In this document: positions 1-64,000 of the stretch, piece by piece
How positions within the stretch are numbered: position 1 is the stretch's first letter
Layout: every line of letters begins with the position of its first letter
From: Gammaproteobacteria bacterium
Lineage (GTDB): Bacteria; Pseudomonadota; Gammaproteobacteria; WOZS01
Reading direction: 5' to 3'
Assembly: GCA_011620135.1 (NCBI GenBank)
Contig: WOZS01000058.1
Location: 31,534 to 95,533, forward strand
Length of the DNA: 64,000 nt
Notes under the pieces: model-generated
What the model was told of the DNA's origin: nothing
Seen by the model: the letters and a program-made list of their open reading frames with translations, nothing else
The model's database searches: none
Program-made: the position numbers and the translations under genes

Positions 1-582
1 ATTGGTGAGCTGGTCGCGATGGTATTCGCCGGTGGGTGCTGTGAACTGCAGGTCGACGCGCTGGAAGAATGGTATCTTGCCAAAGAGCTTGGCGTCATTC
101 CATTGCAGCAGCAGGGGGCTGAACCAGAGGTCGGTGAGGCCCTTGCCTTCCTCGTGCAGGTTCACGGGCCCGGCCTTGGTGCGCATGTCCACATCCACAT
201 AGATCATCTTGACCCAGGCGCCATAGTCGGCACCCAGCAGTCTCCAACCGGGAAAGGCGTGGAAATGGAGCACGGAGAACCAGTAGTCCACGCTGTTGCG
301 TCCCGGCAGCTTGTGGCCGTCGCCGTCATTGATGCGATGAGAGCTATAGTAGCCCATGAAGTTTTCCACGCCATACAAAGGGGCATTGAAGGGACGGATG
401 TCCATGAAGGTGTTGTAACCCAGTGGCACGGTGGGCAGGCGGATGGGCGGGATGGGCATGTGGCCGCCGGGGGCCATGGTGGGCGGCGCTCCTGTGGGCT
501 GGGCCAGGGCCAGCCCGGGCAGGGCGGCCAGCAGGCAGCCGCCAATGACGCGCCAGCTACGGCTCATCTTTGTCAGCATCAT
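1..582 (-). CDS. secreted hypothetical protein (N-terminal signal peptide); 3' end truncated by the window edge
   Basis: Reverse complement of 571-594 reads AGGAGGaaccATGATG. The frame translates MMLTKMSRSWRVIGGCLLAALPGLALAQP... and stays open to position 1. The listed +ORF 19..594 is antisense to it. Hydrophobic N-terminus followed by AxA looks like a Sec signal. Confidence 0.5.
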   Translation of the reverse strand, partial: MMLTKMSRSWRVIGGCLLAALPGLALAQPTGAPPTMAPGGHMPIPPIRLPTVPLGYNTFMDIRPFNAPLYGVENFMGYYSSHRINDGDGHKLPGRNSVDYWFSVLHFHAFPGWRLLGADYGAWVKMIYVDVDMRTKAGPVNLHEEGKGLTDLWFSPLLLQWNDAKLFGKIPFFQRVDLQFTAPTGEYHRDQLTN

Positions 583-659
583 GGTTCCTCCTGAATTGCA
601 GGTACCGAAATACATAGCATACTATCAAGAGATCACGCGAGATGTCTCTATATATTCGC

Positions 660-1028
660 TTAATCTGGAAAGGGGGATGATGCCGCAGCGGGGGTATGAC
701 GGACAATGGAGATGCCGGCTGTGGCCCCATCGAGGATGGCCTTCTTGCAGATGGTGAGCCGCACCCAGGCAATCGGAAACCCGGCCAGCAGCTTTGCTGC
801 CAGGGTTTCGGCCAGGGTTTCCAGCAGCCGGCAGCGCGAGGTGGCACACCAGGCGCGCAGGCAATCCGCCACCGCCGCATAGTCTACGGTGTCTGCCAGG
901 CGATCGCTTTGTCCCGCCTTGCGCAGCGACAAACCCAGTTCCACATCGAGATGCAGCATCAGGGGCTGGGCGCGCTCGGCCGCGGACACACCGATGTGCG
1001 CCGCGGCGTGCAGACCACAGATGAGCAT
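660..1028 (-). CDS. folB: dihydroneopterin aldolase
   Basis: ORF 660..1055 has FolB-like sequence (MLICGLHAAAHIGVSAAERAQPLMLHLDVELG...DTVDYAAVADCL). ATG at 1028 chosen as start; an alternative TTG at 1055 overlaps the tsaD stop. Confidence 0.8.
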   Translation of the reverse strand: MLICGLHAAAHIGVSAAERAQPLMLHLDVELGLSLRKAGQSDRLADTVDYAAVADCLRAWCATSRCRLLETLAETLAAKLLAGFPIAWVRLTICKKAILDGATAGISIVRHTPAAASSPFPD

Positions 1029-1051
1029 GCGATCCGTGGCTGGGGGGTTGT

Positions 1052-2104
1052 TCAAGAAGCCTCGGCTATGGCCATGGCCGAGGCGTGCGGCGCCAGGGCG
1101 GTCAATGCCCAGCGCGCCTGCACGGGATGTGCCACCACCAGGTCATGGCGCAGACGCAGGGCGCCGGCCATCGCCACCATGGCGCCGTTGTCGGTGCAAT
1201 GGCGTGCTGGGGGGATGGTGAGCTGTGCCCCATGGCGCTGGCATGCCGCCTTGAGCGCGGCGCGCAGGAAGGCATTGGCCAGCACGCCTCCGCAACCGAT
1301 CACCTGACGTGGTGCCCCGGGCAGCAACAAGGCGCGTTCCAGGCGACCGGCAAGACTCTGGGTGATGGCATACTGCAGCGCACAGGCCAGGTCGGCCCGG
1401 GCCTGGTGATCATGCTCGAACAGCTCGGCATGGCTTCGAAAAAGCTGGATGAAGGCGGTCTTGAGGCCGCTGAAGCTCATGTCAAGACCAGGGTCATGCG
1501 CCATGGGTTGGGGCAGGGTGAAGCGCCCCGGGCAGCCTGCCTCGGCCAGGCTGGCCAGTGCCGGGCCGCCTGGATAGGGCAGCCCCATGACCTTGGCGCA
1601 TTTGTCGAAGGCCTCACCGGCGGCATCATCCTGGGTCTGCCCCAGGATGCGGTAGCTGCCGAAACGCTCCACGTGGACAAACATGCTGTGCCCACCAGAG
1701 ACCAGCAGCACCAGCCAGGGGTAGGGTGGCGCTGCGCCCTGGAGATGGGCAGCTGTGATGTGGGCTTCCAGATGGTGGACGGCCACAGCCGGCACATCCC
1801 AGCCCCGGGCAAGCCCCCGGGCCACATTGGCCCCCACCAGCAAGGCGCCCATCAGTCCAGGACCAGCCGTATAGGCCACGGCATCGGGACGGCCTTGGCC
1901 TGCAAGGCAGGCGCGGACCAGGCGGCTCAAGTGGCGGATGTGATCCCGGGAGGCGAGCTCGGGGACTACGCCACCATAGCGCCGGTGGATCTCCTGGCTG
2001 CGCAGTTCCTCTGCCAGCAGGCCACGGTGCTCATCGTAGAGGGCGACACCCGTCTCATCACATGAGGTCTCGATGCCCAGGATGCGCAATGTTTTTCCAT
2101 CCAA
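1052..2104 (-). CDS. tsaD: tRNA N6-adenosine threonylcarbamoyltransferase TsaD
   Basis: RILGIETSCDETGVALYD...HHLEAHI... are Kae1/TsaD family motifs. The first codon is TTG; an internal TTG at 2089 giving MRILGIETSCDE is a plausible true start. Confidence 0.9.
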   Translation of the reverse strand: MDGKTLRILGIETSCDETGVALYDEHRGLLAEELRSQEIHRRYGGVVPELASRDHIRHLSRLVRACLAGQGRPDAVAYTAGPGLMGALLVGANVARGLARGWDVPAVAVHHLEAHITAAHLQGAAPPYPWLVLLVSGGHSMFVHVERFGSYRILGQTQDDAAGEAFDKCAKVMGLPYPGGPALASLAEAGCPGRFTLPQPMAHDPGLDMSFSGLKTAFIQLFRSHAELFEHDHQARADLACALQYAITQSLAGRLERALLLPGAPRQVIGCGGVLANAFLRAALKAACQRHGAQLTIPPARHCTDNGAMVAMAGALRLRHDLVVAHPVQARWALTALAPHASAMAIAEAS

Positions 2105-2171
2105 AAAATTTCATAGTACCATGCTTGCAAGGCAGTCAGCAGCTGGGTGCCGGGGCAGTCGAGAGGTGTCC

Positions 2172-3119
2172 ATGTCGGTGTTTACGGCAGTCGATGAAGC
2201 GGCGTTGCAGGTGTTTTTGCTGGATTACCCGCAGCTTGGTGTCAGGCACACCCTGCAGCCCATCACCTCGGGCATCGAGAACAGCAACTTCTTCCTGGAT
2301 GTGGATGCTGGTTCATTGGTGCTCACGTTGTTCGAGACGGTTGGTGTTACCGACCTGCCCTATTTTCTGGGGCTGATGGCCTTCCTGGCTGCCCGTGGTC
2401 TGCCGGTGCCCCAGCCTGTGGTGAACCGGCATGGCACCGCCTGCGGCATGCTGTGCGGCCGCCCCGCCACCCTGGTGAGCAGGCTGCCGGGGACGAGCCT
2501 GGAGCAGCCCGATGCGTCCGCCTGCCACATGGTGGGCGCCTTTCTGGGGCAGATGCATCTGCTGGCCAGGGACTTTCCCATGCAGCGGCGCAATGCCCGG
2601 AACCTGGCGTGGTGCCAACAGGCCGCCCAGCGCCTGTTGGCGCATCTGTCCCCGGAAGAACGCAGCCTGGCGCTCGATGAGTTGCAATTTCAGACCAGCG
2701 TGGCTACCACGACCCTGCCCCATGGCCCCATCCATGGTGATCTGTTCTGCGACAATGTGCTGTTCGATGATGGCCGTATCGGAGGCGTGATCGATTTCTA
2801 CTACGCCTGCAACGAGGCATGGCTCTATGACCTGGCGGTCATGGTCAATGACTGGTGCCGTAAGCCAGGGGGCGCTCTGGATGGCGACCTGGTGCAAGCG
2901 GTAGTGCAGGGCTATGGTTCCTTGCGTCCGCTGTCCGCTGCCGAGCGGCGGTGCTGGAGCGCGATGCTGCGCCGGGCTGCATTGCGCTTCTGGCTATCGC
3001 GTGCTGTTGACTGGCATTTTCCGCGGCCTGGTCCCATGACTCACCAGAAGGACCCGACCCCCATGCGCGCTCTTTTGGAGCAGCACCGCGCCGTCGTGGC
3101 GGAACTGCCCTGGGAGTAA
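2172..3119 (+). CDS. thrB: homoserine kinase (ThrB type II, APH-family)
   Basis: MSVFTAVDEAALQVFLLDY...ENSNFF...HGDLFCDNVLF matches the Pseudomonas-type ThrB N-terminus and kinase motifs. A GAGAGG RBS precedes ATG 2172. The longer ORF from 2073 would overlap divergent tsaD. Confidence 0.85.
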   Translation: MSVFTAVDEAALQVFLLDYPQLGVRHTLQPITSGIENSNFFLDVDAGSLVLTLFETVGVTDLPYFLGLMAFLAARGLPVPQPVVNRHGTACGMLCGRPATLVSRLPGTSLEQPDASACHMVGAFLGQMHLLARDFPMQRRNARNLAWCQQAAQRLLAHLSPEERSLALDELQFQTSVATTTLPHGPIHGDLFCDNVLFDDGRIGGVIDFYYACNEAWLYDLAVMVNDWCRKPGGALDGDLVQAVVQGYGSLRPLSAAERRCWSAMLRRAALRFWLSRAVDWHFPRPGPMTHQKDPTPMRALLEQHRAVVAELPWE

Positions 3120-3258
3120 TTGGCTGGGAAGCATGTGCCCAGGTCCGGGAAACCAGATCCAGGAACTGATCGAGATCCCTAAAACCGAGATCCCAATGAT
3201 TGTGCCAGCCGGGGAACCAGCTTGTTGTCGCCGGATCTGCCGTGTCCGGCCTTGAGGG

Positions 3259-4731
3259 CTAGTCCAGATCCAGGCGGTAGTTGGGGGCTTCCTTGATGAG
3301 GTGGACGTCGTGGACGTGGCTTTCCCGTACGCCAGCCTGGGTCAGTCGCAGGAAACGCACCCTGGTGCGCATCTCGGCGATGGTGGCGCAACCGGTGTAG
3401 CCCATGGCGGCCCGCAGCCCTCCCAGCAGCTGGCGGATGATCACCGAGACGCTGCCCCGATAAGGGACGCGGCCCTCGACCCCTTCGGGAACCAGTTTTC
3501 CTGTCTCGACACCCTCCTGGCCATAACGGTCCCTGGCACCCTCGGCCATGGCGCCCAGAGAACCCATGCCGCGATAGGTCTTGTAGGCGCGACCCTGGTA
3601 CAGCTCCACCTCGCCGGGAGCCTCGTCGGTGCCGGCAAACAGCCCGCCGATCATCACCGCACTGGCCCCGGCGGCAATGGCCTTGGCTATGTCGCCGGAA
3701 TAACGGATGCCGCCATCGGCGATCACGGGAATGTCCGTGCCTCGCAGGGCCTGGCTGGCCTGCCAGATGGCCGTGAGCTGCGGGGCGCCTACGCCAGCCA
3801 CCATGCGGGTGGTGCAGATGGAGCCCGGCCCCACACCCACCTTGACCGCATTGGCGCCGGCCCGCGCCAGGGCCGTGGCTCCCTCGCCGGTGGCCACGTT
3901 GCCGGCCACCACCAGGAGTTCAGGCCATTCTCGCTTGACGGTGCGCACCATCTCCAGCACCCGGGAGGAATGACCATGGGCGGTGTCGATGGCGATGCAA
4001 TCCACGCCAGCCTCGGTGAGGGCGGCGACCCTGGCCATGGTATCGGCGCCAGTCCCCACCGCAGCGCCCACCCGCAGCCGGCCATCGGGGTCCTTGCAGG
4101 CATTGGGAAAGTCCAGCGCCTTCTGGATGTCCTTGACGGTGATGAGGCCGCGCAGCGCGAAGTGGTCATCCACCACCAGGACCTTTTCGATGCGATGGCG
4201 ACGCAGCAGCTCGATGACTTCTGCAGTTGCAGTTCCTTCGCGCACGGTGACCAGGCGCTCTCGCGGCGTCATGATGGCGGAAACAGGCCGGTCCAGGGCT
4301 TCTTCGAAGCGCAGGTCGCGATGGGTGACGATGCCGCACAGCAATTCGCCATCCACCACGGGTACACCGGAGATGTTTTCCGAGCGGGTGATCTCCAGCA
4401 CGCGGCGGATGGTGGTCTGGGGGGTGACGGTAATTGGGTTGCGGATGACGCCGCTTTCGTATTTCTTGACAGCAGCCACCTGCCTGGCCTGGCGTTCCGG
4501 GGAGAGGTTGCGGTGGATGAAGCCGATGCCGCCATCCTGGGCCAGCGCGATGGCAAGCCTGCTTTCTGTGACCGTGTCCATGGCGGCACTGGCGATGGGG
4601 GCGTTCAGCACGATGCCCTGCACCAGCTGGGTTTCCAGGTTGACCTCGCTGGGCAGGCACTCCGAGAAGGCAGGTGCCAGCACCACATCATCAAAGGTGA
4701 GGGCTTCTGGGCCGTCAAATAGGTTCGACAT
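3259..4731 (-). CDS. guaB: IMP dehydrogenase
   Basis: [15 protein letters not shown]..., CBS pair, GSICTTR catalytic loop, full-length 490 aa. Confidence 0.95.
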
Positions 4732-4846
4732 GCTTTATGCTAGCATATGTGAGCACAACCTGTGCTCGTACAACGCGATGCCAATGATGGGGGTAGGTAG
4801 TGTTGTTGCGCTGCTGATGTATAATGAAAACCTCTAGCAATACCAC

Positions 4847-4879
4847 AGAGGTATAGTCTCCAGTTCTGACCTCTTTTTG
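4847..4879 (+). promoter_or_regulatory. leader hairpin plus U5 (attenuator/terminator-like) in the glgX 5' leader, downstream of a TATAAT -10 element (4820-4825)
   Basis: AGAGGT(4847-52)-16 nt-ACCTCT(4869-74)-TTTTT(4875-79). An upstream ACCTCT copy (4830-35) could pair with the same AGAGGT instead. The leader is AT-rich, runs about 130 nt, and ends at the glgX TTG with an AGGAG RBS. Confidence 0.3.
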
Positions 4880-4962
4880 CTTCCTTCAAGCATCAACCTT
4901 AAATCCTGCCTTCTTTAACTGTTTGATGATTGATCATGGATCGTATGTAGGAGCTACCAATC

Positions 4963-7101
4963 TTGAATGCCAAGAAAAGCGCTGTTTGGATCGGAGCACC
5001 TTATCCACTGGGTGCCACATGGGATGGTCTGGGCGTGAACTTCGCGCTCTTTTCGGATCATGCCGAAAAAGTAGAGCTGTGTCTGTTCGATGAAAGCGGC
5101 GAGCACCAGGTGGAAAGCATCACGCTGCCGGAGTGTACCGACAGGATTTTTCATGGCTATCTGCCCGAGGCCCGCCCCGGGCTGCTGTATGGCTATCGGG
5201 TCTATGGGCCCTATGACCCGCTAGCCGGCCACCGCTTCAATCACCATAAGCTGCTGCTGGATCCCTATGCCCGGGTGATTACCGATCACTTCCAGTGGCG
5301 TGACGAACACTTTGGCTATACCGTGGGCCATGAGCAGGAGGATCTCTCCTTCGATGAGCGCGACAGTGCCCCGTTTGCCTTGCGCGCCAAGGTGATCGAC
5401 CCGGCCTTCACCTGGGGCGACGACCGCAGTCCACGCATTCCCTGGCACGACACGGTGATCTATGAATGTCATGTCAAGGGCCTCACCAAGCTGCACCCGC
5501 TGGTCCCTGAGGCACTGCGGGGGACGTATGCCGCACTCGCCACCAAGCCCGTCCTCGATCATTTGAGGCAGTTGGGGGTGACGGCCATCGAGCTCATGCC
5601 GGTGCATGCCTTCATGAGGGATCGCATGCTGGTGGACCGCGGCCTCACCAACTACTGGGGCTACAATTCGATCGGCTACTTTGCCGCGGAGAACCACTAT
5701 TCCTCAACCGGCTTGGTGGGCGAGTTCAAGACCATGGTGAAAGCCATCCATGCCGCAGGCATGGAGGTGATCCTGGATGTGGTCTATAACCATACCGCAG
5801 AAGGCAATCACATGGGGCCCACGCTGTCGTTCCGGGGCATCGATAACAAGGCGTATTACCGGCTGGTGGATGGCGACCAGAGGCACTACATGGACTATAC
5901 GGGTTGCGGGAATACCCTCAACATGATGCATCCCAGGGTGCTGCAGCTGATCATGGACAGCCTGCGCTACTGGGTGCTGGAGATGCATGTGGACGGCTTC
6001 CGCTTCGACCTGGCCTCGGCGTTGGCCCGGGAGCTGCACGAGGTGGACCGCCTTGGTGCCTTTTTCGACATCATCTGCCAGGACCCGGTGCTCTCCCAGG
6101 TGAAACTGATCGCCGAGCCCTGGGACATCGGCGAGGGTGGCTACCAGGTGGGCAATTTTCCCGTGGGCTGGGCGGAATGGAACGGCAAATTCCGTGACTC
6201 GGTGCGCGCCTACTGGAAGGGTGATGGTGGCCTGATCGGCGATCTGGCCTATCGGCTCACCGGATCCAGCGATCTCTATGGGGACGATGGCCGCAGTCCA
6301 TCGGCCAGCATCAATTTTGTTACTGCCCATGACGGTTTCACCATGATGGACCTGGTCTCCTACAATTCAAAGCACAACGAGGCCAACGGCGAGGAGAACC
6401 GCGACGGCGACAACAACAACATCAGTTGGAACTGCGGCGTCGAAGGGCCCACGGACGATCCGACCATCCAGGCGTTGCGCCACCGCCAGGTGCGCAACCT
6501 CCTCGCGACCCTGTTTCTCTCCCAGGGCGTGCCCATGCTGCTCATGGGTGATGAGATGGGCCGGTCCCAGCAGGGCAACAACAACGCCTATTGCCAGGAC
6601 AACGAGCTCAGCTGGCTCGATTGGTCCCTGGTGGAACAAAACGCCGCTCTCCTGGCCTTTACCCAGCGCGCCATTGCGCTGCGCCAGCGCCATCCCGTTT
6701 TGCACCGGCGCCATTTCTTCCATGGTCGCAACATCAAGGGCCATGACATCAAGGACATCATGTGGCTCAATCCCAACGGTCACGAGCTCACCGATGAGGA
6801 ATGGGGGCATGACTTTGCCCGTTCGCTGGGCGTGTTCCTCGGTGGACATGGCTTGGATGAGCGGGATTATCAGGGCCGCCCCCTGGAAGACGACAACATG
6901 CTGCTGTTGCTCAATGCCCATGCCGACCAGGTGAGTTTCATGCTGCCCAAGCTCGCCCGCAACGGTCGTTGGACACCCCTGCTGAGCACAGCTGACACCC
7001 AGTTCAAGGCAAGCTATAGCCATGGTGTCAAGCTGGCCGTGCCAGGCCGCACCTTGATCCTGCTGGGGGACGGCCAGTATGACCATGAGAAATCCGCCTG
7101 A
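4963..7101 (+). CDS. glgX: glycogen debranching enzyme GlgX/TreX
   Basis: TTG start with AGGAG RBS. N-terminus [17 protein letters not shown] and GH13 catalytic motifs ([12 protein letters not shown]) match GlgX. Confidence 0.9.
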
Positions 7102-8909
7102 TGGAGACTCTGTTCGGGCCGCGCCTCGAGCCCGGGGGTGTCACATTCCGGCTTTGGGCGCCAGCCATCCAAGAAGGCCAGTTGGCCGTGTACCTGGAGC
7201 AGGATGGTACCAGGCTGCCCATGGTGGGCTGTGGTGAGGGTTGGTTCGAGGCACATTGTGACCAGGCCGCCCCGGGTATGCTGTACCGCTTCGATGTGGC
7301 CGGCGAACGCCTGCCAGATCCCGCCTCACGCTTCCAACCCAAGGGCGTCCATGGTCCCAGCGAGGTCATCGACCACAGCACATGGCGCTGGCACGACCAG
7401 CACTGGACGGGCCGACCCTGGACGGAGACAGTGCTCTGCGAGCTGCATGTGGGTACCTTCACCGCGGCTGGCACCTTCGCAGGCGTCATCGAGCGGTTGG
7501 ATTATCTGGCTTCCATGGGTATCACGGCCATCGAGCTCATGCCCATCGCCGCCTTTTCCGGCAAGCGCAACTGGGGATACGATGGCGTGCTGCCCTATGC
7601 GCCCTCGGAAAATTATGGGCGCCCCGAAGACCTGCAGCACTTGGTGGATCAAGCCCATCTTCGCGGGTTGATGGTCTTTCTGGATGTGGTGTACAACCAT
7701 TTCGGGCCCGATGGCAACTACCTGCACCGCTATGCGCCGCAATTGTTTACCAAGGCTTACCAGACGCCCTGGGGAGAGGCGGTGGCCTTCGAAAACGAGC
7801 AGGCCGCGCGGCGCTTTGTCATCGAAAATGCCCTGTACTGGCTGGAGCACTTCCATATCGACGGGCTGCGCCTCGATGCCGTCCATGCCATCTTTGACAG
7901 CTCGCCGGTCCATGTGCTCGACGAACTGGCAGAAGCCGTGGCCGCAGGGCCGGGCCGGACCCGGCAGATCCATCTTGTCCTGGAAAACGAGAAAAACCAG
8001 GCCCATTACCTCGGTCGTGCCCAGGGTGGCTACCGTGCCCAATGGAATGATGATGTGCATCATGCCGTGCGGGTGATCGCCACGGGTGAAAAGGAAGGAT
8101 ACTACCAAGACTATCAGGACGACCCGATCAGCCTGCTTGGCAAGGGTATTGCCGAAGGCTTCATTTATCAGGGGCAGGTCTCGCCGCACAGCGGCAAGCC
8201 GCGGGGCACGCCCAGTGCCCAGTTGCCGCCGTGGTGCTTCGTCAACTTCATCCAGAACCACGACCAGGTGGGCAACCGGGCGTTGGGCGAGCGCTTTACC
8301 ACGCTGGCGCCACGCCCGCGCCTGGAGGTGCTGCTGGGCGTGGTGCTGCTGGCTCCTGGCATTCCCATGCTGTTCATGGGTGAGGAATATGGCGAACAGG
8401 CGCCCTTCCTGTTCTTCTGTGATTTTCATGGCGCTCTTGCCGATGCGGTGCGCGAAGGCCGCCGCCGGGAGTTTGCCCATTTCTCTGCCTTTGCCGACGA
8501 GGCCTCCCGCGCTCGCATCCCGGATCCCAATGCCGCGGCCACATTCAAGCACAGCAGGCTCACCTGGCCTGCTGTGGCCGAGGGCGACACCGCCTGGTTC
8601 ATGGCGCGCTATGCCCATTTCCTGGGCCTGCGCCGGCGCTTCGTGGTGCCATGGCTCGAGGGCGCGACTCGGGGTGGCTGGATGCTGCGTGGCCCAGGAG
8701 GTGGCTTGGTGGTGCACTGGCCAATGGGGGCAGGCATGCTTTATGGTGTGACAGCCAATCTTGCAGAAAAGCCCTTGGCCATGCTGCGCCCCAAGGGGGT
8801 GTGTGTGGGCACCGTGGGTGACGTGCAAGGGATGGTGCAAGGTGCGGTGCCGGAGCTGGTGCTGGGATCATGGAGTGCTGCCTGGTGGCAGGATGGCTGC
8901 CATGGATAA
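7101..8909 (+). CDS. treZ: malto-oligosyltrehalose trehalohydrolase
   Basis: GH13 TreZ-like (FRLWAP..., DVVYNHFGP, GLRLDAV). TGATG overlap with the glgX stop. Confidence 0.85.
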   Translation: METLFGPRLEPGGVTFRLWAPAIQEGQLAVYLEQDGTRLPMVGCGEGWFEAHCDQAAPGMLYRFDVAGERLPDPASRFQPKGVHGPSEVIDHSTWRWHDQHWTGRPWTETVLCELHVGTFTAAGTFAGVIERLDYLASMGITAIELMPIAAFSGKRNWGYDGVLPYAPSENYGRPEDLQHLVDQAHLRGLMVFLDVVYNHFGPDGNYLHRYAPQLFTKAYQTPWGEAVAFENEQAARRFVIENALYWLEHFHIDGLRLDAVHAIFDSSPVHVLDELAEAVAAGPGRTRQIHLVLENEKNQAHYLGRAQGGYRAQWNDDVHHAVRVIATGEKEGYYQDYQDDPISLLGKGIAEGFIYQGQVSPHSGKPRGTPSAQLPPWCFVNFIQNHDQVGNRALGERFTTLAPRPRLEVLLGVVLLAPGIPMLFMGEEYGEQAPFLFFCDFHGALADAVREGRRREFAHFSAFADEASRARIPDPNAAATFKHSRLTWPAVAEGDTAWFMARYAHFLGLRRRFVVPWLEGATRGGWMLRGPGGGLVVHWPMGAGMLYGVTANLAEKPLAMLRPKGVCVGTVGDVQGMVQGAVPELVLGSWSAAWWQDGCHG

Positions 8910-11841
8910 TGCAAAAGCACAGGATGCTGCCGACAGCCAGGCGGCAAAGGGTGCCCAGGAGCCCCCCATACCCCGAGCCACCTACCGCATACAATTCAAC
9001 AAGGACTTCGGCTTCCGCAAGGCTGCGGCCCTGGCGCCCTATCTTGCGAGGCTCGGCATCTCCCATCTCTATGCCTCGCCCTACCTGAAGGCCCGCCCGG
9101 GCAGCAGCCATGGCTACGACATCATCGACCACAACGCCCTCAATCCCGAGCTGGGCAGCGAGAGCGACTACCAGGCCATGGTCAAGGCGCTGCAGGACCA
9201 TGGGCTGTCCCAGATTCTGGATGTGGTGCCCAACCACATGGGAGTCATGGGAGCGGACAATCAATGGTGGCTGGATGTGCTGGAAAATGGTCCGGCTTCC
9301 CAGTATGCCAATTTTTTCGACATCGACTGGTCTCCGCTCAAGAACGAACTCAAGAACAAGGTGCTGCTGCCTGTCCTGGGCAAGTCCTATGGTGAAGCCC
9401 TGGAGGCAGGAGAGCTTGTGCTGTCCTTTGACGAGGCCAGCGGCTCCTTTGCCATTCATTACTTCGAGCACCTCTTTCCCATCGACCCTGTGGACTATGC
9501 CGCCATCCTCAAGCTGAGGGAGGCCGAGCAGGCCAGGGAGATCGGAGCCAAGACCCTGCCCGAGTTCCAAAGCCTGATCTCGGCATTGGCGAAATTACCG
9601 CCGCGCAGCGCCAGGAAAAAGGAAGCCCTGGAGGAACGCGCCCGGGACAAGGACATCCTCAAGCGACGCCTCGCCTTTTTGTGGGATATGGACGATGGCG
9701 TGCAGGGCTACATCCAGAGCACCATGGCCACCTTTGCCACCGTGACCCAGCCGCTGCAGGAAAGCCCCTTGCACAGGCTGCTGGAAAATCAGGCCTATCG
9801 CCTGGCCCACTGGCGCACAGCCAGCGAGGAGGTCAATTACCGGCGCTTCTTTGATATTAACGATCTGGCAGGGATCTGCATGGAACGCCCCGAGGTCTTC
9901 GAGGCCACCCATCGGCTTATCCTGCAACTGGTGGCCGATGGTGCCCTGAGCGGCCTGCGCATCGATCATCCTGATGGCATGTATGATCCCGCCAAATACT
10001 TTACTCAGCTGCGGGACGCGGTGGCGGCCTTGGGCAGCAGGCCAGACGGCACCAGGCATCAGGTGTACCTGGTGGTGGAAAAGATTCTTGCTCCCTATGA
10101 GGGTCTGCACCGGGACTGGCCGGTTGATGGCACCACGGGCTATGTCTTTCTCAATGTGCTCAATGGCCTGTTCATCGAGGCGCGCACCATAGCCGCCCTG
10201 AGACGTTTCTATGATCGTTTCACAGGCCGCAGCAATCTCTTCGAGGAAACACTCTACGAGAGCAAGAAGCTCATCATGGCGACCACCCTGGCAAGTGAGC
10301 TTGCCGTGCTGACGAACCTGCTCGGGCGCCTGTCCGAGGCCCATCCCAAGACCCGCGACCTGACGCTGGGCAGCCTGTATCATGCCCTGATGGAGGTGGT
10401 GGCCTGTTTCCCTGTCTACCGCACGTACCGGGATGCCCAGGGTCTCGCTGAGACGGATCGGCGCTATGTGGAATGGGCGCTGGTCCAGGGCCAGAAGCGC
10501 AACCCCAACATCGAGCGCAGCGTTTTTGCCTTTTTACGCCAGGTGCTGCTGCTGGAGCTGCCCGAAGTGGAGGATTGCCCCAGCACCACTCTGTTGACCG
10601 CTCTGTTGCACTTCATCATGAAGTTGCAGCAGTTCACCGGACCTGTGATGGCCAAAGGACTGGAGGATACCGCCTCCTACAATCACCATGTCCTGGTTTC
10701 GGCCAACGAGGTGGGCGGCGATCCGGGTCGACTGGGACTGTCGGTGCGAGCCTTTCACCGCCGCAACAGCGAAAGGCTCAAGTTCTGGCCCCATGAGATG
10801 CTGGCCACCACCACCCACGACACCAAGCGCTCCGAGGATGTGCGTGCCCGCATCAACGTCATCTCCGAGATGCCCCGCCTATGGCAGAGCCGGGTGCGCC
10901 GCTGGGAAAAGCTCAATGCCATGCGCAAGGTGGAGGTGGATGAGGAAAGCCTGCCGGAGCGCAATACCGAGTATCTGTTCTACCAGACCCTGATCGGCAC
11001 CTGGCCGTTTTTTGGGGCAAACCAGGATGCGGACCGTAGCGTTTATGCACAGCGTTTGGTGGCTTATATGCTCAAGGCGGTGCGGGAGGCCAAGGGGCGT
11101 ACCTCGTGGGTGCGGCCCGACGAGGGTTATGAAAAAGCGCTGGAACAGTTCGTGCGCGCCGTGATCATGCCGCGGCGTGGGGAAGGGCGCGATCCCTTCC
11201 TGGATGATTTTTTGCCCTTTGCCGAGATGGTGGCTACATTGGGGCTGTACAACACGCTTTCCCAGGTCGTTTTGAAATACACGGTACCTGGCGTACCTGA
11301 CCTGTATCAGGGTGCTGAGCTGCTGACATTGACGCTCACAGACCCGGACAATCGCAGCCCGGTGGATTATGAGCGGCGCATGGCCATGCTGGATGAGGTG
11401 GAACACAGCAACCGGCAGCAGGGATTTACGCCACAGCCCTGGCTGAATCTGGGCGAGGCCGACCGGCTCAAGCTGCATGTCACCTCCCGTTTGCTGGGTT
11501 TGCGGCGCGACCACGCGATCGTGCTGCAACAAGGGGATTATCAGCCCGTTGCCGTGCACGGCCCCTGGCGCGACCATGCGGTGGCGTTTGCTCGTATTTA
11601 CAACAAAAGCGCCATCCTGGTGGTGGCAGGGTTGTTCTATCACCGCCTGACCAATGGGGCACAGCGCCTGCCCATTGGCCCGGTTTGGGATGGCAGTTAT
11701 CTGGATCTTCCCTGGAAGGGGCCATGGCAGGACGTATTGAGCTCCTGTCGGCACGACGATGACCAGAAAAAACTCCAGCTGTCCCATGTTTTTGCCGAGC
11801 TGCCCGTGGCAGTGCTGCGGTTCGGCATGGAGTCTTCTTGA
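8893..11841 (+). CDS. treY: malto-oligosyltrehalose synthase
   Basis: ATYRIQFNKDFGF...LYASPYLKA...DVVPNHMG are TreY motifs. The start overlaps the treZ end (ATG 8893 or 8902). Confidence 0.85.
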   Translation: MAAMDNAKAQDAADSQAAKGAQEPPIPRATYRIQFNKDFGFRKAAALAPYLARLGISHLYASPYLKARPGSSHGYDIIDHNALNPELGSESDYQAMVKALQDHGLSQILDVVPNHMGVMGADNQWWLDVLENGPASQYANFFDIDWSPLKNELKNKVLLPVLGKSYGEALEAGELVLSFDEASGSFAIHYFEHLFPIDPVDYAAILKLREAEQAREIGAKTLPEFQSLISALAKLPPRSARKKEALEERARDKDILKRRLAFLWDMDDGVQGYIQSTMATFATVTQPLQESPLHRLLENQAYRLAHWRTASEEVNYRRFFDINDLAGICMERPEVFEATHRLILQLVADGALSGLRIDHPDGMYDPAKYFTQLRDAVAALGSRPDGTRHQVYLVVEKILAPYEGLHRDWPVDGTTGYVFLNVLNGLFIEARTIAALRRFYDRFTGRSNLFEETLYESKKLIMATTLASELAVLTNLLGRLSEAHPKTRDLTLGSLYHALMEVVACFPVYRTYRDAQGLAETDRRYVEWALVQGQKRNPNIERSVFAFLRQVLLLELPEVEDCPSTTLLTALLHFIMKLQQFTGPVMAKGLEDTASYNHHVLVSANEVGGDPGRLGLSVRAFHRRNSERLKFWPHEMLATTTHDTKRSEDVRARINVISEMPRLWQSRVRRWEKLNAMRKVEVDEESLPERNTEYLFYQTLIGTWPFFGANQDADRSVYAQRLVAYMLKAVREAKGRTSWVRPDEGYEKALEQFVRAVIMPRRGEGRDPFLDDFLPFAEMVATLGLYNTLSQVVLKYTVPGVPDLYQGAELLTLTLTDPDNRSPVDYERRMAMLDEVEHSNRQQGFTPQPWLNLGEADRLKLHVTSRLLGLRRDHAIVLQQGDYQPVAVHGPWRDHAVAFARIYNKSAILVVAGLFYHRLTNGAQRLPIGPVWDGSYLDLPWKGPWQDVLSSCRHDDDQKKLQLSHVFAELPVAVLRFGMESS

Positions 11842-12003
11842 GTCCCCCGCAGCGCTTGCACAGCTGTTTTTCCCGTGGCCTGGCCTGCTCTGCGGCGGTT
11901 TTTGGTTCAGGAGATGAACATCTTGCCTCTGGGGCAGGCAGCGCCGAGGCCATGGCGCTACCCTCACAAAGCCATCCAGCTGCTCATCCAGAGAAGTCGG
12001 TTG

Positions 12004-12360
12004 CTATGGATCTGGCATGTCATCGGTAAGGCGCAGTGTGGTAGCCAGCCGATCCTCGAGGAGATGCTGCTCGACTACCGTGATCATATCCTCGGGATTG
12101 ATGCAGCGATACCAGGTGCCATCCGGATAGACCACTGCCACAGGACCCAGCTCGCAGCGCCCCAGGCAACCGGTGCGGCTCACCTGCACCCCCTGAGCCT
12201 GTGGGCCTGCGGCACGTAATGCTGCCTTGGCCTTTTGAAAGGCCTCTTCACCCTGCATGGCGCCACAACCGGGACGGGCAGGATTGTCGCGACGGTTGGT
12301 GCAGATCATCAGATGGTGCCGATAAAAGCCCCTGGGCTTCTCGGGGGTCTGCCTGGTCAT
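12004..12360 (-). CDS. thioredoxin-like [2Fe-2S] ferredoxin
   Basis: HLMICTNRR...PGCGAM...TGCLGRCELGPVAVVYPDGTWY matches the COG3411 ferredoxin pattern. Confidence 0.75.
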   Translation of the reverse strand: MTRQTPEKPRGFYRHHLMICTNRRDNPARPGCGAMQGEEAFQKAKAALRAAGPQAQGVQVSRTGCLGRCELGPVAVVYPDGTWYRCINPEDMITVVEQHLLEDRLATTLRLTDDMPDP

Positions 12361-12396
12361 GGTATTGACATCCTGGGCGCTTTCTGATAAGTTTGC

Positions 12397-12426
12397 TTTA
12401 TACTAAGTATTGGTTTTCAATGTCAA
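12397..12426 (-). promoter_or_regulatory. sigma70-like promoter for the ferredoxin gene
   Basis: Minus strand TTGACA (rc 12421-26) - 18 nt - TATAAA (rc 12397-402), about 30 nt upstream of the fdx ATG. Confidence 0.35.
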
Positions 12427-12478
12427 TGGATCGCTTCATCTTGATTCGTTGATGATGATGCTTGTATCATAGCCAAGC

Positions 12479-12507
12479 AAAAAAAACCCCCCTGGGTTGC
12501 AGGGGGG
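12479..12507 (-). terminator. rho-independent terminator (minus strand)
   Basis: CCCCCCTG-GGTTG-CAGGGGGG hairpin (12487-12507), followed on the minus strand by U8 (A-run 12479-12486). Confidence 0.5.
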
Positions 12508-12599
12508 AAAGAGCAAAAGGTCTGAACATCAGAACCCTTTGCTTAAGGAGGAGACCTGTTCGCATTGGCCAAAGGCAAGCTGGCCTGTCTTTGGCCCAT
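12479..12599 (-). ncRNA. candidate small RNA (promoter, 5' hairpin, CU-rich stretch, intrinsic terminator)
   Basis: Minus-strand -35 TTGACA (rc 12628-33) and -10 CATACT (rc 12606-11). 5' hairpin GGCCAAAG/CTTTGGCC (12567-12596). UCUCCUCCUU stretch (rc of 12545-54). Terminator 12479-12507. No credible ORF. Confidence 0.22.
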
Positions 12600-12623
12600 A
12601 CATGCAGTATGGCAGATTCCGCA

Positions 12624-12652
12624 TTGATGTCAATACCTTGGAAAGGTATCAA
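12624..12652 (+). promoter_or_regulatory. promoter with overlapping palindromic operator upstream of the GT39 gene
   Basis: TTGATG (12624-29) - 17 nt - TATCAA (12647-52). A perfect IR ATACCTT-GGA-AAGGTAT (12633-12649) spans the spacer and -10. Confidence 0.3.
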
Positions 12653-12747
12653 TTAATTTAACCAATTCATATCCTCAACAAAGTATATCGTGCCTGTATA
12701 TGGGCGCCATGTGAGGGGGTTATTTCTGCATAGCATAGCTTCTTAGC

Positions 12748-14337
12748 GTGAGAAGTCCATCAACCACCTTGTCCAGGTGGCGCTGTCTGCTCATGGCCTG
12801 TTTCCTGATGTGGGGGCTGAGCAGCGCTTTCCTGCGTCCGCTGTATCCGCTCGATGAGACCCGTTATGCCAGCGTGGCCTGGACCATGCAGCGCCTGGGC
12901 AGCTGGTGGCCCATGCTGGGGGAAACGCTCTATACCCACAAGCCACCATTCTTGTTCTGGCTCATGCGTCTTGCCTGGTGGGTGGGGGGTTTTTCGGCAC
13001 CGCCGCTGCGCTTGCTGATGTTGGCATTGACCATGGCCTGCCTGTGGCGCAGCATGGCCCTGTCTGGGGCGCTGTGGGGCAGACGCCCGGAGGTTGGGCT
13101 GGTGGCCGCCTTGCTGGCTGGGAGCTGGTATGTGGCCACCATGGGTACCGCTGTGTATTTCGACATGGCGCTCACCTTGTGGGTTGTACTGGCCATCGAG
13201 GGCTTGTGGCGAGCTGCCTGTGGGCAGCGCTGGGGTTTTGCCTGGTCGGGATGTGCCCTGGGTCTGGGGATCCTGACCAAAGGCCCTTTGATTGGCCTGT
13301 TCGTCATCGGCCCCATGCTGGCGATGCCCTGGATCATGGGGCATCCCATCAAGGGCTGGTGGCGCGGCATGATGTTGACCCTGCTATTAGCCGCGGTAGC
13401 CCCGCTGGGCTGGTTTGTCGCCTTGGCCATGGGGCATGGTAGCGGTGTCGTGCGAGCCATTATCTGGAACCAGGGGGCCGGAAGGGTGGTGGCGGCCTTC
13501 GCCCATGCCAGACCCTGGTGGTGGTATGTCCCTTTGGTTCTGGCGCTATGGCTGCCATGGGTGTGCTGGCCTGTGGTGTGGAAGGTGCGCTGGCGCCTGG
13601 TACGCGGACCGGGGAGCCGGCTGTGCCTGGCCTGGATGGTGCCTGCTTTTGTGTTGCTGTCCATGGTCAGCGGCAAGCAGCCCCACTATCTGCTGCCGTT
13701 GTTTCCCGCGGTGGCTTTGCTGCTGGGTCGCGGTCTGGAGCGGCTGCCGTCGCCATCCTCCAGGGATCATGGGCTCGTGGGCCCAGCTCTCGTCTTTCTT
13801 GCGATTGGTCAGGCGCCATTGCTGGGATGGTGGCTGGTGGCAGGCATGCGCACCGCACTCAGCATGGTCATGGTCCTGCTGTGGATGGCAGGTTTTACTG
13901 TGCTGGGTGTCTTGTTGGTATGGAAAGGCCGTGGGATGAGCATCACAGGGCAGGTGATGTGGCTGGCGGTCTGTGCGTTGCTGGGCTGGTGTCTCGGCCA
14001 GCCGGTGCTGGTCGAGGCGCTGGCCTCCCGCTATGACCTGCGTCCTTTTGCCAGGGAGATCGCCCATCTCCAGGCCCAGGGGCTGACTGTGGTCAAGGCG
14101 GGAGCCTATCATGGCCAATTCGATTTTCTGGGTCAGCTCAACACGCCCATCCATGCCCTGCCCCGCGATGGGGTCTGTGCCTGGGCCAAGACCCATCCGC
14201 AGGGCATGGTCATCGTGGAGTTGCCGGGGTCATGGCGGGCTGATGCCAGTCCCGTGCTGCTGCAACCGTACCGCGGCCATCAGCTTGCCATCCTGCCTTC
14301 CAAGGCAGCCTGCGGGGTCATGTCACAGCTGCAGTGA
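12748..14337 (+). CDS. ArnT/PMT-like glycosyltransferase family 39 membrane protein
   Basis: PLDETRYASVAWTM..YTHKPPF..TKGPL are GT-C ArnT signature motifs. Multi-pass hydrophobic protein. GTG start; alternative ATG at 12793. Confidence 0.8.
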   Translation: MRSPSTTLSRWRCLLMACFLMWGLSSAFLRPLYPLDETRYASVAWTMQRLGSWWPMLGETLYTHKPPFLFWLMRLAWWVGGFSAPPLRLLMLALTMACLWRSMALSGALWGRRPEVGLVAALLAGSWYVATMGTAVYFDMALTLWVVLAIEGLWRAACGQRWGFAWSGCALGLGILTKGPLIGLFVIGPMLAMPWIMGHPIKGWWRGMMLTLLLAAVAPLGWFVALAMGHGSGVVRAIIWNQGAGRVVAAFAHARPWWWYVPLVLALWLPWVCWPVVWKVRWRLVRGPGSRLCLAWMVPAFVLLSMVSGKQPHYLLPLFPAVALLLGRGLERLPSPSSRDHGLVGPALVFLAIGQAPLLGWWLVAGMRTALSMVMVLLWMAGFTVLGVLLVWKGRGMSITGQVMWLAVCALLGWCLGQPVLVEALASRYDLRPFAREIAHLQAQGLTVVKAGAYHGQFDFLGQLNTPIHALPRDGVCAWAKTHPQGMVIVELPGSWRADASPVLLQPYRGHQLAILPSKAACGVMSQLQ

Positions 14338-14349
14338 GTGTTGTTGTCT

Positions 14350-15726
14350 TCAGGCAACCAGGCGATAGCAGGGATGATAGCTTTCGCTGTAGAGACGCAT
14401 GCGCTGCTCGCGGATCAGGTGGCTCAGCAGGCGGTCCATGGCGTGCAGCAGATGGGGGTCACCATGCAGCTCATAGGGGCCGAATTCGGCCACCTGCCGT
14501 ATGCCCCATTCCTTGACATTGCCGGTGACGATGCCCGAGAAGGCGCGACGCAGCTGGGCTGCCAGCTGGTCAGGGCTCTGCTGGCGCTCCAGATTCAAGG
14601 TGGCCATGGCTTCATGGGTGGAGAGAAAGGGTTGCTGGAAGAGGGGATCGATGGTCAAGGCCCAGTTGAAATAAGCTGGATCGCCATGATGGCGTCGATA
14701 TTCCCGATACAGGGCCATGGCAGCCGCCATGGCGCGGGCGGCCTGGGAGGGGTGGCCATAGGCAATGGTCAGGCGCTGGATGGCGGCCTCACCCAAGGTC
14801 TGGCGCAGGAACTCCAGGAGCTCTTCAAGATAGGCCCGGCTGTCATCCGGGCCGGTGAGGATCACGGGATAAGGGAGATCGCTGTTGTCAGGATGCATCA
14901 GAATGCCCAGCAGGTAGAGGAGTTCTTCTGTGGTGCCAGGTCCTCCGGGAAAGATGATGATGCCGTGGGCGAGGCGCACGAAGGCCTCGAGACGCTTTTC
15001 CATGTCCGGCAGCACGACCAGTTCATTGACGATGGGGTTGGGGGGTTCTGCGGCAATGATGCCCGGTTCGGTGATGCCCACATAGCGTCCCTGGTTCAGG
15101 CGCTGTTTGGCGTGGCCGATGGTGGCTCCCTTCATGGGCCCCTTCATGGCGCCGGGACCGCAGCCGGTGCCGATGTGCATGCCGCGCAACCCAAGCTCGT
15201 AGCCCACCTTCTTGCTGTATTCGTACTCTTCCCTGGAAATGGCGTGACCACCCCAGCACACGGCCAGTGGGGTAGTCTCCTCCGGCACGAGGACTCTTGC
15301 ATTGCGCAGGATGTGAAAGACAGCATTGGTGATGCCGGCTCCACTGGCGAGGTCGAAGGTGGGATTTTCCAGCACCTCGGTCTGGGTGAAGATCAGGTCG
15401 CGCACCAAGGCGAAGAGGTGCTCGCGAATGCCCCGCATCAGGCAGCCATCCACGAAGGCCTCTGGGGGAGGGTTGTGGAGCTGCAGTTGCAGGCCGCCTT
15501 CCCCGTTGAGCACCTGGATATCGAAGTTTTCATGGCGCTGAAACAACGCCCGGGCATCGTCGGCGCTGGTGCCGCAGGCCAGGACCGCAAGTGAGCAGAT
15601 GCGCAGCAGATCATGCAGATTGCCCTTGGCGGTGGTATGAAAACGCTGAATCTCCTGCCTCGAGAGCACCTCCAGGGGGCCTTTGGGTTCAACGATCACC
15701 GGGCTGATCGGCTCAGGGGGGTTCAT
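14350..15726 (-). CDS. ppnN: nucleotide 5'-monophosphate nucleosidase PpnN (LOG family)
   Basis: Near co-linear with E. coli PpnN/YgdH (RICSLAVL..FENFDI..NPPPEAFVDG..PGGPGTTEELLYLLGILM..RRAFSGIVTGNVKE..). Confidence 0.9.
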   Translation of the reverse strand: MNPPEPISPVIVEPKGPLEVLSRQEIQRFHTTAKGNLHDLLRICSLAVLACGTSADDARALFQRHENFDIQVLNGEGGLQLQLHNPPPEAFVDGCLMRGIREHLFALVRDLIFTQTEVLENPTFDLASGAGITNAVFHILRNARVLVPEETTPLAVCWGGHAISREEYEYSKKVGYELGLRGMHIGTGCGPGAMKGPMKGATIGHAKQRLNQGRYVGITEPGIIAAEPPNPIVNELVVLPDMEKRLEAFVRLAHGIIIFPGGPGTTEELLYLLGILMHPDNSDLPYPVILTGPDDSRAYLEELLEFLRQTLGEAAIQRLTIAYGHPSQAARAMAAAMALYREYRRHHGDPAYFNWALTIDPLFQQPFLSTHEAMATLNLERQQSPDQLAAQLRRAFSGIVTGNVKEWGIRQVAEFGPYELHGDPHLLHAMDRLLSHLIREQRMRLYSESYHPCYRLVA

Positions 15727-15751
15727 GGCGGGATAGCGCTCATAAGACGGA

Positions 15752-16144
15752 TCAGTCTGTTTCAGGACTGAACTCCCGTTCGTGGCGCGTTTGGCATTCA
15801 TAGCAGCGCGTGGCCGTGGGTTGCGCCTTGAGGCGGGGTAGTGCTATCTCGCTGGCGCAGTCCCTGCAGATGCCATAGGTGCCCTCGGCCAGGCGCTTTT
15901 GCGCCTGTTCGATTTCGCGTATTTCCTGGACATGACGATGGATGTTGGCAAACCCGATATCCATGAGCAGATCGGCAACCGACTCTTCCCCCACATCATG
16001 GACATGTCCGGCCAGATCCTGGAAATGCTCCTGGTCAGCCGTCAGCAGCTCCTGGCGAATGGTCTGCAGCAGGGCTGTTTTGCGCTCTGCCAGCATGGAG
16101 CGCAGCTCGGCTAGGTTCTCTTTATCAGGTGTATGCTCAGCCAC
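15752..16144 (-). CDS. DksA/TraR-family C4 zinc-finger protein
   Basis: C-terminal CRDCASEI...ATRCYECQ four-Cys finger preceded by a helical segment, 130 aa. Confidence 0.75.
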   Translation of the reverse strand: MAEHTPDKENLAELRSMLAERKTALLQTIRQELLTADQEHFQDLAGHVHDVGEESVADLLMDIGFANIHRHVQEIREIEQAQKRLAEGTYGICRDCASEIALPRLKAQPTATRCYECQTRHEREFSPETD

Positions 16145-16194
16145 TAGGATGATGCCTCTCGATCGGGAAAACGCTCATGTGAAAGTTTCCAAGT

Positions 16195-18030
16195 TTATTC
16201 GACTGTTACCGATTTGGCAAGATTGCGCGGTTGGTCGATGTCCGTGCCCTTGAGCAGGGCGGTATGATAGGCCAGCAGCTGCAGGGGCACCACATGCAGA
16301 AACGCCGACCAGGCGTGATGGGGCGTGGGCAGGCGCACCACTTCCATGTTGGTGGTGGGCTGGATGTCGGTCTCACGGTCGATGAGCACCGTGAGGTGAC
16401 CACCCCGGGCGCGTGCCTCCTCCAGATTGGAGGCGAGCTTCTGTGCCAGAAGCCGGTCACCGCCCACGGCCAGGAGTGGCATGTCGTGATCCACGAGGGC
16501 CAAAGGGCCATGCTTGAGCTCTCCGGCCGCATAGCCCTCGGCATGGATATAGGAGATCTCCTTGAGCTTGAGGGCGCCTTCCAGGGCGATGGGAAAGTCT
16601 TCGCCACGTCCCAGGAACAACGCATGGTGCTTGGTCTTCCACGTCTGGGCCACCAGGGCCATCTTGTCTTCCACGGCAAGCGTTTCTTCCATTTGCGCCG
16701 GCAGGGCGTTGAGCAGCCGGGCCAGCGGCTGCAGGATGGCTTCGTCGATATGGTGGCTCTGGGCCAGGGCCAGGGCCAGCACCGCCAGGGCCGCCAGCTG
16801 GGAGGTAAAGGCCTTGGTGGAAGCAACACCGATCTCAGGGCCTGCCGAGGTGAGCAAACAGCAATCCGCAGCCCGGTGCAGCAGACTGCCGGCCCGGTTG
16901 CAGATGGCCATTCTGGCGAGATAGGGCGCTTGTTGGGTGGCCTGCAGGGCGGCCAATGTATCGGCGGTTTCGCCGGATTGGGAGATGGCCACCAGCAGGC
17001 AATCCCTGGGTACTGCCCGGCGGCGATAACGAAACTCGCTGGCAAGCTCCACCTGGCAGGACAGACCGCTGATGGCCTCGATCCACAGCCTGCCCAGCAT
17101 GCCCGCATGATAGCTGGTGCCACACCCCACGATATGCACGCATTGCACCCTGGCCAACAGCCCCATGGGCAGCTGCTCTGGGGCGATCATCCAGCCTTTG
17201 TTGGCATCGGCCAGCGTGCTGCCCAGGGTGCGGGCTATGGCCCGGGGCTGCTCATAGATCTCCTTGAGCATGTAATGGCGGTAGGGTCCGCGGCCATCGG
17301 CCAGGCTTTCCGGTGTCAGGGGCACGGCCTGGCGGCTGATGGGGGTGGGGTCATGGCTGGCACAGATGACAGGGGCGCTGTCCCGGCTGATGCACACCAC
17401 CTCGTTGTCTTCCACCATCAGGCATTGGTTGGCAAGTCCATTGAGCGCTGCTGGATCAGAGATCAGAAAAGTGGCTGCCTTTCCAAGGCCTACCACTAAT
17501 GGAGCGCCGCGGCGAAAACCAGCCAGGAGATGGCCCTGGCTTGCATCCATGGCCACGAAAGCCAGCGAGCCCTCCAGATTATGGGCTATCTTGCAGACCG
17601 CCTGCAGCAGGCCCAGTCCCTGGCTGCGCTGTGCAGCCAACAGGCAGGCAATGACTTCCGTGTCCGTTTCGGAGGAAAAGACATGGCCACCGCAGCGAGT
17701 GCGCAAAGCGGCGTGATTCTCCAGGATGCCGTTGTGGACCACTGTCACAGTACCCACCTGTTGGGGATGGGCGTTGCGTTCCGAGGGTGCGCCATGGGTG
17801 GCCCAGCGTGTATGGGCCAGGCCGATGGTGCCTGCAAGCGGCTGCTCGACCAAAGAGGCCGCCAATGCCGCCACCTTGCCCACGACCCGCCGCCTGGCCA
17901 TGGTGCCATCGGCCTGGATGACGGCAAGCCCTGCCGAATCATAGCCCCGGTAGCCCAGGCGCTCCAGGCCCGCCATGAGGGATGGTACGACATCCTGCTG
18001 GTTGGAGATGGCTGCGATGAGGCCGCACAT
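16195..18030 (-). CDS. glmS: glutamine--fructose-6-phosphate aminotransferase
   Basis: MCGLIAAIS N-terminal nucleophile; ends ...NLAKSVTVE. Confidence 0.95.
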   Translation of the reverse strand: MCGLIAAISNQQDVVPSLMAGLERLGYRGYDSAGLAVIQADGTMARRRVVGKVAALAASLVEQPLAGTIGLAHTRWATHGAPSERNAHPQQVGTVTVVHNGILENHAALRTRCGGHVFSSETDTEVIACLLAAQRSQGLGLLQAVCKIAHNLEGSLAFVAMDASQGHLLAGFRRGAPLVVGLGKAATFLISDPAALNGLANQCLMVEDNEVVCISRDSAPVICASHDPTPISRQAVPLTPESLADGRGPYRHYMLKEIYEQPRAIARTLGSTLADANKGWMIAPEQLPMGLLARVQCVHIVGCGTSYHAGMLGRLWIEAISGLSCQVELASEFRYRRRAVPRDCLLVAISQSGETADTLAALQATQQAPYLARMAICNRAGSLLHRAADCCLLTSAGPEIGVASTKAFTSQLAALAVLALALAQSHHIDEAILQPLARLLNALPAQMEETLAVEDKMALVAQTWKTKHHALFLGRGEDFPIALEGALKLKEISYIHAEGYAAGELKHGPLALVDHDMPLLAVGGDRLLAQKLASNLEEARARGGHLTVLIDRETDIQPTTNMEVVRLPTPHHAWSAFLHVVPLQLLAYHTALLKGTDIDQPRNLAKSVTVE

Positions 18031-18035
18031 GGCCG

Positions 18036-19418
18036 CTAGCCCTTGCGCCGCAGGGCGCGCCGCGCCCAGCCGGGAATGATGCGCTGGCGGGTCCGTGCCA
18101 CGCATAGGCTTGCGGCGGGCACGTCATGGGTGACGGTGGAGCCAGCGGCGATGGTGGACTCATCGCCGAGCGTCACAGGGGCCACCAATTCTGTGCCCGA
18201 GCCCACGAATACCCGTTCCCCGATGGTGGTGCGGTGCTTGGCGTGCCCATCGTAATTGCAGGTGATGGTGCCAGCACCGATGTTGCTGGCTGCCCCTACC
18301 ACGGCATCGCCCAGATAGCTCAGGTGATTGGCCGAGACACGCTCATGCAATATGGTCGCTTTGATCTCCACGAAATTGCCCACCCTGACGCCATCGCACA
18401 GTGTGGCACCCGGGCGCAGTCGTGCCATGGGCCCCACCCGCACGCCCTGATGCAGCACGGCCCCCTCTACGTGGGAAAAGGGCAGGATGGTGCTGCCCGC
18501 ACCAATGATGCTGTCGCGGATCACCACGTAGGGCCCGATATGCACATCGTCTTCGAGGCGTACCTGGCCTTCCAGCACCACGCCCACGTCCAGTGTCACG
18601 TTGCGACCGGTTGTCACATGGCCACGCACATCGAGACGCGCCGGATCGGCCAGGCGCACGCCGCGCTGCATGAGCTCCTGGGCGATGCGCCGCTGCATGA
18701 TGCGCTCGGCATGGGCCAGCTGCGCAAGATCATTGATGCCACAGGCCTCCTCGGCAGGCACGGCTATGGCAACCACCGGCACGCCATCGTGCCGTGCCAG
18801 TGCCACCACCCCAGTGAGGAGGTACTCCCCTTGCTGGGGCTCGAGGCGCTCTAGCCAATTCACCAGCAGCGCCGCAGGTGCCGCAAGCCCGCCCACGAAG
18901 ATCTCGCCGATGGTCTTTTGCCCGTCGTCGGCAGCACGTTCCTCGATGATGGCCTGCACCTCACCATGGGTATGGCGCACAATGCGGCCGTAGCCCGTAG
19001 GATTGGGCAAGGTGGCGGTGAGCAGGGCCACAGCCCCACTGGCCGCGGCATGGACCGCCTGGCGGTGGCTTGATGCCGTGATCAGGGGCACGTCGGCGAG
19101 TGCTACCAGGGCCACGCCTGTGGCCTCCAGGCTCTCCAGGCCGACCCGGGCCGCATCGCCGGTGCCCCGGGGCTCGGGCTGGATGACGATCCGGGCCTGG
19201 GCAGGCAGTGTCGCGGCGATGGCTTCCCTGTGGATGCCAGCCACAACCACCAGGTCATGGGGTTGCAGGGTCTGCAGTGTGGTCACCACATGGGCCACCA
19301 GTGGCTGGCCTGCCAGGGGCTGCAACACCTTGGGCAGTGTGCCGACCATGCGCTGGCCGCGTCCTGCAGCCAGTACCACGGCATGAAGTGCCTCTTGGCG
19401 ACAACCCCTGCTGATCAT
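18036..19418 (-). CDS. glmU: bifunctional UDP-GlcNAc pyrophosphorylase / GlcN-1-P acetyltransferase
   Basis: LAAGRGQRM..LPKVL N-terminal NT domain and C-terminal left-handed beta-helix hexapeptide repeats. Confidence 0.9.
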   Translation of the reverse strand: MISRGCRQEALHAVVLAAGRGQRMVGTLPKVLQPLAGQPLVAHVVTTLQTLQPHDLVVVAGIHREAIAATLPAQARIVIQPEPRGTGDAARVGLESLEATGVALVALADVPLITASSHRQAVHAAASGAVALLTATLPNPTGYGRIVRHTHGEVQAIIEERAADDGQKTIGEIFVGGLAAPAALLVNWLERLEPQQGEYLLTGVVALARHDGVPVVAIAVPAEEACGINDLAQLAHAERIMQRRIAQELMQRGVRLADPARLDVRGHVTTGRNVTLDVGVVLEGQVRLEDDVHIGPYVVIRDSIIGAGSTILPFSHVEGAVLHQGVRVGPMARLRPGATLCDGVRVGNFVEIKATILHERVSANHLSYLGDAVVGAASNIGAGTITCNYDGHAKHRTTIGERVFVGSGTELVAPVTLGDESTIAAGSTVTHDVPAASLCVARTRQRIIPGWARRALRRKG

Positions 19419-19439
19419 GGAGTGGGGGGCGTTGGGTTC

Positions 19440-19901
19440 CTAGTTGCGCTGCCCGGCGCGGCGCATGCGCTCCAGGGTGCGCAACCGGGCCACCGCCTCG
19501 GCAAGCTGGCTTTCGATGAGGCCGTAGTCCAGGTCAGCGCGCCGGGTGGCGAGTTGCTCCTCGGCCTGGCGCTTGGCTTCCATGGCAGCGGCCTCGTCCA
19601 GATCGGCAGCGCGCACGGCGAGATCGGAAAGGATGGAGACGTGATGGGGTTGCACCTCCAGGATACCCCCGTTGACATAGAAATGCAGCCGTTCCCCTCC
19701 GGGCAGGTCGCAATGCACGTCGCCCGGCACAAGCTCGGTCAACAATGGTGCATGGCGCGGCAACACGCCCAGCTCACCCTGTCTTCCCGGGGCCGCTACG
19801 AAGTGCACCTCGCCCTGGAAGAGAGGCCCTTCGAGGCTGATGATGTCCAACATCATGCGGGTGGTCTGCTGCTGCTCTGCAACGCCTTGATCTGCTGCCA
19901 T
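19440..19901 (-). CDS. atpC: F0F1 ATP synthase epsilon subunit
   Basis: GELGVLPRHAPLLT..GGILEVQP is epsilon-like. ATG 19901 has a GAGGA RBS; an alternative start at 19856 (MMLDII) is possible. Confidence 0.9.
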   Translation of the reverse strand: MAADQGVAEQQQTTRMMLDIISLEGPLFQGEVHFVAAPGRQGELGVLPRHAPLLTELVPGDVHCDLPGGERLHFYVNGGILEVQPHHVSILSDLAVRAADLDEAAAMEAKRQAEEQLATRRADLDYGLIESQLAEAVARLRTLERMRRAGQRN

Positions 19902-20142
19902 GTTGTCCTCTGGTCCAGAAGCTGTTTTTTGTGGTGGGTCGAAGGCTTGCCTTGTCCTTGCTTGCTGCCGGAGCTGCGTCTCACACAGGTATGCCTCGAT
20001 TATAAGGCTTGTGCGACTTCTGCTCCAGGGTCTGGCTGCGTCTCCTGGGGACAAGAGCTCGGCTTGGGGGCACCCCTTTGGCTGGTAGCCCCAGAGCTGC
20101 GTTGCGGCTGCCCCCCGGAGACCCATGGTGCGGCCGCAGGGT

Positions 20143-22439
<2,297 letters not shown>

Positions 22440-22442
22440 GGT

Positions 22443-23987
<1,545 letters not shown>

Positions 23988-24132
23988 GGCTGTTCTCCGC
24001 CCGTTTCCAGTGGCTTTGTGTGTGGCCAGTGACCGCGTCCTTCAAGGACACAGGGCCTGCGGCCAGGAGTGTTCAGGAAAACCAATCGATGGGTACAAGG
24101 GGCAGGCCAACCTGGCGCCATGGTCTGCTCAT

Positions 24133-24669
24133 TCATGACAGCAGCGCCTGGGATAGGGCGGCAAGGCGTCCTCTGGCAGTGCCGTCGATGACCAGGTCGC
24201 CGCAGCGCATCAGCGCGCCGCCCAGGATGTCCGGGTCGGTCCTGAATTGCAGGATCACCCGCTTACCCAGGCGCTGGCTCAGGACCTGACCCAGGCGCTT
24301 TTGACGGGCTTGGTCCATGGGTGCCGCCACCACCACCTCCACCTCGGACCAACCCTCCTCGGCAGCGCGCAGTTCGTGGAACAGGGCGGCTAGCGCAGGG
24401 AGGATGGGCAGACGATGACGCGCAGCCAAGAGCTGCAGCAGATTCGTGCCCATCTCGCCTGTGGCAGTGCCGGCGGCCTTGCCCAGGATCTCCACCATGG
24501 ACTTGCGGTCCAGGTGAGGGTCGGAGAGCAGATCCCAGTCCTGGGCGTCGCTGACGATGGCAGCAAGGTGACCCAGCCAGGCCTCCCAGGTGTCGCGCGC
24601 TGAGGCATCGGTGACCTGCTCGAGGATGGCCCTGGCGTAGGGCCGGGCAGCCTGGCGTTCATCAGCCAT
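24133..24669 (-). CDS. atpH: ATP synthase delta subunit
   Basis: RPYARAI... is delta-like; start taken at MADERQ. Confidence 0.85.
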   Translation of the reverse strand: MADERQAARPYARAILEQVTDASARDTWEAWLGHLAAIVSDAQDWDLLSDPHLDRKSMVEILGKAAGTATGEMGTNLLQLLAARHRLPILPALAALFHELRAAEEGWSEVEVVVAAPMDQARQKRLGQVLSQRLGKRVILQFRTDPDILGGALMRCGDLVIDGTARGRLAALSQALLS

Positions 24670-25144
24670 CGTGGCCCACCTCGGCAAGGAACTGGTCGAA
24701 GAGCTGCTGGTGGGTCTTGGTGTTGATCTCCTTTTTCAAGATGCGCTCGGCGCAACTCACCGCCAGGCTCACCACGTCCTGGCGCAGCGTGGCCTGGGCC
24801 TGGGCCAGCTGACGGGCCAGTTCCGCCTCGCCTTGGGCAACGATGCGGCCCCGTTCCTCCTCGGCCTTGTGGCGGGCTTCCTCCAGGATTTTCTGCTCGC
24901 GCTCCTTGGCAGCTGCCGTAATGGAGCTCGCCTCCGCCCGGGCCTGCTGCAACAGCCTGTCGACCTGCAGCTTGGCCTGGTCCAGCTCCTGGCGGCCCCG
25001 CTCAGCCGCCTGCAGCCCCTCGCTGATGCGATTTTCCCGCTCCGCCATGGCCTGGATCAAGGGTGGCCAAATGAACTTCATGGTGAACCAGATCAGGATG
25101 CCAAAGCCAAGCAACTGGCCAAGAATGGTGATGTTGATGCCCAT
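24662..25144 (-). CDS. atpF: ATP synthase F0 subunit b
   Basis: N-terminal TM helix plus long charged coiled-coil. Confidence 0.85.
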   Translation of the reverse strand: MGINITILGQLLGFGILIWFTMKFIWPPLIQAMAERENRISEGLQAAERGRQELDQAKLQVDRLLQQARAEASSITAAAKEREQKILEEARHKAEEERGRIVAQGEAELARQLAQAQATLRQDVVSLAVSCAERILKKEINTKTHQQLFDQFLAEVGHDG

Positions 25145-25172
25145 GCCGTTCCTCTTTGTCCGGGTTCCAGGG

Positions 25173-25505
<333 letters not shown>

Positions 25506-25521
25506 TCATGACGACAGGATT

Positions 25522-26761
<1,240 letters not shown>

Positions 26762-26956
26762 CAGGTGATCATCACAAACGCGCCTAAGTCTCCCACAACT
26801 GCCCATCCGGTTCAAGCCCTTTTTAGCTTGTTGCTTATTAATAGGTAGAGCGCCATGAGCCCGGGGCTCGTGGCAGCGCGACGCACCGGTCTTGCTACCC
26901 AAGAAGCCTTATGAGTTGTGAGTGGCCAGCAGTTTCAGCAGGATGGGCCGGCCAGT

Positions 26957-27649
26957 TTATCTGACCTCGAAGCTCCCCACATATTCCAGAAACAGGGGAG
27001 CCAGGCTCTGCAGGTCGGCAAGGCTTGGGGCCTTTCTTCCCGTATAGGTCTGGTCGACCAGCGCCGGCCTGGATTGGAAACGCTGCAGCACATAGCGTCT
27101 GGCTCCCAGGGCCAGCTGCGCCAGGGCCTGGAAATCGGCCTGTTGCAGATCACCGCTCACCACCGTGGTGCGCAGCTCATGGTCGATGCCCGAACCCTTC
27201 ACCATATCCAGGCTGCGGGAGATGGCCTGGGTATCCCCGGGTGCCTGGACATAGCTTGCATAACGTGCCAGGGGAGCCTTCAGATCCATGGCGATGTAAT
27301 CCAGCAGACCTTCCTGCAACAGCCTGGCGAGTAGGTCGGGCTGGCTGCCATTGGTATCCAGCTTGGTGGCATAGCCCAGGCGGCGCACGGCGCGCAGGAA
27401 ATCGGCCAGGTCATTTTGCAAGGTGGGTTCCCCGCCACCCAGGACCACTGCCTCGAGCTCGCCACGCCGCTCGTTCAGGAAGGAAAAGATGGCCTGTTCA
27501 TCCAGTAGAGCACCATAGCGCAGGGGGTCCACCAGCTCGGGGTTGTAGCAGTAGGGGCAGCGGAAGTTGCATCCCTGGGTAAAGACGACTGCGGCAATCT
27601 TTCCGGGAAAGTCGATCAGCGAGAAGGGTTCGAGGCCAGCGATCTTCAT
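26957..27649 (-). CDS. nrdG: anaerobic ribonucleotide reductase activating protein (radical SAM)
   Basis: QGCNFRCPYCYNPE is the NrdG cluster motif. ATGA overlap with the nrdD stop. Confidence 0.85.
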   Translation of the reverse strand: MKIAGLEPFSLIDFPGKIAAVVFTQGCNFRCPYCYNPELVDPLRYGALLDEQAIFSFLNERRGELEAVVLGGGEPTLQNDLADFLRAVRRLGYATKLDTNGSQPDLLARLLQEGLLDYIAMDLKAPLARYASYVQAPGDTQAISRSLDMVKGSGIDHELRTTVVSGDLQQADFQALAQLALGARRYVLQRFQSRPALVDQTYTGRKAPSLADLQSLAPLFLEYVGSFEVR

Positions 27650-29424
27650 GGCGGCAACCGGAAGGATTTTCTTTTCCTGAACTCGGCCTGCTTGCCCGGA
27701 TTCCATTGAGCCACGGGACGCAGGTAGCCCACCACCCGGGAATAGACCTCGGTTGCAGTGCCACACCAGCAGGTGTCCTGCTCTCCGGGCAGGTAGCCAT
27801 GCACCGGGCAGATACTGGCTGTGGGTGTGATGGTGAAGGAAGGCAGGTGGAAGTCCGCAGCCACCTTTTTGATGAAATGCTTGAGCCCTGCTGTGTCGGT
27901 GGGGCGTTCGCCCAGGAAGAAATGCAGCACCGTGCCTCCTGTGTAGAGGACCTGCAGGTCGTCTTGGTGCTCCAGGGCGAAGAAGGGATCATCGCTCAGG
28001 CCCACGGGCAGCTGGGTGGAGTTGGTGTAGCCGGCCTCGCCCAGTTCGGCCAGTGCTGGCATCTGGGGAAATTGTTTCTTGTCCAGCTGGGCCAGACGAA
28101 AGGAGGCGCTTTCGGCGGGTGTGGCCTCCAGGTTGTAGAGGTTCTGTGTTTCCTGCTGAAAAACCAGCAGCCGCTCGCGCATGCTGTGCAGCGTCTCCAG
28201 TGCCAGTGAGCGGCCCTGCCTGGTTTCGATGCCCCTGCCCAGCAGGTTGATGCAGCCCTCATGCATACCCACCAGGCCAATGGTGGCGAAGTGGTTCTTG
28301 AACCATGCGCCAAAGCGCCCATGGACAGCGTCCAGGTAATGCCGGCTGTAGGGGTAGAGCCCCCTGGCCATCCAGTCCTCCAAAGCCTCGCGTTTTTTCT
28401 CCAGCGCTTCTTTGGCGATGTCCATGAGAGTGGCGAGGCGGCCAAGAAAATCCTGGGGATCTGCGGCCACATGACCCAGGCGGGCCATGTTGATGGTGAC
28501 CACCCCGATGGAGCCTGTCAGGGGATGTGAGCCGAAGAAACCCTCGCCACGCCGCGCCAGTTGCCCCACATCCAGACGCAGGCGGCAGCACATGCTGCGC
28601 ACCTCGTCTGGGGAACGGTCCGAGTTGATGAAGTTCACGAAGTAGGGTGTGCCGTATCTGGCGGTGGCCTCCCACAGTGGCGCGAGCCACGGCGCATCCC
28701 ACGGGGTCTCTGCGGTCAGGCCATAGGTGGGAATGGGGAAGGTGAAGGGCCGGCCCTGGGCGTCCCCGGCTGCCATCACCTCCCCCAGGGCTTGGTTGAT
28801 CATGGCCATTTCCTGCTGGAAGAGGCCGTAGGTTTCCCGTTGGGTGGCGCCGCCGATCACCGCCGGTTCATCGGACAGATGCCGGGGCACGGTGAGGTCC
28901 AGGCTGATGTTGGTGAAGGGGGCCTGGAAACCCAGTCGAGTGGGCACGTTCAGGTTGAACACGAATTCCTGGATGGCCTGCTTGACTTCAGTATATGTCA
29001 AGCGGTCATGCCGCACGAAGGGGGCCAGCAGCGTGTCCACGTTGCAAAACGCCTGGGCGCCGGCGGCCTCGCCTTGCAGCGTAAAGAGAAAATTGATCAT
29101 CTGCCCCAGGGCCGATGAAAAATGCCGTGGCGGGGTGCTGGCGATCTTGCCAGAGGCTCCCTTGAAGCCCTGGGTGAGCAGGTCCTGAAGATCCCAGCCA
29201 TTGCAGTAGCAGCCCAACACCTGCAGGTCATGCAGGTGAAGCTCGCCTGTCCGATGAGCCTCTGCCGCTGCGGCCGGGTAGACCTTCTTGAGCCAGTACT
29301 CGCGCATGGCATGACCGGCAAGATGGCTTTGCAGGCCCTGCAGGGAATAGGTGATGTTGCTGTTCTCGCTGATCTCCCAGTCGTTCCTGTCGAGATAGCG
29401 CTGGATGATGGCAATGGCATCCAT
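27646..29424 (-). CDS. nrdD: class III anaerobic ribonucleoside-triphosphate reductase (no ATP-cone)
   Basis: LHLHDL.., LTQGFKG..., and a C-terminal Cys motif CPVHGY...CWCG resemble NrdD. About 592 aa with no N-terminal ATP-cone. Confidence 0.85.
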   Translation of the reverse strand: MDAIAIIQRYLDRNDWEISENSNITYSLQGLQSHLAGHAMREYWLKKVYPAAAAEAHRTGELHLHDLQVLGCYCNGWDLQDLLTQGFKGASGKIASTPPRHFSSALGQMINFLFTLQGEAAGAQAFCNVDTLLAPFVRHDRLTYTEVKQAIQEFVFNLNVPTRLGFQAPFTNISLDLTVPRHLSDEPAVIGGATQRETYGLFQQEMAMINQALGEVMAAGDAQGRPFTFPIPTYGLTAETPWDAPWLAPLWEATARYGTPYFVNFINSDRSPDEVRSMCCRLRLDVGQLARRGEGFFGSHPLTGSIGVVTINMARLGHVAADPQDFLGRLATLMDIAKEALEKKREALEDWMARGLYPYSRHYLDAVHGRFGAWFKNHFATIGLVGMHEGCINLLGRGIETRQGRSLALETLHSMRERLLVFQQETQNLYNLEATPAESASFRLAQLDKKQFPQMPALAELGEAGYTNSTQLPVGLSDDPFFALEHQDDLQVLYTGGTVLHFFLGERPTDTAGLKHFIKKVAADFHLPSFTITPTASICPVHGYLPGEQDTCWCGTATEVYSRVVGYLRPVAQWNPGKQAEFRKRKSFRLPP

Positions 29425-29482
29425 GGCAGATCCTTGGCGAACAGGTGTGATGCGATCTCCTGGTGTTCTCAAGGGTGCTTTT

Positions 29483-29497
29483 GGTGATCATATCACC
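29483..29497. promoter_or_regulatory. palindrome GGTGAT-CAT-ATCACC upstream of nrdDG
   Basis: Perfect 6-bp arms with a 3-nt spacer. Centered about 66 bp upstream of the nrdD ATG, in the divergent nrdD/gst intergenic region. An AAGGA RBS precedes nrdD. Confidence 0.3.
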
Positions 29498-29609
29498 TGG
29501 GAGCCGCATGACCCAGGCTGTGGGTTGTCCCTGGCGCTGCTATAATTTCCAACGGATTACGCTTGGTGCACCGCTCAGACGGGGCGGCCCGATTGCAATG
29601 GGAGGAAGC

Positions 29610-30224
29610 ATGTTGAAGATCTATGGCACGGTCATGTCCCGGGCGGTGCGGACCCTATGGGCAGCAGAAGAGCTGGGCATACCCTATGACCTCATCGCCA
29701 CAGACCCCGGCACAGGCAGTCGCAGCAGTGAGTTCCTGAAGATCAACCCCAATGGCCATGTGCCTGCCATCGACGACAATGGCCTGATTGTCTGGGAGTC
29801 CATGGCCATCAATCTGTACCTGGCGGAAAAATATGGTCAGGGTACGCTGTGGCCCAGCGACATCGCAGACCATGCCCACATCTACCAGTGGAGCTTCTGG
29901 GCCCTGTCCGAGGTGGAAGAACCGGTGATGACCGCCATCATGAACAAGATGTTTTTGCCCGAGGAAGAACGTGATGCCGCCAAGGCACAAGACGCCATCA
30001 AGCGGCTCGAGGTACCCTTCGGCATCCTGGACAGGCACCTGCAAGGCCGTGAAACCATACTCGGCAAGCAATACACCATTGCCGACTTGAACGTCTGCTC
30101 GGTGGTGGACTTTGCTATGTACATACCCTACGACTTCTCGCCCTACCCGGCACTGAACAACTGGCTCATGGCGGGCATGAACCGTCCGGCGCACCAGAAG
30201 GTGCTGGGGCTGTTGCAGGGTTGA
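29610..30224 (+). CDS. glutathione S-transferase
   Basis: MLKIYG...VPAIDDNGL..ESMAI.LYL thioredoxin-like N-domain plus helical C-domain. GGAGGAAG RBS. Confidence 0.8.
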   Translation: MLKIYGTVMSRAVRTLWAAEELGIPYDLIATDPGTGSRSSEFLKINPNGHVPAIDDNGLIVWESMAINLYLAEKYGQGTLWPSDIADHAHIYQWSFWALSEVEEPVMTAIMNKMFLPEEERDAAKAQDAIKRLEVPFGILDRHLQGRETILGKQYTIADLNVCSVVDFAMYIPYDFSPYPALNNWLMAGMNRPAHQKVLGLLQG

Positions 30225-30294
30225 GCGCTTGGGGTGCCTGCCTTGCTGTGAAAGGTGAGGAAGGCTGCTTGCGGCAGCAGGCCCGGGGCTGGGC

Positions 30295-31647
30295 ATGACC
30301 CGGTGGAGCAGGCGCCAGGCCCTGGGGGCCGCCCTGGGTGTGGCGGCAACCCCTCTGCTGCCACGGCGGGTTTTTGGCCAGGCGGGGTCGCTGGCACAGC
30401 CTATCCATGGGGTGCATGCCAGTCTGATCACAGCACAGCGTGCCCTCACCTGGTTTTCCGCCGATTCCGCACCCTATACCGTCGTGCTGATGCCCTGGCC
30501 GGCCCAGGGGGCAGCTGGGCAGGAGGACGCGCTGGTACTTGCCAGCACGGCAACACCCAGCTACGGTATTCCTCTGTTCACCCATCGCGTCCTGCTGGAT
30601 GGGGTGGTTCCGGGGCAGGCCCTGCGCTATCGTATCGGCGCCAATGGCCAATGGTTGCATGAGGGGGAATTACCGGCTCTTCCTGCAGAAGCCTGGCGCT
30701 TCATCCATTTTGGAGACCATGCCCAGAGTGCGGCCAGCCGGGCCGTGGTGGCCGGCATACGGCAGCGCCGCCCAGACCTGGTGCTCATCGCAGGGGATCT
30801 GGCCTATGCCAATGGCGAGCAATCCCTTTGGGACAGCTATTTTCGCATGCTGGAACCCTTGGCCTCCGCCATCCCTGTGCTGAGTTGTCCCGGCAATCAC
30901 GAGCAGAAAGACGGCAGTGGCCAGGGCTATCTGAGTCGCATCACCCAGCCAGGGCGCGGTGCCTGGTATGCCTTTGACTGGGATCGCGTGCATTTTTTCT
31001 TCAGTACCGCAGGCTGTCTTGTGGAAGGGCCTGCCTCGGTGTGGGCCCTGCTGGAAGAGGTGTTGGCCATGGAGCAGGACCTGAGTGCCGCCGCGGCGCG
31101 ACGGGCCAGGGGTGAGATCGACTTCATCATCGTGGTGCAGCACTACCCCATCTGGACCGATGAGGATGGGCGCGATCCTGCGGATTTCACCCTGGTGGCC
31201 CTGGAAGAGGGCATGCTGCTGCGCTATGGCGTGGATCTTCTTCTTGTGGGGCATGACCACATCTACGAGCGCAGCCATCCCATGGGGCGCGGCAGGCCGC
31301 GCCCCGGCGGCTACGTGCAGGTGACCCAGGGCGGCGGCGGCCAGTCTTTGTATGATGTGATTCCGCACCCCGCTGCCTGGTCAGTGCTGGCCACGCCGCG
31401 CTGGGGGTTCAGCGAGCATGAGGTGACGGGAGCCAGGATGCGGGTGACCAGCTATAGTGTGGACGACAGCGCCAACCAGTTGTTGCCGTCCGGCCAGCTG
31501 GCCATATTGGACAGCTTTGAGCATGCAGCGCGGGATGCCGCCACCCGGCGCGATTTTGCCCTGCCCCCACGCCCCAGGGAAGAGCTGCTGGTGGGCTTTG
31601 CACAGGTGGTGGCCCATACCATTGACCGCAACCGTTTTGCCCAGTAA
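30295..31647 (+). CDS. Tat-secreted metallophosphoesterase (purple acid phosphatase-like)
   Basis: SRRQALGAALGVAA twin-arginine signal. GDLAY..GNHE..GHDH calcineurin-like motifs. Confidence 0.75.
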   Translation: MTRWSRRQALGAALGVAATPLLPRRVFGQAGSLAQPIHGVHASLITAQRALTWFSADSAPYTVVLMPWPAQGAAGQEDALVLASTATPSYGIPLFTHRVLLDGVVPGQALRYRIGANGQWLHEGELPALPAEAWRFIHFGDHAQSAASRAVVAGIRQRRPDLVLIAGDLAYANGEQSLWDSYFRMLEPLASAIPVLSCPGNHEQKDGSGQGYLSRITQPGRGAWYAFDWDRVHFFFSTAGCLVEGPASVWALLEEVLAMEQDLSAAAARRARGEIDFIIVVQHYPIWTDEDGRDPADFTLVALEEGMLLRYGVDLLLVGHDHIYERSHPMGRGRPRPGGYVQVTQGGGGQSLYDVIPHPAAWSVLATPRWGFSEHEVTGARMRVTSYSVDDSANQLLPSGQLAILDSFEHAARDAATRRDFALPPRPREELLVGFAQVVAHTIDRNRFAQ

Positions 31648-31791
31648 CCAGCCTGATCGGCTGCCACGGCCTACCCCGCTGCCCATGAGCCTGTCGTATG
31701 TCGCGGCATTTTGCTATTTTGAAAGTGATCACAAAAACAGATTGCGTACCGCCATGCCCCACGGTTGGGCCATGGCCGAGGAGGAAGACGG

Positions 31792-33195
31792 GTGACCACC
31801 GTGACATGTATCGGGGCTGGTGCCAGCGGGACGCTGCTGGCCTGGCATCTCCACGCCGCCGGCTTTTCCGGACGCACCATCCTGGTGGATCCCCATGAAG
31901 GCTTTGGCGCAGCCTACAGCACCTCTGAGTGTCGCCATCTGCTCAATGTGCCGGCGGCCAACATGGGTGCCAGCGAGGAAGACAAGGCTTCGTTCTGGCG
32001 TTTCCTGGGCACACAGGGCATCGAGATGTCTCCAGAAGACTTTGCGTCACGCCTGGACTATGGCCGTTACCTGGAGCAACTCATTGCGCCGTTGCGTGCC
32101 TCTGGGCAGGTGGTGCGCATCCGGGATCGTGCCTGGGGGCTCGAGCGACGAGCCGGTTTCTGGCGGGTAGCGCTGGAAAGACGCCGCGCCCTGGAGTCAC
32201 AGGCGGTGGTCCTGGTGGTGGGCAATCTGCCGCCCTCCTCGCTGCCCGGCGGCGAGGTGGTGGATGCCGCCTGTTATGTGGACGAGCCCTGGCGTTGCCG
32301 GCTGAAAGAGGTGGTGGCCGGGCGCAGCCGGGTGTTGTTCGTGGGTACGGGGCTCACCATGGTGGATGGCGTCATCAGTCTGGCCGATCACCCCGAGATC
32401 CACATGACCGCCATCTCCCGCCATGGCCTGCTGCCACTGCCCTGGAAAACCCAGGACATGATGCCCATGCGTCTTCCAGAGCCCATGCCCGGGCCGCGGG
32501 CCATGCTGCGCCACCTGCGCACGCTCGCAGCAGGCATGAGCTCCTGGGAACCGCTCATCAATGCCATGCGCCCGGAGATACAGACCATCTGGCAGAGCTG
32601 GACGCTCCTGGAGCAGGGGCGCTTCCTGCGCCATGCCCTGGCGTACTGGAACATCCATCGCCATCGCATCTGCGACGCGCACCATGCCCTGCTGGGGCGA
32701 TTGCGCGCCACAGGCCGCCTCACCACGGCAGCGGGTCACCTGCTGGGCATCGAGCAACAAGGCGGCGAGGTGCTGGTGCGCTGGCGGCCCCGAGGCAAGA
32801 CCGAGGAACGCTCGGCACGGTTCGATGTGGTGGTGAACTGCACCGGGCCTGCTTCTGACTATCGTCGCATGCGCGATCCCTTAGTGCTCAATCTGCTGGG
32901 TTCGGGGAATGCCTGCCCACATCCCCTGGGTATGGGGCTTGCGGCGAGCCCACGAGGCGAGTTACTGGATGCCAGGGGCCAGCTGGTGCCCGGCCTGTTT
33001 GCGCTGGGGCCGCCGCTGCGGGGTGTCCTGTTCGAATGCATTGCTGTGCCGGACATCAGGAAGCAGGCTGCCCTGCTGACCCGGCACATGGTGGACTGGC
33101 TGGCCAACCGGCCTGTACCGGCATCCCTGGGGAACGAAACGACAGGGGACTATCCGGATCGCCGCTATCAGATGCTCTATGACGTTGGGCTCTAG
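31792..33195 (+). CDS. FAD/NAD(P)-binding protein (Rossmann GxGxxG)
   Basis: GTG start after a GAGGAGG RBS. VTCIGAGASGT dinucleotide-binding motif. Resembles the PF13454-type family. Confidence 0.6.
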   Translation: MTTVTCIGAGASGTLLAWHLHAAGFSGRTILVDPHEGFGAAYSTSECRHLLNVPAANMGASEEDKASFWRFLGTQGIEMSPEDFASRLDYGRYLEQLIAPLRASGQVVRIRDRAWGLERRAGFWRVALERRRALESQAVVLVVGNLPPSSLPGGEVVDAACYVDEPWRCRLKEVVAGRSRVLFVGTGLTMVDGVISLADHPEIHMTAISRHGLLPLPWKTQDMMPMRLPEPMPGPRAMLRHLRTLAAGMSSWEPLINAMRPEIQTIWQSWTLLEQGRFLRHALAYWNIHRHRICDAHHALLGRLRATGRLTTAAGHLLGIEQQGGEVLVRWRPRGKTEERSARFDVVVNCTGPASDYRRMRDPLVLNLLGSGNACPHPLGMGLAASPRGELLDARGQLVPGLFALGPPLRGVLFECIAVPDIRKQAALLTRHMVDWLANRPVPASLGNETTGDYPDRRYQMLYDVGL

Positions 33196-33345
33196 GAGCC
33201 AGGATGCGCTGGTTCCAGGGCTGAGCGCCACATAGCGGCGCAGGTCCCAGCGAGCCCAATCAGGTTGGGTCCGGCTGGCAGGTTTCGCCAGGAAGTCATG
33301 GGCTTGGCCCCTTGGCTCGGCAGCCCGCAGCCGGGCGGCGGATTG

Positions 33346-33354
33346 TGCTATCAT
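33346..33354 (+). promoter_or_regulatory. extended -10 (TGcTATCAT) promoter element for tRNA-Pro
   Basis: TGnTATCAT lies 37 nt upstream of the mature tRNA 5' end; the -35 is weak. Confidence 0.25.
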
Positions 33355-33390
33355 GCCCTTTCAGCGGGGCTTGAGTGGCTCCGGACGCCT

Positions 33391-33467
33391 CGGGGTATAG
33401 CGCAGCCTGGTAGCGCGCCTGCTTTGGGAGCAGGATGTCGGGGGTTCAAATCCCTCTACCCCGACCA
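33391..33467 (+). tRNA. tRNA-Pro (anticodon UGG)
   Basis: Cloverleaf folds by hand: acceptor CGGGGTA/TACCCCG, loop TTTGGGA, GGTTCAAAT T-loop, encoded CCA. Confidence 0.9.
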
Positions 33468-33631
33468 ATTTCCTTTTCAAGCGGGCGACCTGGTTCAACA
33501 GCGGGATCATGCCCATGGTCCACTGTGCCGACATAGCCCCCAGCGCCAGGGCGATGCCGGCAAGGCCCATGATGTCGCCAAAGCCTTTCCCGGGGAGCGG
33601 GAGGCAGCTGATAGCCTGCAGATTGCACTGA

Positions 33632-33707
<76 letters not shown>

Positions 33708-33746
33708 AGGGCTGGTATTATAGCAAGGAAACCAGCGAGGTAGACG

Positions 33747-33968
33747 ATGACCGAGCCATCTTCCAATCCAAGTGAACCCAACCCCGCGGCATATGTCAGC
33801 CGGCTGCTGGAGCTGCTGAATGTGCCATTGCATGGAACAGCTGGCGAGCAACAGGTCATCCTGGAATCGGTGGCTCACCACTGGACCGTATTGCGCACCA
33901 TGGCCACCATCATGCACCAGGGGCCGCTGAGGGCCCATGAGGAGCCGGCTGCGGTGTTCCGGCCGTGA
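33747..33968 (+). CDS. small protein translationally coupled to the amidase (possible AtzG/GatC-like partner)
   Basis: 73 codons, GAGG RBS. Its stop TGA overlaps the amidase GTG start (GTGA). The C-terminal ...EEPAAVFRP tail is reminiscent of GatC-like subunits. Confidence 0.45.
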   Translation: MTEPSSNPSEPNPAAYVSRLLELLNVPLHGTAGEQQVILESVAHHWTVLRTMATIMHQGPLRAHEEPAAVFRP

Positions 33969-35326
33969 GCCGCCCATCCATTGCCCAGTTGGCCAGCCAG
34001 GTGGCCACAGGCTGTCTTTCTGCCGTGCAGCTGGCCGAAGAGGCGCTGGCGCGCGCGCAACGGGATGCCTGCAATGCATTGACCGACGTGTTGCCCCAGC
34101 GCGCCCTGGCCGAGGCTCGGGCGGTGGATCAGGCGGTGGCGCAGGGCCAGGCCGTAGGGCCGCTGGCCGGGGTGCCCTATGTGGTCAAGAATCTCTTTGC
34201 CATCCAAGGCGTGGTACGGCGCGCAGGCACCCGGGTTCCCTTTGCGCCCGCTGTGGCCGATGCCGCGCTGGTGGCCCGGCTGCAGGCCGCAGGAGCCATC
34301 CTGATCGGCGCTGCCAACATGGATGAGCTGGCTTATGGTTTCGTCACCGAGAACGCCCATGCCGGTGCGGTCCACAACCCCTTGTGTCATGGACATATTG
34401 CCGGGGGCTCGTCGGGGGGCTCTGCTGCAGCCGTGGCAGCCAATATCGTGCCTTTTGCCCTGGGCAGCGACACCAACGGTTCCATCCGTGTGCCGGCGGC
34501 CCTGTGTGGTTTGTTTGGCCTGCGCCCCACCTATGGGCGCCTGAGCCGGGCTGGCAGCCAGCTCTTTGCAGCCAGCCTCGATACCGTGGGGCCGCTGGGG
34601 CGCACGCCGGACGATCTGATGACCCTGCTGGCTGTCCTGGAAGGGCAGGATGCAGCAGACCCTGTCTCCATGCCCATCCCCCAAGACGCGCTGGCCTGGA
34701 ACGCCGAGCCACGGCGGCCCTTGCGTCTGGCGGTTGTGGGCGGATACTGCCGGGATCATGCCGATGAGCCGGCCTGGACAGCTGTGCAGCATGCTGCCGC
34801 CGTGTTGGGGGTGACAAACGAGATCACCATTCCAAGCCTGGAGCAGGCCCGGGCGGCAGCCTATGTGCTCACCGCCAGCGAAGGGGGCAACCTGCATCGC
34901 GAACTCCTGGCCGAGCACGGGGCCCTGTTGGACCCGCAGGTCTATCCCCGGCTGCTGGCTGGACTGTGTGCCCCCGCCAGTTGGTACCTGGATGCCCAGC
35001 GGCTGCGTGCAGCCTACCGTGCCGCCATGGCAGAGGTGTTTCGGGATGTGGATGTGCTGCTGGCCCCCGCCGTCCCTGTGCCGGCGCCGCCCATTGGCAG
35101 TGCTACCATCACCATCAACGGCAGGAAGCAGCCCACCCGGGCGGCGATGGGTTTGCTGACACAGCCCTTTTCCCTGGCGGGATTACCCGCGGCGGTGGCC
35201 CCGCTGTGGCCCCAGGGCGGCCTGCCGGTGGGCGTGCAGTGCATCGCGCCACCCTGGAAGGATCACTGGTGCCTGCAGGTGGCCCAGGACCTCGATGAGG
35301 CCGGACTGACCCAGCGGCCAGTCTGA
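33965..35326 (+). CDS. amidase-signature family amidase (GatA/AtzE-like)
   Basis: GGSSGGSAAAVAA AS-signature with Ser-cisSer-Lys context (K..MDE..GSDTNGSIRVPAA). Confidence 0.85.
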   Translation: MSRPSIAQLASQVATGCLSAVQLAEEALARAQRDACNALTDVLPQRALAEARAVDQAVAQGQAVGPLAGVPYVVKNLFAIQGVVRRAGTRVPFAPAVADAALVARLQAAGAILIGAANMDELAYGFVTENAHAGAVHNPLCHGHIAGGSSGGSAAAVAANIVPFALGSDTNGSIRVPAALCGLFGLRPTYGRLSRAGSQLFAASLDTVGPLGRTPDDLMTLLAVLEGQDAADPVSMPIPQDALAWNAEPRRPLRLAVVGGYCRDHADEPAWTAVQHAAAVLGVTNEITIPSLEQARAAAYVLTASEGGNLHRELLAEHGALLDPQVYPRLLAGLCAPASWYLDAQRLRAAYRAAMAEVFRDVDVLLAPAVPVPAPPIGSATITINGRKQPTRAAMGLLTQPFSLAGLPAAVAPLWPQGGLPVGVQCIAPPWKDHWCLQVAQDLDEAGLTQRPV

Positions 35327-35339
35327 TCACCGCCTCTGC

Positions 35340-36329
35340 TCAGCAGGATTTGTACCTGCGATACCAGTTGGTGAACCGGGCCAGCCCTTCCTCGATGGAG
35401 ACCCGGGGGGTCAGGCCGGTCAGGGCCTTGAGATCACTGATGTCGCCAAAGGTCTCGGGCACATCGCCGGGCTGCAAGGGCAAAAGCTCGATGGCGGCCT
35501 GCCGGCCCAGGTAGCCTTCCAGTAAACGCACACACTCCATGATGGGCACCGGGTGGCCACTGGCCACATTGAGCACCCGATGTCGGGCGCGGCTCAGTTG
35601 TTCTTGGGGCGGGGCGCTTGGCGGCAGGGCGAGCACAGCCAACACCGCCTCGACCACATCGTCGATGTAGGTGAAATCCCGTCTATGGTGGCCGAAGTTG
35701 AAGATCGTCAGTGGCTGGCCACCCAGCATGCGCTCGGTGAACAGGTAGAGTGCCATGTCGGGTCGTCCCCAGGGCCCGTAGACCGTGAAGAAGCGCAGGC
35801 CCGTCGCCGGCAGGCCATGAAGATGGCTGTAGGAATAGGCCATGAGTTCGTTAGCCCGCTTGGTGGCGGCATAGAGGCTCAAGGGGGTGTCGGCATGGTC
35901 ATCCAGGGCGAAGGGCTGGCGTGTGCTGGCGCCATAGACCGAGCTGCTGGAGGCATAGACGAAATGCTCCACGGGATGACGCACCAAGGCATCCAGCACA
36001 TGGCCAAAGGCCACGAGATTGCTCTGTATGTAGAGTTCGGGGCACTGCATGGCGTAGCGCACCCCTGCCAAGGCCGCGAGATGGATCACGGCCTGGGCTT
36101 GGGTTTTTGCAAAATAGCTCAGCGTCGCTTCGCGGTCGGCCATCTCCAACTGCTGGAATGAAAACCCGGGGATTTCCTGGAGCTGGGCAAGACGGGCCTG
36201 CTTGAGGGTCACATCGTAATGGGGGCAGAGGTTGTCGCAGCCCAGCACCTCTTCATGCCGCGCCAGCAGGGCCTTGCTCACATGAAAGCCGATGAACCCG
36301 GCACAGCCGGTCACCATGATGCGCGCCAT
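35340..36329 (-). CDS. UDP-glucuronate 4-epimerase (NAD-dependent epimerase/dehydratase)
   Basis: VTGCAGFIGFHVS..CDNL..YYDV..YASSSSVYG..YAATK.. Near co-linear with known UDP-GlcA 4-epimerases. Confidence 0.85.
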   Translation of the reverse strand: MARIMVTGCAGFIGFHVSKALLARHEEVLGCDNLCPHYDVTLKQARLAQLQEIPGFSFQQLEMADREATLSYFAKTQAQAVIHLAALAGVRYAMQCPELYIQSNLVAFGHVLDALVRHPVEHFVYASSSSVYGASTRQPFALDDHADTPLSLYAATKRANELMAYSYSHLHGLPATGLRFFTVYGPWGRPDMALYLFTERMLGGQPLTIFNFGHHRRDFTYIDDVVEAVLAVLALPPSAPPQEQLSRARHRVLNVASGHPVPIMECVRLLEGYLGRQAAIELLPLQPGDVPETFGDISDLKALTGLTPRVSIEEGLARFTNWYRRYKSC

Positions 36330-36332
36330 GGT

Positions 36333-37580
36333 CTACAGACTCCAGTATTCCGGGAAGCATCCTGCCTCCCGGCGAAAAATGGCCTTGAGATCGGCAAACA
36401 GGCCCTGCTTATCCAAGCGGCTTTGATAATAGCATACCGGCTTCCCCAGGTACTGGCGGTGGGGCACGGCCAGCAGCAGCGCATCGAGGTTGTGCCAACA
36501 GTCGGGATCGCTCATGGTGCGTCCCCACAGGCTGGCAATATGCTCTGGATCGGCCAGGGGATCATGGACCAGGGGCATGATCCCATAGGCCTGCAGTTCG
36601 TCCAGCACGTCCCGCACCCGGCTCTCCCGGCAGTCGGCCACGTTTTCCTTGAAGGCAAGCCCCAGCACGCCCACCTGCGCTGTCTTGGGGGCAATGCCCC
36701 GCAGGCACAGCCGCTGGATGATCTTCTGCGCCACGAAGCCGCCCATGCTGTCATTGATACGCCGGCCCGCCAGGATCACCTGGGGATTGTAGCCCAGGGC
36801 CTGGGCCTTGCTGGTGAGATAATAGGGGTCCACGCTGATGCAATGTCCGCCCACCAGACCTGGGCGGAAGGGCAAAAAGTTCCATTTGGTACCGGCGCAG
36901 GCCAGCACCTCGTCTGTGGCGATCCCCAGGCGATCGCAGATCAGCGCCAGCTCATTGACAAGAGCAATATTGAGGTCGCGCTGTACATTTTCGATCACCT
37001 TGGCGGTCTCGGCCACGGCAATGCTGGATGCCTGCCACACCCCGGCTTGCACGATGCGACCATAGAGCTCCGCGAGGCGCGCGGTGCAGGCTGCGTCATG
37101 GCCGGCCACCACCTTGGTGGTGTTTTCCAGGGTGTGCTCGGCATCACCCGGATTGAGGCGCTCCGGTGAATAGCCCACGGCGAAGTCCACAAAAGGGCGT
37201 AAGCCAGACGCTGCCCCAAGGGCGGGGGCAAGGCATTCCATGGTGAACCCTGGGTAGACGGTGGACTCCAGAACCACAAGGACACCCGGGCGCAGGTGTG
37301 GGCCCAGCATGGCGCTGGCCTGCAGCAGGGGGCGCAGGTCCGGCACCTTGCTGCGATCCACCGGCGTGGGCACGGTGATGATGTAGGCATCATTATTGTC
37401 CAAAACGGCAGGGTCTGAGCTGAGGATGCAACTGGCAGGCAGGTCCTTGTTTGCGGCACACAGCTGGGCGATGCGCCTGAGGTCGATATCGAAGCCCACA
37501 GCGGGGCCAACCTTGGCAAAGGACTGCAGCACCGGCCAGCCCACGTAGCCAAGCCCGATGACCGCCACTTGGGGAGTCAT
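36333..37580 (-). CDS. nucleotide-sugar 6-dehydrogenase (UDP-glucose/GDP-mannose DH family, TviB/WbpA-like)
   Basis: VAVIGLGYVG.., catalytic GGHCI, ..FKEN.. motifs. Substrate specificity cannot be fixed from sequence alone. Confidence 0.85.
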   Translation of the reverse strand: MTPQVAVIGLGYVGWPVLQSFAKVGPAVGFDIDLRRIAQLCAANKDLPASCILSSDPAVLDNNDAYIITVPTPVDRSKVPDLRPLLQASAMLGPHLRPGVLVVLESTVYPGFTMECLAPALGAASGLRPFVDFAVGYSPERLNPGDAEHTLENTTKVVAGHDAACTARLAELYGRIVQAGVWQASSIAVAETAKVIENVQRDLNIALVNELALICDRLGIATDEVLACAGTKWNFLPFRPGLVGGHCISVDPYYLTSKAQALGYNPQVILAGRRINDSMGGFVAQKIIQRLCLRGIAPKTAQVGVLGLAFKENVADCRESRVRDVLDELQAYGIMPLVHDPLADPEHIASLWGRTMSDPDCWHNLDALLLAVPHRQYLGKPVCYYQSRLDKQGLFADLKAIFRREAGCFPEYWSL

Positions 37581-37645
37581 GGCCTGAGCCCGGCAAAACG
37601 GCTTGATGCTGTGGCCCACGTGGTCTTTGGGGTATCATCATCCCC

Positions 37646-37975
37646 ATGGCGATGACCCTCTGGCGATGTTTTGTGGTGCACGGTCTGGTGCAAGGTGTGG
37701 GGTTCCGCGCCGCAACCCAGCGCCAGGCCAAGGCGTTGGGTGTAGTGGGCTGGGTGCGCAACCTGCCAGACGGCAGGGTGGAAGTGCTGGCCGGGGGCCC
37801 ACCGGAGGCGCTGGAGGACCTGCATGCCTGGCTGCATCAGGGACCAACCGGCGCTGTGGTCGAGGGTGTGGCCATGATGGAAGCCGCTTCGAACCAGCCC
37901 CCGTCCCCGCCCTATGCGCCGCCGCCAGGCCAGGAGTCAGCTTTCCAGGCACAGGATTTCATCATCATCCACTGA
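37646..37975 (+). CDS. acylphosphatase
   Basis: VQGVGFR and GWVRN.PDGRVEV signature motifs. Confidence 0.8.
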
Positions 37976-38005
37976 GTCTGTCCGGGGCCATGAGCCGCCG
38001 CCTGC

Positions 38006-38470
38006 TCACTCCACGCGATAGCGATCATGGCAGGCCTCGCAGGTCTTGGCTGTCTTGAGGAACTGGGCGGCGAACTGCTGCTTGTCGCCATTTTTGGCTG
38101 TCTCGGCGAGGGTATCTGCGGCCTGCTCCAAGGCTCGTGCCTTCTCCTTGAAGTCGTCCATGTGGCTCCACAGCGCTGCTTTGGTGTCTGTGGGCTTGAT
38201 GCCCTTGGTCTCGGGCGTGAAGCCTTCCCAGGGCAGTTTGGCGAGATAGGCCACATGGGCGGCGCGCACTTGTATCTCCTTGGGGTCGAAGGGCTTGTCA
38301 CCCTTGACCATGGCCCCCAGCTGGGAGAACTGGAAGCCCAGTGCGCCCAGGGCATGGCGGCGGTAGTGTACCAGATCCTTGGGGGCCGCTGCCCAGGCGC
38401 CAAGGGCTGTGGCAACCAGCAGGGCTGCTGCCGGCAGCAGGATGCGTCGTGGCGTGCGATGTGATGGCAT
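38006..38470 (-). CDS. cytochrome c' (class II c-type cytochrome)
   Basis: Signal peptide, four-helix-length protein, C-terminal CEACHDRYR heme-binding motif. Confidence 0.8.
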   Translation of the reverse strand: MPSHRTPRRILLPAAALLVATALGAWAAAPKDLVHYRRHALGALGFQFSQLGAMVKGDKPFDPKEIQVRAAHVAYLAKLPWEGFTPETKGIKPTDTKAALWSHMDDFKEKARALEQAADTLAETAKNGDKQQFAAQFLKTAKTCEACHDRYRVE

Positions 38471-38564
38471 GACTTCTCCCTGGAACCTGAAATCCACCTG
38501 CGGTTGTCTATCCTGCCGCTTGTGCCATGGATTGACGAAAGGACTTCTTGCCGACCATTATGGC

Positions 38565-39605
38565 ATGAAAGATCATTGCTTTTGTGGAAAAATGATGTCA
38601 TCGATCGCCACCCCAGAGCCCCGGCTGTGGCCCGCGTTGTTCGCGGCCCTGCCACCATGGTCATCCCAGGGACACCGTCATTGGCTCACCACCACCCAGG
38701 GCTGTTTCTGGCAGGCCGCCGGTGATCAGGCGTCCCTGGACACCATGGCCCGGGCAGCCTGTGCCCTGCTGGGCCGAAGTGCGGATCTGCGGGAGGATCT
38801 GCTGGCTGCCCTGGCCTTTGGCGTCCAGGCCATGGCCTGGCACTGCTATCTGCGCCCCTGGGCCGAGGCCATCGAGGTGGCCACAGCGGTTGCCACAGGA
38901 CAGGCAGTGATGGCGGTGGCCTACTCGGAGCCGGGAGGCTCGCCAGGGCTGCTCAACACCACAGCGCGGTATGACGGATCAGGCTGGCTGCTTTCAGGGA
39001 GCAAGCAGTACATCACCAATGGCCCACTGGCCGACTGGTTCGTGGTCTTTGCCATGGTCGCAGGAGACCATCCCCGGCGTGAAGCCTTCCTGGTGCCCGC
39101 AGGTGCCGTGCAGGTCACGGCCATGGAAGTGCCGGCGTTGCTGGCCGGCCTGCCCCATGCTCGGCTGGATCTCACAGACGTGCCGGTGGCAGGGCATCAT
39201 CGCCTGCCCCAGGAGCGGGCCCTGGCCGCCGGGCGCCGGCTGCGCCGCGCCGAGGACAGCCTGCGCCTTGCGCTGCTGGCTGCCGCGGTGCGCTTGATCG
39301 TCCGCCGTGGCGCAGCGGACGATCAGCAGACGGCCATCCTGGGCGAAGCGCTGCTCCTGGAGGAGCTGGCCATGGCCGCCCTGGAAGCCCTGGAGGCTGG
39401 GCGGGCCCAGCGCCAGCAGGCCCTGGCGTTGGCGGGCCTCGAGTCGGCCCAGGGTCTGGGCGCCCGGTTGCAGGGCGTGCAGTCCCTGGACGATGATGAC
39501 CACATGCGCTTGCTTCAGGCTTTGCCTGCTGCCCTGGGCCGGGGTGATCCCTGGCGGCTGCGCGCCCGGCTGGGGCGCCTGGCAGGCTCTGGCGAGGAAC
39601 CTTGA
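38565..39605 (+). CDS. acyl-CoA dehydrogenase-like protein (non-canonical, short C-terminus)
   Basis: Middle-domain motifs AYSEPGGSPG...SGSKQYITNGPLADWFVVFA are ACAD-like. The C-terminal region lacks an obvious YEG(T)/catalytic-Glu motif. Start ambiguous (38565 or 38592). Confidence 0.55.
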   Translation: MKDHCFCGKMMSSIATPEPRLWPALFAALPPWSSQGHRHWLTTTQGCFWQAAGDQASLDTMARAACALLGRSADLREDLLAALAFGVQAMAWHCYLRPWAEAIEVATAVATGQAVMAVAYSEPGGSPGLLNTTARYDGSGWLLSGSKQYITNGPLADWFVVFAMVAGDHPRREAFLVPAGAVQVTAMEVPALLAGLPHARLDLTDVPVAGHHRLPQERALAAGRRLRRAEDSLRLALLAAAVRLIVRRGAADDQQTAILGEALLLEELAMAALEALEAGRAQRQQALALAGLESAQGLGARLQGVQSLDDDDHMRLLQALPAALGRGDPWRLRARLGRLAGSGEEP

Positions 39606-39687
39606 GGAACCTGAGGATTGCGGGATTAGGCCATGAAAAAGCAGCCATGATGCCACCTGCCGCCTGGCCACGTGAAGGAGGATTGCC

Positions 39688-39735
39688 ATGCAGGGCCACA
39701 GCATGAGACAACATCATCGACAGGGCGCGCCATGA
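39688..39735 (+). CDS. 15-codon upstream ORF (MQGHSMRQHHRQGAP) translationally coupled to the MoxR gene
   Basis: AAGGAGGA RBS 6 nt upstream of ATG 39688. Its TGA overlaps the MoxR ATG (cATGAg). The MoxR ATG has no SD of its own. Confidence 0.3.
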   Translation: MQGHSMRQHHRQGAP

Positions 39736-40703
39736 GCGTCTCCTTGCAAAAGGACAGCCGGCTTGCAAGTCCCGCCATCGTGGCCGAAGGTCTGGAGCGC
39801 CTGGGCTACATCGCCTCGCCCAGTGTGGCGACCTCGGTCTATGTGTCAGCAGCGCTGGAAAAGCCTCTCTTGGTGGAAGGCCCAGCCGGCGTGGGCAAGA
39901 CCGAGCTGGCCAAAGCACTGGCACAGTACCTGCAAAAGCCGCTGATCCGCCTGCAGTGCTATGAGGGTCTCGACGAGGCCCGGGCGCTCTACGAGTGGAA
40001 ATACGGCAAGCAGCTGCTTTATGTGCAGCTCCTCAAGGACAAGATCGCCGAGCTCACGGCAGGCACCAAAACGCTGGAGCAGGCCCTGGCAGTCATTCAT
40101 GCCCAGGATGAGCTGTTTTTCTCCAGGGACTTTCTGGAGCCCCGCCCCCTGTTGCAGTCCCTGCAGGTGCCAGGCGGTGCTGTCTTGCTGGTGGACGAGG
40201 TGGACAAGGCAGACCCGGAGTTCGAGGCCCTGTTGCTGGAGGTGCTCTCCGATTTCCAGGTGAGCATTCCCGAATTGGGCACCATCGTCGCCACGGAAAA
40301 GCCGCTGGTGGTGCTCACCAGCAACCGCGTCCGGGAGATGGGTGACGCGTTGCGTCGGCGCTGCCTGCATCTCTATCTCAACTTTCCTGATGCTGCCCTG
40401 GAAGAGCGCATCGTGGCCGCCCAGGTGCCCCAGTGCACCGCCCGGCTGCGCGCCCAACTGGTGGCCTTTGTGCATGGCCTGCGCAAGCTGGACCTGCGCA
40501 AGCTCCCCGCCGTGAGCGAGACCATCGACTGGGCACGTACCCTGGTGCTGCTGCATGCCGATCAGCTGGCTTGGGACCTGGTGCAGGATACCCTCAATGT
40601 GTTGCTCAAGTTCCAGGAGGACGCCGAGCAGGTCCATCACCAGGGCCTGCGCCTGGTGCAAGAGGCCTGCCGCGATGGACCGCACGCTGCTGCTCTTCGT
40701 TGA
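39732..40703 (+). CDS. MoxR-family AAA+ ATPase (CoxD-like)
   Basis: LLVEGPAGVGKTELAKALA Walker A, VLLVDEVDKA Walker B, about 320 aa. Confidence 0.85.
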   Translation: MSVSLQKDSRLASPAIVAEGLERLGYIASPSVATSVYVSAALEKPLLVEGPAGVGKTELAKALAQYLQKPLIRLQCYEGLDEARALYEWKYGKQLLYVQLLKDKIAELTAGTKTLEQALAVIHAQDELFFSRDFLEPRPLLQSLQVPGGAVLLVDEVDKADPEFEALLLEVLSDFQVSIPELGTIVATEKPLVVLTSNRVREMGDALRRRCLHLYLNFPDAALEERIVAAQVPQCTARLRAQLVAFVHGLRKLDLRKLPAVSETIDWARTLVLLHADQLAWDLVQDTLNVLLKFQEDAEQVHHQGLRLVQEACRDGPHAAALR

Positions 40704-42015
40704 GGCGCTGCGCCAGGCTGGGGTGCGCATCACGCCTGACGAGACCACAGACGCCTTGCGCATCGCAGGGGAGGTGGGGCTTGCCGAGCGCGATACCCTG
40801 CGTGAGGTGCTGGGTTGCACGCTGGCCAAGTCGGTGGCGGACAAACGGCGTTTCGAGGCCACGTTCCAGCGCTTCTTTGCCCTGCCGGGCTCTTCTGCCG
40901 ATTCCCCCCAGCAAACGGCACCGACAGCCGGGGCCACTGCGGACGATGCAGGCCTGCCGCAGGCCGAGCCTGCAGCTGGTGACCTGTCCCAGGAACCGGG
41001 CGTTATGATGCAGCAGCGCCTCGCCGCCGCCGCCCGGGAGATGCGCATCGACACCATCGCGCTGCCCACCCAGAAGGGCCTCTATACCCGCAGGCTGGCC
41101 ATGGCCGCAGGTGGCGAGGAGTTGGAGGCTGCCTGGCAGTTGGCCCAGCGCCAGGGCGATCTCGAGACCGCAGCGCAGCTTGCAGCCCAGGGCGAGCGGT
41201 TGCGCGCCCATGCCCGCGCCATGGTGGAGCAGGCCTATCAGCTCTACGGCAAGGGGCGCATGCAGGCCCTCAGCGACATCATCCTGCAGGAAAAGCCGCT
41301 GTCGGCGCTGGAGACCCGGGATCTCAAGCGCATGCGTCCTTTGGTGGAGGCCATGGCCCAGCGCCTCAAAGACAAGCGGCGCATCACGCGCCATCTGCGC
41401 CGCGGCACGCTGGATGTGCGGCGCACGCTGCGCGCCAACATGGGGCACGATGGCGTCCTGATGGAGGTGGCCTGGCACAGGCGGCTGCAGCAGCAGCCCA
41501 GGCTCGTGGCGCTGTGCGACGTGAGCCGTTCGGTGGAGCGTTATGTGCGCTTTTTGCTGATGCTGCTCTTCGAGCTCAAGTCGGTGATCCGCGATCTGCA
41601 GGTCTTTGCCTTTGCCGGCGATGTCGCCTGTGTCAATGAACTGTTCCAGCGGCTGAGCCTCGAGCAGGCCCTCGATGCCGTGCCCCACGCCGCCCCCGGC
41701 GGGGCCACCGACTATGGCCAGCTGTGGCGTCACATGACAGCCCATCAGCTCCATCTCTTCAACCGGCAGACCACCGTGCTGGTGCTGGGCGATGCCCGCT
41801 CCAACGACCTCGACCCGGAAGTGGCGTTGCTGCGCCGCCTCTCTGCCCAGGTGAAGCGGGTCATGTGGCTTGATCCCGAGCCACGCGTCCAGTGGGGCTG
41901 GGGGGATTCGGTCATCTGGCGTTACCGGCCGTTGCTACATGGCTTGCATGAATGTAGTACCTTGTTGCAATTGGAGCACGCCGTGAACCGGGCTCTGGTG
42001 GATTTCGGGGCATGA
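40675..42015 (+). CDS. VWA-domain protein (CoxE-like partner of the MoxR ATPase)
   Basis: Overlaps the MoxR 3' end. C-terminal VWA domain with CDVSRS MIDAS-like motif. Confidence 0.8.
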   Translation: MDRTLLLFVEALRQAGVRITPDETTDALRIAGEVGLAERDTLREVLGCTLAKSVADKRRFEATFQRFFALPGSSADSPQQTAPTAGATADDAGLPQAEPAAGDLSQEPGVMMQQRLAAAAREMRIDTIALPTQKGLYTRRLAMAAGGEELEAAWQLAQRQGDLETAAQLAAQGERLRAHARAMVEQAYQLYGKGRMQALSDIILQEKPLSALETRDLKRMRPLVEAMAQRLKDKRRITRHLRRGTLDVRRTLRANMGHDGVLMEVAWHRRLQQQPRLVALCDVSRSVERYVRFLLMLLFELKSVIRDLQVFAFAGDVACVNELFQRLSLEQALDAVPHAAPGGATDYGQLWRHMTAHQLHLFNRQTTVLVLGDARSNDLDPEVALLRRLSAQVKRVMWLDPEPRVQWGWGDSVIWRYRPLLHGLHECSTLLQLEHAVNRALVDFGA

Positions 42016-42168
42016 TGGTCATGGCGGCGCGTAGCCGCGCGTCGGGTCTGTTTGAGATTTCTTGATTTTTTGAGCCCCGCAGCCGCTATACTTTTCAGGG
42101 TAAAATCAATGCCTGCTGGCGGCGTTTATGGACGGCAGGTGATCGGGTACTGCGGTGAGGATGAGGCA

Positions 42169-42483
42169 ATGGGTATAGGCAGGATCGATGGTAAAGGGCC
42201 TCCTGTGCCGGGCGTGCGGCCAGCTGCGCTGGAAGGTAAACCGCTGGTGCAGCAGGAGCGCAGCCTTCCGGTTTCCCAGGAAGACACAGTCTCGGTCGCT
42301 TTTGGTTCCCTGGTCCAGAGGCTCGTGGCGGGTGCTGTGGAGAGCCACGCTGTGGATCCAGCACGCCTCCAGGCCTTGCGCCAGGCCATCACCGATGGCA
42401 CCTACACCATCGACCCAGACCAGATCGCCCAGCGCATGGTGGACATGGAGCGCGGCCTGTGGTTTGGTCTGCCCTGGACATAA
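42169..42483 (+). CDS. flgM: anti-sigma-28 factor FlgM
   Basis: C-terminal LQALRQAITDGTYTIDPDQIAQRMVDME is the FlgM sigma-28-binding helix; about 105 aa. Confidence 0.7.
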   Translation: MGIGRIDGKGPPVPGVRPAALEGKPLVQQERSLPVSQEDTVSVAFGSLVQRLVAGAVESHAVDPARLQALRQAITDGTYTIDPDQIAQRMVDMERGLWFGLPWT

Positions 42484-42495
42484 GGAGGAGCGACC

Positions 42496-43134
42496 ATGGA
42501 CGATTCCTGGATTCGCCGCCAGGACCAGCAGAGCCCAGGACCAGCAGAGCCAGGACACGAGTCCAGGGTTCCCCGGTATCCCGGGCAAACTGAGCGTGGC
42601 GGGGATGGGTGCACTGGGGCGGATGCCGGGGATGGGGATGCGGCCTGTGAGAGACACGTGCTCGAGTTGCTCGCCAACCTGGAGGCGGTGTTGCGTGCCG
42701 AGCACCAGGTGTTGGTGGAGGCCGCCGCCGGTGCCCTGACCACCCTGGCACGCCAGAAAATGGCGTTGCTGGCCTCCATCGAGCAGTCCTGCCAGGAATT
42801 GGGAATGGCCCGGGGACGGGCATGGCTCGAGGAAGACCGTGCTGCCATCGAGGTCTTGGCACGCTGTCGCGGTCTCAACCACATCAATGGCAACCTGATC
42901 GCCCTGCGTCGCAGACAAGTGGCTCAGGAGCTCGCGGTTCTGGGTGTCTCCTTGCCAGAAACAGAGCCGGCAGAAGCACTGCTGGCGATGCCTGGTCCAG
43001 GGGCTGACCAACATGGATCAGTCCATGCCTCAGCACATGGGGCTTCAGGGTGGACGGCGGCTGCCGCCATCCCCACAGAGCACGACCCCCAGGGCGAGGC
43101 GGTGCCACGCCGCAACATCCAGCATCTGGCCTGA
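42496..43134 (+). CDS. flgN: flagellar export chaperone FlgN-like
   Basis: Position immediately after flgM. Helical LELLANLEAVLRAEHQVL...LLASIEQ pattern. Low-complexity N-terminal extension. Confidence 0.55.
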   Translation: MDDSWIRRQDQQSPGPAEPGHESRVPRYPGQTERGGDGCTGADAGDGDAACERHVLELLANLEAVLRAEHQVLVEAAAGALTTLARQKMALLASIEQSCQELGMARGRAWLEEDRAAIEVLARCRGLNHINGNLIALRRRQVAQELAVLGVSLPETEPAEALLAMPGPGADQHGSVHASAHGASGWTAAAAIPTEHDPQGEAVPRRNIQHLA

Positions 43135-43164
43135 ACCCTCACCCATGTTGGATAAGCCATCACC

Positions 43165-43950
43165 ATGAGCACTACCCAGCCATCCCCGGACCTGCACCTC
43201 CTGCACAACCGCATGGAGCGCATCGCCGTGTTGCGACGCTTATGTAAAGAACGCCGGGAGCTCTCCTGCGTGCTGCTGGATGATGAGGGTCGACCCCATG
43301 ATGACAAAATCTATCAAACCGTGATCACCGCCGTGGATGCGCAGGCCGGTCAGCTGCAGGTCAGCCCCCTCAATCCAGCCGAGGGACGGGCTGCGTTGTG
43401 CAATGGTGCCTTGTTGAGTTGTTCTGGCCAGCTGGAGCGCGAAACGATCTCTTTCACCACCAACTGGCTCAGGAACGTCGGTCTTCTCAGGGTTCACCAC
43501 GTCCTGGCTCTGCCGCATAGCATCTACTCCAGCGAATCGCGCCAGGCGGAACGTATCGAGGTGCCCAAGACGGTGCCCTCCAAGCTGGTTCTGCATGATG
43601 GTCCGCGACAGGTGGCCCAGGGCTGGGTTGCCGACATTTCCGCAGGTGGCGTCTCTGGCGTGGTGACCGCCATAGAGGATCTGGATTACCTTTTGGCCCC
43701 AGGTACCGAACTGTTCCCCTGTTCGCTTGAGATCAAGGGCTACCTGCAGTTGACTCAATGGCGACTGAGGCTGCGCTTGGTGCGCTGGAGGCAGCAGCGC
43801 GATTATCTGCTGGGAGGCGAATTCGTGCAGCTGACACCGCAAGCCCAACGCGATGTGGAGCTGGCAGTGGCCGAGCTGGAGCGCGTGCGCTTGGCACAGT
43901 TGGCGCAGATGCATGAAGAGCAATCCGGGCAGCAGTCCGGAGGGGGCTAA
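43165..43950 (+). CDS. PilZ-domain flagellar brake protein (YcgR/FlgZ-like)
   Basis: RQAER (RxxxR) and DISAGG (DxSxGG) c-di-GMP binding motifs with an N-terminal YcgR-like domain, between flgMN and fliC as in Pseudomonas flgZ. Confidence 0.7.
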   Translation: MSTTQPSPDLHLLHNRMERIAVLRRLCKERRELSCVLLDDEGRPHDDKIYQTVITAVDAQAGQLQVSPLNPAEGRAALCNGALLSCSGQLERETISFTTNWLRNVGLLRVHHVLALPHSIYSSESRQAERIEVPKTVPSKLVLHDGPRQVAQGWVADISAGGVSGVVTAIEDLDYLLAPGTELFPCSLEIKGYLQLTQWRLRLRLVRWRQQRDYLLGGEFVQLTPQAQRDVELAVAELERVRLAQLAQMHEEQSGQQSGGG

Positions 43951-44085
43951 ACATCACGGCGGTATTGCCGCTCAATAAGCACGAGACATAGGTTTTGGGG
44001 GATCTCAGAAGCCCCATCTGAGCAATCGAGGCTACCAAAAGCTTGACTGCATTGTTTTTTATATCGAGCATCGAGCTTGATGTGT

Positions 44086-44114
44086 TAAGGAAAGTGTTAA
44101 GGAATGTATAAGGA
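44086..44114 (+). promoter_or_regulatory. three tandem TAAGGA motifs in the fliC 5' leader (candidate CsrA/RsmA sites)
   Basis: GTGTTAAGGAAA / GTGTTAAGGAAT / GTATAAGGAGAA repeat units at 44086-91, 44098-103 and 44109-14. The last overlaps the SD, 10 nt before the ATG. Confidence 0.3.
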
Positions 44115-44123
44115 GAAAGCAGT

Positions 44124-45263
44124 ATGATCGTTGTGAATACCAACCCAACATCGCTTCTGGCGCAAAACAATCTCACCCAAAGCACCAGTAGCCTGACCCA
44201 GGCCATCAACCGGCTCTCGTCTGGCTCGCGGATCAATAGCGCAGCCGATGATCCTGCCGGCCTTGCGGTGGCCTCGCCTCTGCAGTCCCGGGTGGCCGGC
44301 CTGTACCAGGCGAGCCGCAACGCATTGGAATCCACCAACGTGACCGACATCGCCGACAGCGCCCTCAGCGTGATGCAGGACAACCTTACCCGTATCCGCC
44401 AGATATCCGTACAGGCTGCCAACGGCATCTATAACAAGCAGAATCGTGCCAATCTCCAGCTCGAGGTGGATCAGCTGACCCAGGAAATCTCCCGCCTCGT
44501 CAAGAGCACCAACTACAACGGCTACCAGCTGTTAGGCTCCAAAAAGTCGCAGTTTACCTTCCAGATCGGTTCCGATGGCGATGGCTCCAAGACAGTCAGC
44601 TCGAGAAAGGCCGCCAAGGTGAACGGCAAGGACGCAATGACCCGGCAAGGCCCTTCGACCAAATACCAGGTCATCAACGGCGAGCGGTTGCGCCAATCTG
44701 CTGTGAGGCCTGCCGGGAATGCAACCAACACCATCACCTCAAGCTTCAATAAGCTGACGGGCAAGGGCAAGCATACGCCTGATTTCATCAGCAAACCCCT
44801 GAACATAGTGACAAACCTTACAAACAAAACATTGAATGTGACGGGGAAAGTCGGGAACGCTCTCACACTGGGCAGGGTCGAGGCCTTCGGCAACTTGGCG
44901 ACCAGGGCGCCAGCTGGCAAGGGGCTCAATACCTATGACGGCAATCTGGCTGCCACGGGCTCGCTCAGTGTCAAGACCCAGTCTGCGGCGCGGCAGACCA
45001 TCAAGGATGTCACCAGCGACGTCGATCTGGTCACCGCGACCCGCGCCCAGTTCGGTGCGTTGGCAAACCGCTTTGCGTATGTGCAGCGCACCAATGATGC
45101 GGCGTCCCAGGCCTCGGAGAGCTCCATCAGTCGCATCATGGATGCCGACTACGCTCGAGAGAGCGCCAACTATGCGTCTTCCCAGATCCGTCAGCAAGCA
45201 GGTGCCGCGGTGTTGGCCCAGGCTAACGCCATGCCGCAGATTGCGCTTACGCTGCTGCGGTAA
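44124..45263 (+). CDS. fliC: flagellin
   Basis: N-terminal NTNPTSLLAQNNL..LSSGSRINSAADDPAG and C-terminal ...QQAGAAVLAQANAMPQIALTLLR flagellin domains. AT-richer central variable region. Confidence 0.95.
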   Translation: MIVVNTNPTSLLAQNNLTQSTSSLTQAINRLSSGSRINSAADDPAGLAVASPLQSRVAGLYQASRNALESTNVTDIADSALSVMQDNLTRIRQISVQAANGIYNKQNRANLQLEVDQLTQEISRLVKSTNYNGYQLLGSKKSQFTFQIGSDGDGSKTVSSRKAAKVNGKDAMTRQGPSTKYQVINGERLRQSAVRPAGNATNTITSSFNKLTGKGKHTPDFISKPLNIVTNLTNKTLNVTGKVGNALTLGRVEAFGNLATRAPAGKGLNTYDGNLAATGSLSVKTQSAARQTIKDVTSDVDLVTATRAQFGALANRFAYVQRTNDAASQASESSISRIMDADYARESANYASSQIRQQAGAAVLAQANAMPQIALTLLR

Positions 45264-45276
45264 GGCCTTCATGTCC

Positions 45277-45308
45277 CCAGAACCGGCGTCTCCAGGCGCC
45301 GGTTCTGG
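45277..45308 (+). terminator. strong hairpin downstream of fliC (terminator candidate, weak U-tract)
   Basis: CCAGAACCGGCG-tctccagg-CGCCGGTTCTGG, a perfect 12-bp stem, 13 nt after the fliC stop. Confidence 0.45.
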
Positions 45309-45382
45309 CACGGGACAAGCCCAAAAAGCAAGAGCGAAAAGCGAAAAGGTGAGGGCGAGCAAGGGCAGGAGGGGATGACATC

Positions 45383-45838
45383 ATGGCTATTGATACAGCA
45401 GGCGTTACCGGGGGCCTGATGCAGGCGGCGGTGCAACAGCAGCGTCCTCGGGTGGGCGATGGTTCACAAGCTGCCGCAATGCCAAATCAGGGCGCAGGGA
45501 TGCTGTATGGAAGAGGTAGCCGGGATTCCCCGGCTCCTGCCATGCCGTCATGGTCCGCCAAGCTTGCGGTGGACCCCCAGCAGGAAATGGCGCAACTGCG
45601 CCAGCGTTTGGAGCAATGGGTGCAGGCCGTCATGACCAGCTCGGCGCGCGAGTTCAATTTCAGCAAGGATCAACTGACAGGCGAACTGGTGACCAGCGTT
45701 GTCAACCCCAAGACAGGCGAGCTGGTGCGCCAGGTGCCCAGTGCGATCGATCTGCAGGTGCAGTTTTGGTTGCAGAGGTTTTATGATGCCCATGACTCCA
45801 TGCAGGCACAGGGCGGAAATTTCAACGCCTTGGCCTGA
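45383..45838 (+). CDS. flaG: flagellar protein FlaG
   Basis: C-terminal REFNFSKDQLTGELVTSVVNPKTGELVRQVPS matches the FlaG family; position between fliC and fliD. Confidence 0.7.
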   Translation: MAIDTAGVTGGLMQAAVQQQRPRVGDGSQAAAMPNQGAGMLYGRGSRDSPAPAMPSWSAKLAVDPQQEMAQLRQRLEQWVQAVMTSSAREFNFSKDQLTGELVTSVVNPKTGELVRQVPSAIDLQVQFWLQRFYDAHDSMQAQGGNFNALA

Positions 45839-45903
45839 TGAACCAGAGAACGGGTTGCACGAGCTTTCAGTACATTTCAACACATATAAAAAAAGGGTGA
45901 GCC

Positions 45904-47712
45904 ATGGCCAGTACAAGTGGGATCTCAGGTGCAGGCGGGCTTGACATACCAGGGTTGGTCCAGTCCTCTACCACGGCTCAGCAGCAAAAGGTCAAGGCCA
46001 GTCAGGCCGATGCCACGCGGTACCAGGACCAGGTAGAGGGCTATAAGGAGCTGGACAAGGCGCTGAGCGCCTTGGACAAGGCCGCCTTGGATCTCAGTGC
46101 CAACGGAACGGTGTTGGCTGCCAACAGCAGCAAACCCGGCGTGGTGGGCGTCAAGGCCACAGGTGCCGGTGGTGACGTGGGCGTACATGAGGTCGACGTC
46201 CAGCAGGCCGCCACGTTTCATACCCTGGCCTCCAAGCCATTGAAGGATGGACTTATTCCCACCAAGCTTGCCGAGCCTGTCCGCGCTGAGGGTGATGGCG
46301 CCGGGAATCTTGGCGCCGCCCGGCAGAACTACCTGGAGGACCGCCTTGCGCAGGCACAGCAGCGTGCCCAGAAATCACCAGAGAAGGCTGCATCACCAAA
46401 GGAGAAGGAGCGGGTGGCACGTCTTCAGCAGAACCTGGACCAGGTCAAACAAAACCAGGAAAAACAGGATACGGCTACCAAGCCGCTGAAGGATGCCGGG
46501 GATCAGGTGAACAAGGCTCTTGAGCGCTTCAAACCAGCTGAGCCAAGGTTCGAGGGCCCATTGCGTCCCGGTACCCCATCTCCCGATCTGATCATGGGGC
46601 CTGGCGCGCTGTGGATCAGTGTGGGTGGCAAGGGTTTCCTGGTGAGTGTAACCCCTGCCGACATGACCCTTGGAGGGGTGAGTGACGCCATCAATAACGC
46701 CCAGGGCAACAAAGGTTCCAAGGGGGTCACAGCCAGCGTCGTCTATGGCACAGAAGGTGCTCGGCTGGTGCTGCGCGCCAACGAGGCAGGGGCTGATCGG
46801 GAGGTCAAGGTGCAGGCATTGGCTATCCCTGGTTCGGGATTGGCCATGCTGGACTCCCGCCGTATGGAAACCCTGAGCAAGGGCCAGGAGGCGCTTGCCA
46901 CGGTGGATGGCGTGGCGGTGAAGGGGCGCAGCAACACACTCAACAATGTCATCCCGGGGGTGACGCTGACCATTGCCGGCCCGGGCAATGCCACTGTCCA
47001 GGTTCAAGCCGATAGCGACAATGCCAAAAAAAGCCTGCAAGCTTTTGCCGATGCCTATAATGCCTACCGGATGACCATCGACCAACTTGATGCCGATGTG
47101 CTCAAGAATGATTTGACGCTCAGCACCGTACGCAACGATATCACCAATTCGCTGACCACCCCGCCCCCAGTTCAGAACCAGTTGACACAACTGCCGGGAC
47201 AGGTGGCCGGTGTGGTGGGCAGGATACCCGTGATCGGGCAACAGTTGGCTCCCACCATCGCTGCGATGCAGCCACCAGGTCAGAACTTGCAGCAGCGTCT
47301 CAGTCAGACTGACAGTCAGTTCCAATACCTGGCTGATATCGGGGTGACCCTGCAGAGGGATGGTACCATGAAGGTGGATCAGCAGGCCCTCGATGCTGCC
47401 TTGAGCAAAACCCCGGGTTCTGTCAACGCTCTGCTGACCGAACCTGTGACCAGCGCCGGTTCCCGTGTCGATCGCGCCATCAGGCAGCTGCGGGGCACCC
47501 AGGGGGTCGTGTACAACGCAGAGAACCAGCTCAAGGAGAATATAAGAACCAATCAGCAACAGGCTGAGCAGCTCAATCAGGATCTCAAGGACTCCCAAGA
47601 TTACTATACCAAGAAGTTCAGTGATCTCAATGGCACCCTGTCCCAGGCAAGCGCCACCAGCAACATGGTTGCCCAGCGCCTTGGTAGTGTGCCCGCGCCC
47701 GTTGCTGGATGA
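45904..47712 (+). CDS. fliD: flagellar filament cap protein FliD
   Basis: N-terminal SGAGGLDIPGLV...YKELDKALSAL and C-terminal coiled-coil; 602 aa. Confidence 0.85.
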   Translation: MASTSGISGAGGLDIPGLVQSSTTAQQQKVKASQADATRYQDQVEGYKELDKALSALDKAALDLSANGTVLAANSSKPGVVGVKATGAGGDVGVHEVDVQQAATFHTLASKPLKDGLIPTKLAEPVRAEGDGAGNLGAARQNYLEDRLAQAQQRAQKSPEKAASPKEKERVARLQQNLDQVKQNQEKQDTATKPLKDAGDQVNKALERFKPAEPRFEGPLRPGTPSPDLIMGPGALWISVGGKGFLVSVTPADMTLGGVSDAINNAQGNKGSKGVTASVVYGTEGARLVLRANEAGADREVKVQALAIPGSGLAMLDSRRMETLSKGQEALATVDGVAVKGRSNTLNNVIPGVTLTIAGPGNATVQVQADSDNAKKSLQAFADAYNAYRMTIDQLDADVLKNDLTLSTVRNDITNSLTTPPPVQNQLTQLPGQVAGVVGRIPVIGQQLAPTIAAMQPPGQNLQQRLSQTDSQFQYLADIGVTLQRDGTMKVDQQALDAALSKTPGSVNALLTEPVTSAGSRVDRAIRQLRGTQGVVYNAENQLKENIRTNQQQAEQLNQDLKDSQDYYTKKFSDLNGTLSQASATSNMVAQRLGSVPAPVAG

Positions 47713-48140
47713 GCACAGATCCTGATGACCGAGGAAGAAGGCCCATGAGAGACGATGCCGCCCGCCAGGGCTACCTGGAGGCCAACCGGGATGCTCTTGC
47801 GGCCCAAGTGGATTCCCCTATACGCATTATACTGACGCTATTCAATGAGAGCCTTGCTGCCATAGCCAAGGCCCAGGCGGCATTACGCTGCGCCGATCGG
47901 GAAATTTTCAAGGAACAGGTGATCCGAAGCGTGACCATCATCGAAGGGCTGCGGATACATCTTGATTATGAGCGTGGTGGAGAGGTGGCAGTCAGCCTCG
48001 GTAAGGTCTATGACTGTGTGGTGGCGCGCCTTCTGGAGGCACACCGCTGCCGGGATAAAGCCCTGCTCCAGGAGGCTATCCAGTTGCTCGAGGTGGTTCG
48101 CGATGCCTGGGGTGAGCTCCTGCAAGCCACACAGACCTGA
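47709..48140 (+). CDS. fliS: flagellar export chaperone FliS
   Basis: Four-helix FliS pattern (..II.GL...LDYERGGEVA..L..VY.Y...RL..A). ATGA overlap with fliD. Confidence 0.85.
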   Translation: MSTDPDDRGRRPMRDDAARQGYLEANRDALAAQVDSPIRIILTLFNESLAAIAKAQAALRCADREIFKEQVIRSVTIIEGLRIHLDYERGGEVAVSLGKVYDCVVARLLEAHRCRDKALLQEAIQLLEVVRDAWGELLQATQT

Positions 48141-48159
48141 GGCGCGTTGCCACTGGCTG

Positions 48160-48462
48160 TTGCGTGCCGCCCGGGGGGCCCGGGAGGCCGCGCTGGATGG
48201 TCGGCTTGATGATGTACGGCTGCAGTGCATGGTGGTGCAACTGCTGCTGGTGCGGCTGGACCGCGGCCTCACTGGGCCATCCCCCATGCAAAGCCAGGCT
48301 CTGATCGAGGTTCATGAGATCATGTTGGCCGTTGAGGCCGCATTGGCGGCACAGCGCCTGGAGGTGCTCATGCGCCTGGAAGGTATTGCCTGTGCTGCAG
48401 AATATCATGATGCATTGCAGTCCAACCGGCGGCGTGCATCGCAGCCTGGCTTTTTAGTATGA
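48160..48462 (+). CDS. hypothetical helical protein in the fliT position (possible FliT-like chaperone, TTG start)
   Basis: In-frame open region after fliS with high-GC codon bias. About 100 aa, predicted all-helical. No ATG; TTG at 48160 or CTG at 48157. Confidence 0.3.
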   Translation: MRAARGAREAALDGRLDDVRLQCMVVQLLLVRLDRGLTGPSPMQSQALIEVHEIMLAVEAALAAQRLEVLMRLEGIACAAEYHDALQSNRRRASQPGFLV

Positions 48463-48492
48463 TGTACAGTAGGGTGCAGCAATGGAGCAGAC

Positions 48493-48798
48493 ATGGCACG
48501 GCAAGGAGTCCAGAAGAAGCCCATCGATATCGTGCTCGATGCGCAGTTGAGCATGGCCAGCGCGCGAGCCTTGAAGGAGCGCTTGCTCTATGGGTTGAAG
48601 CAGGGCTCGAAGGTGCGGCTGCAGGGGGAGCTCGTGGAGCGAATCGACACGGCCTGCGCCCAGGTGCTGGCCAGTTTTTTTCGAACAGCGCAACAAGAAG
48701 GACGGCCTGTGGCATGGCTTGGCGTGAGCCTCCCTCTGGAGCGTGCTCTCAATCGCGCCGGACTTGCTGACCTTCTCGAGCCCCGGGAAAGGCAATAA
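48493..48798 (+). CDS. STAS-domain protein (anti-sigma-factor antagonist-like)
   Basis: 101 aa, SpoIIAA-like pattern, directly upstream of cheA. Confidence 0.6.
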   Translation: MARQGVQKKPIDIVLDAQLSMASARALKERLLYGLKQGSKVRLQGELVERIDTACAQVLASFFRTAQQEGRPVAWLGVSLPLERALNRAGLADLLEPRERQ

Positions 48799-48907
48799 AG
48801 GAAATAGGTGTGGTGATAGGGGTTTTGACTGCCTTGGGGATTTGGGGCTGGCATGGGACACTGGGGTACGCATCAGCCGATGCCGATGAGCCGATGGATT
48901 GGTGTCT

Positions 48908-51100
48908 ATGAGTGATGATCTCAGCGAGTTTGTGGGCGAGTTTTTGGTCGAGGCCAGGGAAGGTCTGGAGCGTGCCGAGCAGAGTCTGCTGGCCTTTGAC
49001 CCGGCAGCTCCAGATAGCGCACTCATTCATACCATTTTTCGCGCCGTCCACTCCATCAAGGGTGCAGCCAAGATGTTCGGCTTCGAGGAGCTGGTGGAGT
49101 TCAGCCATCGTGTGGAAACCGAGCTTGACACATGGCGAAGCGGCGAACTGCGGGTCGAGGCGGATACCATAGCGCTCTTTCTGGAATGCGTCGATGCCAT
49201 TCGCGAGCAGCTTGACGCCATCGCCCAAAAGCAGCCCATCGACCATGCCAAGAGCCAAGAGCTCGAGAAGCGTCTTGATGCCTTGTCTGCCGGACCGGTT
49301 ATGTCTGCCGACCAGGATTCCGGGGCGCAGCCTGCGCCGCCAAGCGCTGCGCAAGCAGAAGATGCCACCAGGACGCTGCATATTGTCTTCACGCCGGATG
49401 CCGATCTCATGAGCCGCGGCCATGATCCCCTGCGCTACCTGGATGAGCTGGCCTGGCTGGGTGACCTGCAGGTTCAGGCCAGGCGTGATACCTTGCCCTC
49501 TTTGCAGGACCTCGATCCCGAACGCTGTTATCTGAGCTGGGAGATGACGCTGACCGGCCACGTGACCGAGGAGCAGGTCAAGCAGGTCTTTGCCAACCTG
49601 GATCAGGTGGGCGGGGTGCACATCGAGCAACAGTCCATAGCACCGGATCAACAGCACTTGGCAGGTGACACACAGGCCACCGCAGCATCCGCAATGACCA
49701 GGCCGCAAGAGGTGAAACCTCCAGCAGGCCGGCATGAACCTGCGGCACAAAAGGGACCGCCTGCTCCACAGGAGCAGTCACCAAAAAATCAGGCTGCTTC
49801 TCGCCCTGCTGCGGCACGTGCCGCGGAATCGGCTTCTGCCGAGAGCATACGGGTGAATGTGGACAAGATCGATACGCTGATCAATCTGGTGGGCGAGCTG
49901 GTGATTACCCGGGCCATGCTGGATCAGATCGGCGAGACCATCATGGCCCAATCGCAGCAGGGTCTGGAGCCAGAACTGCTGGAGCGCTTGCGGGAAGGTT
50001 TGAGCGAACTGGAGCGCAACACCAGGGATCTCCAGGACAACATCATGCGCATCCGCATGTTGCCCATCAGCATGGTATTCAATCGCCTGCCCCGGGTGCT
50101 GCGCGATATCACGGCTCAGTCCGGCAAGAAGGTCGAGCTGGAGATCGTCGGCGAGCACACCGAGGTGGATAAGACCGTGCTCGAGCATATTGCCGATCCC
50201 TTGATGCACCTGCTGCGCAACGCACTGGATCATGGTATCGAGACACCGGAACAACGCACAGCTGCGGGTAAGCCAGCAACCGGACACATCATGGTGCAGG
50301 CTGCCCATCGCGGTGGTCACTTCATCATCGAGCTGAGCGATGATGGCAGGGGTATCGATCGGGGCAAGGTGCTGAGACGGGCCAGGGAGCGGGGGCTTGT
50401 GGACCAGCATTCTGATGTGCTGAGCGATGAGCAGATGGTCCAGCTGATTTTCTCGCCAGGTTTTTCCACCGCAGATCAGGTGACGGAGGTTTCCGGTCGG
50501 GGCGTGGGTACTGATGTGGTGCAGCGGAATATCCAGACGCTCGGGGGCACCATTACAGTAACAACCAAGGAAGGACAAGGCACCCGGTTCATCATGCAGG
50601 TTCCCCTGACCCTGGCCATCATCGAGGGTCAGCTGGTGGAGATCGGTGCCGAGCGCTACGTGATCCCGTTGGTCTCCATTATGGAATCGGTGCAGATCAA
50701 GCCAGAATACCTCAAGAAGCTGGCCGGGCAATCCAGTCTCTATCTCTGGCGCGAGAGATATGTGCCCGTGATCCAGTTGGCTGACGTGTTTCCAGACGAA
50801 AAGATGAAAAGACAGGCGAAGGTCAGATCAACCATTGAGCAGGAGCATGATCTGCTGGTCATCCTGGAGGCCAATGGTGAATACCTCGGTTTGCGCGTCG
50901 ACGGCCTGCTCGGACAACAGCAGGCCGTGATCAAGAGCCTGGAGCGCAATTTCATGCGACTGACGGGTCTTTCCGGTGCTACCATTCTCAGTGATGGCTC
51001 GGTTGCCCTCATCCTTGATGTGGTGGGGCTGATGCGCCTGTCCAGACCTGAACGCAGCGCCCAGGGTATAGCGGTCGCCAAACCAAAACAGCAGGTATAG
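48908..51100 (+). CDS. cheA: chemotaxis histidine kinase CheA
   Basis: Hpt HSIKG, dimerization, HATPase (G1/G2 boxes) and CheW-like C-terminal domains. Confidence 0.95.
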   Translation: MSDDLSEFVGEFLVEAREGLERAEQSLLAFDPAAPDSALIHTIFRAVHSIKGAAKMFGFEELVEFSHRVETELDTWRSGELRVEADTIALFLECVDAIREQLDAIAQKQPIDHAKSQELEKRLDALSAGPVMSADQDSGAQPAPPSAAQAEDATRTLHIVFTPDADLMSRGHDPLRYLDELAWLGDLQVQARRDTLPSLQDLDPERCYLSWEMTLTGHVTEEQVKQVFANLDQVGGVHIEQQSIAPDQQHLAGDTQATAASAMTRPQEVKPPAGRHEPAAQKGPPAPQEQSPKNQAASRPAAARAAESASAESIRVNVDKIDTLINLVGELVITRAMLDQIGETIMAQSQQGLEPELLERLREGLSELERNTRDLQDNIMRIRMLPISMVFNRLPRVLRDITAQSGKKVELEIVGEHTEVDKTVLEHIADPLMHLLRNALDHGIETPEQRTAAGKPATGHIMVQAAHRGGHFIIELSDDGRGIDRGKVLRRARERGLVDQHSDVLSDEQMVQLIFSPGFSTADQVTEVSGRGVGTDVVQRNIQTLGGTITVTTKEGQGTRFIMQVPLTLAIIEGQLVEIGAERYVIPLVSIMESVQIKPEYLKKLAGQSSLYLWRERYVPVIQLADVFPDEKMKRQAKVRSTIEQEHDLLVILEANGEYLGLRVDGLLGQQQAVIKSLERNFMRLTGLSGATILSDGSVALILDVVGLMRLSRPERSAQGIAVAKPKQQV

Positions 51101-51112
51101 ATAGAGGTCATC

Positions 51113-51748
51113 ATGAGCACGACAGCTGAAACCCTGGGCATCAATCTTGCTGTGGATGCAGCCTCTGGCGTCAACCAATACCTGAGTTTCATCCTGGCCG
51201 ACGAGGAATATGGCGTGGAGATCCTGCGGGTGCGGGAGATCCGCATGTGGGAGAAACCGACGAAAATTCCCGGTACGCCGCGTTACGTGCTTGGCGTGAT
51301 CAATCTGCGCGGCCTGATCGTGCCCATCGTGGATCTGCGGCGCCGTTTTCGCATGCCCGCTGTGCCATACGATAACAATACGGTCATTGTCATACTCCAA
51401 GCCCTGGCGGCGGAACATGAGCGTACCCTCGGCATTGTGGTGGATCACGTATCCGATGTGTATAAGGTTAACGACAACGATATTCGCCCAGCACCCGACC
51501 TGGGCATCAACATCGATACAGCCTATATCCGCGGCCTTGCCACCATCAAGAAGAGCGCCGAAGCCGACGACAGGGAGGTTGGAGAAGAACACAGGCAGCA
51601 GGGTGACGTGATGCTGATCATCCTGGACATCGATCGCTTGCTTGATGTCAACGCCTTGATGGCGGACCAGCAAGGTACGGAAGCCGACAATGATCCAGCA
51701 GGGCCGGACAACTCGGAAAAAAAGGCATCGGCAAGCCCCACAGACTGA
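51113..51748 (+). CDS. cheW: chemotaxis coupling protein CheW (with acidic C-terminal tail)
   Basis: CheW domain about 160 aa plus a roughly 45-aa D/E-rich extension. Confidence 0.85.
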   Translation: MSTTAETLGINLAVDAASGVNQYLSFILADEEYGVEILRVREIRMWEKPTKIPGTPRYVLGVINLRGLIVPIVDLRRRFRMPAVPYDNNTVIVILQALAAEHERTLGIVVDHVSDVYKVNDNDIRPAPDLGINIDTAYIRGLATIKKSAEADDREVGEEHRQQGDVMLIILDIDRLLDVNALMADQQGTEADNDPAGPDNSEKKASASPTD

Positions 51749-51751
51749 TCT

Positions 51752-52504
51752 GTGGCCATTGTCGCCATAGCGAATCAGAAAGGGGGGGTCGGCAAAACAT
51801 CGCTGGTTCTCAACCTGGGTTGGGCCTTTGGCGAAATGGGCTATCATGTGCTGCTGGCTGATTTGGACCCCCAGGGCCATCTGACGGCCGTTTTTGGCGA
51901 TCAGGGGGCAGCAGGCTTGAGCAGCTTTCTGGAAAAGCAGGAAGCTGGCGCTCGCCCAATCGCATCCGGCATCCATCTCCTGGGCATGGAGCCTGGATCA
52001 TTCAAGTCGCGCGATCCACAGACCACATCAGCTGCCATCGAGGCGTTGGCTGCAGGTTATGAGGTGGTGTTGCTGGATTGCCCACCGAGCGACGGCTTGC
52101 TGCTGCAAGCAGCGCTCAAGGCGGCAAACGCGCTGCTGATCCCCCTGCACCCGGATTATCTTTCCATGAACGGCTTATCGCGCTTCATTCAGTTCACCCA
52201 GAGCCTGGAAGGAACAAAGCCTTTTCATCTCGTCTTGAATCGTGTCTCCAAAAGGCGTCGTCTCGATGACGAGGTGCGGGCGCGTCTGCTGGCTTATTTT
52301 GGAGAGCGCCTGCTGCACACGGGGATTCGTGAGGCCATTGCCATTGCCGAGAGTCCAGGTTTTGGCCAAAGCCTTTTCCAATATGCGCCTGGTCATGGTG
52401 CTCTGGCGGATTATCGCGCCGTGGCTCGGGAGTTGCAGGCTGCCCTGGCGTGGCCTCCGCCCCGTAATAGCCAACTACTGCCAAGGCACCTGGCCGTGCA
52501 TTGA
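51752..52504 (+). CDS. ParA/MinD-family ATPase (che-associated ParC-like or orphan ParA)
   Basis: Deviant Walker A NQKGGVGKT; GTG start; no adjacent parB. Confidence 0.8.
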   Translation: MAIVAIANQKGGVGKTSLVLNLGWAFGEMGYHVLLADLDPQGHLTAVFGDQGAAGLSSFLEKQEAGARPIASGIHLLGMEPGSFKSRDPQTTSAAIEALAAGYEVVLLDCPPSDGLLLQAALKAANALLIPLHPDYLSMNGLSRFIQFTQSLEGTKPFHLVLNRVSKRRRLDDEVRARLLAYFGERLLHTGIREAIAIAESPGFGQSLFQYAPGHGALADYRAVARELQAALAWPPPRNSQLLPRHLAVH

Positions 52505-52611
52505 GCCGTTCTCCTCTGCTTGCGCAGTCGTGCGTGGGTGCTGCCCGGAGCCAGTGGGGACGGTATGATATAATGCTTGTTTTTCATGAAAACAAGCTCG
52601 AGGGATGACCC

Positions 52612-52749
52612 ATGAAACGCACGTATCAGCCCAGTGTCATCAAGCGCAAACGCACCCATGGTTTTCGGGCGCGCATGCAAAATCGCGGTGGGCGACAGGT
52701 GATCAGGGCGCGGCGGGCCAAGGGACGTATGCGCTTGACAGTCTCATAA
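52612..52749 (+). CDS. rpmH: 50S ribosomal protein L34
   Basis: [40 protein letters not shown] is near-identical to the L34 consensus. TATAAT (52569-74) and a leader hairpin CTTGTTTT/AAAACAAG upstream. Confidence 0.9.
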
Positions 52750-52752
52750 ATT

Positions 52753-53142
52753 GTGCAAGCCTACCCAAAAGCAGCTCGGTTGCCAGACCGCGCCTCATTC
52801 GAGCGGGTATTGCGCCATGGGAAGCGGTACCGCGCCTCTGGCCTGACCGTGGCTTATCTGCCCAATGCTGTTTTCAGGCCACGGCTGGGGCTTGTGGTGC
52901 CGAAGCGCCACGTGCGCCATGCCACCATGCGCAATCGGATCAAGCGCATCATCCGCGAATCCTTCCGGATGCAAGGAACCCGGCTGCAGCCAGGGGATGT
53001 GGTGGTCATGGTGTACAGGGAAGCAGCCAATCTACCGCCAGGCGGGCTGCGCCAGTCCATGGATGGTTTGCTGGCCCGGTGCGCCCAGCGCCCGCTGGAG
53101 GAAGATGGCATGGATGAGAGGACGCTGTGCGCGATCAGCTGA
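52753..53142 (+). CDS. rnpA: RNase P protein component
   Basis: PKAARL..SFERV...RNRIKRIIRESFR is RnpA-like. Confidence 0.85.
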   Translation: MQAYPKAARLPDRASFERVLRHGKRYRASGLTVAYLPNAVFRPRLGLVVPKRHVRHATMRNRIKRIIRESFRMQGTRLQPGDVVVMVYREAANLPPGGLRQSMDGLLARCAQRPLEEDGMDERTLCAIS

Positions 53143-54779
53143 TGGATCATGTCCGTCTTGCCTTGCTGTTCGGGGTCATTTTTTCAGCCTTCCTGCTGTG
53201 GCAGGCATGGCGTCAGGAGCATGATCCCCTGGCGACACCACAGCAGGTGGGTTCCTTGCCCAGCCCAGGGCTGCCCGCGGCAGACCTGCCCCCGACTCTG
53301 CCAGGCATGGGCAAACCAAGAGAAGCAATCCTCTCTGGAGAACCTTCCCCGCCTGGCTCTGGTCAGGCCCTCGAGCTGCGGACAGATGTCTGGCGCGGCC
53401 GTCTGCCCCTGCAGGGTGCGGATATCAGTTATCTGGAGTTGCCTGGCTATCTGCAGCATCCCAATCCAGGCTCTGCACCTGTGGTTTTGCTGGACCAAGA
53501 GCATCCGTATGTTCTTGAGACTGGCCTTGTGAGTCCGGACCCCATCCCCCTGCCCACCCATCATGAAATCTATCAAGTCGCTCAAGCAGTGGAACGCCAG
53601 GAGCAGGTGGCCCAGGTTCGTTTCATGTGGGAGCGCGATGGCATCCAGGTGGAAAAGACTTACCAAGCCCAAAAAGGGCAGTACATCGCCGAGATCAGCT
53701 ATCGGGTGCGCAACACCACCACCCAGCCCATTCGCCTGCGCCAGTATGGCCAGCTGAAAAGGCGTGAGGGAGAGCCTGCGCAAAAAAGATTTGTCCATAC
53801 CTACAATGGCGGCGCCCTTTACGATGGGCAGTACGAAAAAGTGCCCCTGAAGCGCCTGCAGGATGGACAACTTGAGCGCTCCACACGCGGCGGCTGGGTG
53901 GCCATGGTGCAGCATTATTTTGTGGGCGCCATCCTGCCGCCATCTGGGGAAACCAATCAACTCTATGGGCGCGCCCTGTCCAAGGAGGTGGGCGTCATGG
54001 GTTTCCTTGGGGAAACCAAGACCATCGCCCCCGGGGGAGAGATCATGTTGCAACAAAGGGTCTTTCTCGGGCCGCAGCTCCAGGACCTGCTGCCAAAGGT
54101 GGTCCCTGGGCTTGATCGCGTGGTGGATTATGGCTATATCACCCTGCTGGCCAAGCCTGTCTTCCACATTCTGCACTGGTTCTACAAATTGCTCGGTAAC
54201 TGGGGCTGGTCGATCGTGGCCATTACCTTCGTGCTCAAGCTTGCCTTCTACAAGCTCACCGAGACGCAATATCGCTCCATGGCCAGGATGAAGCAGTTTG
54301 CCCCCCGCATCCAGGCGCTGCGGGAGCGTTATGCGGAGGATCGAGCCCGGTTGCAGCAGGCCATGATGGAGCTTTATCGCAAGGAAAAATTCAACCCATT
54401 CGGCGGCTGTCTGCCCATGCTGGTCCAGATGCCAGTCTTCATTGCCCTGTACTGGGTCTTGGTGGAAAGCGTGGAGTTGCGCCAAGCCCCCTTTGTCCTC
54501 TGGATCAAGGACCTCTCGGAGCCTGATCCCTACTACCTGTTGCCCATACTGTTCGGGGTGAGCATGCTGGTCCAGCAACGCCTGGCGGGAACCAATACGA
54601 CCATGGACCCCGCCCAGGCGCGCATCATGCAGTTCATGCCCATCGGGCTTGCCATCTTCTTTTCCTTTTTTCCATCGGGCCTGGTGTTGTATTGGCTGGT
54701 GAGCAACGTGATCAGCATCACCCAGCAGCGCTGGATTGGAAAGCGCATGGCCAGGCACGCCAGCCATGCGGCCACCTGA
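53142..54779 (+). CDS. yidC: membrane protein insertase YidC
   Basis: N-terminal TM, large periplasmic domain, C-terminal 5-TM core (..PMLVQMPVFIALY..). Confidence 0.95.
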   Translation: MDHVRLALLFGVIFSAFLLWQAWRQEHDPLATPQQVGSLPSPGLPAADLPPTLPGMGKPREAILSGEPSPPGSGQALELRTDVWRGRLPLQGADISYLELPGYLQHPNPGSAPVVLLDQEHPYVLETGLVSPDPIPLPTHHEIYQVAQAVERQEQVAQVRFMWERDGIQVEKTYQAQKGQYIAEISYRVRNTTTQPIRLRQYGQLKRREGEPAQKRFVHTYNGGALYDGQYEKVPLKRLQDGQLERSTRGGWVAMVQHYFVGAILPPSGETNQLYGRALSKEVGVMGFLGETKTIAPGGEIMLQQRVFLGPQLQDLLPKVVPGLDRVVDYGYITLLAKPVFHILHWFYKLLGNWGWSIVAITFVLKLAFYKLTETQYRSMARMKQFAPRIQALRERYAEDRARLQQAMMELYRKEKFNPFGGCLPMLVQMPVFIALYWVLVESVELRQAPFVLWIKDLSEPDPYYLLPILFGVSMLVQQRLAGTNTTMDPAQARIMQFMPIGLAIFFSFFPSGLVLYWLVSNVISITQQRWIGKRMARHASHAAT

Positions 54780-54828
54780 ACAGGCCTTGCGGCACCATGG
54801 CAGGCCATGCCAGGTTGGCTCCATACCC

Positions 54829-56187
54829 ATGGCCCAGGAAACCATTGCCGCCATGGCCACAGCCCCAGGGTGTGGCGCCATTGGCATTGTGCGGGTCTGC
54901 GGACCAGCCACCCGTGATGTGGCCATGGCCATTACCGGTACGGTACCTCCCGCCCGCACCGCCACATTGGCCACATTCAGCAACCAGCAAGGGGCATCCA
55001 TTGACGAGGGCATTGCCATTTTTTTTGAGGCGCCGGCATCTTATACTGGGGAGGATTGCCTCGAACTGCAAGGGCATGGCGGTCGTGTCGTGCTCAACCA
55101 GGTTCTGGAGGCTGTGCTCGCCTGTGGTGTGCGTCTGGCGCATCCTGGTGAATTTACCCAACGGGCCTTTCGCCACGGCAAGCTGAATCTCATCCAGGCC
55201 GAGGCAGTGGCGGATCTGATCCAGGCCAGCACGCCACAGGCCGCGCTGGCGGCGTCGCGTTCGTTGCGTGGCGTCTTTTCGGATGCCGTCTATGAGATGG
55301 CCGAGATGCTCGCCGAGATGCGCAGCACCATGGAGGCCTCTATCGATTTTGCCGAGGACATGGACGCAGGGCTGGATATCATGGGCGCAGTCCGGGTCAT
55401 GCTGCAGGCGCTGCGCGCCAGGCTGGCGGGTGTCTTGACTCAGGCCCGTGAAGGCCGGGCGGTGGCCGAAGGCCTGCAGGTGGTTCTGGTGGGGGCGCCC
55501 AACGCCGGAAAATCCAGCCTGTTCAATGTGCTGAGTGGTGAGGAGGCGGCCATTGTCACCGCCATGCCGGGCACCACCAGGGATGCCTTGCTGCGCCAGA
55601 TCCTCTTGGAAGGCCTGCTGATCAATCTGACGGATACAGCGGGTCTGGCCCCATTGCCGGATCCCATCGAGGCTATGGGCATAGAGAAAACGAAAATGTC
55701 CTGCCTAAGGGCCGATCTGCTGCTGGCGGTGGCCAGCGACGATGAACCTTTCAGTGTCCAGCAGGAGATGGTGCAACGGCTGCTGCAGGAACTGGGCAGC
55801 CATGTGGCGGTCCTTTGGGTGCGCAACAAGATCGATCTGACGGGTTCTCCTGCCGCCATCGAGGTGCAAGACGGCGCCAGCATGGTCTATTGTTCAGCGC
55901 TGAATGGGGTCGGCATGGATTTGCTGCGCCAGGCCATCAAAGACCAACTGCTGCAAGGGCATAGCAATCCGGAGCCCGCCTTTGCAGCCCGGCGGCGCCA
56001 TGTGGAATCCCTCACCCAGGTCAATGCCTTCCTTCAGGCCACAGACCATTTCCTGGCCCAGGGCCCGCTTGAGCTGGCCGCCGAGCAATTGCGCCAGGCA
56101 CAGGTGGCATTGGGCGAGATCGTGGGGGAATCCAGCAACGAGGCATTGCTGGAGCGCATCTTCAGCAGCTTCTGTATCGGCAAGTGA
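54829..56187 (+). CDS. mnmE: tRNA modification GTPase MnmE
   Basis: G-domain [10 protein letters not shown]; ends ...FCIGK (MnmE C-terminal CxGK). Confidence 0.95.
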
Positions 56188-56207
56188 ATGATGGAGAGGG
56201 CAGCAGG

Positions 56208-58088
56208 ATGAGCGATGGCCTGGCCTATGACGTGGTTGTCATTGGGGGCGGTCATGCCGGGTGTGAGGCTGCTGCCGCGGCAGTACGACTGGGCGCGCGT
56301 GCGCTGCTGTTGACCAGCAGACGGGCCACCATTGGGCAGATGAGCTGCAACCCGGCCTTTGGGGGCATTGGCAAGGGGCATCTCATCAAGGAGATCGATG
56401 CCTTGGACGGTCTGATGGGCCGGGCTGCCGAGGCGGCGGCCATCCATGGCCGCACCCTCAATGCCTCCAAAGGCAAGGCCGTGCAGGCCACCCGGTTGCA
56501 GGCCGATCGCTCCTGCTACCGGGAAGCCATGCAGCAGCTGCTGGATGGGGTGCCGGGTCTTGTGGTGGAAGAGGCCACGGTGGTGGATCTGGCGCTGTGC
56601 CGCGCCGCCAGGGACGGCCGGCAAAGCATCGAGGCTGTGATTACGGAAGATGGCAGGCGTTTTGCGGCCCATGCCGTGGTGCTGACCGCAGGTACTTTCC
56701 TGTGCGGCACCATGTATATCGGGTTGAGCATGGCTGCCGGCGGCCGGCGGGATGATGCGGCCGCCACAGCGCTGGGCGAGGTCCTGCGACGTCTGCCCCT
56801 GGGTGCAGGACGCCTCAAGACCGGCACTCCACCGCGGCTTGCGGCAGAAAGCATCGATGTGTCGGCCATGGTACCGCAACCGGGTGACCAACCCTTACCG
56901 AGACTCTCTTTTCTGCCCAGACTCAAACCTGTCCTGCCCCAGGTGAGTTGTTATCAGACAGCCACCACGCCACGAACCCATGCCATCGTGCGCGCAGCGC
57001 TGGACCAGTCACCGCTCCATGCCGGACTCATCAAGGGAACGGGGCCGCGTTATTGCCCTTCCATCGAGGACAAGGTGGTGCGCTTTGCCGAGAAGGTCGC
57101 CCATCATGTGTTCATCGAGCCAGAAGGGCTGGAGAGCACGGAGGTCTATCCCAACGGCATTTCCACCAGCCTGCCTGAAGAGGTGCAGCTGGCCATGGTT
57201 CGCTCCATTCCTGGTCTCGAGCAGGCCAGGATCACCAAGCCGGGCTATGCCATCGAGTACGATTATTTCGATCCTCGTGAGCTCACGCCGAGCCTGGCCT
57301 CCCGACATGTGCCCAATCTGTTCCTGGCAGGTCAGGTCAATGGCACCACCGGTTACGAGGAGGCTGCTGCCCAGGGTCTGCTGGCAGGGCTCAACTCAGC
57401 TCGATTCGTGGCAGGACTGCCGTCATGGACGCCCAGCCGCCAGGAAGCCTATCTGGGCGTGCTGGTGGACGACCTGCTGACCCAGGGAGCCCCGGAACCC
57501 TATCGCATGTTCACCAGTCGTGCCGAATACCGCCTTGCCCTGCGGGAGGACAACGCCGATCTGCGCCTGACGACCACGGGCCGCCAGCTGGGTCTGGTAG
57601 GGGCTGCACGCTGGCAGGCTTATTGCATGAAAGCCGAGGCCATGGCGATGGTCCGGTCACGCCTGCAGCAGCAGGTCATCCGGCCGGGTGATGACTGTGC
57701 TCGTTTTCTGGCCGGGCACGGGGTATCCATCCGCGAGGCCAGTACAGCACTTGGTTTGCTGGGGCGCAGTGACTGCAATCTCGAGCTCCTGCAGCAGGCC
57801 AGCGCGGCTTTGATGGATCTGGATAGTGAGGCAAGTCGCGTTCTGGAGTATGAATTGAAATATCAACCCTACATCGCGCGTGCCGCAGCCAATGAGGCAC
57901 GTCGGGCCGATCGCACGATCAGTCTGCCGCTGCATCTGGATTACACTGTCGTATCAGGCCTGACCATAGAGGCCCGGGATCGGCTCAGTGCAGCGCGCCC
58001 CCGGACCCTGGATGAGGCGGCGCGGTTGTCCGGGGTGACGCCAGCTGCATTGTCCTGCATTCTGAGCCATCTGGCCAAAAGCGCCTGA
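56208..58088 (+). CDS. mnmG: tRNA uridine 5-carboxymethylaminomethyl modification enzyme MnmG (GidA)
   Basis: [19 protein letters not shown] motif; 626 aa. Confidence 0.95.
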
Positions 58089-59701
58089 TGAAGCGGCTCA
58101 TTATTCTTGCCTGCCTGCTGATTGGGCTGGCCAGCCAGGCGCTGGGGGCAGGGCAGACATTGCGCCGCGGCAACGGTGCAGATCCCCAGACCCTGGATCC
58201 AGGCCGGGCCCAGGGGGTGCCGGAAAGCAATATCCTGCGCGATTTGTTCGAGGGGCTCGTTACCGAGGATGCCTGCGGCAACCTGATTCCCGGCGTGGCC
58301 CAGTCATGGAGCGCGAGCCCCGATGGGCTCACTTACACCTTCCAGCTGCGGCCGACGGCGCGCTGGTCCAATGGCGATCCTGTCACGGCCCATGATTTCG
58401 TCTTCAGCCTGCGGCGCACCGTGGATCCGGCCACGGGTTCTCTGTATGGCGCCATTCTCGAGCCCATCACCAATGCCCGGGAGATCGTCGCCGGCAAGGC
58501 CAAGCCGGATACCCTGGGTATCGAGGCCCTTGATGCCCACACTCTGGTGATCCACCTGCACCGGCCAGCCCCTTTCCTGCCGGGTATCCTGGCCCATCAG
58601 GCAGCCTTCCCGGTGCATCCCAGCACCGTGGTGCGCTATGGCCTGGATTTTGTCAAGCCTGGCCGGCTGGTGAGCAACGGTGCCTACAGGCTCAAGGACT
58701 GGGTGATGCAATCCCATGTTCTCCTGGAGCGCAATGCCGCCTATTGGGACGACGCCCACACTGGCTTCGATGCCGTGCGCTTCGAGGCCACAGAAGACAT
58801 CTATTCCGAGCTCAAGCGCTTCCGGGCTGGCGAGCTGGATATCACGGACACCGTGCCCTCCATGCAGATCGGCTGGGTCAAGGCGCATCTGGGGCGGGCG
58901 TTGCACATTGCCCCTTACCTGGGCGTTTACTATTATGGCCTGAATCTCACCAGGGAGCCCTTTGATGACAATCAGGCGCTGCGCCTTGCCCTGGCGCTGG
59001 CCATCGATCGTGACATTTTGACCAGCAAGATCCTGCATGGCGGGGAGCAGCCAGCATACGGCTTCGTTCCTCCCATGCCTGGTTACCATGGCGCCACGTT
59101 TCCAGAAGCCCGGATGAACCGGGAAGAGCGCTGGCAGAAGGCCCGCGAGCTCTATGCACAGTCAGGATACAGCCTCCAGCGTCCCCTGGAAGTGGAGTTG
59201 CTCTACAATACCCAGAGCGACCATAAGATACTGGCTGTGGCTGTTGCCCAGATGTGGCAGCAGGTGCTGGGTGTGCGGGTCCGTCTGATCAACCAGGAAT
59301 GGAAGGTCTTCTTACAGACCCGCCAGGAAAAACGAGACACCCAGGTCTTTCGTGCCGGCTGGATCGGCGATTATAGGGACCCGGAGACCTTCCTGAGCAT
59401 ACTCACCTCCTGGCATGAGATGAACGACACGGGCTATGCCAGCCCAACCTATGACAATGCCTTGGAAAAAGCCATGATGGAACCCGATGCCACCAAGCGC
59501 TTTGCCCTGCTTGAGCAGGCCGAGCGCATTCTGCTGCAGGATCTGCCGGTCATTCCCTTGTTCTTCTATTCTTCGAAGCACCTGGTCAATCCCGACCTGG
59601 GCGGATACAGGGACAACATCATGGACCATCACCTCAGTCGCTGGATGGCGCGGCGCAAGCCCACAGGACAGGAAGCACCCATATGCTCTCCCTCATCCTG
59701 A
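58088..59701 (+). CDS. oppA: oligopeptide ABC transporter substrate-binding protein
   Basis: Signal peptide. Extensive co-linearity with E. coli OppA (GVPESNILRDLFEGL.., NQEWKVFL..). TGATG overlap with the mnmG stop. Confidence 0.85.
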   Translation: MKRLIILACLLIGLASQALGAGQTLRRGNGADPQTLDPGRAQGVPESNILRDLFEGLVTEDACGNLIPGVAQSWSASPDGLTYTFQLRPTARWSNGDPVTAHDFVFSLRRTVDPATGSLYGAILEPITNAREIVAGKAKPDTLGIEALDAHTLVIHLHRPAPFLPGILAHQAAFPVHPSTVVRYGLDFVKPGRLVSNGAYRLKDWVMQSHVLLERNAAYWDDAHTGFDAVRFEATEDIYSELKRFRAGELDITDTVPSMQIGWVKAHLGRALHIAPYLGVYYYGLNLTREPFDDNQALRLALALAIDRDILTSKILHGGEQPAYGFVPPMPGYHGATFPEARMNREERWQKARELYAQSGYSLQRPLEVELLYNTQSDHKILAVAVAQMWQQVLGVRVRLINQEWKVFLQTRQEKRDTQVFRAGWIGDYRDPETFLSILTSWHEMNDTGYASPTYDNALEKAMMEPDATKRFALLEQAERILLQDLPVIPLFFYSSKHLVNPDLGGYRDNIMDHHLSRWMARRKPTGQEAPICSPSS

Positions 59702-60609
59702 GGCGGCTGCTGCAGGCCATACCCACCCTGTTTTTGCTGATTACCATCAGCTTCGCCATGGTGCGCGCCGCCCCCGGGGGCCCTTTTTCCACCGAGCGCG
59801 CCCTGCCCCCCGAGGTGGAGCGTGCCCTGCAGGCCAGGTATCATTTGGATGAGCCATTGCCGCAGCAGTACTTGCGCTATCTGGGGTCGGTGGTGCGGGG
59901 CGACCTGGGGCCATCCTTTCGCTATGAGGAATACTCGGTCAATGATCTCATAGCCCAGGGAATCCCGGTGACGGCTCGCCTCGGCCTGTTTGCCATGGCT
60001 CTGGCTCTGCTGGTGGGGATTGGTCTGGGTATTGCAGCGGCCTGGTGGCACCACAGCACTGTGGACCGCCTTTTCATGCTCGCTGCCGTCACTGGCATCT
60101 CGGTGCCCAGTTTTGTGCTGGCCCCCTTGTTCATCCTGCTCTTTGCCGTGCTGTGGCATTGGCTGCCAGCCGGGGGCTATGCTCCGGGAACCATAGCCCC
60201 CATGGTCCTTCCCGTGCTGGCGCTGGCCCTGCCGCAAATGGCCTATATAGCCCGGTTGACCCGGGGCGCCATGCTGGAGGTATTGCGCAGCCCTTTCATA
60301 CGCACCGCCCGGGCCAAGGGGCTTGGTATGCGCTTGATTCTGCTGCGTCATGCCTTGCGCCCTGCGCTGATCCCCGTGCTGAGCTATGCAGGCCCGGCCC
60401 TGGCGGGACTGCTTTCGGGTTCTGTGGTGGTGGAGCAGATCTTTGGTCTGCCCGGCATAGGTCGTTTCTTCATCCAGGGCGCACTCAATCGCGATTATAC
60501 GCTGGTCATGGGGGTCACCATTTTAGCGGGCGTGGTCATCATCCTCATGAACCTTTTGGTGGATCTGGCCTATATGGCCCTGGATCCCCGATTGGGTGCT
60601 CGTGGATGA
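59683..60609 (+). CDS. oppB: oligopeptide ABC transporter permease
   Basis: MLSLILRRLLQAIPTLFLLITISF is the OppB N-terminus; EAA loop region present. Confidence 0.85.
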   Translation: MLSLILRRLLQAIPTLFLLITISFAMVRAAPGGPFSTERALPPEVERALQARYHLDEPLPQQYLRYLGSVVRGDLGPSFRYEEYSVNDLIAQGIPVTARLGLFAMALALLVGIGLGIAAAWWHHSTVDRLFMLAAVTGISVPSFVLAPLFILLFAVLWHWLPAGGYAPGTIAPMVLPVLALALPQMAYIARLTRGAMLEVLRSPFIRTARAKGLGMRLILLRHALRPALIPVLSYAGPALAGLLSGSVVVEQIFGLPGIGRFFIQGALNRDYTLVMGVTILAGVVIILMNLLVDLAYMALDPRLGARG

Positions 60610-61502
60610 ATGAGATGAACGCGCCTGCTGCCAGCAAGAAACAACCCAACACCAACCTTGGCCTCTATGGAGGTGCTTGGCTGCGACTGCGAGAGAACCG
60701 CTGGGCCAGGTGGGCCGTCTGGGTGCTGGCGATCTTGCTGTTGCTGCTCTTTGCGGTAGGTCCTCTGCTGAGCCCCTATGCCCCGGACCATGCCGACTGG
60801 GATCACATCCTGGTGAGGCCGGGATTGATGGCAAGCCACTATCTCGGCACCGATGTGATAGGCCGCGACCTGTTTGCCCGCATCATGCAAGGCGGGCGCA
60901 TTTCGCTGATGGTGGGGTTTGCCGGTGCCCTGGTCAGTCTGCTGATCGGGGTGTGCTATGGAGCCATCGCTGGTTTCGTGGGGGGGCGCCTCGATATGTT
61001 CATGATGCGTCTTGTGGATCTGCTCTATGCGCTGCCCTTCATGTTTTTCGTGATCCTGCTCATGGTTTTCTTTGGGCGCAGCTTTCTGTTGATCTTCGTG
61101 GCCATCGGCGCCATCAATTGGCTGGATATGGCGCGCATTGTTCGCGGTCAGGCAATGAGCTTGCGCAACCTGGCGTTTATCGAGGCGGCACGTGTCTATG
61201 GCCAGTCTACCATCGGTATCCTGGTGCGCCATGTGGTTCCCAATCTGTTGGGCGTGGTGCTGGTGTATGCCACAATGACGATCCCCCAGGTGATGATGAT
61301 CGAGGCTTTCTTGAGTTTTCTGGGATTAGGTGTCCAGGAGCCCTTGACCAGCTGGGGCACGCTGATCAAGGAGGGGGCTGACCTCATGGAGGTGGCGCCC
61401 TATCTGCTCATTTTTCCAGGAGGTTGTTTTGCCTTGACGGTGCTTTGTTTCAACATGCTTGGTGATGGTCTGCGCGATGCGCTGGACCCGAAGGAGCGCT
61501 GA
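60606..61502 (+). CDS. oppC: oligopeptide ABC transporter permease
   Basis: OppC/DppC-like 6-TM permease; ATGA overlap with oppB. Confidence 0.85.
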   Translation: MNEMNAPAASKKQPNTNLGLYGGAWLRLRENRWARWAVWVLAILLLLLFAVGPLLSPYAPDHADWDHILVRPGLMASHYLGTDVIGRDLFARIMQGGRISLMVGFAGALVSLLIGVCYGAIAGFVGGRLDMFMMRLVDLLYALPFMFFVILLMVFFGRSFLLIFVAIGAINWLDMARIVRGQAMSLRNLAFIEAARVYGQSTIGILVRHVVPNLLGVVLVYATMTIPQVMMIEAFLSFLGLGVQEPLTSWGTLIKEGADLMEVAPYLLIFPGGCFALTVLCFNMLGDGLRDALDPKER

Positions 61503-61505
61503 GCC

Positions 61506-62471
61506 GTGGCCCTGTTGTCCATCGAGGGCTTGCGAGTCACCTATCCAGGCATGCAGGGCAGCTTGCTGCATGTGGTGAATGGCGTCGATCTGGAGCTTTA
61601 CGCCGGTGAGGTCTGTGCCGTGGTGGGGGAGTCCGGTTCCGGCAAGAGCCAGACAGCCATGGCAGCGATGGGACTGCTGGATGAGCAGGCGCAGGTGTCA
61701 GGGGTCATCCGCTTCCAGGGCAATGACCTTGTGGCAAGCAAGGCATGGCATGGCGTTCGTGGTTCTCGGATTGCCATGGTTTTTCAGGACCCCATGTCAG
61801 CGTTGAACCCATATCTCACCATCGAACGCCAGATGACCGAGGTGCTGATGGTGCACAAGGGATGCAGCCGACTCGATGCCAGGGATCGTGCCATCAAGGA
61901 GCTGAACCATATGCGCATACCAGATGCGGCACGTAGCATCATGCGATATCCCCATGAGTTTTCAGGCGGCATGCGGCAACGCGTCCTGCTGGCCATGGCC
62001 CTGCTTTGCGAACCCGACCTGTTGATTGCCGATGAAGCCACCGCCGCCCTGGATGTGACCGTACAGGCGCAGATTCTGCAGTTGCTCAAGGAAGTGAGAG
62101 ATTCCCACCACATGAGCATCTGGATCATCACCCATGATCTTGGTGTTGTGGCTGCCCTGGGCGATCGGGTGGCGGTGATGTATGCAGGTCGCATTGTGGA
62201 GACAGGACCAGTTCAGGAGGTCTTCGATCAGCCTGCTCACCCCTATACCCAGGCGCTGCTGGAGGCCATGCCCCGGGACGATCAGCCCTTGCGGCCCATC
62301 AGGGGGCAGCCTCCGAGCCCTGCCGCCATCCCGCCGGGCTGTCCCTTTCATCCCCGTTGCCCACGCTGTTTTGACCCCTGCGACAAGGAAATGCCCCGGG
62401 GGATGTCGCTCAGCGGAGAGCATAAGGCAGCCTGTCATCTGCTGTCACATCCACAGGAGTTGGCTTCGTGA
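61506..62471 (+). CDS. oppD: oligopeptide ABC transporter ATP-binding protein
   Basis: GESGSGKS Walker A, LSGG signature, C-terminal oligopeptide-transporter ATPase domain; GTG start. Confidence 0.85.
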   Translation: MALLSIEGLRVTYPGMQGSLLHVVNGVDLELYAGEVCAVVGESGSGKSQTAMAAMGLLDEQAQVSGVIRFQGNDLVASKAWHGVRGSRIAMVFQDPMSALNPYLTIERQMTEVLMVHKGCSRLDARDRAIKELNHMRIPDAARSIMRYPHEFSGGMRQRVLLAMALLCEPDLLIADEATAALDVTVQAQILQLLKEVRDSHHMSIWIITHDLGVVAALGDRVAVMYAGRIVETGPVQEVFDQPAHPYTQALLEAMPRDDQPLRPIRGQPPSPAAIPPGCPFHPRCPRCFDPCDKEMPRGMSLSGEHKAACHLLSHPQELAS

Positions 62472-62499
62472 GCAAGCAGCCAAGGCATGCAGTACTGGC

Positions 62500-63507
62500 A
62501 TGAGCAACATGCTGGAAACACAAGGGTTGCAGGTCACTTTTCCGGTGCGACAGGGTTTGCTGAAAAAACCACTGGCCCTCAAGGCGGTCGATGGCGTGAC
62601 CCTGAGCCTGGGCCTTGGCGAAGCGCTGGGTGTGGTGGGGGAGTCAGGTTGCGGTAAGTCAACCTTGTTGCGCGCCATGCTGGGGCTCGTCCCCTTGCAC
62701 AGTGGCACGGTCCTTTTGGATGGCATACCCATTGAAGAGTGGCATGGGTCTGCCAAGAAGCTCTGCAAGAGCAGGCTGCAGGCCATCTTTCAGGATCCAG
62801 CCGCCAGTCTCGATCCTCGGCAGACCATCCAGCAATCCCTGCTGGAGCCCTTGGCTGTTCATGGCCAACGGGGCCACGCCGCCCATGAGCGGGTGACCTT
62901 GGTGCTGCAACAGGTGGGACTAAGGCCCGAGGCCCTGGAGCGATATCCCCATGAGTTTTCAGGTGGACAGTGTCAACGCATCGCCATTGCCAGGGCCCTG
63001 GTTCTCCAGCCGCGTTATCTGTTGTGCGATGAGGCCGTCTCTGCCTTGGATGTTTCGGTCAAGGCGCAGATCATCAACCTGCTGCTGCACCTGCACCGGG
63101 TCACGCATCTTTCCATGCTTTTTATCTCCCATGACCTGATGGTGGTACGCCACATCAGCTCAAGGATCATCGTGATGTATCTGGGCCGGGTGATGGAAGA
63201 GGGGAGAACGGAAGACATCTTTCAGCACCCGGCGCATCCTTATACCAAGGCGTTGCTGGATGCCATCCTACTGCCCGATCCCCGGCGGGAACGGGCCAGG
63301 AAACCCATGCTGCTGCCAGGCGAGCCCCCCTCTCCCATAGCACCGCCTGCAGGCTGCTCCTTTCATCCACGGTGTCCCTGGGGACACAAGGAGTTGCGCT
63401 GCCGTGAGGAAAGACCCTTGCTGCGTCCTGGACCGAGCCAAACCAACGTGGCTTGTCATTTTGCCGAACAGGTCATCTCGGGAAAGCCGCCAGTATACTC
63501 AGAGTGA
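62500..63507 (+). CDS. oppF: oligopeptide ABC transporter ATP-binding protein
   Basis: GESGCGKST Walker A, FSGGQCQR signature. Confidence 0.85.
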   Translation: MSNMLETQGLQVTFPVRQGLLKKPLALKAVDGVTLSLGLGEALGVVGESGCGKSTLLRAMLGLVPLHSGTVLLDGIPIEEWHGSAKKLCKSRLQAIFQDPAASLDPRQTIQQSLLEPLAVHGQRGHAAHERVTLVLQQVGLRPEALERYPHEFSGGQCQRIAIARALVLQPRYLLCDEAVSALDVSVKAQIINLLLHLHRVTHLSMLFISHDLMVVRHISSRIIVMYLGRVMEEGRTEDIFQHPAHPYTKALLDAILLPDPRRERARKPMLLPGEPPSPIAPPAGCSFHPRCPWGHKELRCREERPLLRPGPSQTNVACHFAEQVISGKPPVYSE

Positions 63508-63532
63508 CATCTGGTAAAGCTGACAAATCTGA

Positions 63533-63583
63533 CAAAAGGGTGAGCAGCGGCCAGGCCGATCCAGGCTGGCATGCTTGGCCGCT
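63533..63583. terminator. hairpin between the convergent oppF and the downstream minus-strand gene (terminator candidate)
   Basis: CAGCGGCCA ... TGGCCGCTG 9-bp stem (63544-63583). On the minus strand it is followed by CCCTTTTGT. Confidence 0.4.
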
Positions 63584-63624
63584 GCTGGTGGGCGAACAAG
63601 TCTTTCAGGTATAACAGCAGCCCA

Positions 63625-64000
63625 TCAATGGCCATGCAGGAGCAGCGGGCCAAAGCTCACCAGGATCATGGTGCTGCCCATCACCAGGATGGGCAGCAGG
63701 AAACGACCCTTGGGTGAGAACAAGGGGAGCTTCTCGGCATTGGCTTCGCGCACGGCGTTGTCGCCCACCACATGGCGCGTCAGCAGATGGTTGAGCATGA
63801 TGGGTGGCAACAGATAACCCAGCTCGAAGGCGGTAAGCACCACCAACCAGAAATGGACGGCGTTCAGGCCACTGGCCAAGGCCCAGGGCGCAAAGCTGGT
63901 ACTGACCAGGATGACGGCGCCGTATGGGTCGACCATCATGGCCACCAACACCAGAAGGGGCATGATGATGGCCATGGCTGCCCATGGCGAGGTGATGCCC
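63625..64000 (-). CDS. integral membrane protein, C-terminal part (gene continues beyond window end)
   Basis: Open minus-strand frame to the window edge, hydrophobic multi-TM sequence, stop at 63625. Family not assignable by eye. Confidence 0.45.
   Translation of the reverse strand, partial: GITSPWAAMAIIMPLLVLVAMMVDPYGAVILVSTSFAPWALASGLNAVHFWLVVLTAFELGYLLPPIMLNHLLTRHVVGDNAVREANAEKLPLFSPKGRFLLPILVMGSTMILVSFGPLLLHGH

Follow-up and report, generated by a model that had tools for sequence, protein, structure and literature searches.

A candidate small regulatory RNA gene with a conserved CU-rich, anti-Shine-Dalgarno-like segment between a ferredoxin and a glycosyltransferase gene of a gammaproteobacterium

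The locus and its relatives

The locus is part of a stretch of 64,000 nucleotides of gammaproteobacterial DNA, referred to below as the window. A predicted small RNA (sRNA) unit was placed on the minus strand at 12479..12599, between the gene for an ArnT-like glycosyltransferase and the gene for a 2Fe-2S ferredoxin. The ferredoxin gene (fdx, 12360..12004), encoding a thioredoxin-like 2Fe-2S ferredoxin of 118 amino acids, follows on the 3' side and on the same strand as the sRNA. Upstream of the sRNA and divergent from it lies the glycosyltransferase gene (GT, 12748..14337, plus strand), which encodes a PMT_2/ArnT-like protein of 529 amino acids; its start codon is without a Shine-Dalgarno sequence and follows an invariant TAGCATAGCT. 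Beyond GT, the PpnN gene (14350..15801, minus strand) is the nearest co-oriented gene upstream of the sRNA, at a distance of 1.75 kb and across the antisense strand of GT. A probable malto-oligosyltrehalose synthase gene is situated past fdx, on the opposite side from the PpnN gene. The window has a GC content of 62% and the intergenic region one of 44-46%, in accordance with the AT-rich spacer described in the initial annotation of this DNA.

Relatives of the locus were collected by exact-protein look-ups of ferredoxin and PpnN homologues, which yielded 17 metagenome loci representing approximately seven lineages. All 17 loci share the gene order PpnN - GT - spacer - fdx - (methyltransferase) - TreY, and their ferredoxins are 71-95% identical to that of the window. 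The element was found in all 17 syntenic spacers, in the same position and orientation. A covariance model (R1), built from eight distinct sequences, recognised one site per syntenic locus with scores of 101-145 bits; in the window it scored 135 bits and matched exactly 12479..12599. No second copy of the sRNA was detected in the 64-kb window, either by BLAST or by the covariance model.

Conservation within the spacer is selective: the promoter hexamers, the core of the CU-rich segment discussed below (the seed), the second hairpin (SL2) and the terminator with its U8 tract are kept, while the flanking intergenic DNA has decayed. In the four to five more distant lineages, the whole sRNA is 74-82% identical to the window and the fdx coding sequence 75-88%. 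Among the parts of the unit, the seed core reaches 82-100%, the terminator 79-91% and the promoter 74-89%, compared with 51-67% in the spacer on either side of the sRNA.

Outside these loci, an exact-pattern scan with GGTCTCCTCCTNAAGCAAA gave six matches in GTDB species genomes and 16 in JGI metagenomes, all of them chance occurrences in unrelated sequence, and none of these 22 loci was recognised by model R1. No sRNA is present at a Lautropia locus (L039) whose ferredoxin is a more distant homologue. Searches for further lineages via PpnN and GT homologues returned members of the same clade only; the next relatives of PpnN are 60% identical (Methylococcales, Nevskiales, Steroidobacteraceae) and those of GT 37% identical. 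The clade is sparsely sampled.

Promoter, terminator and predicted fold

A minus-strand promoter of the form TTGACA-16-CATACT had been proposed in the initial annotation, and it is present with an additional extended -10 motif. The -35 hexamer TTGACA (12628..12633, minus strand) is located inside a conserved GGTATTGACAT, after a T-rich tract, and is invariant in all lineages. The extended -10 element TGcCATACT (12606..12614, minus strand; hexamer CATACT at 12611-12606) is also kept in all lineages, in one of them as TGtCATACT, and the 16-nt spacer itself is variable. With a consensus score of 10/12 plus the extended -10 TG, this promoter ranked first of the four promoter-like sites reported by a consensus scanner in the 7 kb from 9000 to 16000 (shuffled sequences: 1.8 +/- 1.3). 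The predicted 5' end of the transcript is the A at 12599, 7 nt past the -10 element. Of the extent originally given for the element (12479-12660), the sRNA itself would occupy 12599..12479, and positions 12600-12660 correspond to the promoter and upstream DNA.

The 3' end was placed at the U8 tract of an intrinsic terminator (12479..12507, minus strand), which consists of CCCCCCUG-caacc-CAGGGGGG followed by U8 and has an 8-bp GC stem and a 5-nt loop. The linker before it, CUCUUU (12511-12508), is rich in U, and less so in four lineages (CCCUUG/CCCUUA). The GC hairpin with U8, already noted from the sequence, was the top-ranked terminator match of the scanner in the region 9000-16000, and it is unique in the 64 kb: neither strand has another hairpin with a perfect stem and at least six T residues after it. 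Its T8 tract is invariant across all lineages. The reverse complement of the terminator carries no U tract; the terminator is therefore unidirectional, and plus-strand transcripts would read through it. Since GT runs in the opposite direction, the terminator cannot end the GT transcript, and its position is 5' of fdx and not 3' of it. In the initial annotation the terminator was taken to face the wrong way for both flanking genes; GT is divergent, and fdx is situated downstream of the terminator.

No open reading frame is conserved among the lineages, in agreement with the lack of a plausible ORF stated at the outset. If started at A12599, the RNA of the window begins with AUG and contains an 18-codon frame that is closed by the UAA within CCUUAAG. 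This frame occurs only in the window and in the L002 and L004 lineages, in the latter of which it is frameshifted by a 4-nt deletion, and the AUG is absent from four lineages. Two longer mechanically predicted ORFs were rejected, as they start upstream of the promoter and neither their start codon nor their frame is conserved. Judging from these comparisons, the element does not code for a protein. As no start codon or reading frame is conserved, its interpretation as a type I toxin-antitoxin pair is not supported either. No Fur box could be assigned in this region: the best matches reached 12-14 of 19 positions, shuffled sequences reached 11.3 on average and 14 at most, and the position of the matches is not conserved.

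Folding of a 128-nt RNA from the locus gave a minimum free energy (MFE) of -55.9 kcal/mol (z = -4.2), which was equalled by none of 200 shuffled sequences. The predicted sRNA of 121 nt (12599..12479) contains three hairpins, the last of which is the terminator. The 5' hairpin, SL1 (12567..12596, minus strand), is formed by GGGCCAAAG/CUUUGGCC and an inner stem; it had been recognised earlier, and its pairing proved to be kept among the lineages although its sequence varies. SL1 is the least conserved part of the sRNA (57-72% identity) and is still paired, with changes on both sides in three of its 11 pairs; in L004 the distal stem is wholly different, AAAG/CUUU being replaced by UGGGGG/CCCCCA. 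The second hairpin, SL2 (12512..12543, minus strand), is a 14-bp stem, AGCAAAGGGUUCUGA-ugu-UCAGACCUUUUGCU, located between the CU stretch and the terminator. In the alignment 97.5% of its cells are paired, and one compensatory change from U-A to C-G was observed.

Between SL1 and SL2 lies the single-stranded CU-rich seed CAGGUCUCCUCCUU (12545..12558, minus strand), which contains CCUCCU(UA). Its CU stretch UCUCCUCCUU (12554-12545) has a mean probability of being unpaired of 0.70 in the window, and for the seed mean values of 0.6-0.7 were obtained in six of seven lineages. The unstructured, CU-containing segment of the initial annotation is thus confirmed with respect to the CU stretch; its length was overestimated, since SL2, which had been overlooked, occupies the remainder up to the terminator and leaves an open segment of only about 23 nt. 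The 13-nt core CAGGUCUCCUCCU is kept across the relatives, and 13 consecutive nucleotides, CAGGTCTCCTCCT, are invariant in all lineages.

The covariation that had been suggested as a check could be evaluated over the approximately seven lineages, which are fairly close to each other, so that the depth is small. In a model-guided alignment, standard pairs were found in 92.4% of the cells, compared with 34-59% when the partners were slid by one to three columns, and four pairs covary with both sides changed. On four of five measures none of 500 alignment shuffles reached the observed values; the observed number of double-changed pairs was reached by 4 of the 500. SL2 and the terminator are mostly invariant and therefore uninformative for or against their own structure. 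Given this and the small sample, the covariation is supportive of the fold and not overwhelming.

Hairpins are symmetric with respect to the strand, and the MFE does not discriminate between the two: that of the antisense sequence is equal or lower in most lineages. Together with several conserved blocks of the spacer that can be read as plus-strand promoter elements, this would accommodate an explanation in which the structure belongs to a plus-strand GT leader, or in which the conservation is due to signals in the DNA alone, for example promoters and operators, with no minus-strand sRNA accumulating. Part of the conservation could indeed serve a plus-strand transcript, because opposite-strand promoter-like elements are conserved as well. 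As an account of the whole element this explanation is nevertheless very improbable. The ratio of G.U pairs to A.C mismatches is 18:5 and favours the minus strand as the folded one; the invariant U8 directly after the GC hairpin is sensible on the minus strand only, and the invariant minus-strand promoter is at the correct distance. A plus-strand frame following a perfect AAGGAGG, the complement of the seed, was also considered and rejected, as neither its start codon nor its frame is conserved. On the basis of the G.U bias, the U8 tail and the promoter, the structure was assigned to the minus strand.

Opposite-strand elements and the flanking genes

In every lineage the unit is situated 119 nt upstream of fdx and on the same strand. 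A convincing conserved -35/-10 pair for fdx could not be defined in the spacer, where a TATAnA block and a CAATACT motif are all that is conserved. Because the unit always precedes fdx and no well-conserved fdx promoter was defined, it could belong to the 5' leader of fdx as an attenuator, with regulated read-through expressing fdx and the short RNA being a by-product or an attenuator-derived sRNA. We consider this improbable in view of the very strong terminator, which combines eight to ten GC-rich pairs with U8, and inspection did not reveal an evident conserved antiterminator pairing. There is moreover neither a leader peptide nor a match to an Rfam riboswitch, and in the window a possible separate promoter (TTGACA-18-TATAAA) is present between the sRNA terminator and fdx. 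The complementarity of the fdx ribosome-binding sites to the seed also extends no further than AAGGAG.

On the opposite strand, two promoter-like elements were found which were beyond the account given in the initial annotation and which could make the sRNA an antisense RNA to the GT leader as well. The first, P_as1 (12365..12393, plus strand), reads TTGACA-17-TAAGTT with a TGa included in the spacer and is directed towards the sRNA and GT. Its hexamers and TG are retained in seven of seven lineages, the spacer having diverged, and in L007, L009 and L010 it was also reported by the scanner. The second, P_as2 (12441..12470, plus strand), reads TTGATT-18-TATCAT, and its predicted start at about 12477 is directly next to the complement of the U8 that ends the sRNA. 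In the form TTGATT/TTGACA-18-TATCAT it scores 9-11 of 12 in most lineages and 11 of 12 in L009, L010 and L033; it is absent from L004 and has a spacer of 15 nt in L002. The membership of both elements in the unit is uncertain. In no lineage was a sigma-70-like promoter found nearer to GT than these two.

The sequence GGTATTGAC occurs exactly twice in the window, once in the -35 region of the sRNA and once in inverted orientation at 12361-12369, shortly before the start codon of fdx, where it supplies the -35 of P_as1. The -35 regions of the sRNA and of P_as1 form a 15-nt inverted repeat. A mobile element bounded by this repeat was considered and rejected, as it lacks further copies and the synteny is fixed.

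A cis-antisense role is possible, since conserved opposite-strand promoter-like elements point through the sRNA gene to GT. In the main alternative explanation, the sRNA would act chiefly as a cis-antisense RNA to a GT leader of 270-350 nt, started at P_as1 (about 12400) and/or P_as2 (about 12477), with control exerted through interference between convergent transcription events and a perfect 121-bp duplex, which would be compatible with a role in trans. The retention of the -35, TG and -10 of P_as1 in all seven lineages, the scores of P_as2 in most of them, its start next to the sRNA 3' end and the lack of a closer sigma-70-like GT promoter all argue for this explanation, as do the unidirectional terminator, which would permit plus-strand read-through, and the inverted repeat formed by the two -35 regions. 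A precedent for strand ambiguity is also known from the hemB/anti-hemB motif (PMC1950547). On the other hand, the -10 of P_as1 is weak in the window (TAAGTT, three of six positions), P_as2 is missing in L004 and has its shortened spacer in L002, and promoter-like strings arise easily in the AT-rich spacers of GC-rich genomes; a non-canonical GT promoter could also be present closer to the gene. Pure antisense pairing does not explain why an unpaired core of 13 nt is invariant while SL1 drifts with compensation, and this difference indicates that antisense pairing is not the sole constraint on the element. Taken together, a mainly cis-antisense function appears rather unlikely, although it is the alternative that deserves most attention.

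A combination is conceivable in which the RNA would act both in cis and in trans, as an antisense switch inside a long GT leader, with two convergent promoters sharing the 15-nt inverted repeat of their -35 regions, and, through its anti-Shine-Dalgarno seed, on other mRNAs with strong GGAGG ribosome-binding sites. Such a dual RNA is regarded as quite unlikely. If it were true, it would couple envelope glycosylation to translation control, with a flagellar chaperone-like gene as the example of a target in trans.

CU-rich seed, relation to known sRNAs and proposed function

CCUCCU(UA) corresponds to the anti-Shine-Dalgarno core of 16S rRNA, and the initial annotation had described the CU stretch as anti-Shine-Dalgarno-like. 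The data fit this description: the stretch is invariant and unpaired, and the weak Rfam similarities presented below are all to CU-rich sRNAs that target ribosome-binding sites. Our preferred reading, which we regard as reasonably probable, is that of a stand-alone non-coding regulatory RNA gene with its own sigma-70-type promoter, its own terminator and a trans-acting anti-Shine-Dalgarno seed. In this model, a strong sigma-70-type promoter would drive the sRNA and the intrinsic terminator would stop its transcription. The exposed CAGGUCUCCUCCUU between SL1 and SL2 would mimic the anti-Shine-Dalgarno of 16S rRNA and could pair with ribosome-binding sites of the GGAGG type that are extended on the 3' side by GAGACC(UG) in mRNAs. 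Through the GGUCU/CAGG bases on its flanks, the seed would be more specific for AAGGAGGAGACCUG-type sites, and pairing of the seed would block 30S binding and so lower translation. The terminator hairpin, the U8 tail and the U-rich linker form a putative Hfq-binding 3' module; in enterobacterial sRNAs, such a module comprises a terminator hairpin with a tail of seven or more U residues and, upstream of it, a U-rich stretch.

Within the window, the longest complement to the seed is TAAGGAGGAG, located 5 nt before the ATG at 42496 of an FlgN-like ORF, which adjoins a YcgR-like gene and a flagellin gene. Two further long seed-complementary sites are both inside coding regions. The target prediction that had been proposed as a check was carried out on the window, where the FlgN-like site ranked first by duplex energy (-23.4 kcal/mol) among 207 candidate translation-initiation regions; this ranking is not above that of shuffled seeds (mean best -22.1, minimum -27.5 kcal/mol), and 64 kb offer little power. 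No conserved seed-complementary site was found in the syntenic neighbour genes. The FlgN-like gene may accordingly be listed as a possible target only.

The comparison with Rfam was another of the proposed checks. In gathering mode, two tRNAs were the only matches in the whole window, and no family reached its threshold at the sRNA. In permissive mode, sub-threshold similarities to CU-rich sRNAs appeared, at 20-30 bits and about 20 bits for the two leading families. Anti-hemB (RF02837) scored 27.2 bits in the window against a gathering threshold of 49.5, and 20.4-29.9 bits in L004, L007, L009 and L010; none of the lineages tested had a better match in Rfam. The Betaproteobacteria toxic small RNA family (RF02278) scored 21.2 bits in the window against a gathering threshold of 50, and 19.5-21.6 bits in L004 and L010. 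A weaker sub-threshold similarity was that to mmgR.

The sRNA resembles anti-hemB in the succession of its parts: a CU-rich motif of the UCUCCUCC type comes first, then a hairpin inside the RNA, a linker rich in U and finally a GC terminator that ends in a U tract. The GUCUCC/UCCUCC motif is shared in the Rfam alignments. In anti-hemB, however, the CU motif is located in the loop of the first hairpin, whereas here it lies in the open linker between SL1 and SL2 in every lineage, and SL1 represents an extra 5' hairpin. Both arms of hairpin 1 are deleted in the cmscan alignment to anti-hemB. The genomic context is different as well. In Burkholderiales and families related to them, the typical neighbour of anti-hemB is hemB (PMC1950547; bioRxiv 10.64898/2026.09.01.748597), whereas the present sRNA accompanies fdx and the ArnT-like GT in all loci and its host does not belong to the Burkholderiales. 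When the anti-hemB motif was first described, it was ambiguous which strand is functional, and the opposite strand had a gene downstream of it (PMC1950547); ncS04 of Burkholderia cenocepacia, which is anti-hemB, is expressed as an sRNA (PMC5688073).

With RF02278, the present sRNA shares a CU-rich unpaired stretch (GUCUCC...) complementary to ribosome-binding sites and a Rho-independent terminator, and occlusion of the ribosome-binding site is the proposed mode of action of that family, similar to the mode suggested here. The 'double-hairpin' RNAs ncS03, ncS05, ncS27 and ncS62 of Burkholderia cenocepacia belong to RF02278 and are expressed; their unpaired CU stretches, like those of other CU-rich candidates, are predicted to cover ribosome-binding sites, and growth is altered when this region of ncS27 is manipulated (PMC5688073). 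Overexpression of ncS27 slows growth and its silencing speeds growth, and the same Burkholderia authors likened the double-hairpin RNAs to the NmsRs of Neisseria (PMC5688073, PMC4603805). Members of RF02278 are 57-92 nt long, with two hairpins, usually two CU stretches and, in Burkholderia, three to five dispersed copies per genome (PMC5688073). Toxicity to E. coli upon cloning is a further trait of this family. The sRNA described here, in contrast, has 121 nt, three hairpins and one CU stretch; one copy was seen in the 64 kb covered.

No sequence similarity to NmsR, the sibling sRNAs also named RcoF1/2 and NgncR_162/163, was detected. These Neisseria sRNAs likewise carry unpaired CU-rich stretches that could pair with the ribosome-binding sites of metabolic genes (PMC5688073; PMC5362039). 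They are organised as tandem sibling pairs with two CU stretches, whereas the present sRNA has no tandem copy. With the Hfq-dependent sRNAs of enterobacteria, the sRNA shares an own promoter, a conserved single-stranded seed and a U8 terminator after CUCUUU. At the sequence level, an own promoter and an own Rho-independent terminator with a long U tail are present in all lineages, and a conserved, accessible seed as expected for a trans-acting sRNA is found. On paper the RNA resembles RF02837 and RF02278; in each membership test that was run, namely score, architecture and context, it falls outside both. The best reading of these comparisons is a probable new family of a familiar type, CU-rich and anti-Shine-Dalgarno-like with an Hfq-type architecture.

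The independent sRNA gene of about 120 nt proposed in the initial annotation is supported by its occurrence at 17 syntenic loci, by selective conservation and by compensatory changes, and the stretch is very probably a real, independently transcribed regulatory sRNA of about 121 nt, described here as a candidate. If transcribed, it would represent a new sRNA family for a sparsely sampled proteobacterial clade that has no cultured close relatives. The family would be supplied with a covariance model, a clearly delimited seed and a rule for its targets that can be tested, namely GGAGGAGAC at the start codon. It introduces no new mechanism, and its value is in annotation. It may add an example of a CU-rich, anti-Shine-Dalgarno sRNA outside the Burkholderia and Neisseria groups, and would fit the view that mimicry of the 16S anti-Shine-Dalgarno is a solution that has arisen repeatedly. 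The locus also provides a clean example of a spacer in which promoter, seed and terminator survive while the surrounding DNA decays.

Sampling of the host clade and starts of the flanking genes

Public data cover the host clade very thinly: a collection of 15 billion proteins contains about seven lineages. The PpnN protein, encoded beyond the glycosyltransferase gene, is just 60% identical to that of the nearest named relatives, and no match to the core of the predicted 121-nt minus-strand sRNA was found in the GTDB species genomes.

In the region 12731-12750 (plus strand), the ArnT-like glycosyltransferase gene starts at a GTG codon (12748) that lacks a Shine-Dalgarno sequence and is preceded by the invariant TAGCATAGCT. 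Since the N-terminus MRSPS..L.RW is conserved at the protein level across lineages, the public gene call P0142 (514 aa) is probably 15 codons too short. In the L007 lineage, this gene is found as a 121-aa N-terminal piece (L007 90-455) and a 358-aa C-terminal piece (L040 79-1155) on separate contigs of the same JGI sample; the split is due either to a break in the assembly or to disruption of the gene itself.

The ferredoxin ORF on the other side of the spacer is 118 aa long in the window, whereas its homologues in four lineages were called with 108 aa and start about 30 nt further downstream, after a clear AAGGAG. As the ATG at 12360 (minus strand) is not preceded by a Shine-Dalgarno sequence, the true ferredoxin start in the window is uncertain (region 12330-12360, minus strand).

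Seed-complementary sites and a putative trehalose-type gene cluster

The longest site at any start codon in the window that is complementary to the CU-rich, anti-Shine-Dalgarno-like seed of the sRNA is TAAGGAGGAG. It precedes a FlgN-like ORF (Pfam 26.1 bits, below threshold), which together with a YcgR-like PilZN protein and flagellin makes up a flagellar gene group (42481-45263, plus strand). This ORF is overlapped by a longer minus-strand ORF of 302 aa, for which no Pfam match was found. Inside the ppnN coding sequence, the seed-complementary GGAGGAGAC(C) is present in the window (15275-15283, minus strand) and in locus L004 (88-97), and it is absent from the other lineages.

Three consecutive alpha-amylase-family genes encoding 712, 602 and 1026 aa (4963-11841, plus strand) look like a putative TreX/TreZ/TreY-type trehalose-from-glycogen cluster, judging by their domain content.

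Terminator, promoter-like and operator-like elements

Canonical intrinsic terminators are nearly missing from both strands of the window, and the sRNA terminator is the sole perfect-stem GC hairpin followed by at least six T residues on either strand of the 64 kb. Two promoter-like elements on the plus strand, P_as1 (12365-12393; TTGACA-17-TGaTAAGTT), kept in 7/7 lineages, and P_as2 (12441-12470; TTGATT-18-TATCAT), kept in most, would direct transcription antisense across the sRNA gene, toward the glycosyltransferase gene.

Between the sRNA terminator and the ferredoxin gene, a conserved palindrome-like block, CAATACTnAGTAT(T/A)(G/A) (12396-12413, plus strand), looks like a candidate operator; its counterpart in L004 (approximately 2955-2975) is a perfect 21-nt palindrome, ACTCAATACTTAGTATTGAGT. 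In addition, a 15-nt inverted repeat with one mismatch, CATGGTATTGACATC (12358-12372) and GATGTCAATACCTTG (12626-12640), joins the -35 regions of P_as1 and the sRNA promoter, and GGTATTGAC occurs exactly twice in the whole 64-kb window. The inverted-repeat motif at both -35 regions could be the site of a common regulator.

Follow-up and report, generated by a model that had tools for sequence, protein, structure and literature searches.

A probable two-gene unit for a divergent AtzE/AtzG-type amidase in a deep-branching uncultured proteobacterium

Two genes on the forward strand, a small ORF of 73 codons and the gene of an amidase-signature enzyme, overlap by four bases within a 64-kb stretch of DNA (the whole of the stretch that we analyzed, hereafter called the window). 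The features of the locus, with the basis of each assignment in parentheses, are the following:

33737..33740, forward strand: Shine-Dalgarno-like GAGG, six bases 5' of the ATG of the small ORF (reading of the sequence)
33747..33968, forward strand: atzG-like gene of 73 aa, a predicted divergent member of the AtzG/HpxX/DUF4089 family (profiles, sister locus, codon-position GC)
33965..33968, forward strand: GTGA start/stop overlap between the TGA of the small ORF and the GTG of the amidase gene (sequence; the sister locus has ATGA)
33965..35326, forward strand: atzE-family amidase-signature amidohydrolase, predicted catalytic subunit, 453 aa, GTG start (NCBIfam, Pfam, and PDB matches)
34187..34189, forward strand: codon of Lys75, the catalytic Lys, in the VKNLF motif (invariant alignment column)
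34409..34411, forward strand: codon of Ser149, taken to be the cis-Ser, the first Ser of GGSSGG (invariant alignment column)
34481..34483, forward strand: codon of Ser173, the nucleophile Ser of GSDTNGSIRVPA (invariant alignment column)

The small ORF starts with the ATG at 33747 and stops with the TGA at 33966-33968, and its 73-aa product, as given in the list of ORFs and translations, is MTEPSSNPSEPNPAAYVSRLLELLNVPLHGTAGEQQVILESVAHHWTVLRTMATIMHQGPLRAHEEPAAVFRP. An in-frame TAG lies two codons 5' of the ATG, so that 33747 is the earliest start codon available in that frame. Together, the coordinates, the GAGG, and the GTGA confirm the original prediction of a 73-codon ORF that has its own ribosome-binding site and ends inside the GTG of the amidase gene. 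Just upstream of the pair are a tRNA-Pro gene on the forward strand and a tRNA-Ala gene on the reverse strand. Downstream of the amidase, the next gene encodes an NAD-dependent epimerase and is convergent; a UDP-sugar dehydrogenase is also encoded on this side, while the genes elsewhere in the window include those for IMPDH, GlmS, ATP synthase, NrdD, YidC, MnmG, flagellin, and CheA. A scan of positions 33200-35700 for promoters and terminators found none, and an Rfam scan returned the two tRNAs only and no riboswitch.

The amidase scored 316 bits against the Pfam Amidase family. It exceeded the cut-offs of the NCBIfam models NF006631 (550 bits; cut-off, 461) and TIGR02715 (538.6 bits; cut-off, 425.75), whereas its score against the GatA equivalog TIGR00132 (264 bits) was under the cut-off of 481. 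Its best solved relative was AtzE of Pseudomonas sp. ADP (PDB 6C62_A; E = 4.1e-118 over residues 9-449), and pADP-1 atzE showed 47% identity to it by tblastn. The enzyme, originally predicted to be of the GatA/AtzE type, is thus placed by curated sequence models in the AtzE family, as more than a merely GatA-like protein. The Lys75/Ser149/Ser173 triad is intact, all three residues falling in invariant alignment columns. We take Ser149 to be the cis-Ser by analogy with Ser217 of FAAH, and its spacing of 24 residues from Ser173 equals that between Ser217 and Ser241 of FAAH. A scan of a genome collection with the amidase returned four distant amidases (29-46% identity), which were left out of the analysis.

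The small ORF matched a single Pfam family at E <= 10, namely, PF13318 (AtzG-like, formerly DUF4089), with 23.1 bits and an E value of 9.5e-5, 0.9 bit under the gathering score of 24. No Pfam GatC family was found at the same limit, and a search of NCBIfam with the small ORF gave no match. Of the label "AtzG/GatC-like" that had been proposed, it is the AtzG part that these searches support. By BLASTP, the C-terminal 33 residues showed 33% identity to the authentic AtzG of pADP-1, and when the small protein was aligned together with AtzG and a pair of annotated DUF4089 proteins, the sequences were collinear from an A-Y near the N terminus through to the (V/I)(F/Y)RP at the C terminus. When a profile of the small ORF and its sister was compared by hhalign with seven annotated AtzG/HpxX/DUF4089 proteins, the probability was 95.6% (E = 1.2e-8) over residues 7-73. 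Furthermore, an HMM of 63 metagenomic AtzG-like proteins, from which the window ORF and its sister had been left out, scored the small ORF at 30.3 bits (E = 1.8e-8) and matched no other among the 1,019 ORFs that reach 35 aa or more in the six frames of the window. Residues 42-73 of the window protein, VAHHWTVLRTMATIMHQGPLRAHEEPAAVFRP, cover the C-terminal motif pL...E.ApvF.P and the region of the central V..h..r.a.mA helix. The tail, HEEPAAVFRP, agrees with the family consensus pLpdddEpApvFrp; it had been quoted exactly in the original prediction, where it was likened to the C-terminal segment of GatC-like proteins, and it fits the consensus of the AtzG family. The length of 73 aa compares with a median of 68 in the start-trimmed metagenomic AtzG-like set. 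Together, the similarity to PF13318, the hhalign result, and the score against the 63-sequence HMM support the reading of the small ORF as AtzG-like.

Other searches were less informative for so short a protein. A phmmer search of the PDB with the 73-aa protein gave no match at all, and AtzG was not found, showing that a single-sequence search is blind to AtzG. A profile search of the PDB did find AtzG (6C62_C), and we discounted this result as circular, since the query alignment already included AtzG. A word-indexed search of 5.8 billion proteins returned the small protein itself and one sister, and nothing else. An exhaustive HMMER search of 1.84 billion representatives with a two-sequence profile found the sister alone at E <= 0.001, the database being of a size at which a 73-aa query cannot reach significance. 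Small partners of this kind had been expected to be missed in annotation; in fact, the exact protein is already present in the protein collection, with NCBI as its source. Its entry there carries no Pfam domain, and it has no NCBIfam match. As the Pfam score is below threshold and there is no NCBIfam name, annotation pipelines would call the small ORF "hypothetical," and the practical value of the present assignment lies in annotation, in naming a small subunit that scores below threshold.

The length of the small ORF is no better than chance, since a six-frame count in the window, with 62-66% GC, gives 444 stop-to-stop ORFs that are 73 aa or longer, and the 10 kb around the small ORF contains 84 ORFs of 50 aa or more. 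The case for the gene thus rests on homology, position, and conservation. Its GC content by codon position (0.67/0.47/0.73) is similar to that of neighboring genes. A sister gene occurs in identical form on two metagenomic contigs; its product of 72 aa shows 76% identity to the small ORF in a global alignment, and its synteny is the same as that of the window. The sister contig L002 has the stretch from the Shine-Dalgarno sequence to the ATG, GCGAGGTAGACGATG, without any change, and it preserves the overlap of 4 bases with a different start codon, the junction being ATGA in the sister and GTGA in the window. Between window and sister, the small ORF had a dN/dS of 0.39 and the amidase one of 0.21 (Nei-Gojobori), indicating that both genes are under purifying selection. 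Taken with the profile matches, these data lead us to conclude that the small ORF is a real gene, predicted to encode a very divergent AtzG.

We also evaluated how often an AtzG-like ORF accompanies an amidase of this family. The annotated records of pADP-1, Acidithiobacillus caldus, Terrarubrum, Klebsiella, and Roseomonas all show an AtzG/DUF4089/HpxX gene immediately 5' of the AtzE-family gene, and an AtzG-like gene occupies the same position next to the closest AtzE homologues in four metagenomic or MAG contigs. A metagenome scan yielded 80 AtzE-family loci with 45-53% identity, 74 of which came with 200 bases or more of DNA upstream. An AtzG-like ORF was present upstream in 73 of these 74 loci: it was clear and abutted the amidase gene in 71, lay about 250 bases upstream in one, and in another was a divergent copy detected by the larger HMM only. 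A single locus of the 74, L027, had no AtzG-like ORF upstream. The junction was a 4-base overlap in 49 of 72 AtzG-AtzE pairs from the metagenomic loci. Given these frequencies of pairing and overlap, the arrangement in the window is the norm for the family. The small ORF is thus kept upstream of orthologous amidases, as the original prediction had implied, and the survey provides an annotation rule, namely, that an AtzE-family gene is to be expected with an AtzG-like ORF directly upstream, mostly overlapping it by 4 bases. AtzH was less regular: of the 80 loci, 37 had its gene directly 3' and 8 had it in another part of the locus, and 29 loci with 500 bases or more of DNA downstream had no atzH in the fetched flanks (at most 4 kb). 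An adjacent atzH is thus missing in, and by this survey dispensable for, about 40% of the sampled loci.

Altogether, our results argue that the two overlapping ORFs form a two-gene unit for a heteromeric AtzE/AtzG-type amidase, a reading to which we assign a probability of roughly 0.88. In Pseudomonas sp. ADP, AtzG is noncatalytic and combines with AtzE in an obligate heterotetramer, and AtzE without AtzG is insoluble (PMC6219798). By homology with that system, the 453-aa catalytic subunit would act as an amidase-signature hydrolase with a Ser-cisSer-Lys triad, and the 73-aa protein would be a noncatalytic, chaperone-like partner in complex with it, of presumed descent from GatC. The amidase expressed alone would probably be insoluble, as seen for AtzE (PMC6219798). 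The GTGA overlap probably couples the translation of both genes, which would favor a balanced output. The enzyme would most likely deaminate a small amide, N-carboxylated or ureido, of the 1-carboxybiuret/oxalurate type, a class suggested only by the two named members of the family, namely, AtzE, with 1-carboxybiuret, and HpxXY, with a proposed oxalurate-related step.

Within the family, the pair stands out by its divergence. Among the 73 AtzG-like ORFs, the small ORF had the lowest score against an HMM of seven seeds (22.5 bits; median, 52.6). It contains a 6-residue internal insertion, found in none of 63 others, and an N-terminal extension of 9 residues that is rich in Pro and Ser. In 132 columns conserved to 93% or more, the amidase departs from the consensus 10 times (median for the family, 3; 95th percentile, 7; maximum, 11), the changes being D79A, T85R, K187R, H207T, A219M, D223A, Q226E, F262C, T370V, and E433D. 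The sister has nine of the ten changes and carries K at the position of A219M, where it also departs from the A of the family. In addition, 2 residues are deleted after V90, in the otherwise conserved AGS(K/R)INR stretch, which adjoins the motif of the catalytic Lys. The ten changes and the deletion suggest that the specificity or the subunit contacts may have shifted.

The divergence of the amidase has to be read against that of its host. The amidase shows 88% identity to its sister and then 54-55% to the next relatives, and MnmG from the same window shows 82-89% identity to three uncultured relatives and 57-58% to its nearest nonsister relatives, the named ones being Gammaproteobacteria. The amidase thus diverges in step with the genome, and no special acceleration need be invoked; the host is a deep-branching uncultured proteobacterium. 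It is nevertheless conceivable, although we put this forward as a tentative proposal and doubt it more than we believe it, that a lineage-specific AtzEG pair has moved to a substrate beyond 1-carboxybiuret and oxalurate and has become a stand-alone, chromosomally fixed unit without an AtzH partner. This proposal draws on the most divergent small subunit of the set, its insertion, the ten changes and the deletion in the amidase, and the lack of atzH and of any screened nitrogen-catabolism gene in the 64 kb.

Conversely, the pair could have kept the function of its characterized relative and be a true 1-carboxybiuret hydrolase for the mineralization of cyanuric acid (s-triazine), with atzD, atzH, atzF, or biuH located elsewhere in the genome. 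We consider this improbable. A tblastn search for AtzD, AtzH/HpxZ (three versions), and AtzF turned up nothing in the 64-kb window beyond the amidase itself, and around the pair lie tRNA genes, genes of sugar-nucleotide enzymes, and housekeeping genes. The pair thus stands alone among housekeeping genes and is not part of a cyanuric acid operon, so that a link with the cyanuric acid pathway finds no support in the genomic context. The position of the amidase above the cut-off of the NCBIfam AtzE "equivalog," its 47% identity to the characterized atzE of pADP-1, and its match to the sequence of the crystal structure (E = 4e-118) would all suit such a function, as would the AtzD and AtzF that adjoin some AtzG-AtzE loci. 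However, the same family is annotated for oxalurate catabolism (HpxX/HpxY) in Klebsiella, and ten positions conserved in the family are altered in the window amidase. Moreover, clusters of atzG, atzE, and atzH occur widely, in most cases without linkage to atzD or atzF, and lie near genes for the catabolism of nitrogen compounds (PMC6219798).

Two other explanations deny the small ORF its role as an AtzG. It could be nonfunctional, having arisen by chance in GC-rich DNA or serving only as a leader that loads ribosomes onto the GTG of the amidase. The many ORFs of this size in the window, the Pfam score below the gathering threshold, and the absence of a Shine-Dalgarno sequence close to the GTG, which reinitiation would help to overcome, are compatible with this explanation, but a chance ORF or a leader would hardly align over its full length with AtzG-like proteins, C-terminal motif included, or be the sole HMM match among the window ORFs. 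With a dN/dS of 0.39, a frame and junction preserved in the sister, and a homologous ORF in 73 of 74 orthologous loci, we regard it as very improbable. The last explanation, that the ORFs are gatC and gatA of a GatCAB tRNA-dependent amidotransferase (transamidosome), can draw on the proposed descent of AtzEG from GatCA (PMC6219798) and on GatA chains as the next-best PDB matches of the amidase (E = 1e-63 to 1e-46), but it is effectively refuted, and we rejected it, by the failed cut-off of the curated GatA family where the AtzE models exceeded theirs, by a small ORF whose single Pfam match at E <= 10 is AtzG-like, and by a convergent epimerase gene downstream in place of an adjacent gatB.

The heteromeric AtzE/AtzG-type unit that we favor can be compared with three known systems. 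The GatC-GatA part of GatCAB likewise consists of an amidase-signature catalytic subunit and a small partner encoded just upstream; in contrast, the window amidase is under the GatA cut-off, the small ORF has no Pfam GatC match, and gatB is not adjacent. In the HpxX-HpxY-HpxZ system of Klebsiella pneumoniae (HPX purine/oxalurate cluster), HpxX is DUF4089/AtzG-like, and its gene overlaps by 4 bases that of an AtzE-family amidase with about 45% identity to the window amidase. The activity assigned to HpxXY is itself no more than proposed, and its naming is inconsistent in PMC12625717. In Klebsiella, hpxZ (AtzH-like) follows directly downstream, and the hpxU regulator and an ABC transporter gene lie upstream, all of which are absent from the window.

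AtzE-AtzG of Pseudomonas sp. ADP (pADP-1 atzDGEHF; PDB 6C62/6C6G), the 1-carboxybiuret hydrolase, combines the same two families, with the small subunit encoded first and with similar sizes (68 and 457 aa for AtzG and AtzE versus 73 and 453 aa in the window). The junction is a 2-base gap in pADP-1 and a 4-base overlap in the window, and the pADP-1 genes lie on a catabolic plasmid, whereas those of the window lie in a chromosomal housekeeping setting without nearby atzD, atzH, or atzF. Compared with pADP-1 AtzG, the window subunit has the 6-residue insertion and the Pro/Ser-rich N-terminal extension and lacks the 8-residue tail that follows YRP in AtzG; compared with pADP-1 AtzE, the window amidase has ten substitutions at family-conserved positions and the 2-residue deletion. 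Still, the amidase matches AtzE over its full length with the triad kept, and the small subunit aligns with AtzG end to end, including the ...PL...E.A.(V/I)(F/Y)RP tail. The AtzG-AtzE (HpxX/HpxY) kind is already known, and the biological gain is one more member of a family known to be widespread, of which the window pair is an unusually divergent new example.

Among the metagenomic AtzE-family loci, two encode a single protein in which an AtzH-like (NTF2/DUF3225) domain is joined to an AtzG-like domain, in each case directly upstream of the AtzE gene:

L012, 5435-6004: AtzH-like/AtzG-like fusion, 189 aa
L077, 3369-3935: AtzH-like/AtzG-like fusion, 189 aa

These fusions suggest a physical association between AtzH and the AtzEG complex. 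Three further loci carry an AtzG-like domain at the C-terminal end of a long ORF (160 to 733 aa as delimited):

L037, 210-2408: long ORF with AtzG-like end
L061, 2148-2966 (measured stop-to-stop): long ORF with AtzG-like end
L080, 3466-3945: long ORF with AtzG-like end

These ORFs may be additional fusions. Alternatively, their starts may have been wrongly set in stop-free GC-rich DNA; the N-terminal parts had no Pfam match.

An AtzG-like ORF was not found upstream of the amidase in only one of the 74 AtzE-family loci with at least 200 bases of upstream DNA:

L027, 4001-5362: AtzE-family match

This locus lies on a low-GC contig, where an unrelated gene stops ∼35 bases before the amidase. The enzyme may be an AtzG-independent AtzE, or its small subunit may be encoded at another site.

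In the window, tRNA genes lie 5' of the atzG-like gene:

33391-33467, plus strand: tRNA-Pro gene
33722 to 33717, minus strand: perfect TATAAT
5' end at 33707, minus strand: tRNA-Ala(CGC) gene, divergent from the atzG-like gene

Between the atzG-like ATG at 33747 and the 5' end of the tRNA-Ala(CGC) gene there are just 39 bases (region 33632-33749). Because the TATAAT is located ∼10 bases upstream of this tRNA gene, the tRNA-Ala promoter region overlaps the Shine-Dalgarno sequence and start of the small ORF. A consensus scan of 33200-35700 detected neither a promoter of the sigma-70 type nor a terminator for the atzGE pair, which may be transcribed by read-through from tRNA-Pro.

Two other regions of the window were considered:

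39672-42015: adjacent, overlapping MadB-like and MadC-like ORFs
56184-58085: MnmG gene

The former resemble MadB family AAA ATPases (318 bits) and MadC family VWA-domain proteins (132 bits), both below the NCBIfam cut-offs. For MnmG, only three uncultured relatives reached 82-89% identity, and the closest nonsister relatives, the named ones being Gammaproteobacteria, showed only 57-58%; the host is a deep, poorly sampled lineage. The proximity of yidC and mnmG suggests that the window lies near the replication origin.

Finally, the amidase itself is altered a few residues past its catalytic-Lys motif:

34220-34240: altered stretch, amidase residues 85-91

Here, the window amidase and its homolog on the sister metagenomic contig read AGTRV--PFAP, a 2-residue deletion plus T85R, whereas eight other AtzE-family proteins have AGS(K/R)INRxxPPA.

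What the first reader, a model, noticed from the sequence alone, without database searches (positions are those of the whole stretch)
38565..42015. Orphan MoxR(CoxD-like) ATPase / VWA(CoxE-like) pair with a coupled leader uORF, next to an ACAD-like protein and cytochrome c'
MoxR AAA+ plus VWA pairs are maturation chaperones for specific metalloenzymes (CoxD/E for CO dehydrogenase, NorQ/D for NO reductase, CbbQ/O for RuBisCO). No such client is encoded nearby. The only neighbours are a truncated ACAD-like flavoprotein-fold gene in the same orientation and a divergent cytochrome c'. Translation of the ATPase appears to depend on a 15-codon uORF (strong AAGGAGGA RBS, ATGA stop/start overlap) and the ATPase/VWA genes overlap by 29 nt, which suggests tightly stoichiometric expression. 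This looks like a candidate uncharacterised maturation module.
Basis: partly seen in the sequence, partly recalled or inferred. Interest (0 to 1): 0.6.

Follow-up and report, generated by a model that had tools for sequence, protein, structure and literature searches.

The report
ACAD-like protein with MoxR–VWA chaperone pair
A three-gene operon pairs a catalytically degenerate acyl-CoA-dehydrogenase-fold protein with a MoxR ATPase and its VWA partner; the same trio recurs in many unrelated bacteria, which points to a so far undescribed client for this class of protein-remodelling machines.

Summary

The pair is not orphan. The ACAD-like gene belongs to a distinct ACAD-fold subfamily (about 512 clusters at 50% identity). 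In 54 of 65 testable metagenome loci this subfamily sits directly upstream of the same MoxR-VWA type. Most junctions there are -4 or -1 nt overlaps. The taxa include Alpha-, Beta- and Deltaproteobacteria and SAR324.

The ACAD-like protein keeps the three-domain ACAD fold. It has lost the catalytic Glu and both ACAD signature motifs, and it carries its own invariant residues (E112, K137, H188, R217, E220, D221).

Only the window's clade has a 106-126 nt spacer with the uORF. Its SD and ATG are conserved in four lineages. The peptide, its length and the ATGA overlap are not.

Cytochrome c' is only a syntenic neighbour.

My best reading is that the ACAD-fold protein is the dedicated client or adaptor of a MoxR-VWA remodelling machine. 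This rests on gene context only. I found no paper describing such a trio.

The parts
38532..38561 (+). Promoter-like site (TTGACG, 18-nt spacer, CATTAT) in the divergent intergenic region between cytochrome c' and the ACAD-like gene
   Evidence: Consensus scan: 2 sites found in 4.4 kb against 0.4 expected. This is a pattern match only. It would place the transcript start after the ATG at 38565, which favours the 38595 start.
38595..39605 (+). ACAD-like gene (336 aa; alternative starts at 38565 and 38592). It has the three-domain acyl-CoA-dehydrogenase fold but degenerate signatures, and belongs to the MoxR-linked ACAD-like subfamily.
   Evidence: - Pfam PF02770 only.
- AF2 model with pLDDT 81.5 and pTM 0.83. 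Foldseek top hits are all ACADs, TM 0.6-0.79.
- The catalytic YEG Glu and the QxHGGYGY motif are absent, while xITNG is kept.
- Family invariants E112, G135, K137, H188, R217, E220 and D221 are present.
- dN/dS is 0.31-0.40.
- The start matches P0001, P0005 and P0006.
39606..39731 (+). 126-nt spacer (leader) between the ACAD-like stop and the MoxR start. It is specific to the window's clade.
   Evidence: Of 70 ACAD-like to MoxR junctions, 44 are -4 or -1 overlaps. Only the window clade has a 106-126 nt spacer. There is no Rfam hit, no terminator-like site inside it, and the fold is no more stable than shuffled sequence (z = 0.26).
39675..39735 (+). Strong SD (AAGGAGGA, 39675-39682) plus a 15-codon uORF (39688-39735, MQGHSMRQHHRQGAP*). 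Its TGA overlaps the MoxR ATG (ATGA).
   Evidence: Read from the sequence. GGAGG + ATGCAG is conserved in WIN, L001, L002 and L004. The peptide (9-17 codons), the reading frame relative to MoxR and the ATGA overlap are not conserved.
39732..40703 (+). MoxR-class AAA+ ATPase (323 aa)
   Evidence: - Pfam AAA_5 at 54.3 bits. NCBIfam MadB_ATPase scores 318 bits, below its 475 cutoff.
- Walker A and B are intact.
- More than 8000 homologues at E<=1e-20.
- dN/dS is about 0.10.
- The start is fixed by the 11-nt indel, which breaks the upstream in-frame GTG in L001 and L002.
40675..42015 (+). CoxE-type VWA protein (446 aa). It has an N-terminal domain of unknown type and a C-terminal VWA domain with a MIDAS site. 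The gene overlaps MoxR by 29 nt.
   Evidence: - PF05762 VWA_CoxE at 109.8 bits, residues 223-434. NCBIfam MadC scores 133 bits, below its 600 cutoff.
- The MIDAS motif DVSRS starts at residue 282.
- The same 29-nt overlap occurs in L001, L002 and L004.
- A VWA gene follows MoxR in 80 of 85 loci.
42025..42054 (+). Terminator-like GC-rich hairpin with a T-rich tail, 10 nt after the VWA stop. It is the likely end of the operon.
   Evidence: Pattern scan: 8-bp stem with 6 GC pairs, tail GGTCTGTTTG. This is a pattern match only.

Best explanation
Region 38562-42054 is a single operon: ACAD-like gene, leader uORF, MoxR AAA+ gene and CoxE-type VWA gene. It is a divergent copy of a widespread three-gene module.

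Proposed mechanism, by analogy with NorQ/NorD and CbbQ/CbbO:
- The VWA protein sits on a MoxR hexamer.
- Its MIDAS-bound metal ion docks onto an acidic patch of the ACAD-fold protein. The family-invariant E220-D221 is a candidate patch.
- ATP hydrolysis remodels that protein so that a cofactor (flavin or metal) can be loaded, or an inhibitory ligand released.

The ACAD-fold protein has lost the canonical catalytic base and the second FAD signature. It is therefore not an ordinary acyl-CoA dehydrogenase.

In most lineages the three ORFs are translationally coupled by -4 or -1 overlaps. In the window's clade a spacer has separated the ACAD-like gene from MoxR. There, a short uORF with a strong SD delivers ribosomes to the weakly SD-equipped MoxR start by termination and reinitiation.

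Shown: gene order, fold, motifs, conserved linkage, and conservation of the uORF start.
Inferred: the physical interaction, the client role, what is inserted or released, and the coupling by the uORF.
For: Linkage from the ACAD-like side:
- P0008, P0140 and P0142 each lie directly upstream of an AAA_5 gene and a VWA_CoxE gene.
- A metagenome scan with the subfamily motif gave 54 of 65 testable loci with MoxR immediately downstream.
- After dereplication at 80% identity there are 41 lineages, most of them linked to MoxR.

Linkage from the MoxR side:
- The ACAD-like gene is the most frequent neighbour.
- It is adjacent on the same strand in 12-13 of 80 genome loci.
- These loci are scattered over the MoxR tree rather than forming one clade.

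Coupling:
- Of 70 junctions, 44 are -4 or -1 overlaps.

The ACAD-like proteins form a distinct family:
- 512 representative clusters at E<=1e-30.
- Invariant E112, G135, K137, H188, R217, E220 and D221.
- ACAD profiles match only the N-terminal and middle domains.
- The catalytic Glu is absent, yet the full ACAD fold is predicted.

The machine looks active:
- Walker A, Walker B and MIDAS motifs are intact.
- All three genes are under purifying selection.

Operon limits:
- A promoter-like site lies upstream and a terminator-like site downstream, with none between the genes.

Mechanistic precedent:
Against: - There is no biochemical or interaction evidence at all. Everything rests on gene context.
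- About 85% of loci with this MoxR-VWA type lack an adjacent ACAD-like gene. Their neighbours are heterogeneous, so the pair may have other or more general clients.
- Two nested ACAD-like subclades have no MoxR nearby.
- Many of the 54 linked loci are close relatives: 42 lie in a single 60-71% identity band.
- The window clade's ACAD-like protein is the most divergent member. It lacks the family's C-terminal W-x-R-D motif and evolves fastest (dN/dS 0.31-0.40), so its role may be decaying here.
- For the uORF, the ATGA overlap is absent in 2 of 4 lineages, and the MoxR start has a weak G-rich SD of its own in 3 of 4.
Confidence: 0.55

Rival explanations
1. The ACAD-like protein is not a client. 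It is a non-catalytic adaptor or sensor subunit, for example one that binds an acyl-CoA ligand. It would direct the MoxR-VWA machine to another target, or pair with a canonical ACAD as a beta-type subunit, as in heteromeric ACADs.
For: - The catalytic Glu and the second FAD signature are lost, while the fold and the xITNG motif are kept.
- A full canonical ACAD lies directly beside the ACAD-like gene in L016, L153 and L086/L087.
- Weak NCBIfam hits to PimC and PimD, the large and small subunits of pimeloyl-CoA dehydrogenase.
- A MarR regulator lies upstream in L017, L089 and L090, which suggests control by a ligand.
- From my own knowledge, not tested here: alpha2beta2 ACADs such as M. tuberculosis FadE26/FadE27 contain a subunit that does not bind FAD.
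Against: A canonical ACAD lies within 1.5 kb in only 9 of 102 ACAD-like loci. None is found in the window: the ACAD-like HMM found no second ACAD in 28-52 kb, and none of the ORFs annotated elsewhere in the 64 kb is one. The family's own strictly invariant polar residues (E, K, H, R, E, D) look more like an active or cofactor site than a passive scaffold.
Confidence: 0.2
2. The MoxR-VWA pair is a general housekeeping remodeller, or serves a client encoded elsewhere (for example a CO dehydrogenase-type, NOR-type or other metalloenzyme). The ACAD-like gene merely shares an operon with it.
For: This MoxR family is very large and is mostly found without an ACAD-like neighbour, in varied contexts: nitroreductase, DAO-type oxidoreductase, thioesterase, MoaA, RibBA, peptide ABC transporter, and a BFN-plus-TPR gene pair. 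The rest of the window's genome could not be searched.
Against: 83% adjacency from the ACAD-like side, across distant taxa and with overlapping stop and start codons, is far more than chance or synteny would give. There is no CbbQ_C domain, and no significant sequence match to any solved NorQ or CbbQ structure. No nor, cox or cbb genes were found among the window's annotated ORFs.
Confidence: 0.17
3. The trio is a MoxR-VWA based conflict or anti-phage system of the kind described for NTP-dependent ternary systems.
For: MoxR-VWA cores are used in such systems (PMC7159879, listed but not read).
Against: - There are no meaningful PADLOC hits; the only matches are P-loop-level matches for MoxR.
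- The VWA protein has no effector domain.
- The locus lies among housekeeping and flagellar genes in a conserved syntenic position.
- The third gene is a metabolic-enzyme fold.
Confidence: 0.03
4. The uORF is not a functional coupling device. Either the SD-ATG is an incidental or residual initiation site, or it acts as a regulatory leader unrelated to reinitiation.
For: - Peptide sequence and length are not conserved (9, 9, 15 and 17 codons).
- The stop lies 14-26 nt upstream of the MoxR start in L001 and L002.
- The leader fold is no more stable than shuffled sequence.
- There is no Rfam family.
Against: GGAGG plus ATGCAG is retained in four lineages with dS of 0.3-0.6, while the flanking spacer has diverged and carries indels. 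The uORF always ends at or just before the MoxR start. The MoxR start itself has at best a weak SD. Everywhere else MoxR is coupled to the upstream ORF.
Confidence: 0.3

Closest known systems
CoxD/CoxE of Oligotropha carboxidovorans (MoxR AAA+ ATPase plus VWA protein that mature the [CuSMoO2] site of CO dehydrogenase; PMC3471820 and PMC4240915, abstracts seen)
   Same: The VWA protein is a member of Pfam VWA_CoxE. Both are two-gene AAA+/VWA units of similar sizes, and the presumed logic is the same: ATP-driven remodelling of a folded apo-protein.
   Different: No coxMSL genes, or any molybdoenzyme, were found among the window's annotated ORFs or beside the 80 related loci examined. The conserved partner here is an ACAD-fold protein.
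NorQ/NorD (insertion of the FeB iron into cytochrome c-dependent NO reductase; PMC9976466, PMC13036017)
   Same: It is a MoxR hexamer with a single VWA partner. The MIDAS site is used for the target rather than for the ATPase, and the target's acidic surface residues are required. This is the mechanistic template I use.
   Different: There is no CbbQ_C domain and no significant sequence match to solved NorQ or CbbQ structures. The VWA family is different (CoxE type), there is no nor operon, and the candidate client is a soluble flavoprotein-fold protein rather than a membrane haem-copper oxidase.
NCBIfam MadB (NF047784) and MadC (NF047783) families
   Same: These are the closest curated models. 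MoxR aligns over nearly the whole MadB profile (positions 4-295 of 298, 318 bits), and the VWA domain matches MadC.
   Different: Both scores are well below the curated cutoffs (318 against 475, and 133 against 600), so these proteins are sister families and not members. No Mad-type model matches the ACAD-like protein. I could not find what 'Mad' denotes.
Canonical acyl-CoA dehydrogenases, and the non-catalytic subunits of heteromeric ACADs (PimC/PimD; FadE26/27-type, the latter from my own knowledge)
   Same: The three-domain ACAD fold, the middle-domain Pfam hit, and the retained x-I-T-N-G motif.
   Different: The catalytic Glu of the YEG motif and both PROSITE-type signatures are missing. 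The protein has family-specific invariants: TE.G.HP[KR], PE.xH and KPFRTxED. It is linked by operon to a MoxR-VWA pair, which I did not find described for any ACAD.

Membership tests
MoxR-class AAA+ ATPase | AAA+ module of the AAA_5 type with Walker A (GxxxxGK[ST]) and Walker B (hhhhDE) | tested here: met
   PF07728 at 54.3 bits against a cutoff of 22. GPAGVGKT starts at residue 50 and VLLVDE at residue 151.
MoxR-class AAA+ ATPase | Encoded next to a VWA-domain partner | tested here: met
   The VWA gene overlaps MoxR by 29 nt. The pair is conserved in 80 of 85 loci.
CoxE-type VWA protein (Pfam PF05762) | Score above the Pfam gathering threshold, and a MIDAS DxSxS motif | tested here: met
   109.8 bits against a cutoff of 26.4, residues 223-434. 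DVSRS starts at residue 282.
CoxD/CoxE proper (CO dehydrogenase maturation) | Located in a cox cluster with coxM, coxS and coxL | tested here: not met
   No molybdo-hydroxylase genes were found: the 20 largest ORFs outside the 33-48 kb stretch are housekeeping genes and the genes flanking the operon are annotated through syntenic loci. None of the sampled neighbour clusters of the 80 related loci is one either. The rest of the genome was not testable.
NorQ/NorD or CbbQ/CbbO (CGN subfamily) | CbbQ_C domain on the ATPase, and a nor or cbb gene context | tested here: not met
   No CbbQ_C hit appears among 15 Pfam families at E<=0.01. PDB sequence matches are limited to midasin and ClpC P-loop stretches. 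No nor or cbb genes were found in the window.
NCBIfam MadB / MadC equivalogs | Whole-protein score at or above the curated cutoff | tested here: not met
   MadB scores 318.2 against 475, and MadC 133 against 600. The result is the same for the L031 pair.
Acyl-CoA dehydrogenase superfamily | Three-domain fold: N-terminal alpha domain, middle beta domain, C-terminal alpha domain | tested here: met
   The AF2 model (pLDDT 81.5) has helices at 24-100, strands at 106-199 and helices at 206-331. All top Foldseek PDB hits are ACADs, with E about 1e-11 to 1e-12 and TM up to 0.79.
Acyl-CoA dehydrogenase superfamily | All three Pfam domains (PF02771, PF02770, PF00441 or PF08028) above threshold | tested here: not met
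   Only PF02770 passes. Distant subfamily members pass for the N-terminal and middle domains but never for the C-terminal domain.
Catalytically competent ACAD | Catalytic Glu (the YEG position, or the IVD-type position before the conserved Arg), plus the GSD and QxHGGxGY FAD signatures | tested here: not met
   In alignment with canonical ACADs, IYEGT is replaced by ALGRG, LTEPQAGSD by YSEPGG--S, and HGGYGY is absent. The residue before R217 is Leu or Phe. This rests on alignment only. Cofactor binding was not testable.
MoxR-linked ACAD-like subfamily (defined here) | Invariant E112, G135, K137, H188, R217, E220 and D221 | tested here: met
   All are present in the window protein. They are 98-100% conserved in 140 family representatives.
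MoxR-linked ACAD-like subfamily (defined here) | C-terminal W-x-R-D motif, and direct stop/start coupling to MoxR | tested here: not met
   The window has W-R-L-R. The junction is a 126-nt spacer instead of a -4 or -1 overlap.
Translationally coupled leader uORF | Own SD and start codon, with a stop at or overlapping the downstream start; conserved in relatives | tested here: inconclusive
   The SD and ATG are conserved in 4 of 4 lineages, but the ATGA overlap in only 2 of 4, with a 14-26 nt gap in the others. Actual coupling cannot be tested with these tools.
Known anti-phage defence systems (PADLOC) | Significant match of the components to system models | tested here: not met
   The ACAD-like protein and the VWA protein have 0 hits. 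MoxR has only short P-loop matches.

The most novel reading that the evidence does not exclude
The ACAD-fold protein is a new kind of MoxR-VWA client. It would be a scaffold that has given up canonical flavin and acyl-CoA dehydrogenase chemistry. Its strictly invariant Glu/Lys/His/Arg/Glu-Asp constellation would be a cofactor site, possibly a metal site, that can be filled or reactivated only by ATP-driven remodelling. That would make it the first MoxR-VWA 'activase' known for a flavoprotein-fold enzyme, defining a widespread and unannotated three-gene system (MarR is sometimes a fourth gene).
Probability: 0.2. Interest if true: 0.8.

Novelty: new variant of a known kind. Interest (0 to 1): 0.55.

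Why it matters
MoxR-VWA pairs are abundant in bacteria, but the client is known for only a handful: cNOR, CO dehydrogenase, RuBisCO, and lysine decarboxylase or respiratory complexes for RavA. Most pairs are annotated simply as 'AAA family ATPase' and 'VWA domain-containing protein'.

A conserved, translationally coupled partner of a different structural class gives a concrete and testable client for one large MoxR-VWA family. It also flags several hundred 'acyl-CoA dehydrogenase family' annotations as probably wrong about function.

The window's clade offers a natural experiment. Direct gene overlap has been replaced by a short uORF, which is useful for studying how stoichiometric expression is maintained.

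Tried and rejected
- **Meaning of 'Mad'.** They returned only unrelated MadB proteins (a lantibiotic dehydratase, Phycomyces genes, malonyl-ACP decarboxylase) and an irrelevant PA3972 paper.
- **My guess that Mad means 'mycolic acid desaturase'.** It found no support, so I dropped it.
- **First gene caller.** Greedy selection of the longest ORFs failed in high-GC loci. I replaced it with a codon-usage log-odds caller.
- **Upstream in-frame GTG at 39672 as the MoxR start.** Rejected. An 11-nt indel in L001 and L002 breaks that frame.
- **Programmed frameshift fusing the uORF to MoxR.** Rejected. The relative frame differs between lineages.
- **RNA element in the leader.** There is no Rfam hit. 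The fold is not stable (z = 0.26). The pairing of the SD with MoxR codons 4-6 in the minimum-free-energy structure is not conserved.
- **Cytochrome c' as part of the module.** It is linked only in the five syntenic contigs.
- **Riboflavin-operon linkage.** The genes upstream of RibBA turned out to be methylmalonyl-CoA mutase and MeaB, and this occurs in only three loci.
- **Heteromeric ACAD partner next door.** Seen in only 9 of 102 loci.
- **Organism identification.** Cluster look-up and contig look-up both failed to name it.
- **Word-indexed profile search for the ACAD-like family.** It was swamped by canonical ACADs. The exhaustive representative search was used instead.

Full report
**1. 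What is in the sequence**

The stretch 38.0-42.1 kb contains these features.

| Feature | Coordinates | Main evidence |
|---|---|---|
| Cytochrome c' | 38006-38497 (-) | PF01322, 117 bits |
| ACAD-like ORF | ends 39605 (+) | PF02770 only, 42.2 bits against a cutoff of 33.3 |
| MoxR-class AAA+ gene | 39732-40703 (+) | AAA_5; Walker A GPAGVGKT, Walker B VLLVDE |
| CoxE-type VWA gene | 40675-42015 (+) | PF05762, 109.8 bits; MIDAS DVSRS |

- The MoxR stop and the VWA start overlap by exactly 29 nt. The same overlap is seen in three related lineages.
- Upstream of MoxR lies AAGGAGGA (39675-39682), followed by an ATG at 39688.
- That ATG opens a 15-codon ORF, MQGHSMRQHHRQGAP. Its TGA overlaps the MoxR ATG as ATGA.
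- A promoter-like site lies at 38532-38561.
- A terminator-like hairpin at 42025-42044 closes the unit.
- No terminator-like site lies between the genes.
- The promoter-like site and the homologues P0001, P0005 and P0006 place the ACAD-like start at 38595 rather than 38565.

**2. The window as a whole**

- The 20 largest ORFs outside the 33-48 kb stretch are housekeeping genes: IMPDH, three alpha-amylase-family genes, glmS/glmU, the atp operon, nrdD, yidC-mnmE-mnmG and cheA.
- The genes flanking the operon are amidase, epimerase, UDP-glucose dehydrogenase and acylphosphatase on one side. On the other are flgM, flgN-like, PilZ-type, flagellin, flaG and fliD. These are annotated through syntenic loci.
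- I found no NO reductase, CO dehydrogenase, RuBisCO or canonical ACAD. The ACAD-like HMM also found no second ACAD in 28-52 kb. Smaller ORFs elsewhere in the window were not scanned.
- The organism could not be named.

**3. The MoxR-VWA pair**

- The ATPase belongs to a very large family. More than 8000 proteins match at E<=1e-20. Identity is 60-68% in Parvibaculum, Bradyrhizobium, Burkholderiales, Acidobacteriota and deltaproteobacterial bins.
- The closest curated models are NCBIfam MadB and MadC. Both scores are far below the curated cutoffs: 318 against 475, and 133 against 600.
- No solved structure is close in sequence.
- In 80 genome loci fetched with a MoxR profile, the VWA gene almost always follows MoxR.
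- The other neighbours are heterogeneous:
  - a BFN-domain gene plus a TPR gene
  - a peptide ABC transporter
  - MoaA
  - a Zn-dependent dehydrogenase
  - a HAD hydrolase
  - MarR
  - RibBA, behind methylmalonyl-CoA mutase and MeaB
  - TANGO2
  - a nitroreductase
  - acyl-CoA thioesterase II
  - a DAO-type FAD oxidoreductase

**4. The ACAD-like protein is the recurrent partner**

The window's protein has only seven close homologues among 5.8 billion proteins. All lie in fully syntenic contigs, so that conservation says nothing about linkage.

Linkage seen from the MoxR side:
- Among the distant MoxR loci, an ACAD-like ORF is the most frequent neighbour.
- An HMM built from these ORFs finds it adjacent on the same strand in 12 of 80 loci. 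L052, recovered by a separate tblastn-based search, makes it 13.
- These loci are scattered across the MoxR tree rather than forming one clade.

Linkage seen from the ACAD-like side is much stronger:
- Three proteins found by profile search (P0008, P0140, P0142) each lie directly upstream of an AAA_5 gene and a VWA_CoxE gene. Two of them have a MarR gene in front.
- A metagenome scan with the subfamily motif EP[GKE][ATR]G[ATG]HPK gave 80 loci. Of the 65 with enough downstream sequence, 54 have MoxR immediately downstream.
- After dereplication at 80% identity there are 41 lineages. Most are linked to MoxR. Two nested subclades have lost the linkage.
- Of 70 ACAD-like to MoxR junctions, 44 are -4 or -1 overlaps.

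A caveat: 42 of the 54 linked loci fall in a single 60-71% identity band.

**5. What kind of protein the ACAD-like is**

- ACAD profiles match only the N-terminal and middle domains in every member.
- The AlphaFold model of the window protein (pLDDT 81.5, pTM 0.83) is nevertheless a complete three-domain ACAD fold.
- All top Foldseek PDB hits are ACADs, with TM up to 0.79.
- Aligned with canonical ACADs:
  - the GSD signature is degenerate
  - the x-I-T-N-G flavin-face motif is kept
  - the catalytic Glu of the I-Y-E-G-T motif is replaced
  - the Q-x-H-G-G-Y-G-Y motif is absent
- An exhaustive profile search finds 512 representative clusters at E<=1e-30, mostly 300-325 aa long.
- Across 140 of these representatives, E112, G135, K137, H188, R217, E220 and D221 are 98-100% conserved.
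- The window clade is the longest branch of the family tree.
- It lacks the family's C-terminal W-x-R-D motif.
- It evolves under relaxed but still purifying selection. dN/dS is 0.31-0.40, against 0.18-0.23 for the VWA gene and about 0.10 for MoxR.

**6. The uORF**

Only the window clade has a 106-126 nt spacer between the ACAD-like gene and MoxR. Four lineages were compared (WIN, L001, L002, L004); their synonymous divergence is 0.3-0.6.

- Conserved: GGAGG plus ATGCAG.
- Not conserved: the rest of the spacer, which has diverged and carries an 11-nt indel.
- The peptides differ: MQGHSMRQHHRQGAP, MQHHRMTTA, MQHRRMTPA and MQDHRPDQQPDQRQSAP.
- The ATGA overlap holds in WIN and L004.
- In L001 and L002 the uORF stops 14-26 nt before the MoxR start, which is a GTG in L002.
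- The indel rules out the in-frame GTG at 39672 as the MoxR start. It also rules out a conserved frameshift fusion.
- There is no Rfam family and no unusually stable fold.

The simplest reading is that the uORF replaces the direct ORF-to-ORF coupling found elsewhere. It would do so by termination and reinitiation at a MoxR start with a weak SD. This is an inference.

**7. Mechanism proposed**

I take NorQ/NorD as the template. There, a MoxR hexamer carries one VWA protein. The NorD MIDAS residues are dispensable for binding NorQ but essential for producing active cNOR. Acidic surface residues of the target are required (PMC9976466).

On that basis I propose:
- The VWA protein docks through its MIDAS site on the ACAD-fold protein. 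The invariant E220-D221 is a candidate docking patch.
- MoxR uses ATP to remodel the ACAD-fold protein, either to load a cofactor or to reactivate it.

Rival readings, with my estimates (the first three and the best explanation at 0.55 are alternatives; the uORF item is a separate question):

| Rival reading | Estimate |
|---|---|
| The ACAD-like protein is an adaptor or non-catalytic subunit | 0.20 |
| The pair serves other or general clients | 0.17 |
| The trio is a defence system | 0.03 |
| The uORF is not a coupling device (separate question) | 0.30 |

**8. Novelty**

None of the ten literature searches found a paper on an ACAD-MoxR-VWA trio. No curated Pfam or NCBIfam model describes the ACAD-like subfamily.

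One reservation remains. I could not find out what NCBIfam's MadB and MadC refer to. If that system includes an ACAD-fold component, the novelty would be lower.

I rate this a new variant of a known kind: a MoxR-VWA remodelling system with a new class of partner. The interest is moderate because all the evidence is genomic.

Noticed in passing
window 42052-48140: A flagellar late-gene cluster lies directly downstream of the operon: flgM (PF04316), an flgN-like gene, a PilZ-type gene, flagellin, flaG, fliD and probably fliS. The order is the same in all syntenic contigs.
   Followed up: partly
window 52753-58088, 20143-25472 and 16195-19418: The window carries yidC-mnmE-mnmG, the F1Fo atp operon and glmS/glmU. 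From general knowledge this set often lies near oriC. Cumulative GC skew rises monotonically, with no switch in the window.
   Followed up: no
window 4963-11841: Three consecutive alpha-amylase-family genes of 712, 602 and 1026 aa, which look like a glycogen or trehalose conversion set.
   Followed up: no
window 33391-33707: tRNA-Pro(TGG) on the + strand and tRNA-Ala(CGC) on the - strand face each other 165 nt apart.
   Followed up: no
L057, L060, L067, L068, L069, L081, L084 (downstream of the VWA gene): In a deltaproteobacterial / Binatia group, the same MoxR-VWA pair is followed by a conserved gene for a bifunctional-nuclease-domain protein (PF02577), usually with a TPR_21 gene after it, instead of an ACAD-like gene.
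   Followed up: partly
L063:1722-2675 and L076:6894-7844: In Spirochaetota, a 316-318 aa ORF directly upstream of MoxR matches the ACAD-like HMM and PF02770 only weakly. It may be an even more divergent branch of the partner family.
   Followed up: partly
L153:3697-7741 and L150: This concerns members of the two ACAD-like subclades that have no MoxR nearby. In L153 the ACAD-like gene follows a full canonical ACAD and precedes an amidohydrolase. In L150 it follows a CobW-type GTPase and an SDR.
   Followed up: partly
L086:5634-6603 compared with L087:4201-5169: Two contigs carry the identical ACAD-like protein. In one of them the MoxR gene is split into two ORFs of 153 and 136 aa, which is either a frameshift or an assembly error.
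   Followed up: no
L058, L059, L080 (upstream of MoxR): In three loci (L080 is a Myxococcota bin; L058 and L059 are unclassified or Deltaproteobacteria bins), methylmalonyl-CoA mutase, MeaB, a protein without Pfam hits and RibBA precede MoxR-VWA on the same strand. MeaB was identified only in L058 and L059.
   Followed up: partly
L025, L056, L060, L067, L081: A TANGO2-family gene (PF05742) recurs within three genes upstream of the MoxR-VWA pair, on the opposite strand.
   Followed up: no

Follow-up and report, generated by a model that had tools for sequence, protein, structure and literature searches.

Tandem Shine-Dalgarno-like repeats in a flagellin mRNA leader: a possible ribosome-loading spacer with the appearance of CsrA sites

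The flagellin gene fliC on contig WOZS01000058.1 is preceded by tandem copies of a short TAAGGA-containing unit, the last of which overlaps the Shine-Dalgarno (SD) sequence of the gene. A preliminary description of this DNA took these copies for candidate sites of translational control by CsrA/RsmA, and the question raised by the locus is whether they serve such a regulator or belong to the ribosome's own landing ground. We analysed the window, by which we mean the whole 64-kb stretch of DNA under study, together with syntenic loci of its relatives. The reading we favour, to which we would give a probability of about one half, is that the repeats lie where translation of a flagellin mRNA driven by sigma-28 begins, in a strong but otherwise ordinary initiation region, and that these young SD-like repeats would act, if they act at all, as a single-stranded spacer for ribosome loading.

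The flagellin gene, its promoter and its leader

The features on which the first part of the argument depends are as follows.

43948-43974, + strand: sigma-28 (FliA)-type promoter candidate, TAAA-N15-GCCGCTCA, identified by pattern and by conservation in relatives
43982-44123, + strand: putative fliC 5' leader of about 140 nt, placed by the promoter position
43996-44016, + strand: leader hairpin A (UGGGG...CCCCA), predicted in the MFE and centroid structures
44051-44060, + strand: U-rich tract AUUGUUUUUU, predicted to pair with 44114-44123
44060-44084, + strand: leader hairpin B (UAUAUCGAGC-AUCGA-GCUUGAUGUG), predicted in the MFE and centroid structures
44124-45263, + strand: fliC, flagellin of 379 aa, with the Pfam domains Flagellin_N and Flagellin_C

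The product of 44124-45263 is assigned as flagellin from its Pfam scores (3.5e-31 for Flagellin_N and 3.6e-15 for Flagellin_C). The gene order in the window is MoxR-AAA, VWA_CoxE, flgM, flgN, a PilZN/YcgR-like gene, fliC, flaG, fliD, fliS, an ORF for which no Pfam match was found, STAS, cheA, cheW and a parA-like gene, and the labels of the relatives' genes carry the order beyond the parA-like gene to rpmH-rnpA, yidC, mnmE and mnmG. Homologues of fliC at 53-99% identity were found in syntenic flgM-flgN-PilZN-fliC-flaG-fliD-fliS loci, and ten distinct leaders from such loci (L004, L005, L006, L008, L011, L012, L013, L015, L016 and L017) were used for comparison.

A candidate promoter with the sequence TAAACATCACGGCGGTATTGCCGCTCA lies at 43948-43974, where its TAAA overlaps the stop codon of the PilZN/YcgR-like gene upstream. 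We call it a sigma-28 candidate by reference to the known FliA consensus, TAAA-N15-GCCGATAA, and its candidate -10 element agrees with that consensus at 6 of 8 positions. The pattern TAAA-N15-GCCGNTNW has a single match in the 64 kb against 0.09 expected, and exactly one match, at the equivalent position, in each relative whose sequence covers the promoter region. Relatives at a greater distance have this promoter 300-350 nt upstream of the start codon. A sigma-70-like promoter nearer to fliC was sought and none was found. A sigma-54 GG-N10-GC motif, checked by eye, was dropped as a candidate, with a spacing that differs between the window and L006. On account of the promoter position and the FliA consensus, we infer that transcription starts near 43981 and that the leader is about 140 nt long, which does not agree with the 60-nt leader of the preliminary description.

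Two hairpins are predicted within this putative leader. A GGGG/CCCC stem like that of hairpin A recurs in the long leaders of the relatives, and a GAGC...GCUC hairpin occurs in relatives at the place equivalent to hairpin B, the 3' arm of which shares 3 nt with the start of the first repeat copy. RNAalifold, run on the long leaders of relatives (five sequences), found hairpins with 0 compensatory pairs. Searches of the 64-kb window with Rfam 15 at the gathering threshold returned two tRNAs only, and searches of three relatives' loci at the gathering threshold returned no matches; a permissive Rfam scan of the leader gave freshwater-2 as its best match, with 16.1 bits against a gathering threshold of 49.9 and an E-value of 3.7.

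The repeat array and its predicted structure

Read directly from the window, positions 44082-44126 are GTGTTAAGGAAA GTGTTAAGGAAT GTATAAGGAGAA AGCAGT ATG, in which the following units can be distinguished.

44082-44093, + strand: repeat copy 1, GTGTTAAGGAAA, with its TAAGGA core at 44086-44091
44094-44105, + strand: repeat copy 2, GTGTTAAGGAAT, with its TAAGGA core at 44098-44103
44106-44117, + strand: repeat copy 3, GTATAAGGAGAA, with its TAAGGA core at 44109-44114 and holding the Shine-Dalgarno sequence TAAGGAG at 44109-44115

The triple TAAGGA repeat in the fliC leader, with its last core over the SD, is as first described (cores beginning at 44086, 44098 and 44109), and so is the spacing of 11-12 nt down to the ribosome-binding site: the steps from core start to core start measure 12 and 11 nt, and the outer pair is 23 nt apart. 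Copy 3 ends 6 nt, and TAAGGAG ends 8 nt, before the ATG at 44124. Tandem Repeats Finder describes a period-12 array of 1.9 exact copies, or of 2.8 copies at 86% match, and a second repeat search of the window led to the same two-copy family. The description of the array as a near-perfect triple repeat holds for copies 1 and 2, which are identical at 11/12 positions, but not for copy 3, which departs by a 1-nt deletion and two substitutions.

Chance is a poor account of the AAGGA cluster. Three AAGGA within 40 nt occur at a single site in the 64-kb window, with both strands counted, where 0.06 such clusters would be expected from the window-wide rate, and three or more AAGGA were seen in merely 0.16% of mononucleotide shuffles of the leader. 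The earlier statement that the repeat is unlikely by chance is upheld by these figures, but only as far as they go: a null of independent draws does not suit a tandem repeat and overstates its significance, because local duplication or homogenisation yields tandem repeats without selection. The predicted energies of duplexes with the anti-SD are -7.0 kcal/mol for copy 1, -6.1 kcal/mol for copy 2 and -9.3 kcal/mol for the SD unit.

In the centroid structures the repeats are predicted to be unpaired, just past hairpin B, and the pairing-probability ensemble leaves the GGAs accessible only in part, with partial pairing to the U-rich tract. The preliminary description had proposed structure prediction as a check on whether the GGAs lie in loops; none of them was placed in a hairpin (apical) loop in the predicted leader structures. 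The fold z-scores are unremarkable, at -0.4 to -1.6, and "unstructured" is a weak statement in this setting. When the GGAs of copies 1 and 2 were changed in silico, the opening energy of the SD moved from 4.75 to 5.1 or 4.0 kcal/mol, and in silico deletion of the 24-nt spacer moved it from 4.75 to 8.6 kcal/mol. We also considered the purine tract as an Hfq (ARN)n site and dropped the idea, as no consistent A-R-N register is visible by eye.

Leaders of the relatives

Searches of GTDB species representatives with the window's flagellin retrieved only distant flagellins, at 31-38% identity, and the metagenomic homologues stand at 53-93% identity, plus one cluster member at 99%. Searches of JGI metagenomes with a DNA pattern spanning the SD and the start codon gave no matches, and neither did an alignment scan of the same metagenomes with the PilZN protein.

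The SD unit and the two upstream copies have very different distributions. The pattern AAGGAGA-N7-ATG is invariant in 10/10 of the relatives' leaders examined. The upstream copies are confined to the relatives with a flagellin identity of at least 93%, namely L016 (99%), in which the leader is identical and both copies are present, and L004 (93%), in which both copies are present, altered by one substitution and by a 1-nt insertion that separates copy 1 from copy 2. In L011 (81%) copy 2 is missing, and the contig stops short of the copy-1 position. The leaders of L005, L008, L017, L006, L012, L013 and L015, all with flagellins of 76% identity or less, are without both upstream units. Lack of conservation in related strains had been named in the preliminary description as a result that would speak against CsrA control, and it was found in part: copies 1 and 2 are limited to the closest relatives, and the SD unit is kept in all ten leaders.

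Four of the leaders without the upstream units (L005, L008, L017 and L013) hold one older upstream GGA, in the context ATC(A)GGAA, 17-42 nt before the GGA of the SD. By manual count, the ATCGGAAAT GGA of L005 and the copy-1 GGA of the window each lie 35 nt before the ATG. The leader of L015 differs from that of L013 at three places in its last ~150 nt, and two of these differences destroy the older GGA; in L006 and L012, no upstream GGA was found within 60 nt of the start codon. The recurrence of an upstream GGA at 17-42 nt from the SD GGA could reflect an older two-site layout for protein binding, and as such is an observation that sits uneasily with the reading we favour.

The SD unit of L005, GTGTTAAGGAGA, is identical to copy 1 of the window at 11/12 positions, and this suggests that the upstream copies derive from the SD module. 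Over the 45 nt that precede the SD, GC content is 33-44% in 8/9 lineages and 51% in L012, in loci of 57-63% GC. Comparison of the leaders shows that, apart from the SD, the relatives maintain nothing but the AT-rich spacer, and the conserved property would be an AT-rich, single-stranded stretch before the SD rather than the GGA motifs.

Divergence between the window and L004 was also compared across classes of site. The two differ by 9-10% at the fourfold-degenerate positions of fliC, flaG and the PilZN gene. The 173-nt intergenic region carries 4 substitutions and 1 indel, and the part of it outside the repeats carries 3 changes in 137 nt; set against the 9-10% at fourfold sites, this low count indicates that the intergenic region outside the repeats would be under constraint. 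The repeat segment itself carries 2 changes in 36 nt, which is indistinguishable from the neutral rate. The AAGGA cores are unchanged in all three repeat-bearing genomes, among which divergence is too small to judge either way.

Ribosome loading, CsrA and other readings of the repeats

We consider that these features are best explained by an SD with an AT-rich standby spacer in front of it. The TAAGGA of copy 3 is the genuine Shine-Dalgarno sequence, and the two upstream GTGTTAAGGAA units would be evolutionarily young copies of the SD module, which would have arisen through local duplication or sequence homogenisation in an AT-rich, weakly structured stretch. That stretch, reaching from the last leader hairpin to the SD, would most likely be the 30S standby surface of a very highly expressed mRNA, and in the window's immediate lineage the two SD-module copies would recently have overwritten part of it. 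The extra units would add weaker anti-SD complementarity and would keep the spacer unstructured, and whatever the copies do to translation, if anything, would be done via the ribosome, with no dedicated regulator involved. That the upstream copies are no dedicated, conserved regulatory device is a view that we hold with the same half-way confidence as the reading as a whole, and the repeats may be neutral.

To our knowledge, standby sites are not normally built from SD-like repeats, and in this the window differs from them. In other respects it resembles the known cases, in which a single-stranded standby surface upstream of the SD sets translation rates (PMC3936740): a single-stranded, AT-rich segment extends from a leader hairpin to the SD, and its low GC content is kept across the relatives. 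As in standby sites, the presence of the spacer rather than its exact sequence affects the accessibility of the SD in our predictions, and a standby or enhancer role of the spacer is a prediction from such modelling only. Strong SD-like decoys upstream of the start could lower correct initiation, which would weigh against a standby role.

A regulator would instead be at work if a CsrA dimer bridged a pair of the three AAGGA sites, the SD belonging to the pair, and so blocked the 30S subunit; the fliC mRNA, being abundant, might then titrate CsrA as well. We regard this reading as possible but doubtful. The resemblance of the repeats to CsrA sites is genuine at the level of motifs, in that three A(A)GGA motifs lie in the leader with one of them over the SD. 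CsrA works over intersite distances of 10-63 nt. The spacings found here (12, 11 and 23 nt) fit a dimer, with the outer 23 nt near the 18-nt optimum, and the motif resembles the C. jejuni consensus (C/A)A(A/T)GGA (PMC4894983). The layout parallels those of B. subtilis hag and C. jejuni flaA, which have two sites each and one of them at the SD (PMC7652899, PMC4894983), and the older upstream GGA of L005, L008, L017 and L013 can be counted on the same side. An NCBI protein on a 137,628-bp contig matches the MnmE protein of the window at 100% identity, and the best named relatives of this MnmE are Gammaproteobacteria (Thiohalomonadaceae, Methylophaga and Piscirickettsiaceae), at only 45-49% identity, and CsrA is common in that class (PMC4894983, PMC13443453).

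The two model systems differ from the window in several respects. The hag leader, with its partner switch between CsrA and FliW (Yakhnin 2007; Mukherjee 2011; summarised in PMC7652899), is like that of the window's fliC a flagellin leader with more than one GGA, one of them over the SD, in a gene of the late sigma-28/SigD-type class. In hag, however, the GGAs are in two stem-loops (PMC13443453) and FliW is needed, whereas the GGAs of the window are predicted to be single-stranded, searches of the 64 kb for fliW and csrA came back empty, conservation does not extend to the extra sites, and the lineage looks gammaproteobacterial, a class reported to be without fliW. In C. jejuni the flagellin mRNA is sigma-28-dependent, as that of the window probably is, and like it carries ANGGA motifs, which in flaA are ~21 nt apart with the second over the ribosome-binding site, and the flaA leader can titrate CsrA (PMC4894983). 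That leader is 45 nt long, with its motifs in hexaloops and with compensatory changes across species (PMC4894983); in contrast, the putative leader of the window is ~140 nt long, the motifs lie in a tract predicted to be unstructured, and only the SD is conserved.

Further points count against CsrA. In 51/55 SELEX ligands the GGA was in a loop (PMC7652899), and the GGAs here lie outside the predicted hairpin loops. The extra sites occur only in relatives with at least 93% flagellin identity, and the older GGA has been lost through two substitutions in L015 and has no counterpart within 60 nt in L006 and L012. Searches by tblastn with the CsrA proteins of E. coli, P. aeruginosa and B. subtilis against the window and 17 loci returned nothing at E<0.7. 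No FliW Pfam match was obtained among the ORFs of the flagellar cluster and the other ORFs of 100-190 aa scanned in the window, and the precomputed Pfam annotation of genes in the relatives' loci contains no FliW. The Pfam scan of flagellar-cluster and small ORFs likewise gave no FlbT/FlaF-type or other regulators, the Pfam annotation of the remaining window gave no Gac/Csr components, and neither the 64 kb nor the loci of the relatives yielded a Csr/Rsm sRNA. The absence of csrA, fliW and Csr/Rsm sRNAs from the window and the fetched loci lowers the standing of the CsrA reading, as does the reported absence of fliW from Gammaproteobacteria (PMC7652899).

The gammaproteobacterial Csr/Rsm systems offer a further comparison, by which a CsrA of the window's organism, if it exists, would be of the sRNA-antagonised type and not of the FliW type. 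CsrA acts there on master regulators, such as flhDC in E. coli and fleQ and fleR in Legionella, and not on the flagellin leader; fleQ and fleR are bound by the Legionella CsrA, and RIP-seq did not recover flaA (PMC5338858).

The fullest version of this idea, in which CsrA/RsmA directly represses flagellin at a tandem of three unstructured AAGGA sites produced by a recent expansion of the SD module, with the fliC mRNA as a CsrA sponge and the whole as a FliW-independent, newly evolved circuit of the hag/flaA kind in a deep-branching gammaproteobacterium, seems to us unlikely. Direct control of a flagellin leader by Csr in a gammaproteobacterium that has no FliW would, if the CsrA reading were true, be a rarity, seen at an early evolutionary stage at which binding sites are made by expansion of SD repeats; a CsrA sponge, if true, would tie the Csr regulon to the transcription of flagellin. 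The main value of the locus is cautionary. A GGA is part of every strong SD, which makes one of the three "sites" uninformative, and short tandem copies of an SD module pass for CsrA sites, so that counting motifs alone overcalls Csr targets.

Three other readings were weighed, all of them well below the CsrA reading. In the first, a switch within the RNA, the U-rich tract at 44051-44060 would occlude the region from the SD to the AUG, and the purine-rich copies would compete for it and keep the SD open. The tract AUUGUUUUUU does pair with AGAAAGCAGU in the MFE and centroid structures of the window, a matching helix forms in L006, where one double change from U-A to A-U is seen (by-eye reading), and the tract of L004 pairs with copy 1 instead. 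Nevertheless, mutating either the U-rich tract or the GGAs in the two upstream copies in silico shifts the SD opening energy by <1 kcal/mol, the relevant z-scores are about -0.4, and the tract is present in only three distinct sequences, with leaders of the L005 type having no U-rich tract, all of which leaves such a switch improbable.

Translational coupling, which we would rank as highly improbable, would proceed from a short ORF ahead of fliC with copy 1 as its SD.

44104-44127, + strand: possible upstream ORF of 7 codons, MYKEKAV, with a UGA stop that overlaps the fliC AUG as AUGA

The window shares this ORF with L016 and L004, and upstream ORFs in the same frame that end at AUGA occur in L006, L012 and L013/L015; the TAAGGA of copy 1 lies 12 nt before the upstream AUG. 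It is absent in L005, L008 and L017 and so is not a conserved feature, and the lineages differ in its start codon and length. The frame is open mainly owing to the purine-rich SD region, copy 2 abuts the AUG of the ORF, and the distance of copy 1 from that AUG is suboptimal.

The least probable reading, a DNA operator in which a transcription factor bound to the 12-bp direct repeats would form a roadblock downstream of the promoter, draws on a repeat period of about one helical turn, but the repeats would lie at about +100 to +135 from the putative start, they are conserved only in near-identical genomes, the adjacent candidates are limited to FlgM, FlgN and the PilZN protein, and one of the repeat units is simply the SD.

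Candidate promoter and leader of the flagellin gene

The leader of fliC, the flagellin gene, was compared between the window and the related loci that hold syntenic flagellin genes (L004 to L017). The following leader features of the window are discussed here.

43948-43974: sigma-28-like promoter, TAAA-N15-GCCGCT(C/G)(A/T)
44051-44060: U-rich tract, AUUGUUUUUU
44104-44127: upstream ORF of seven codons, ATG TAT AAG GAG AAA GCA GTA TGA (MYKEKAV)
44114-44123: segment from the Shine-Dalgarno (SD) sequence to the AUG, AGAAAGCAGU, predicted partner of the U-rich tract

The promoter pattern was matched exactly once in each locus, is found at the same position in L004-L012, L015, and L016, and overlaps the stop codon of a PilZN/YcgR-like gene. 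For the pairing of the U-rich tract with the SD-to-AUG segment, an equivalent helix was predicted in L006 (about 9960-10003), with one double change from U-A to A-U. In L004, the predicted partner of the tract is the first TAAGGA repeat copy rather than the SD-to-AUG segment, and when the pairing was tested with in silico mutants, SD accessibility was little altered.

The stop codon of the upstream ORF and the fliC start share an ATGA overlap. The leaders of L004, L016, L006, L012, and L013/L015 likewise carry upstream ORFs in the same frame that terminate at the start of fliC; among the leaders compared, no such ORF was found in L005, L008, or L017.

Long leaders of distant relatives and the stem-loop after fliC

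In the more distant relatives, fliC leaders measure 300-350 nt (long-leader regions: L005 9860-10003, L008 7835-7966, L017 60-204, L013 165-318, and L015 3725-3878). These contain two strongly conserved hairpins, TCTGCATG-N4-CATGCAGA and GGGGT-N11-ACCCC, which are flanked by GGA motifs; the first is lost in the window, L004, and L006. No covariation was detected in the hairpins among the 5 sequences, and the long leaders retrieved no Rfam match. The hairpins may represent an undescribed flagellin-leader RNA element, or may merely be stabilising stem-loops.

Another structure follows the coding sequence, 14 nt past the fliC stop codon.

45277-45308: perfect 12-bp stem-loop, CCAGAACCGGCG-TCTCCAGG-CGCCGGTTCTGG

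This stem-loop is also kept in L004 with one loop change and has no T run; it probably stabilises the 3' end or serves as an atypical terminator.

Neighbouring genes

4963-11841: three alpha-amylase-family genes in a row, the first with a CBM48 domain
39672-42015: MoxR-type AAA ATPase and VWA_CoxE protein genes, immediately upstream of flgM
42052-42483: listed flgM ORF of 143 aa, beginning with TTG
47962-48462: ORF directly 3' of fliS
48493-48798: STAS-domain protein gene, downstream of the preceding ORF and followed by cheA-cheW-parA-like genes

The listed flgM ORF is probably too long: FlgM is called as 104 aa in most relatives (143 aa in L012 too), and an internal ATG (MGIGRIDGK...) agrees with the shorter length. 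The ORF after fliS is kept in all relatives, where its counterpart is a gene of 119-120 aa; it has no Pfam match and could encode a FliT-like chaperone or another flagellar factor.

The MoxR/VWA_CoxE pair, an unusual neighbour of a flagellar late-gene cluster, is conserved wherever the relatives' contigs reach far enough, being complete in L005-L008, with at least the VWA gene present in L004, L012, and L015. In E. coli, the classical targets of CsrA include glycogen genes. The alpha-amylase-family trio of the window looks like a GlgX/TreY/TreZ-type glycogen-to-trehalose set.
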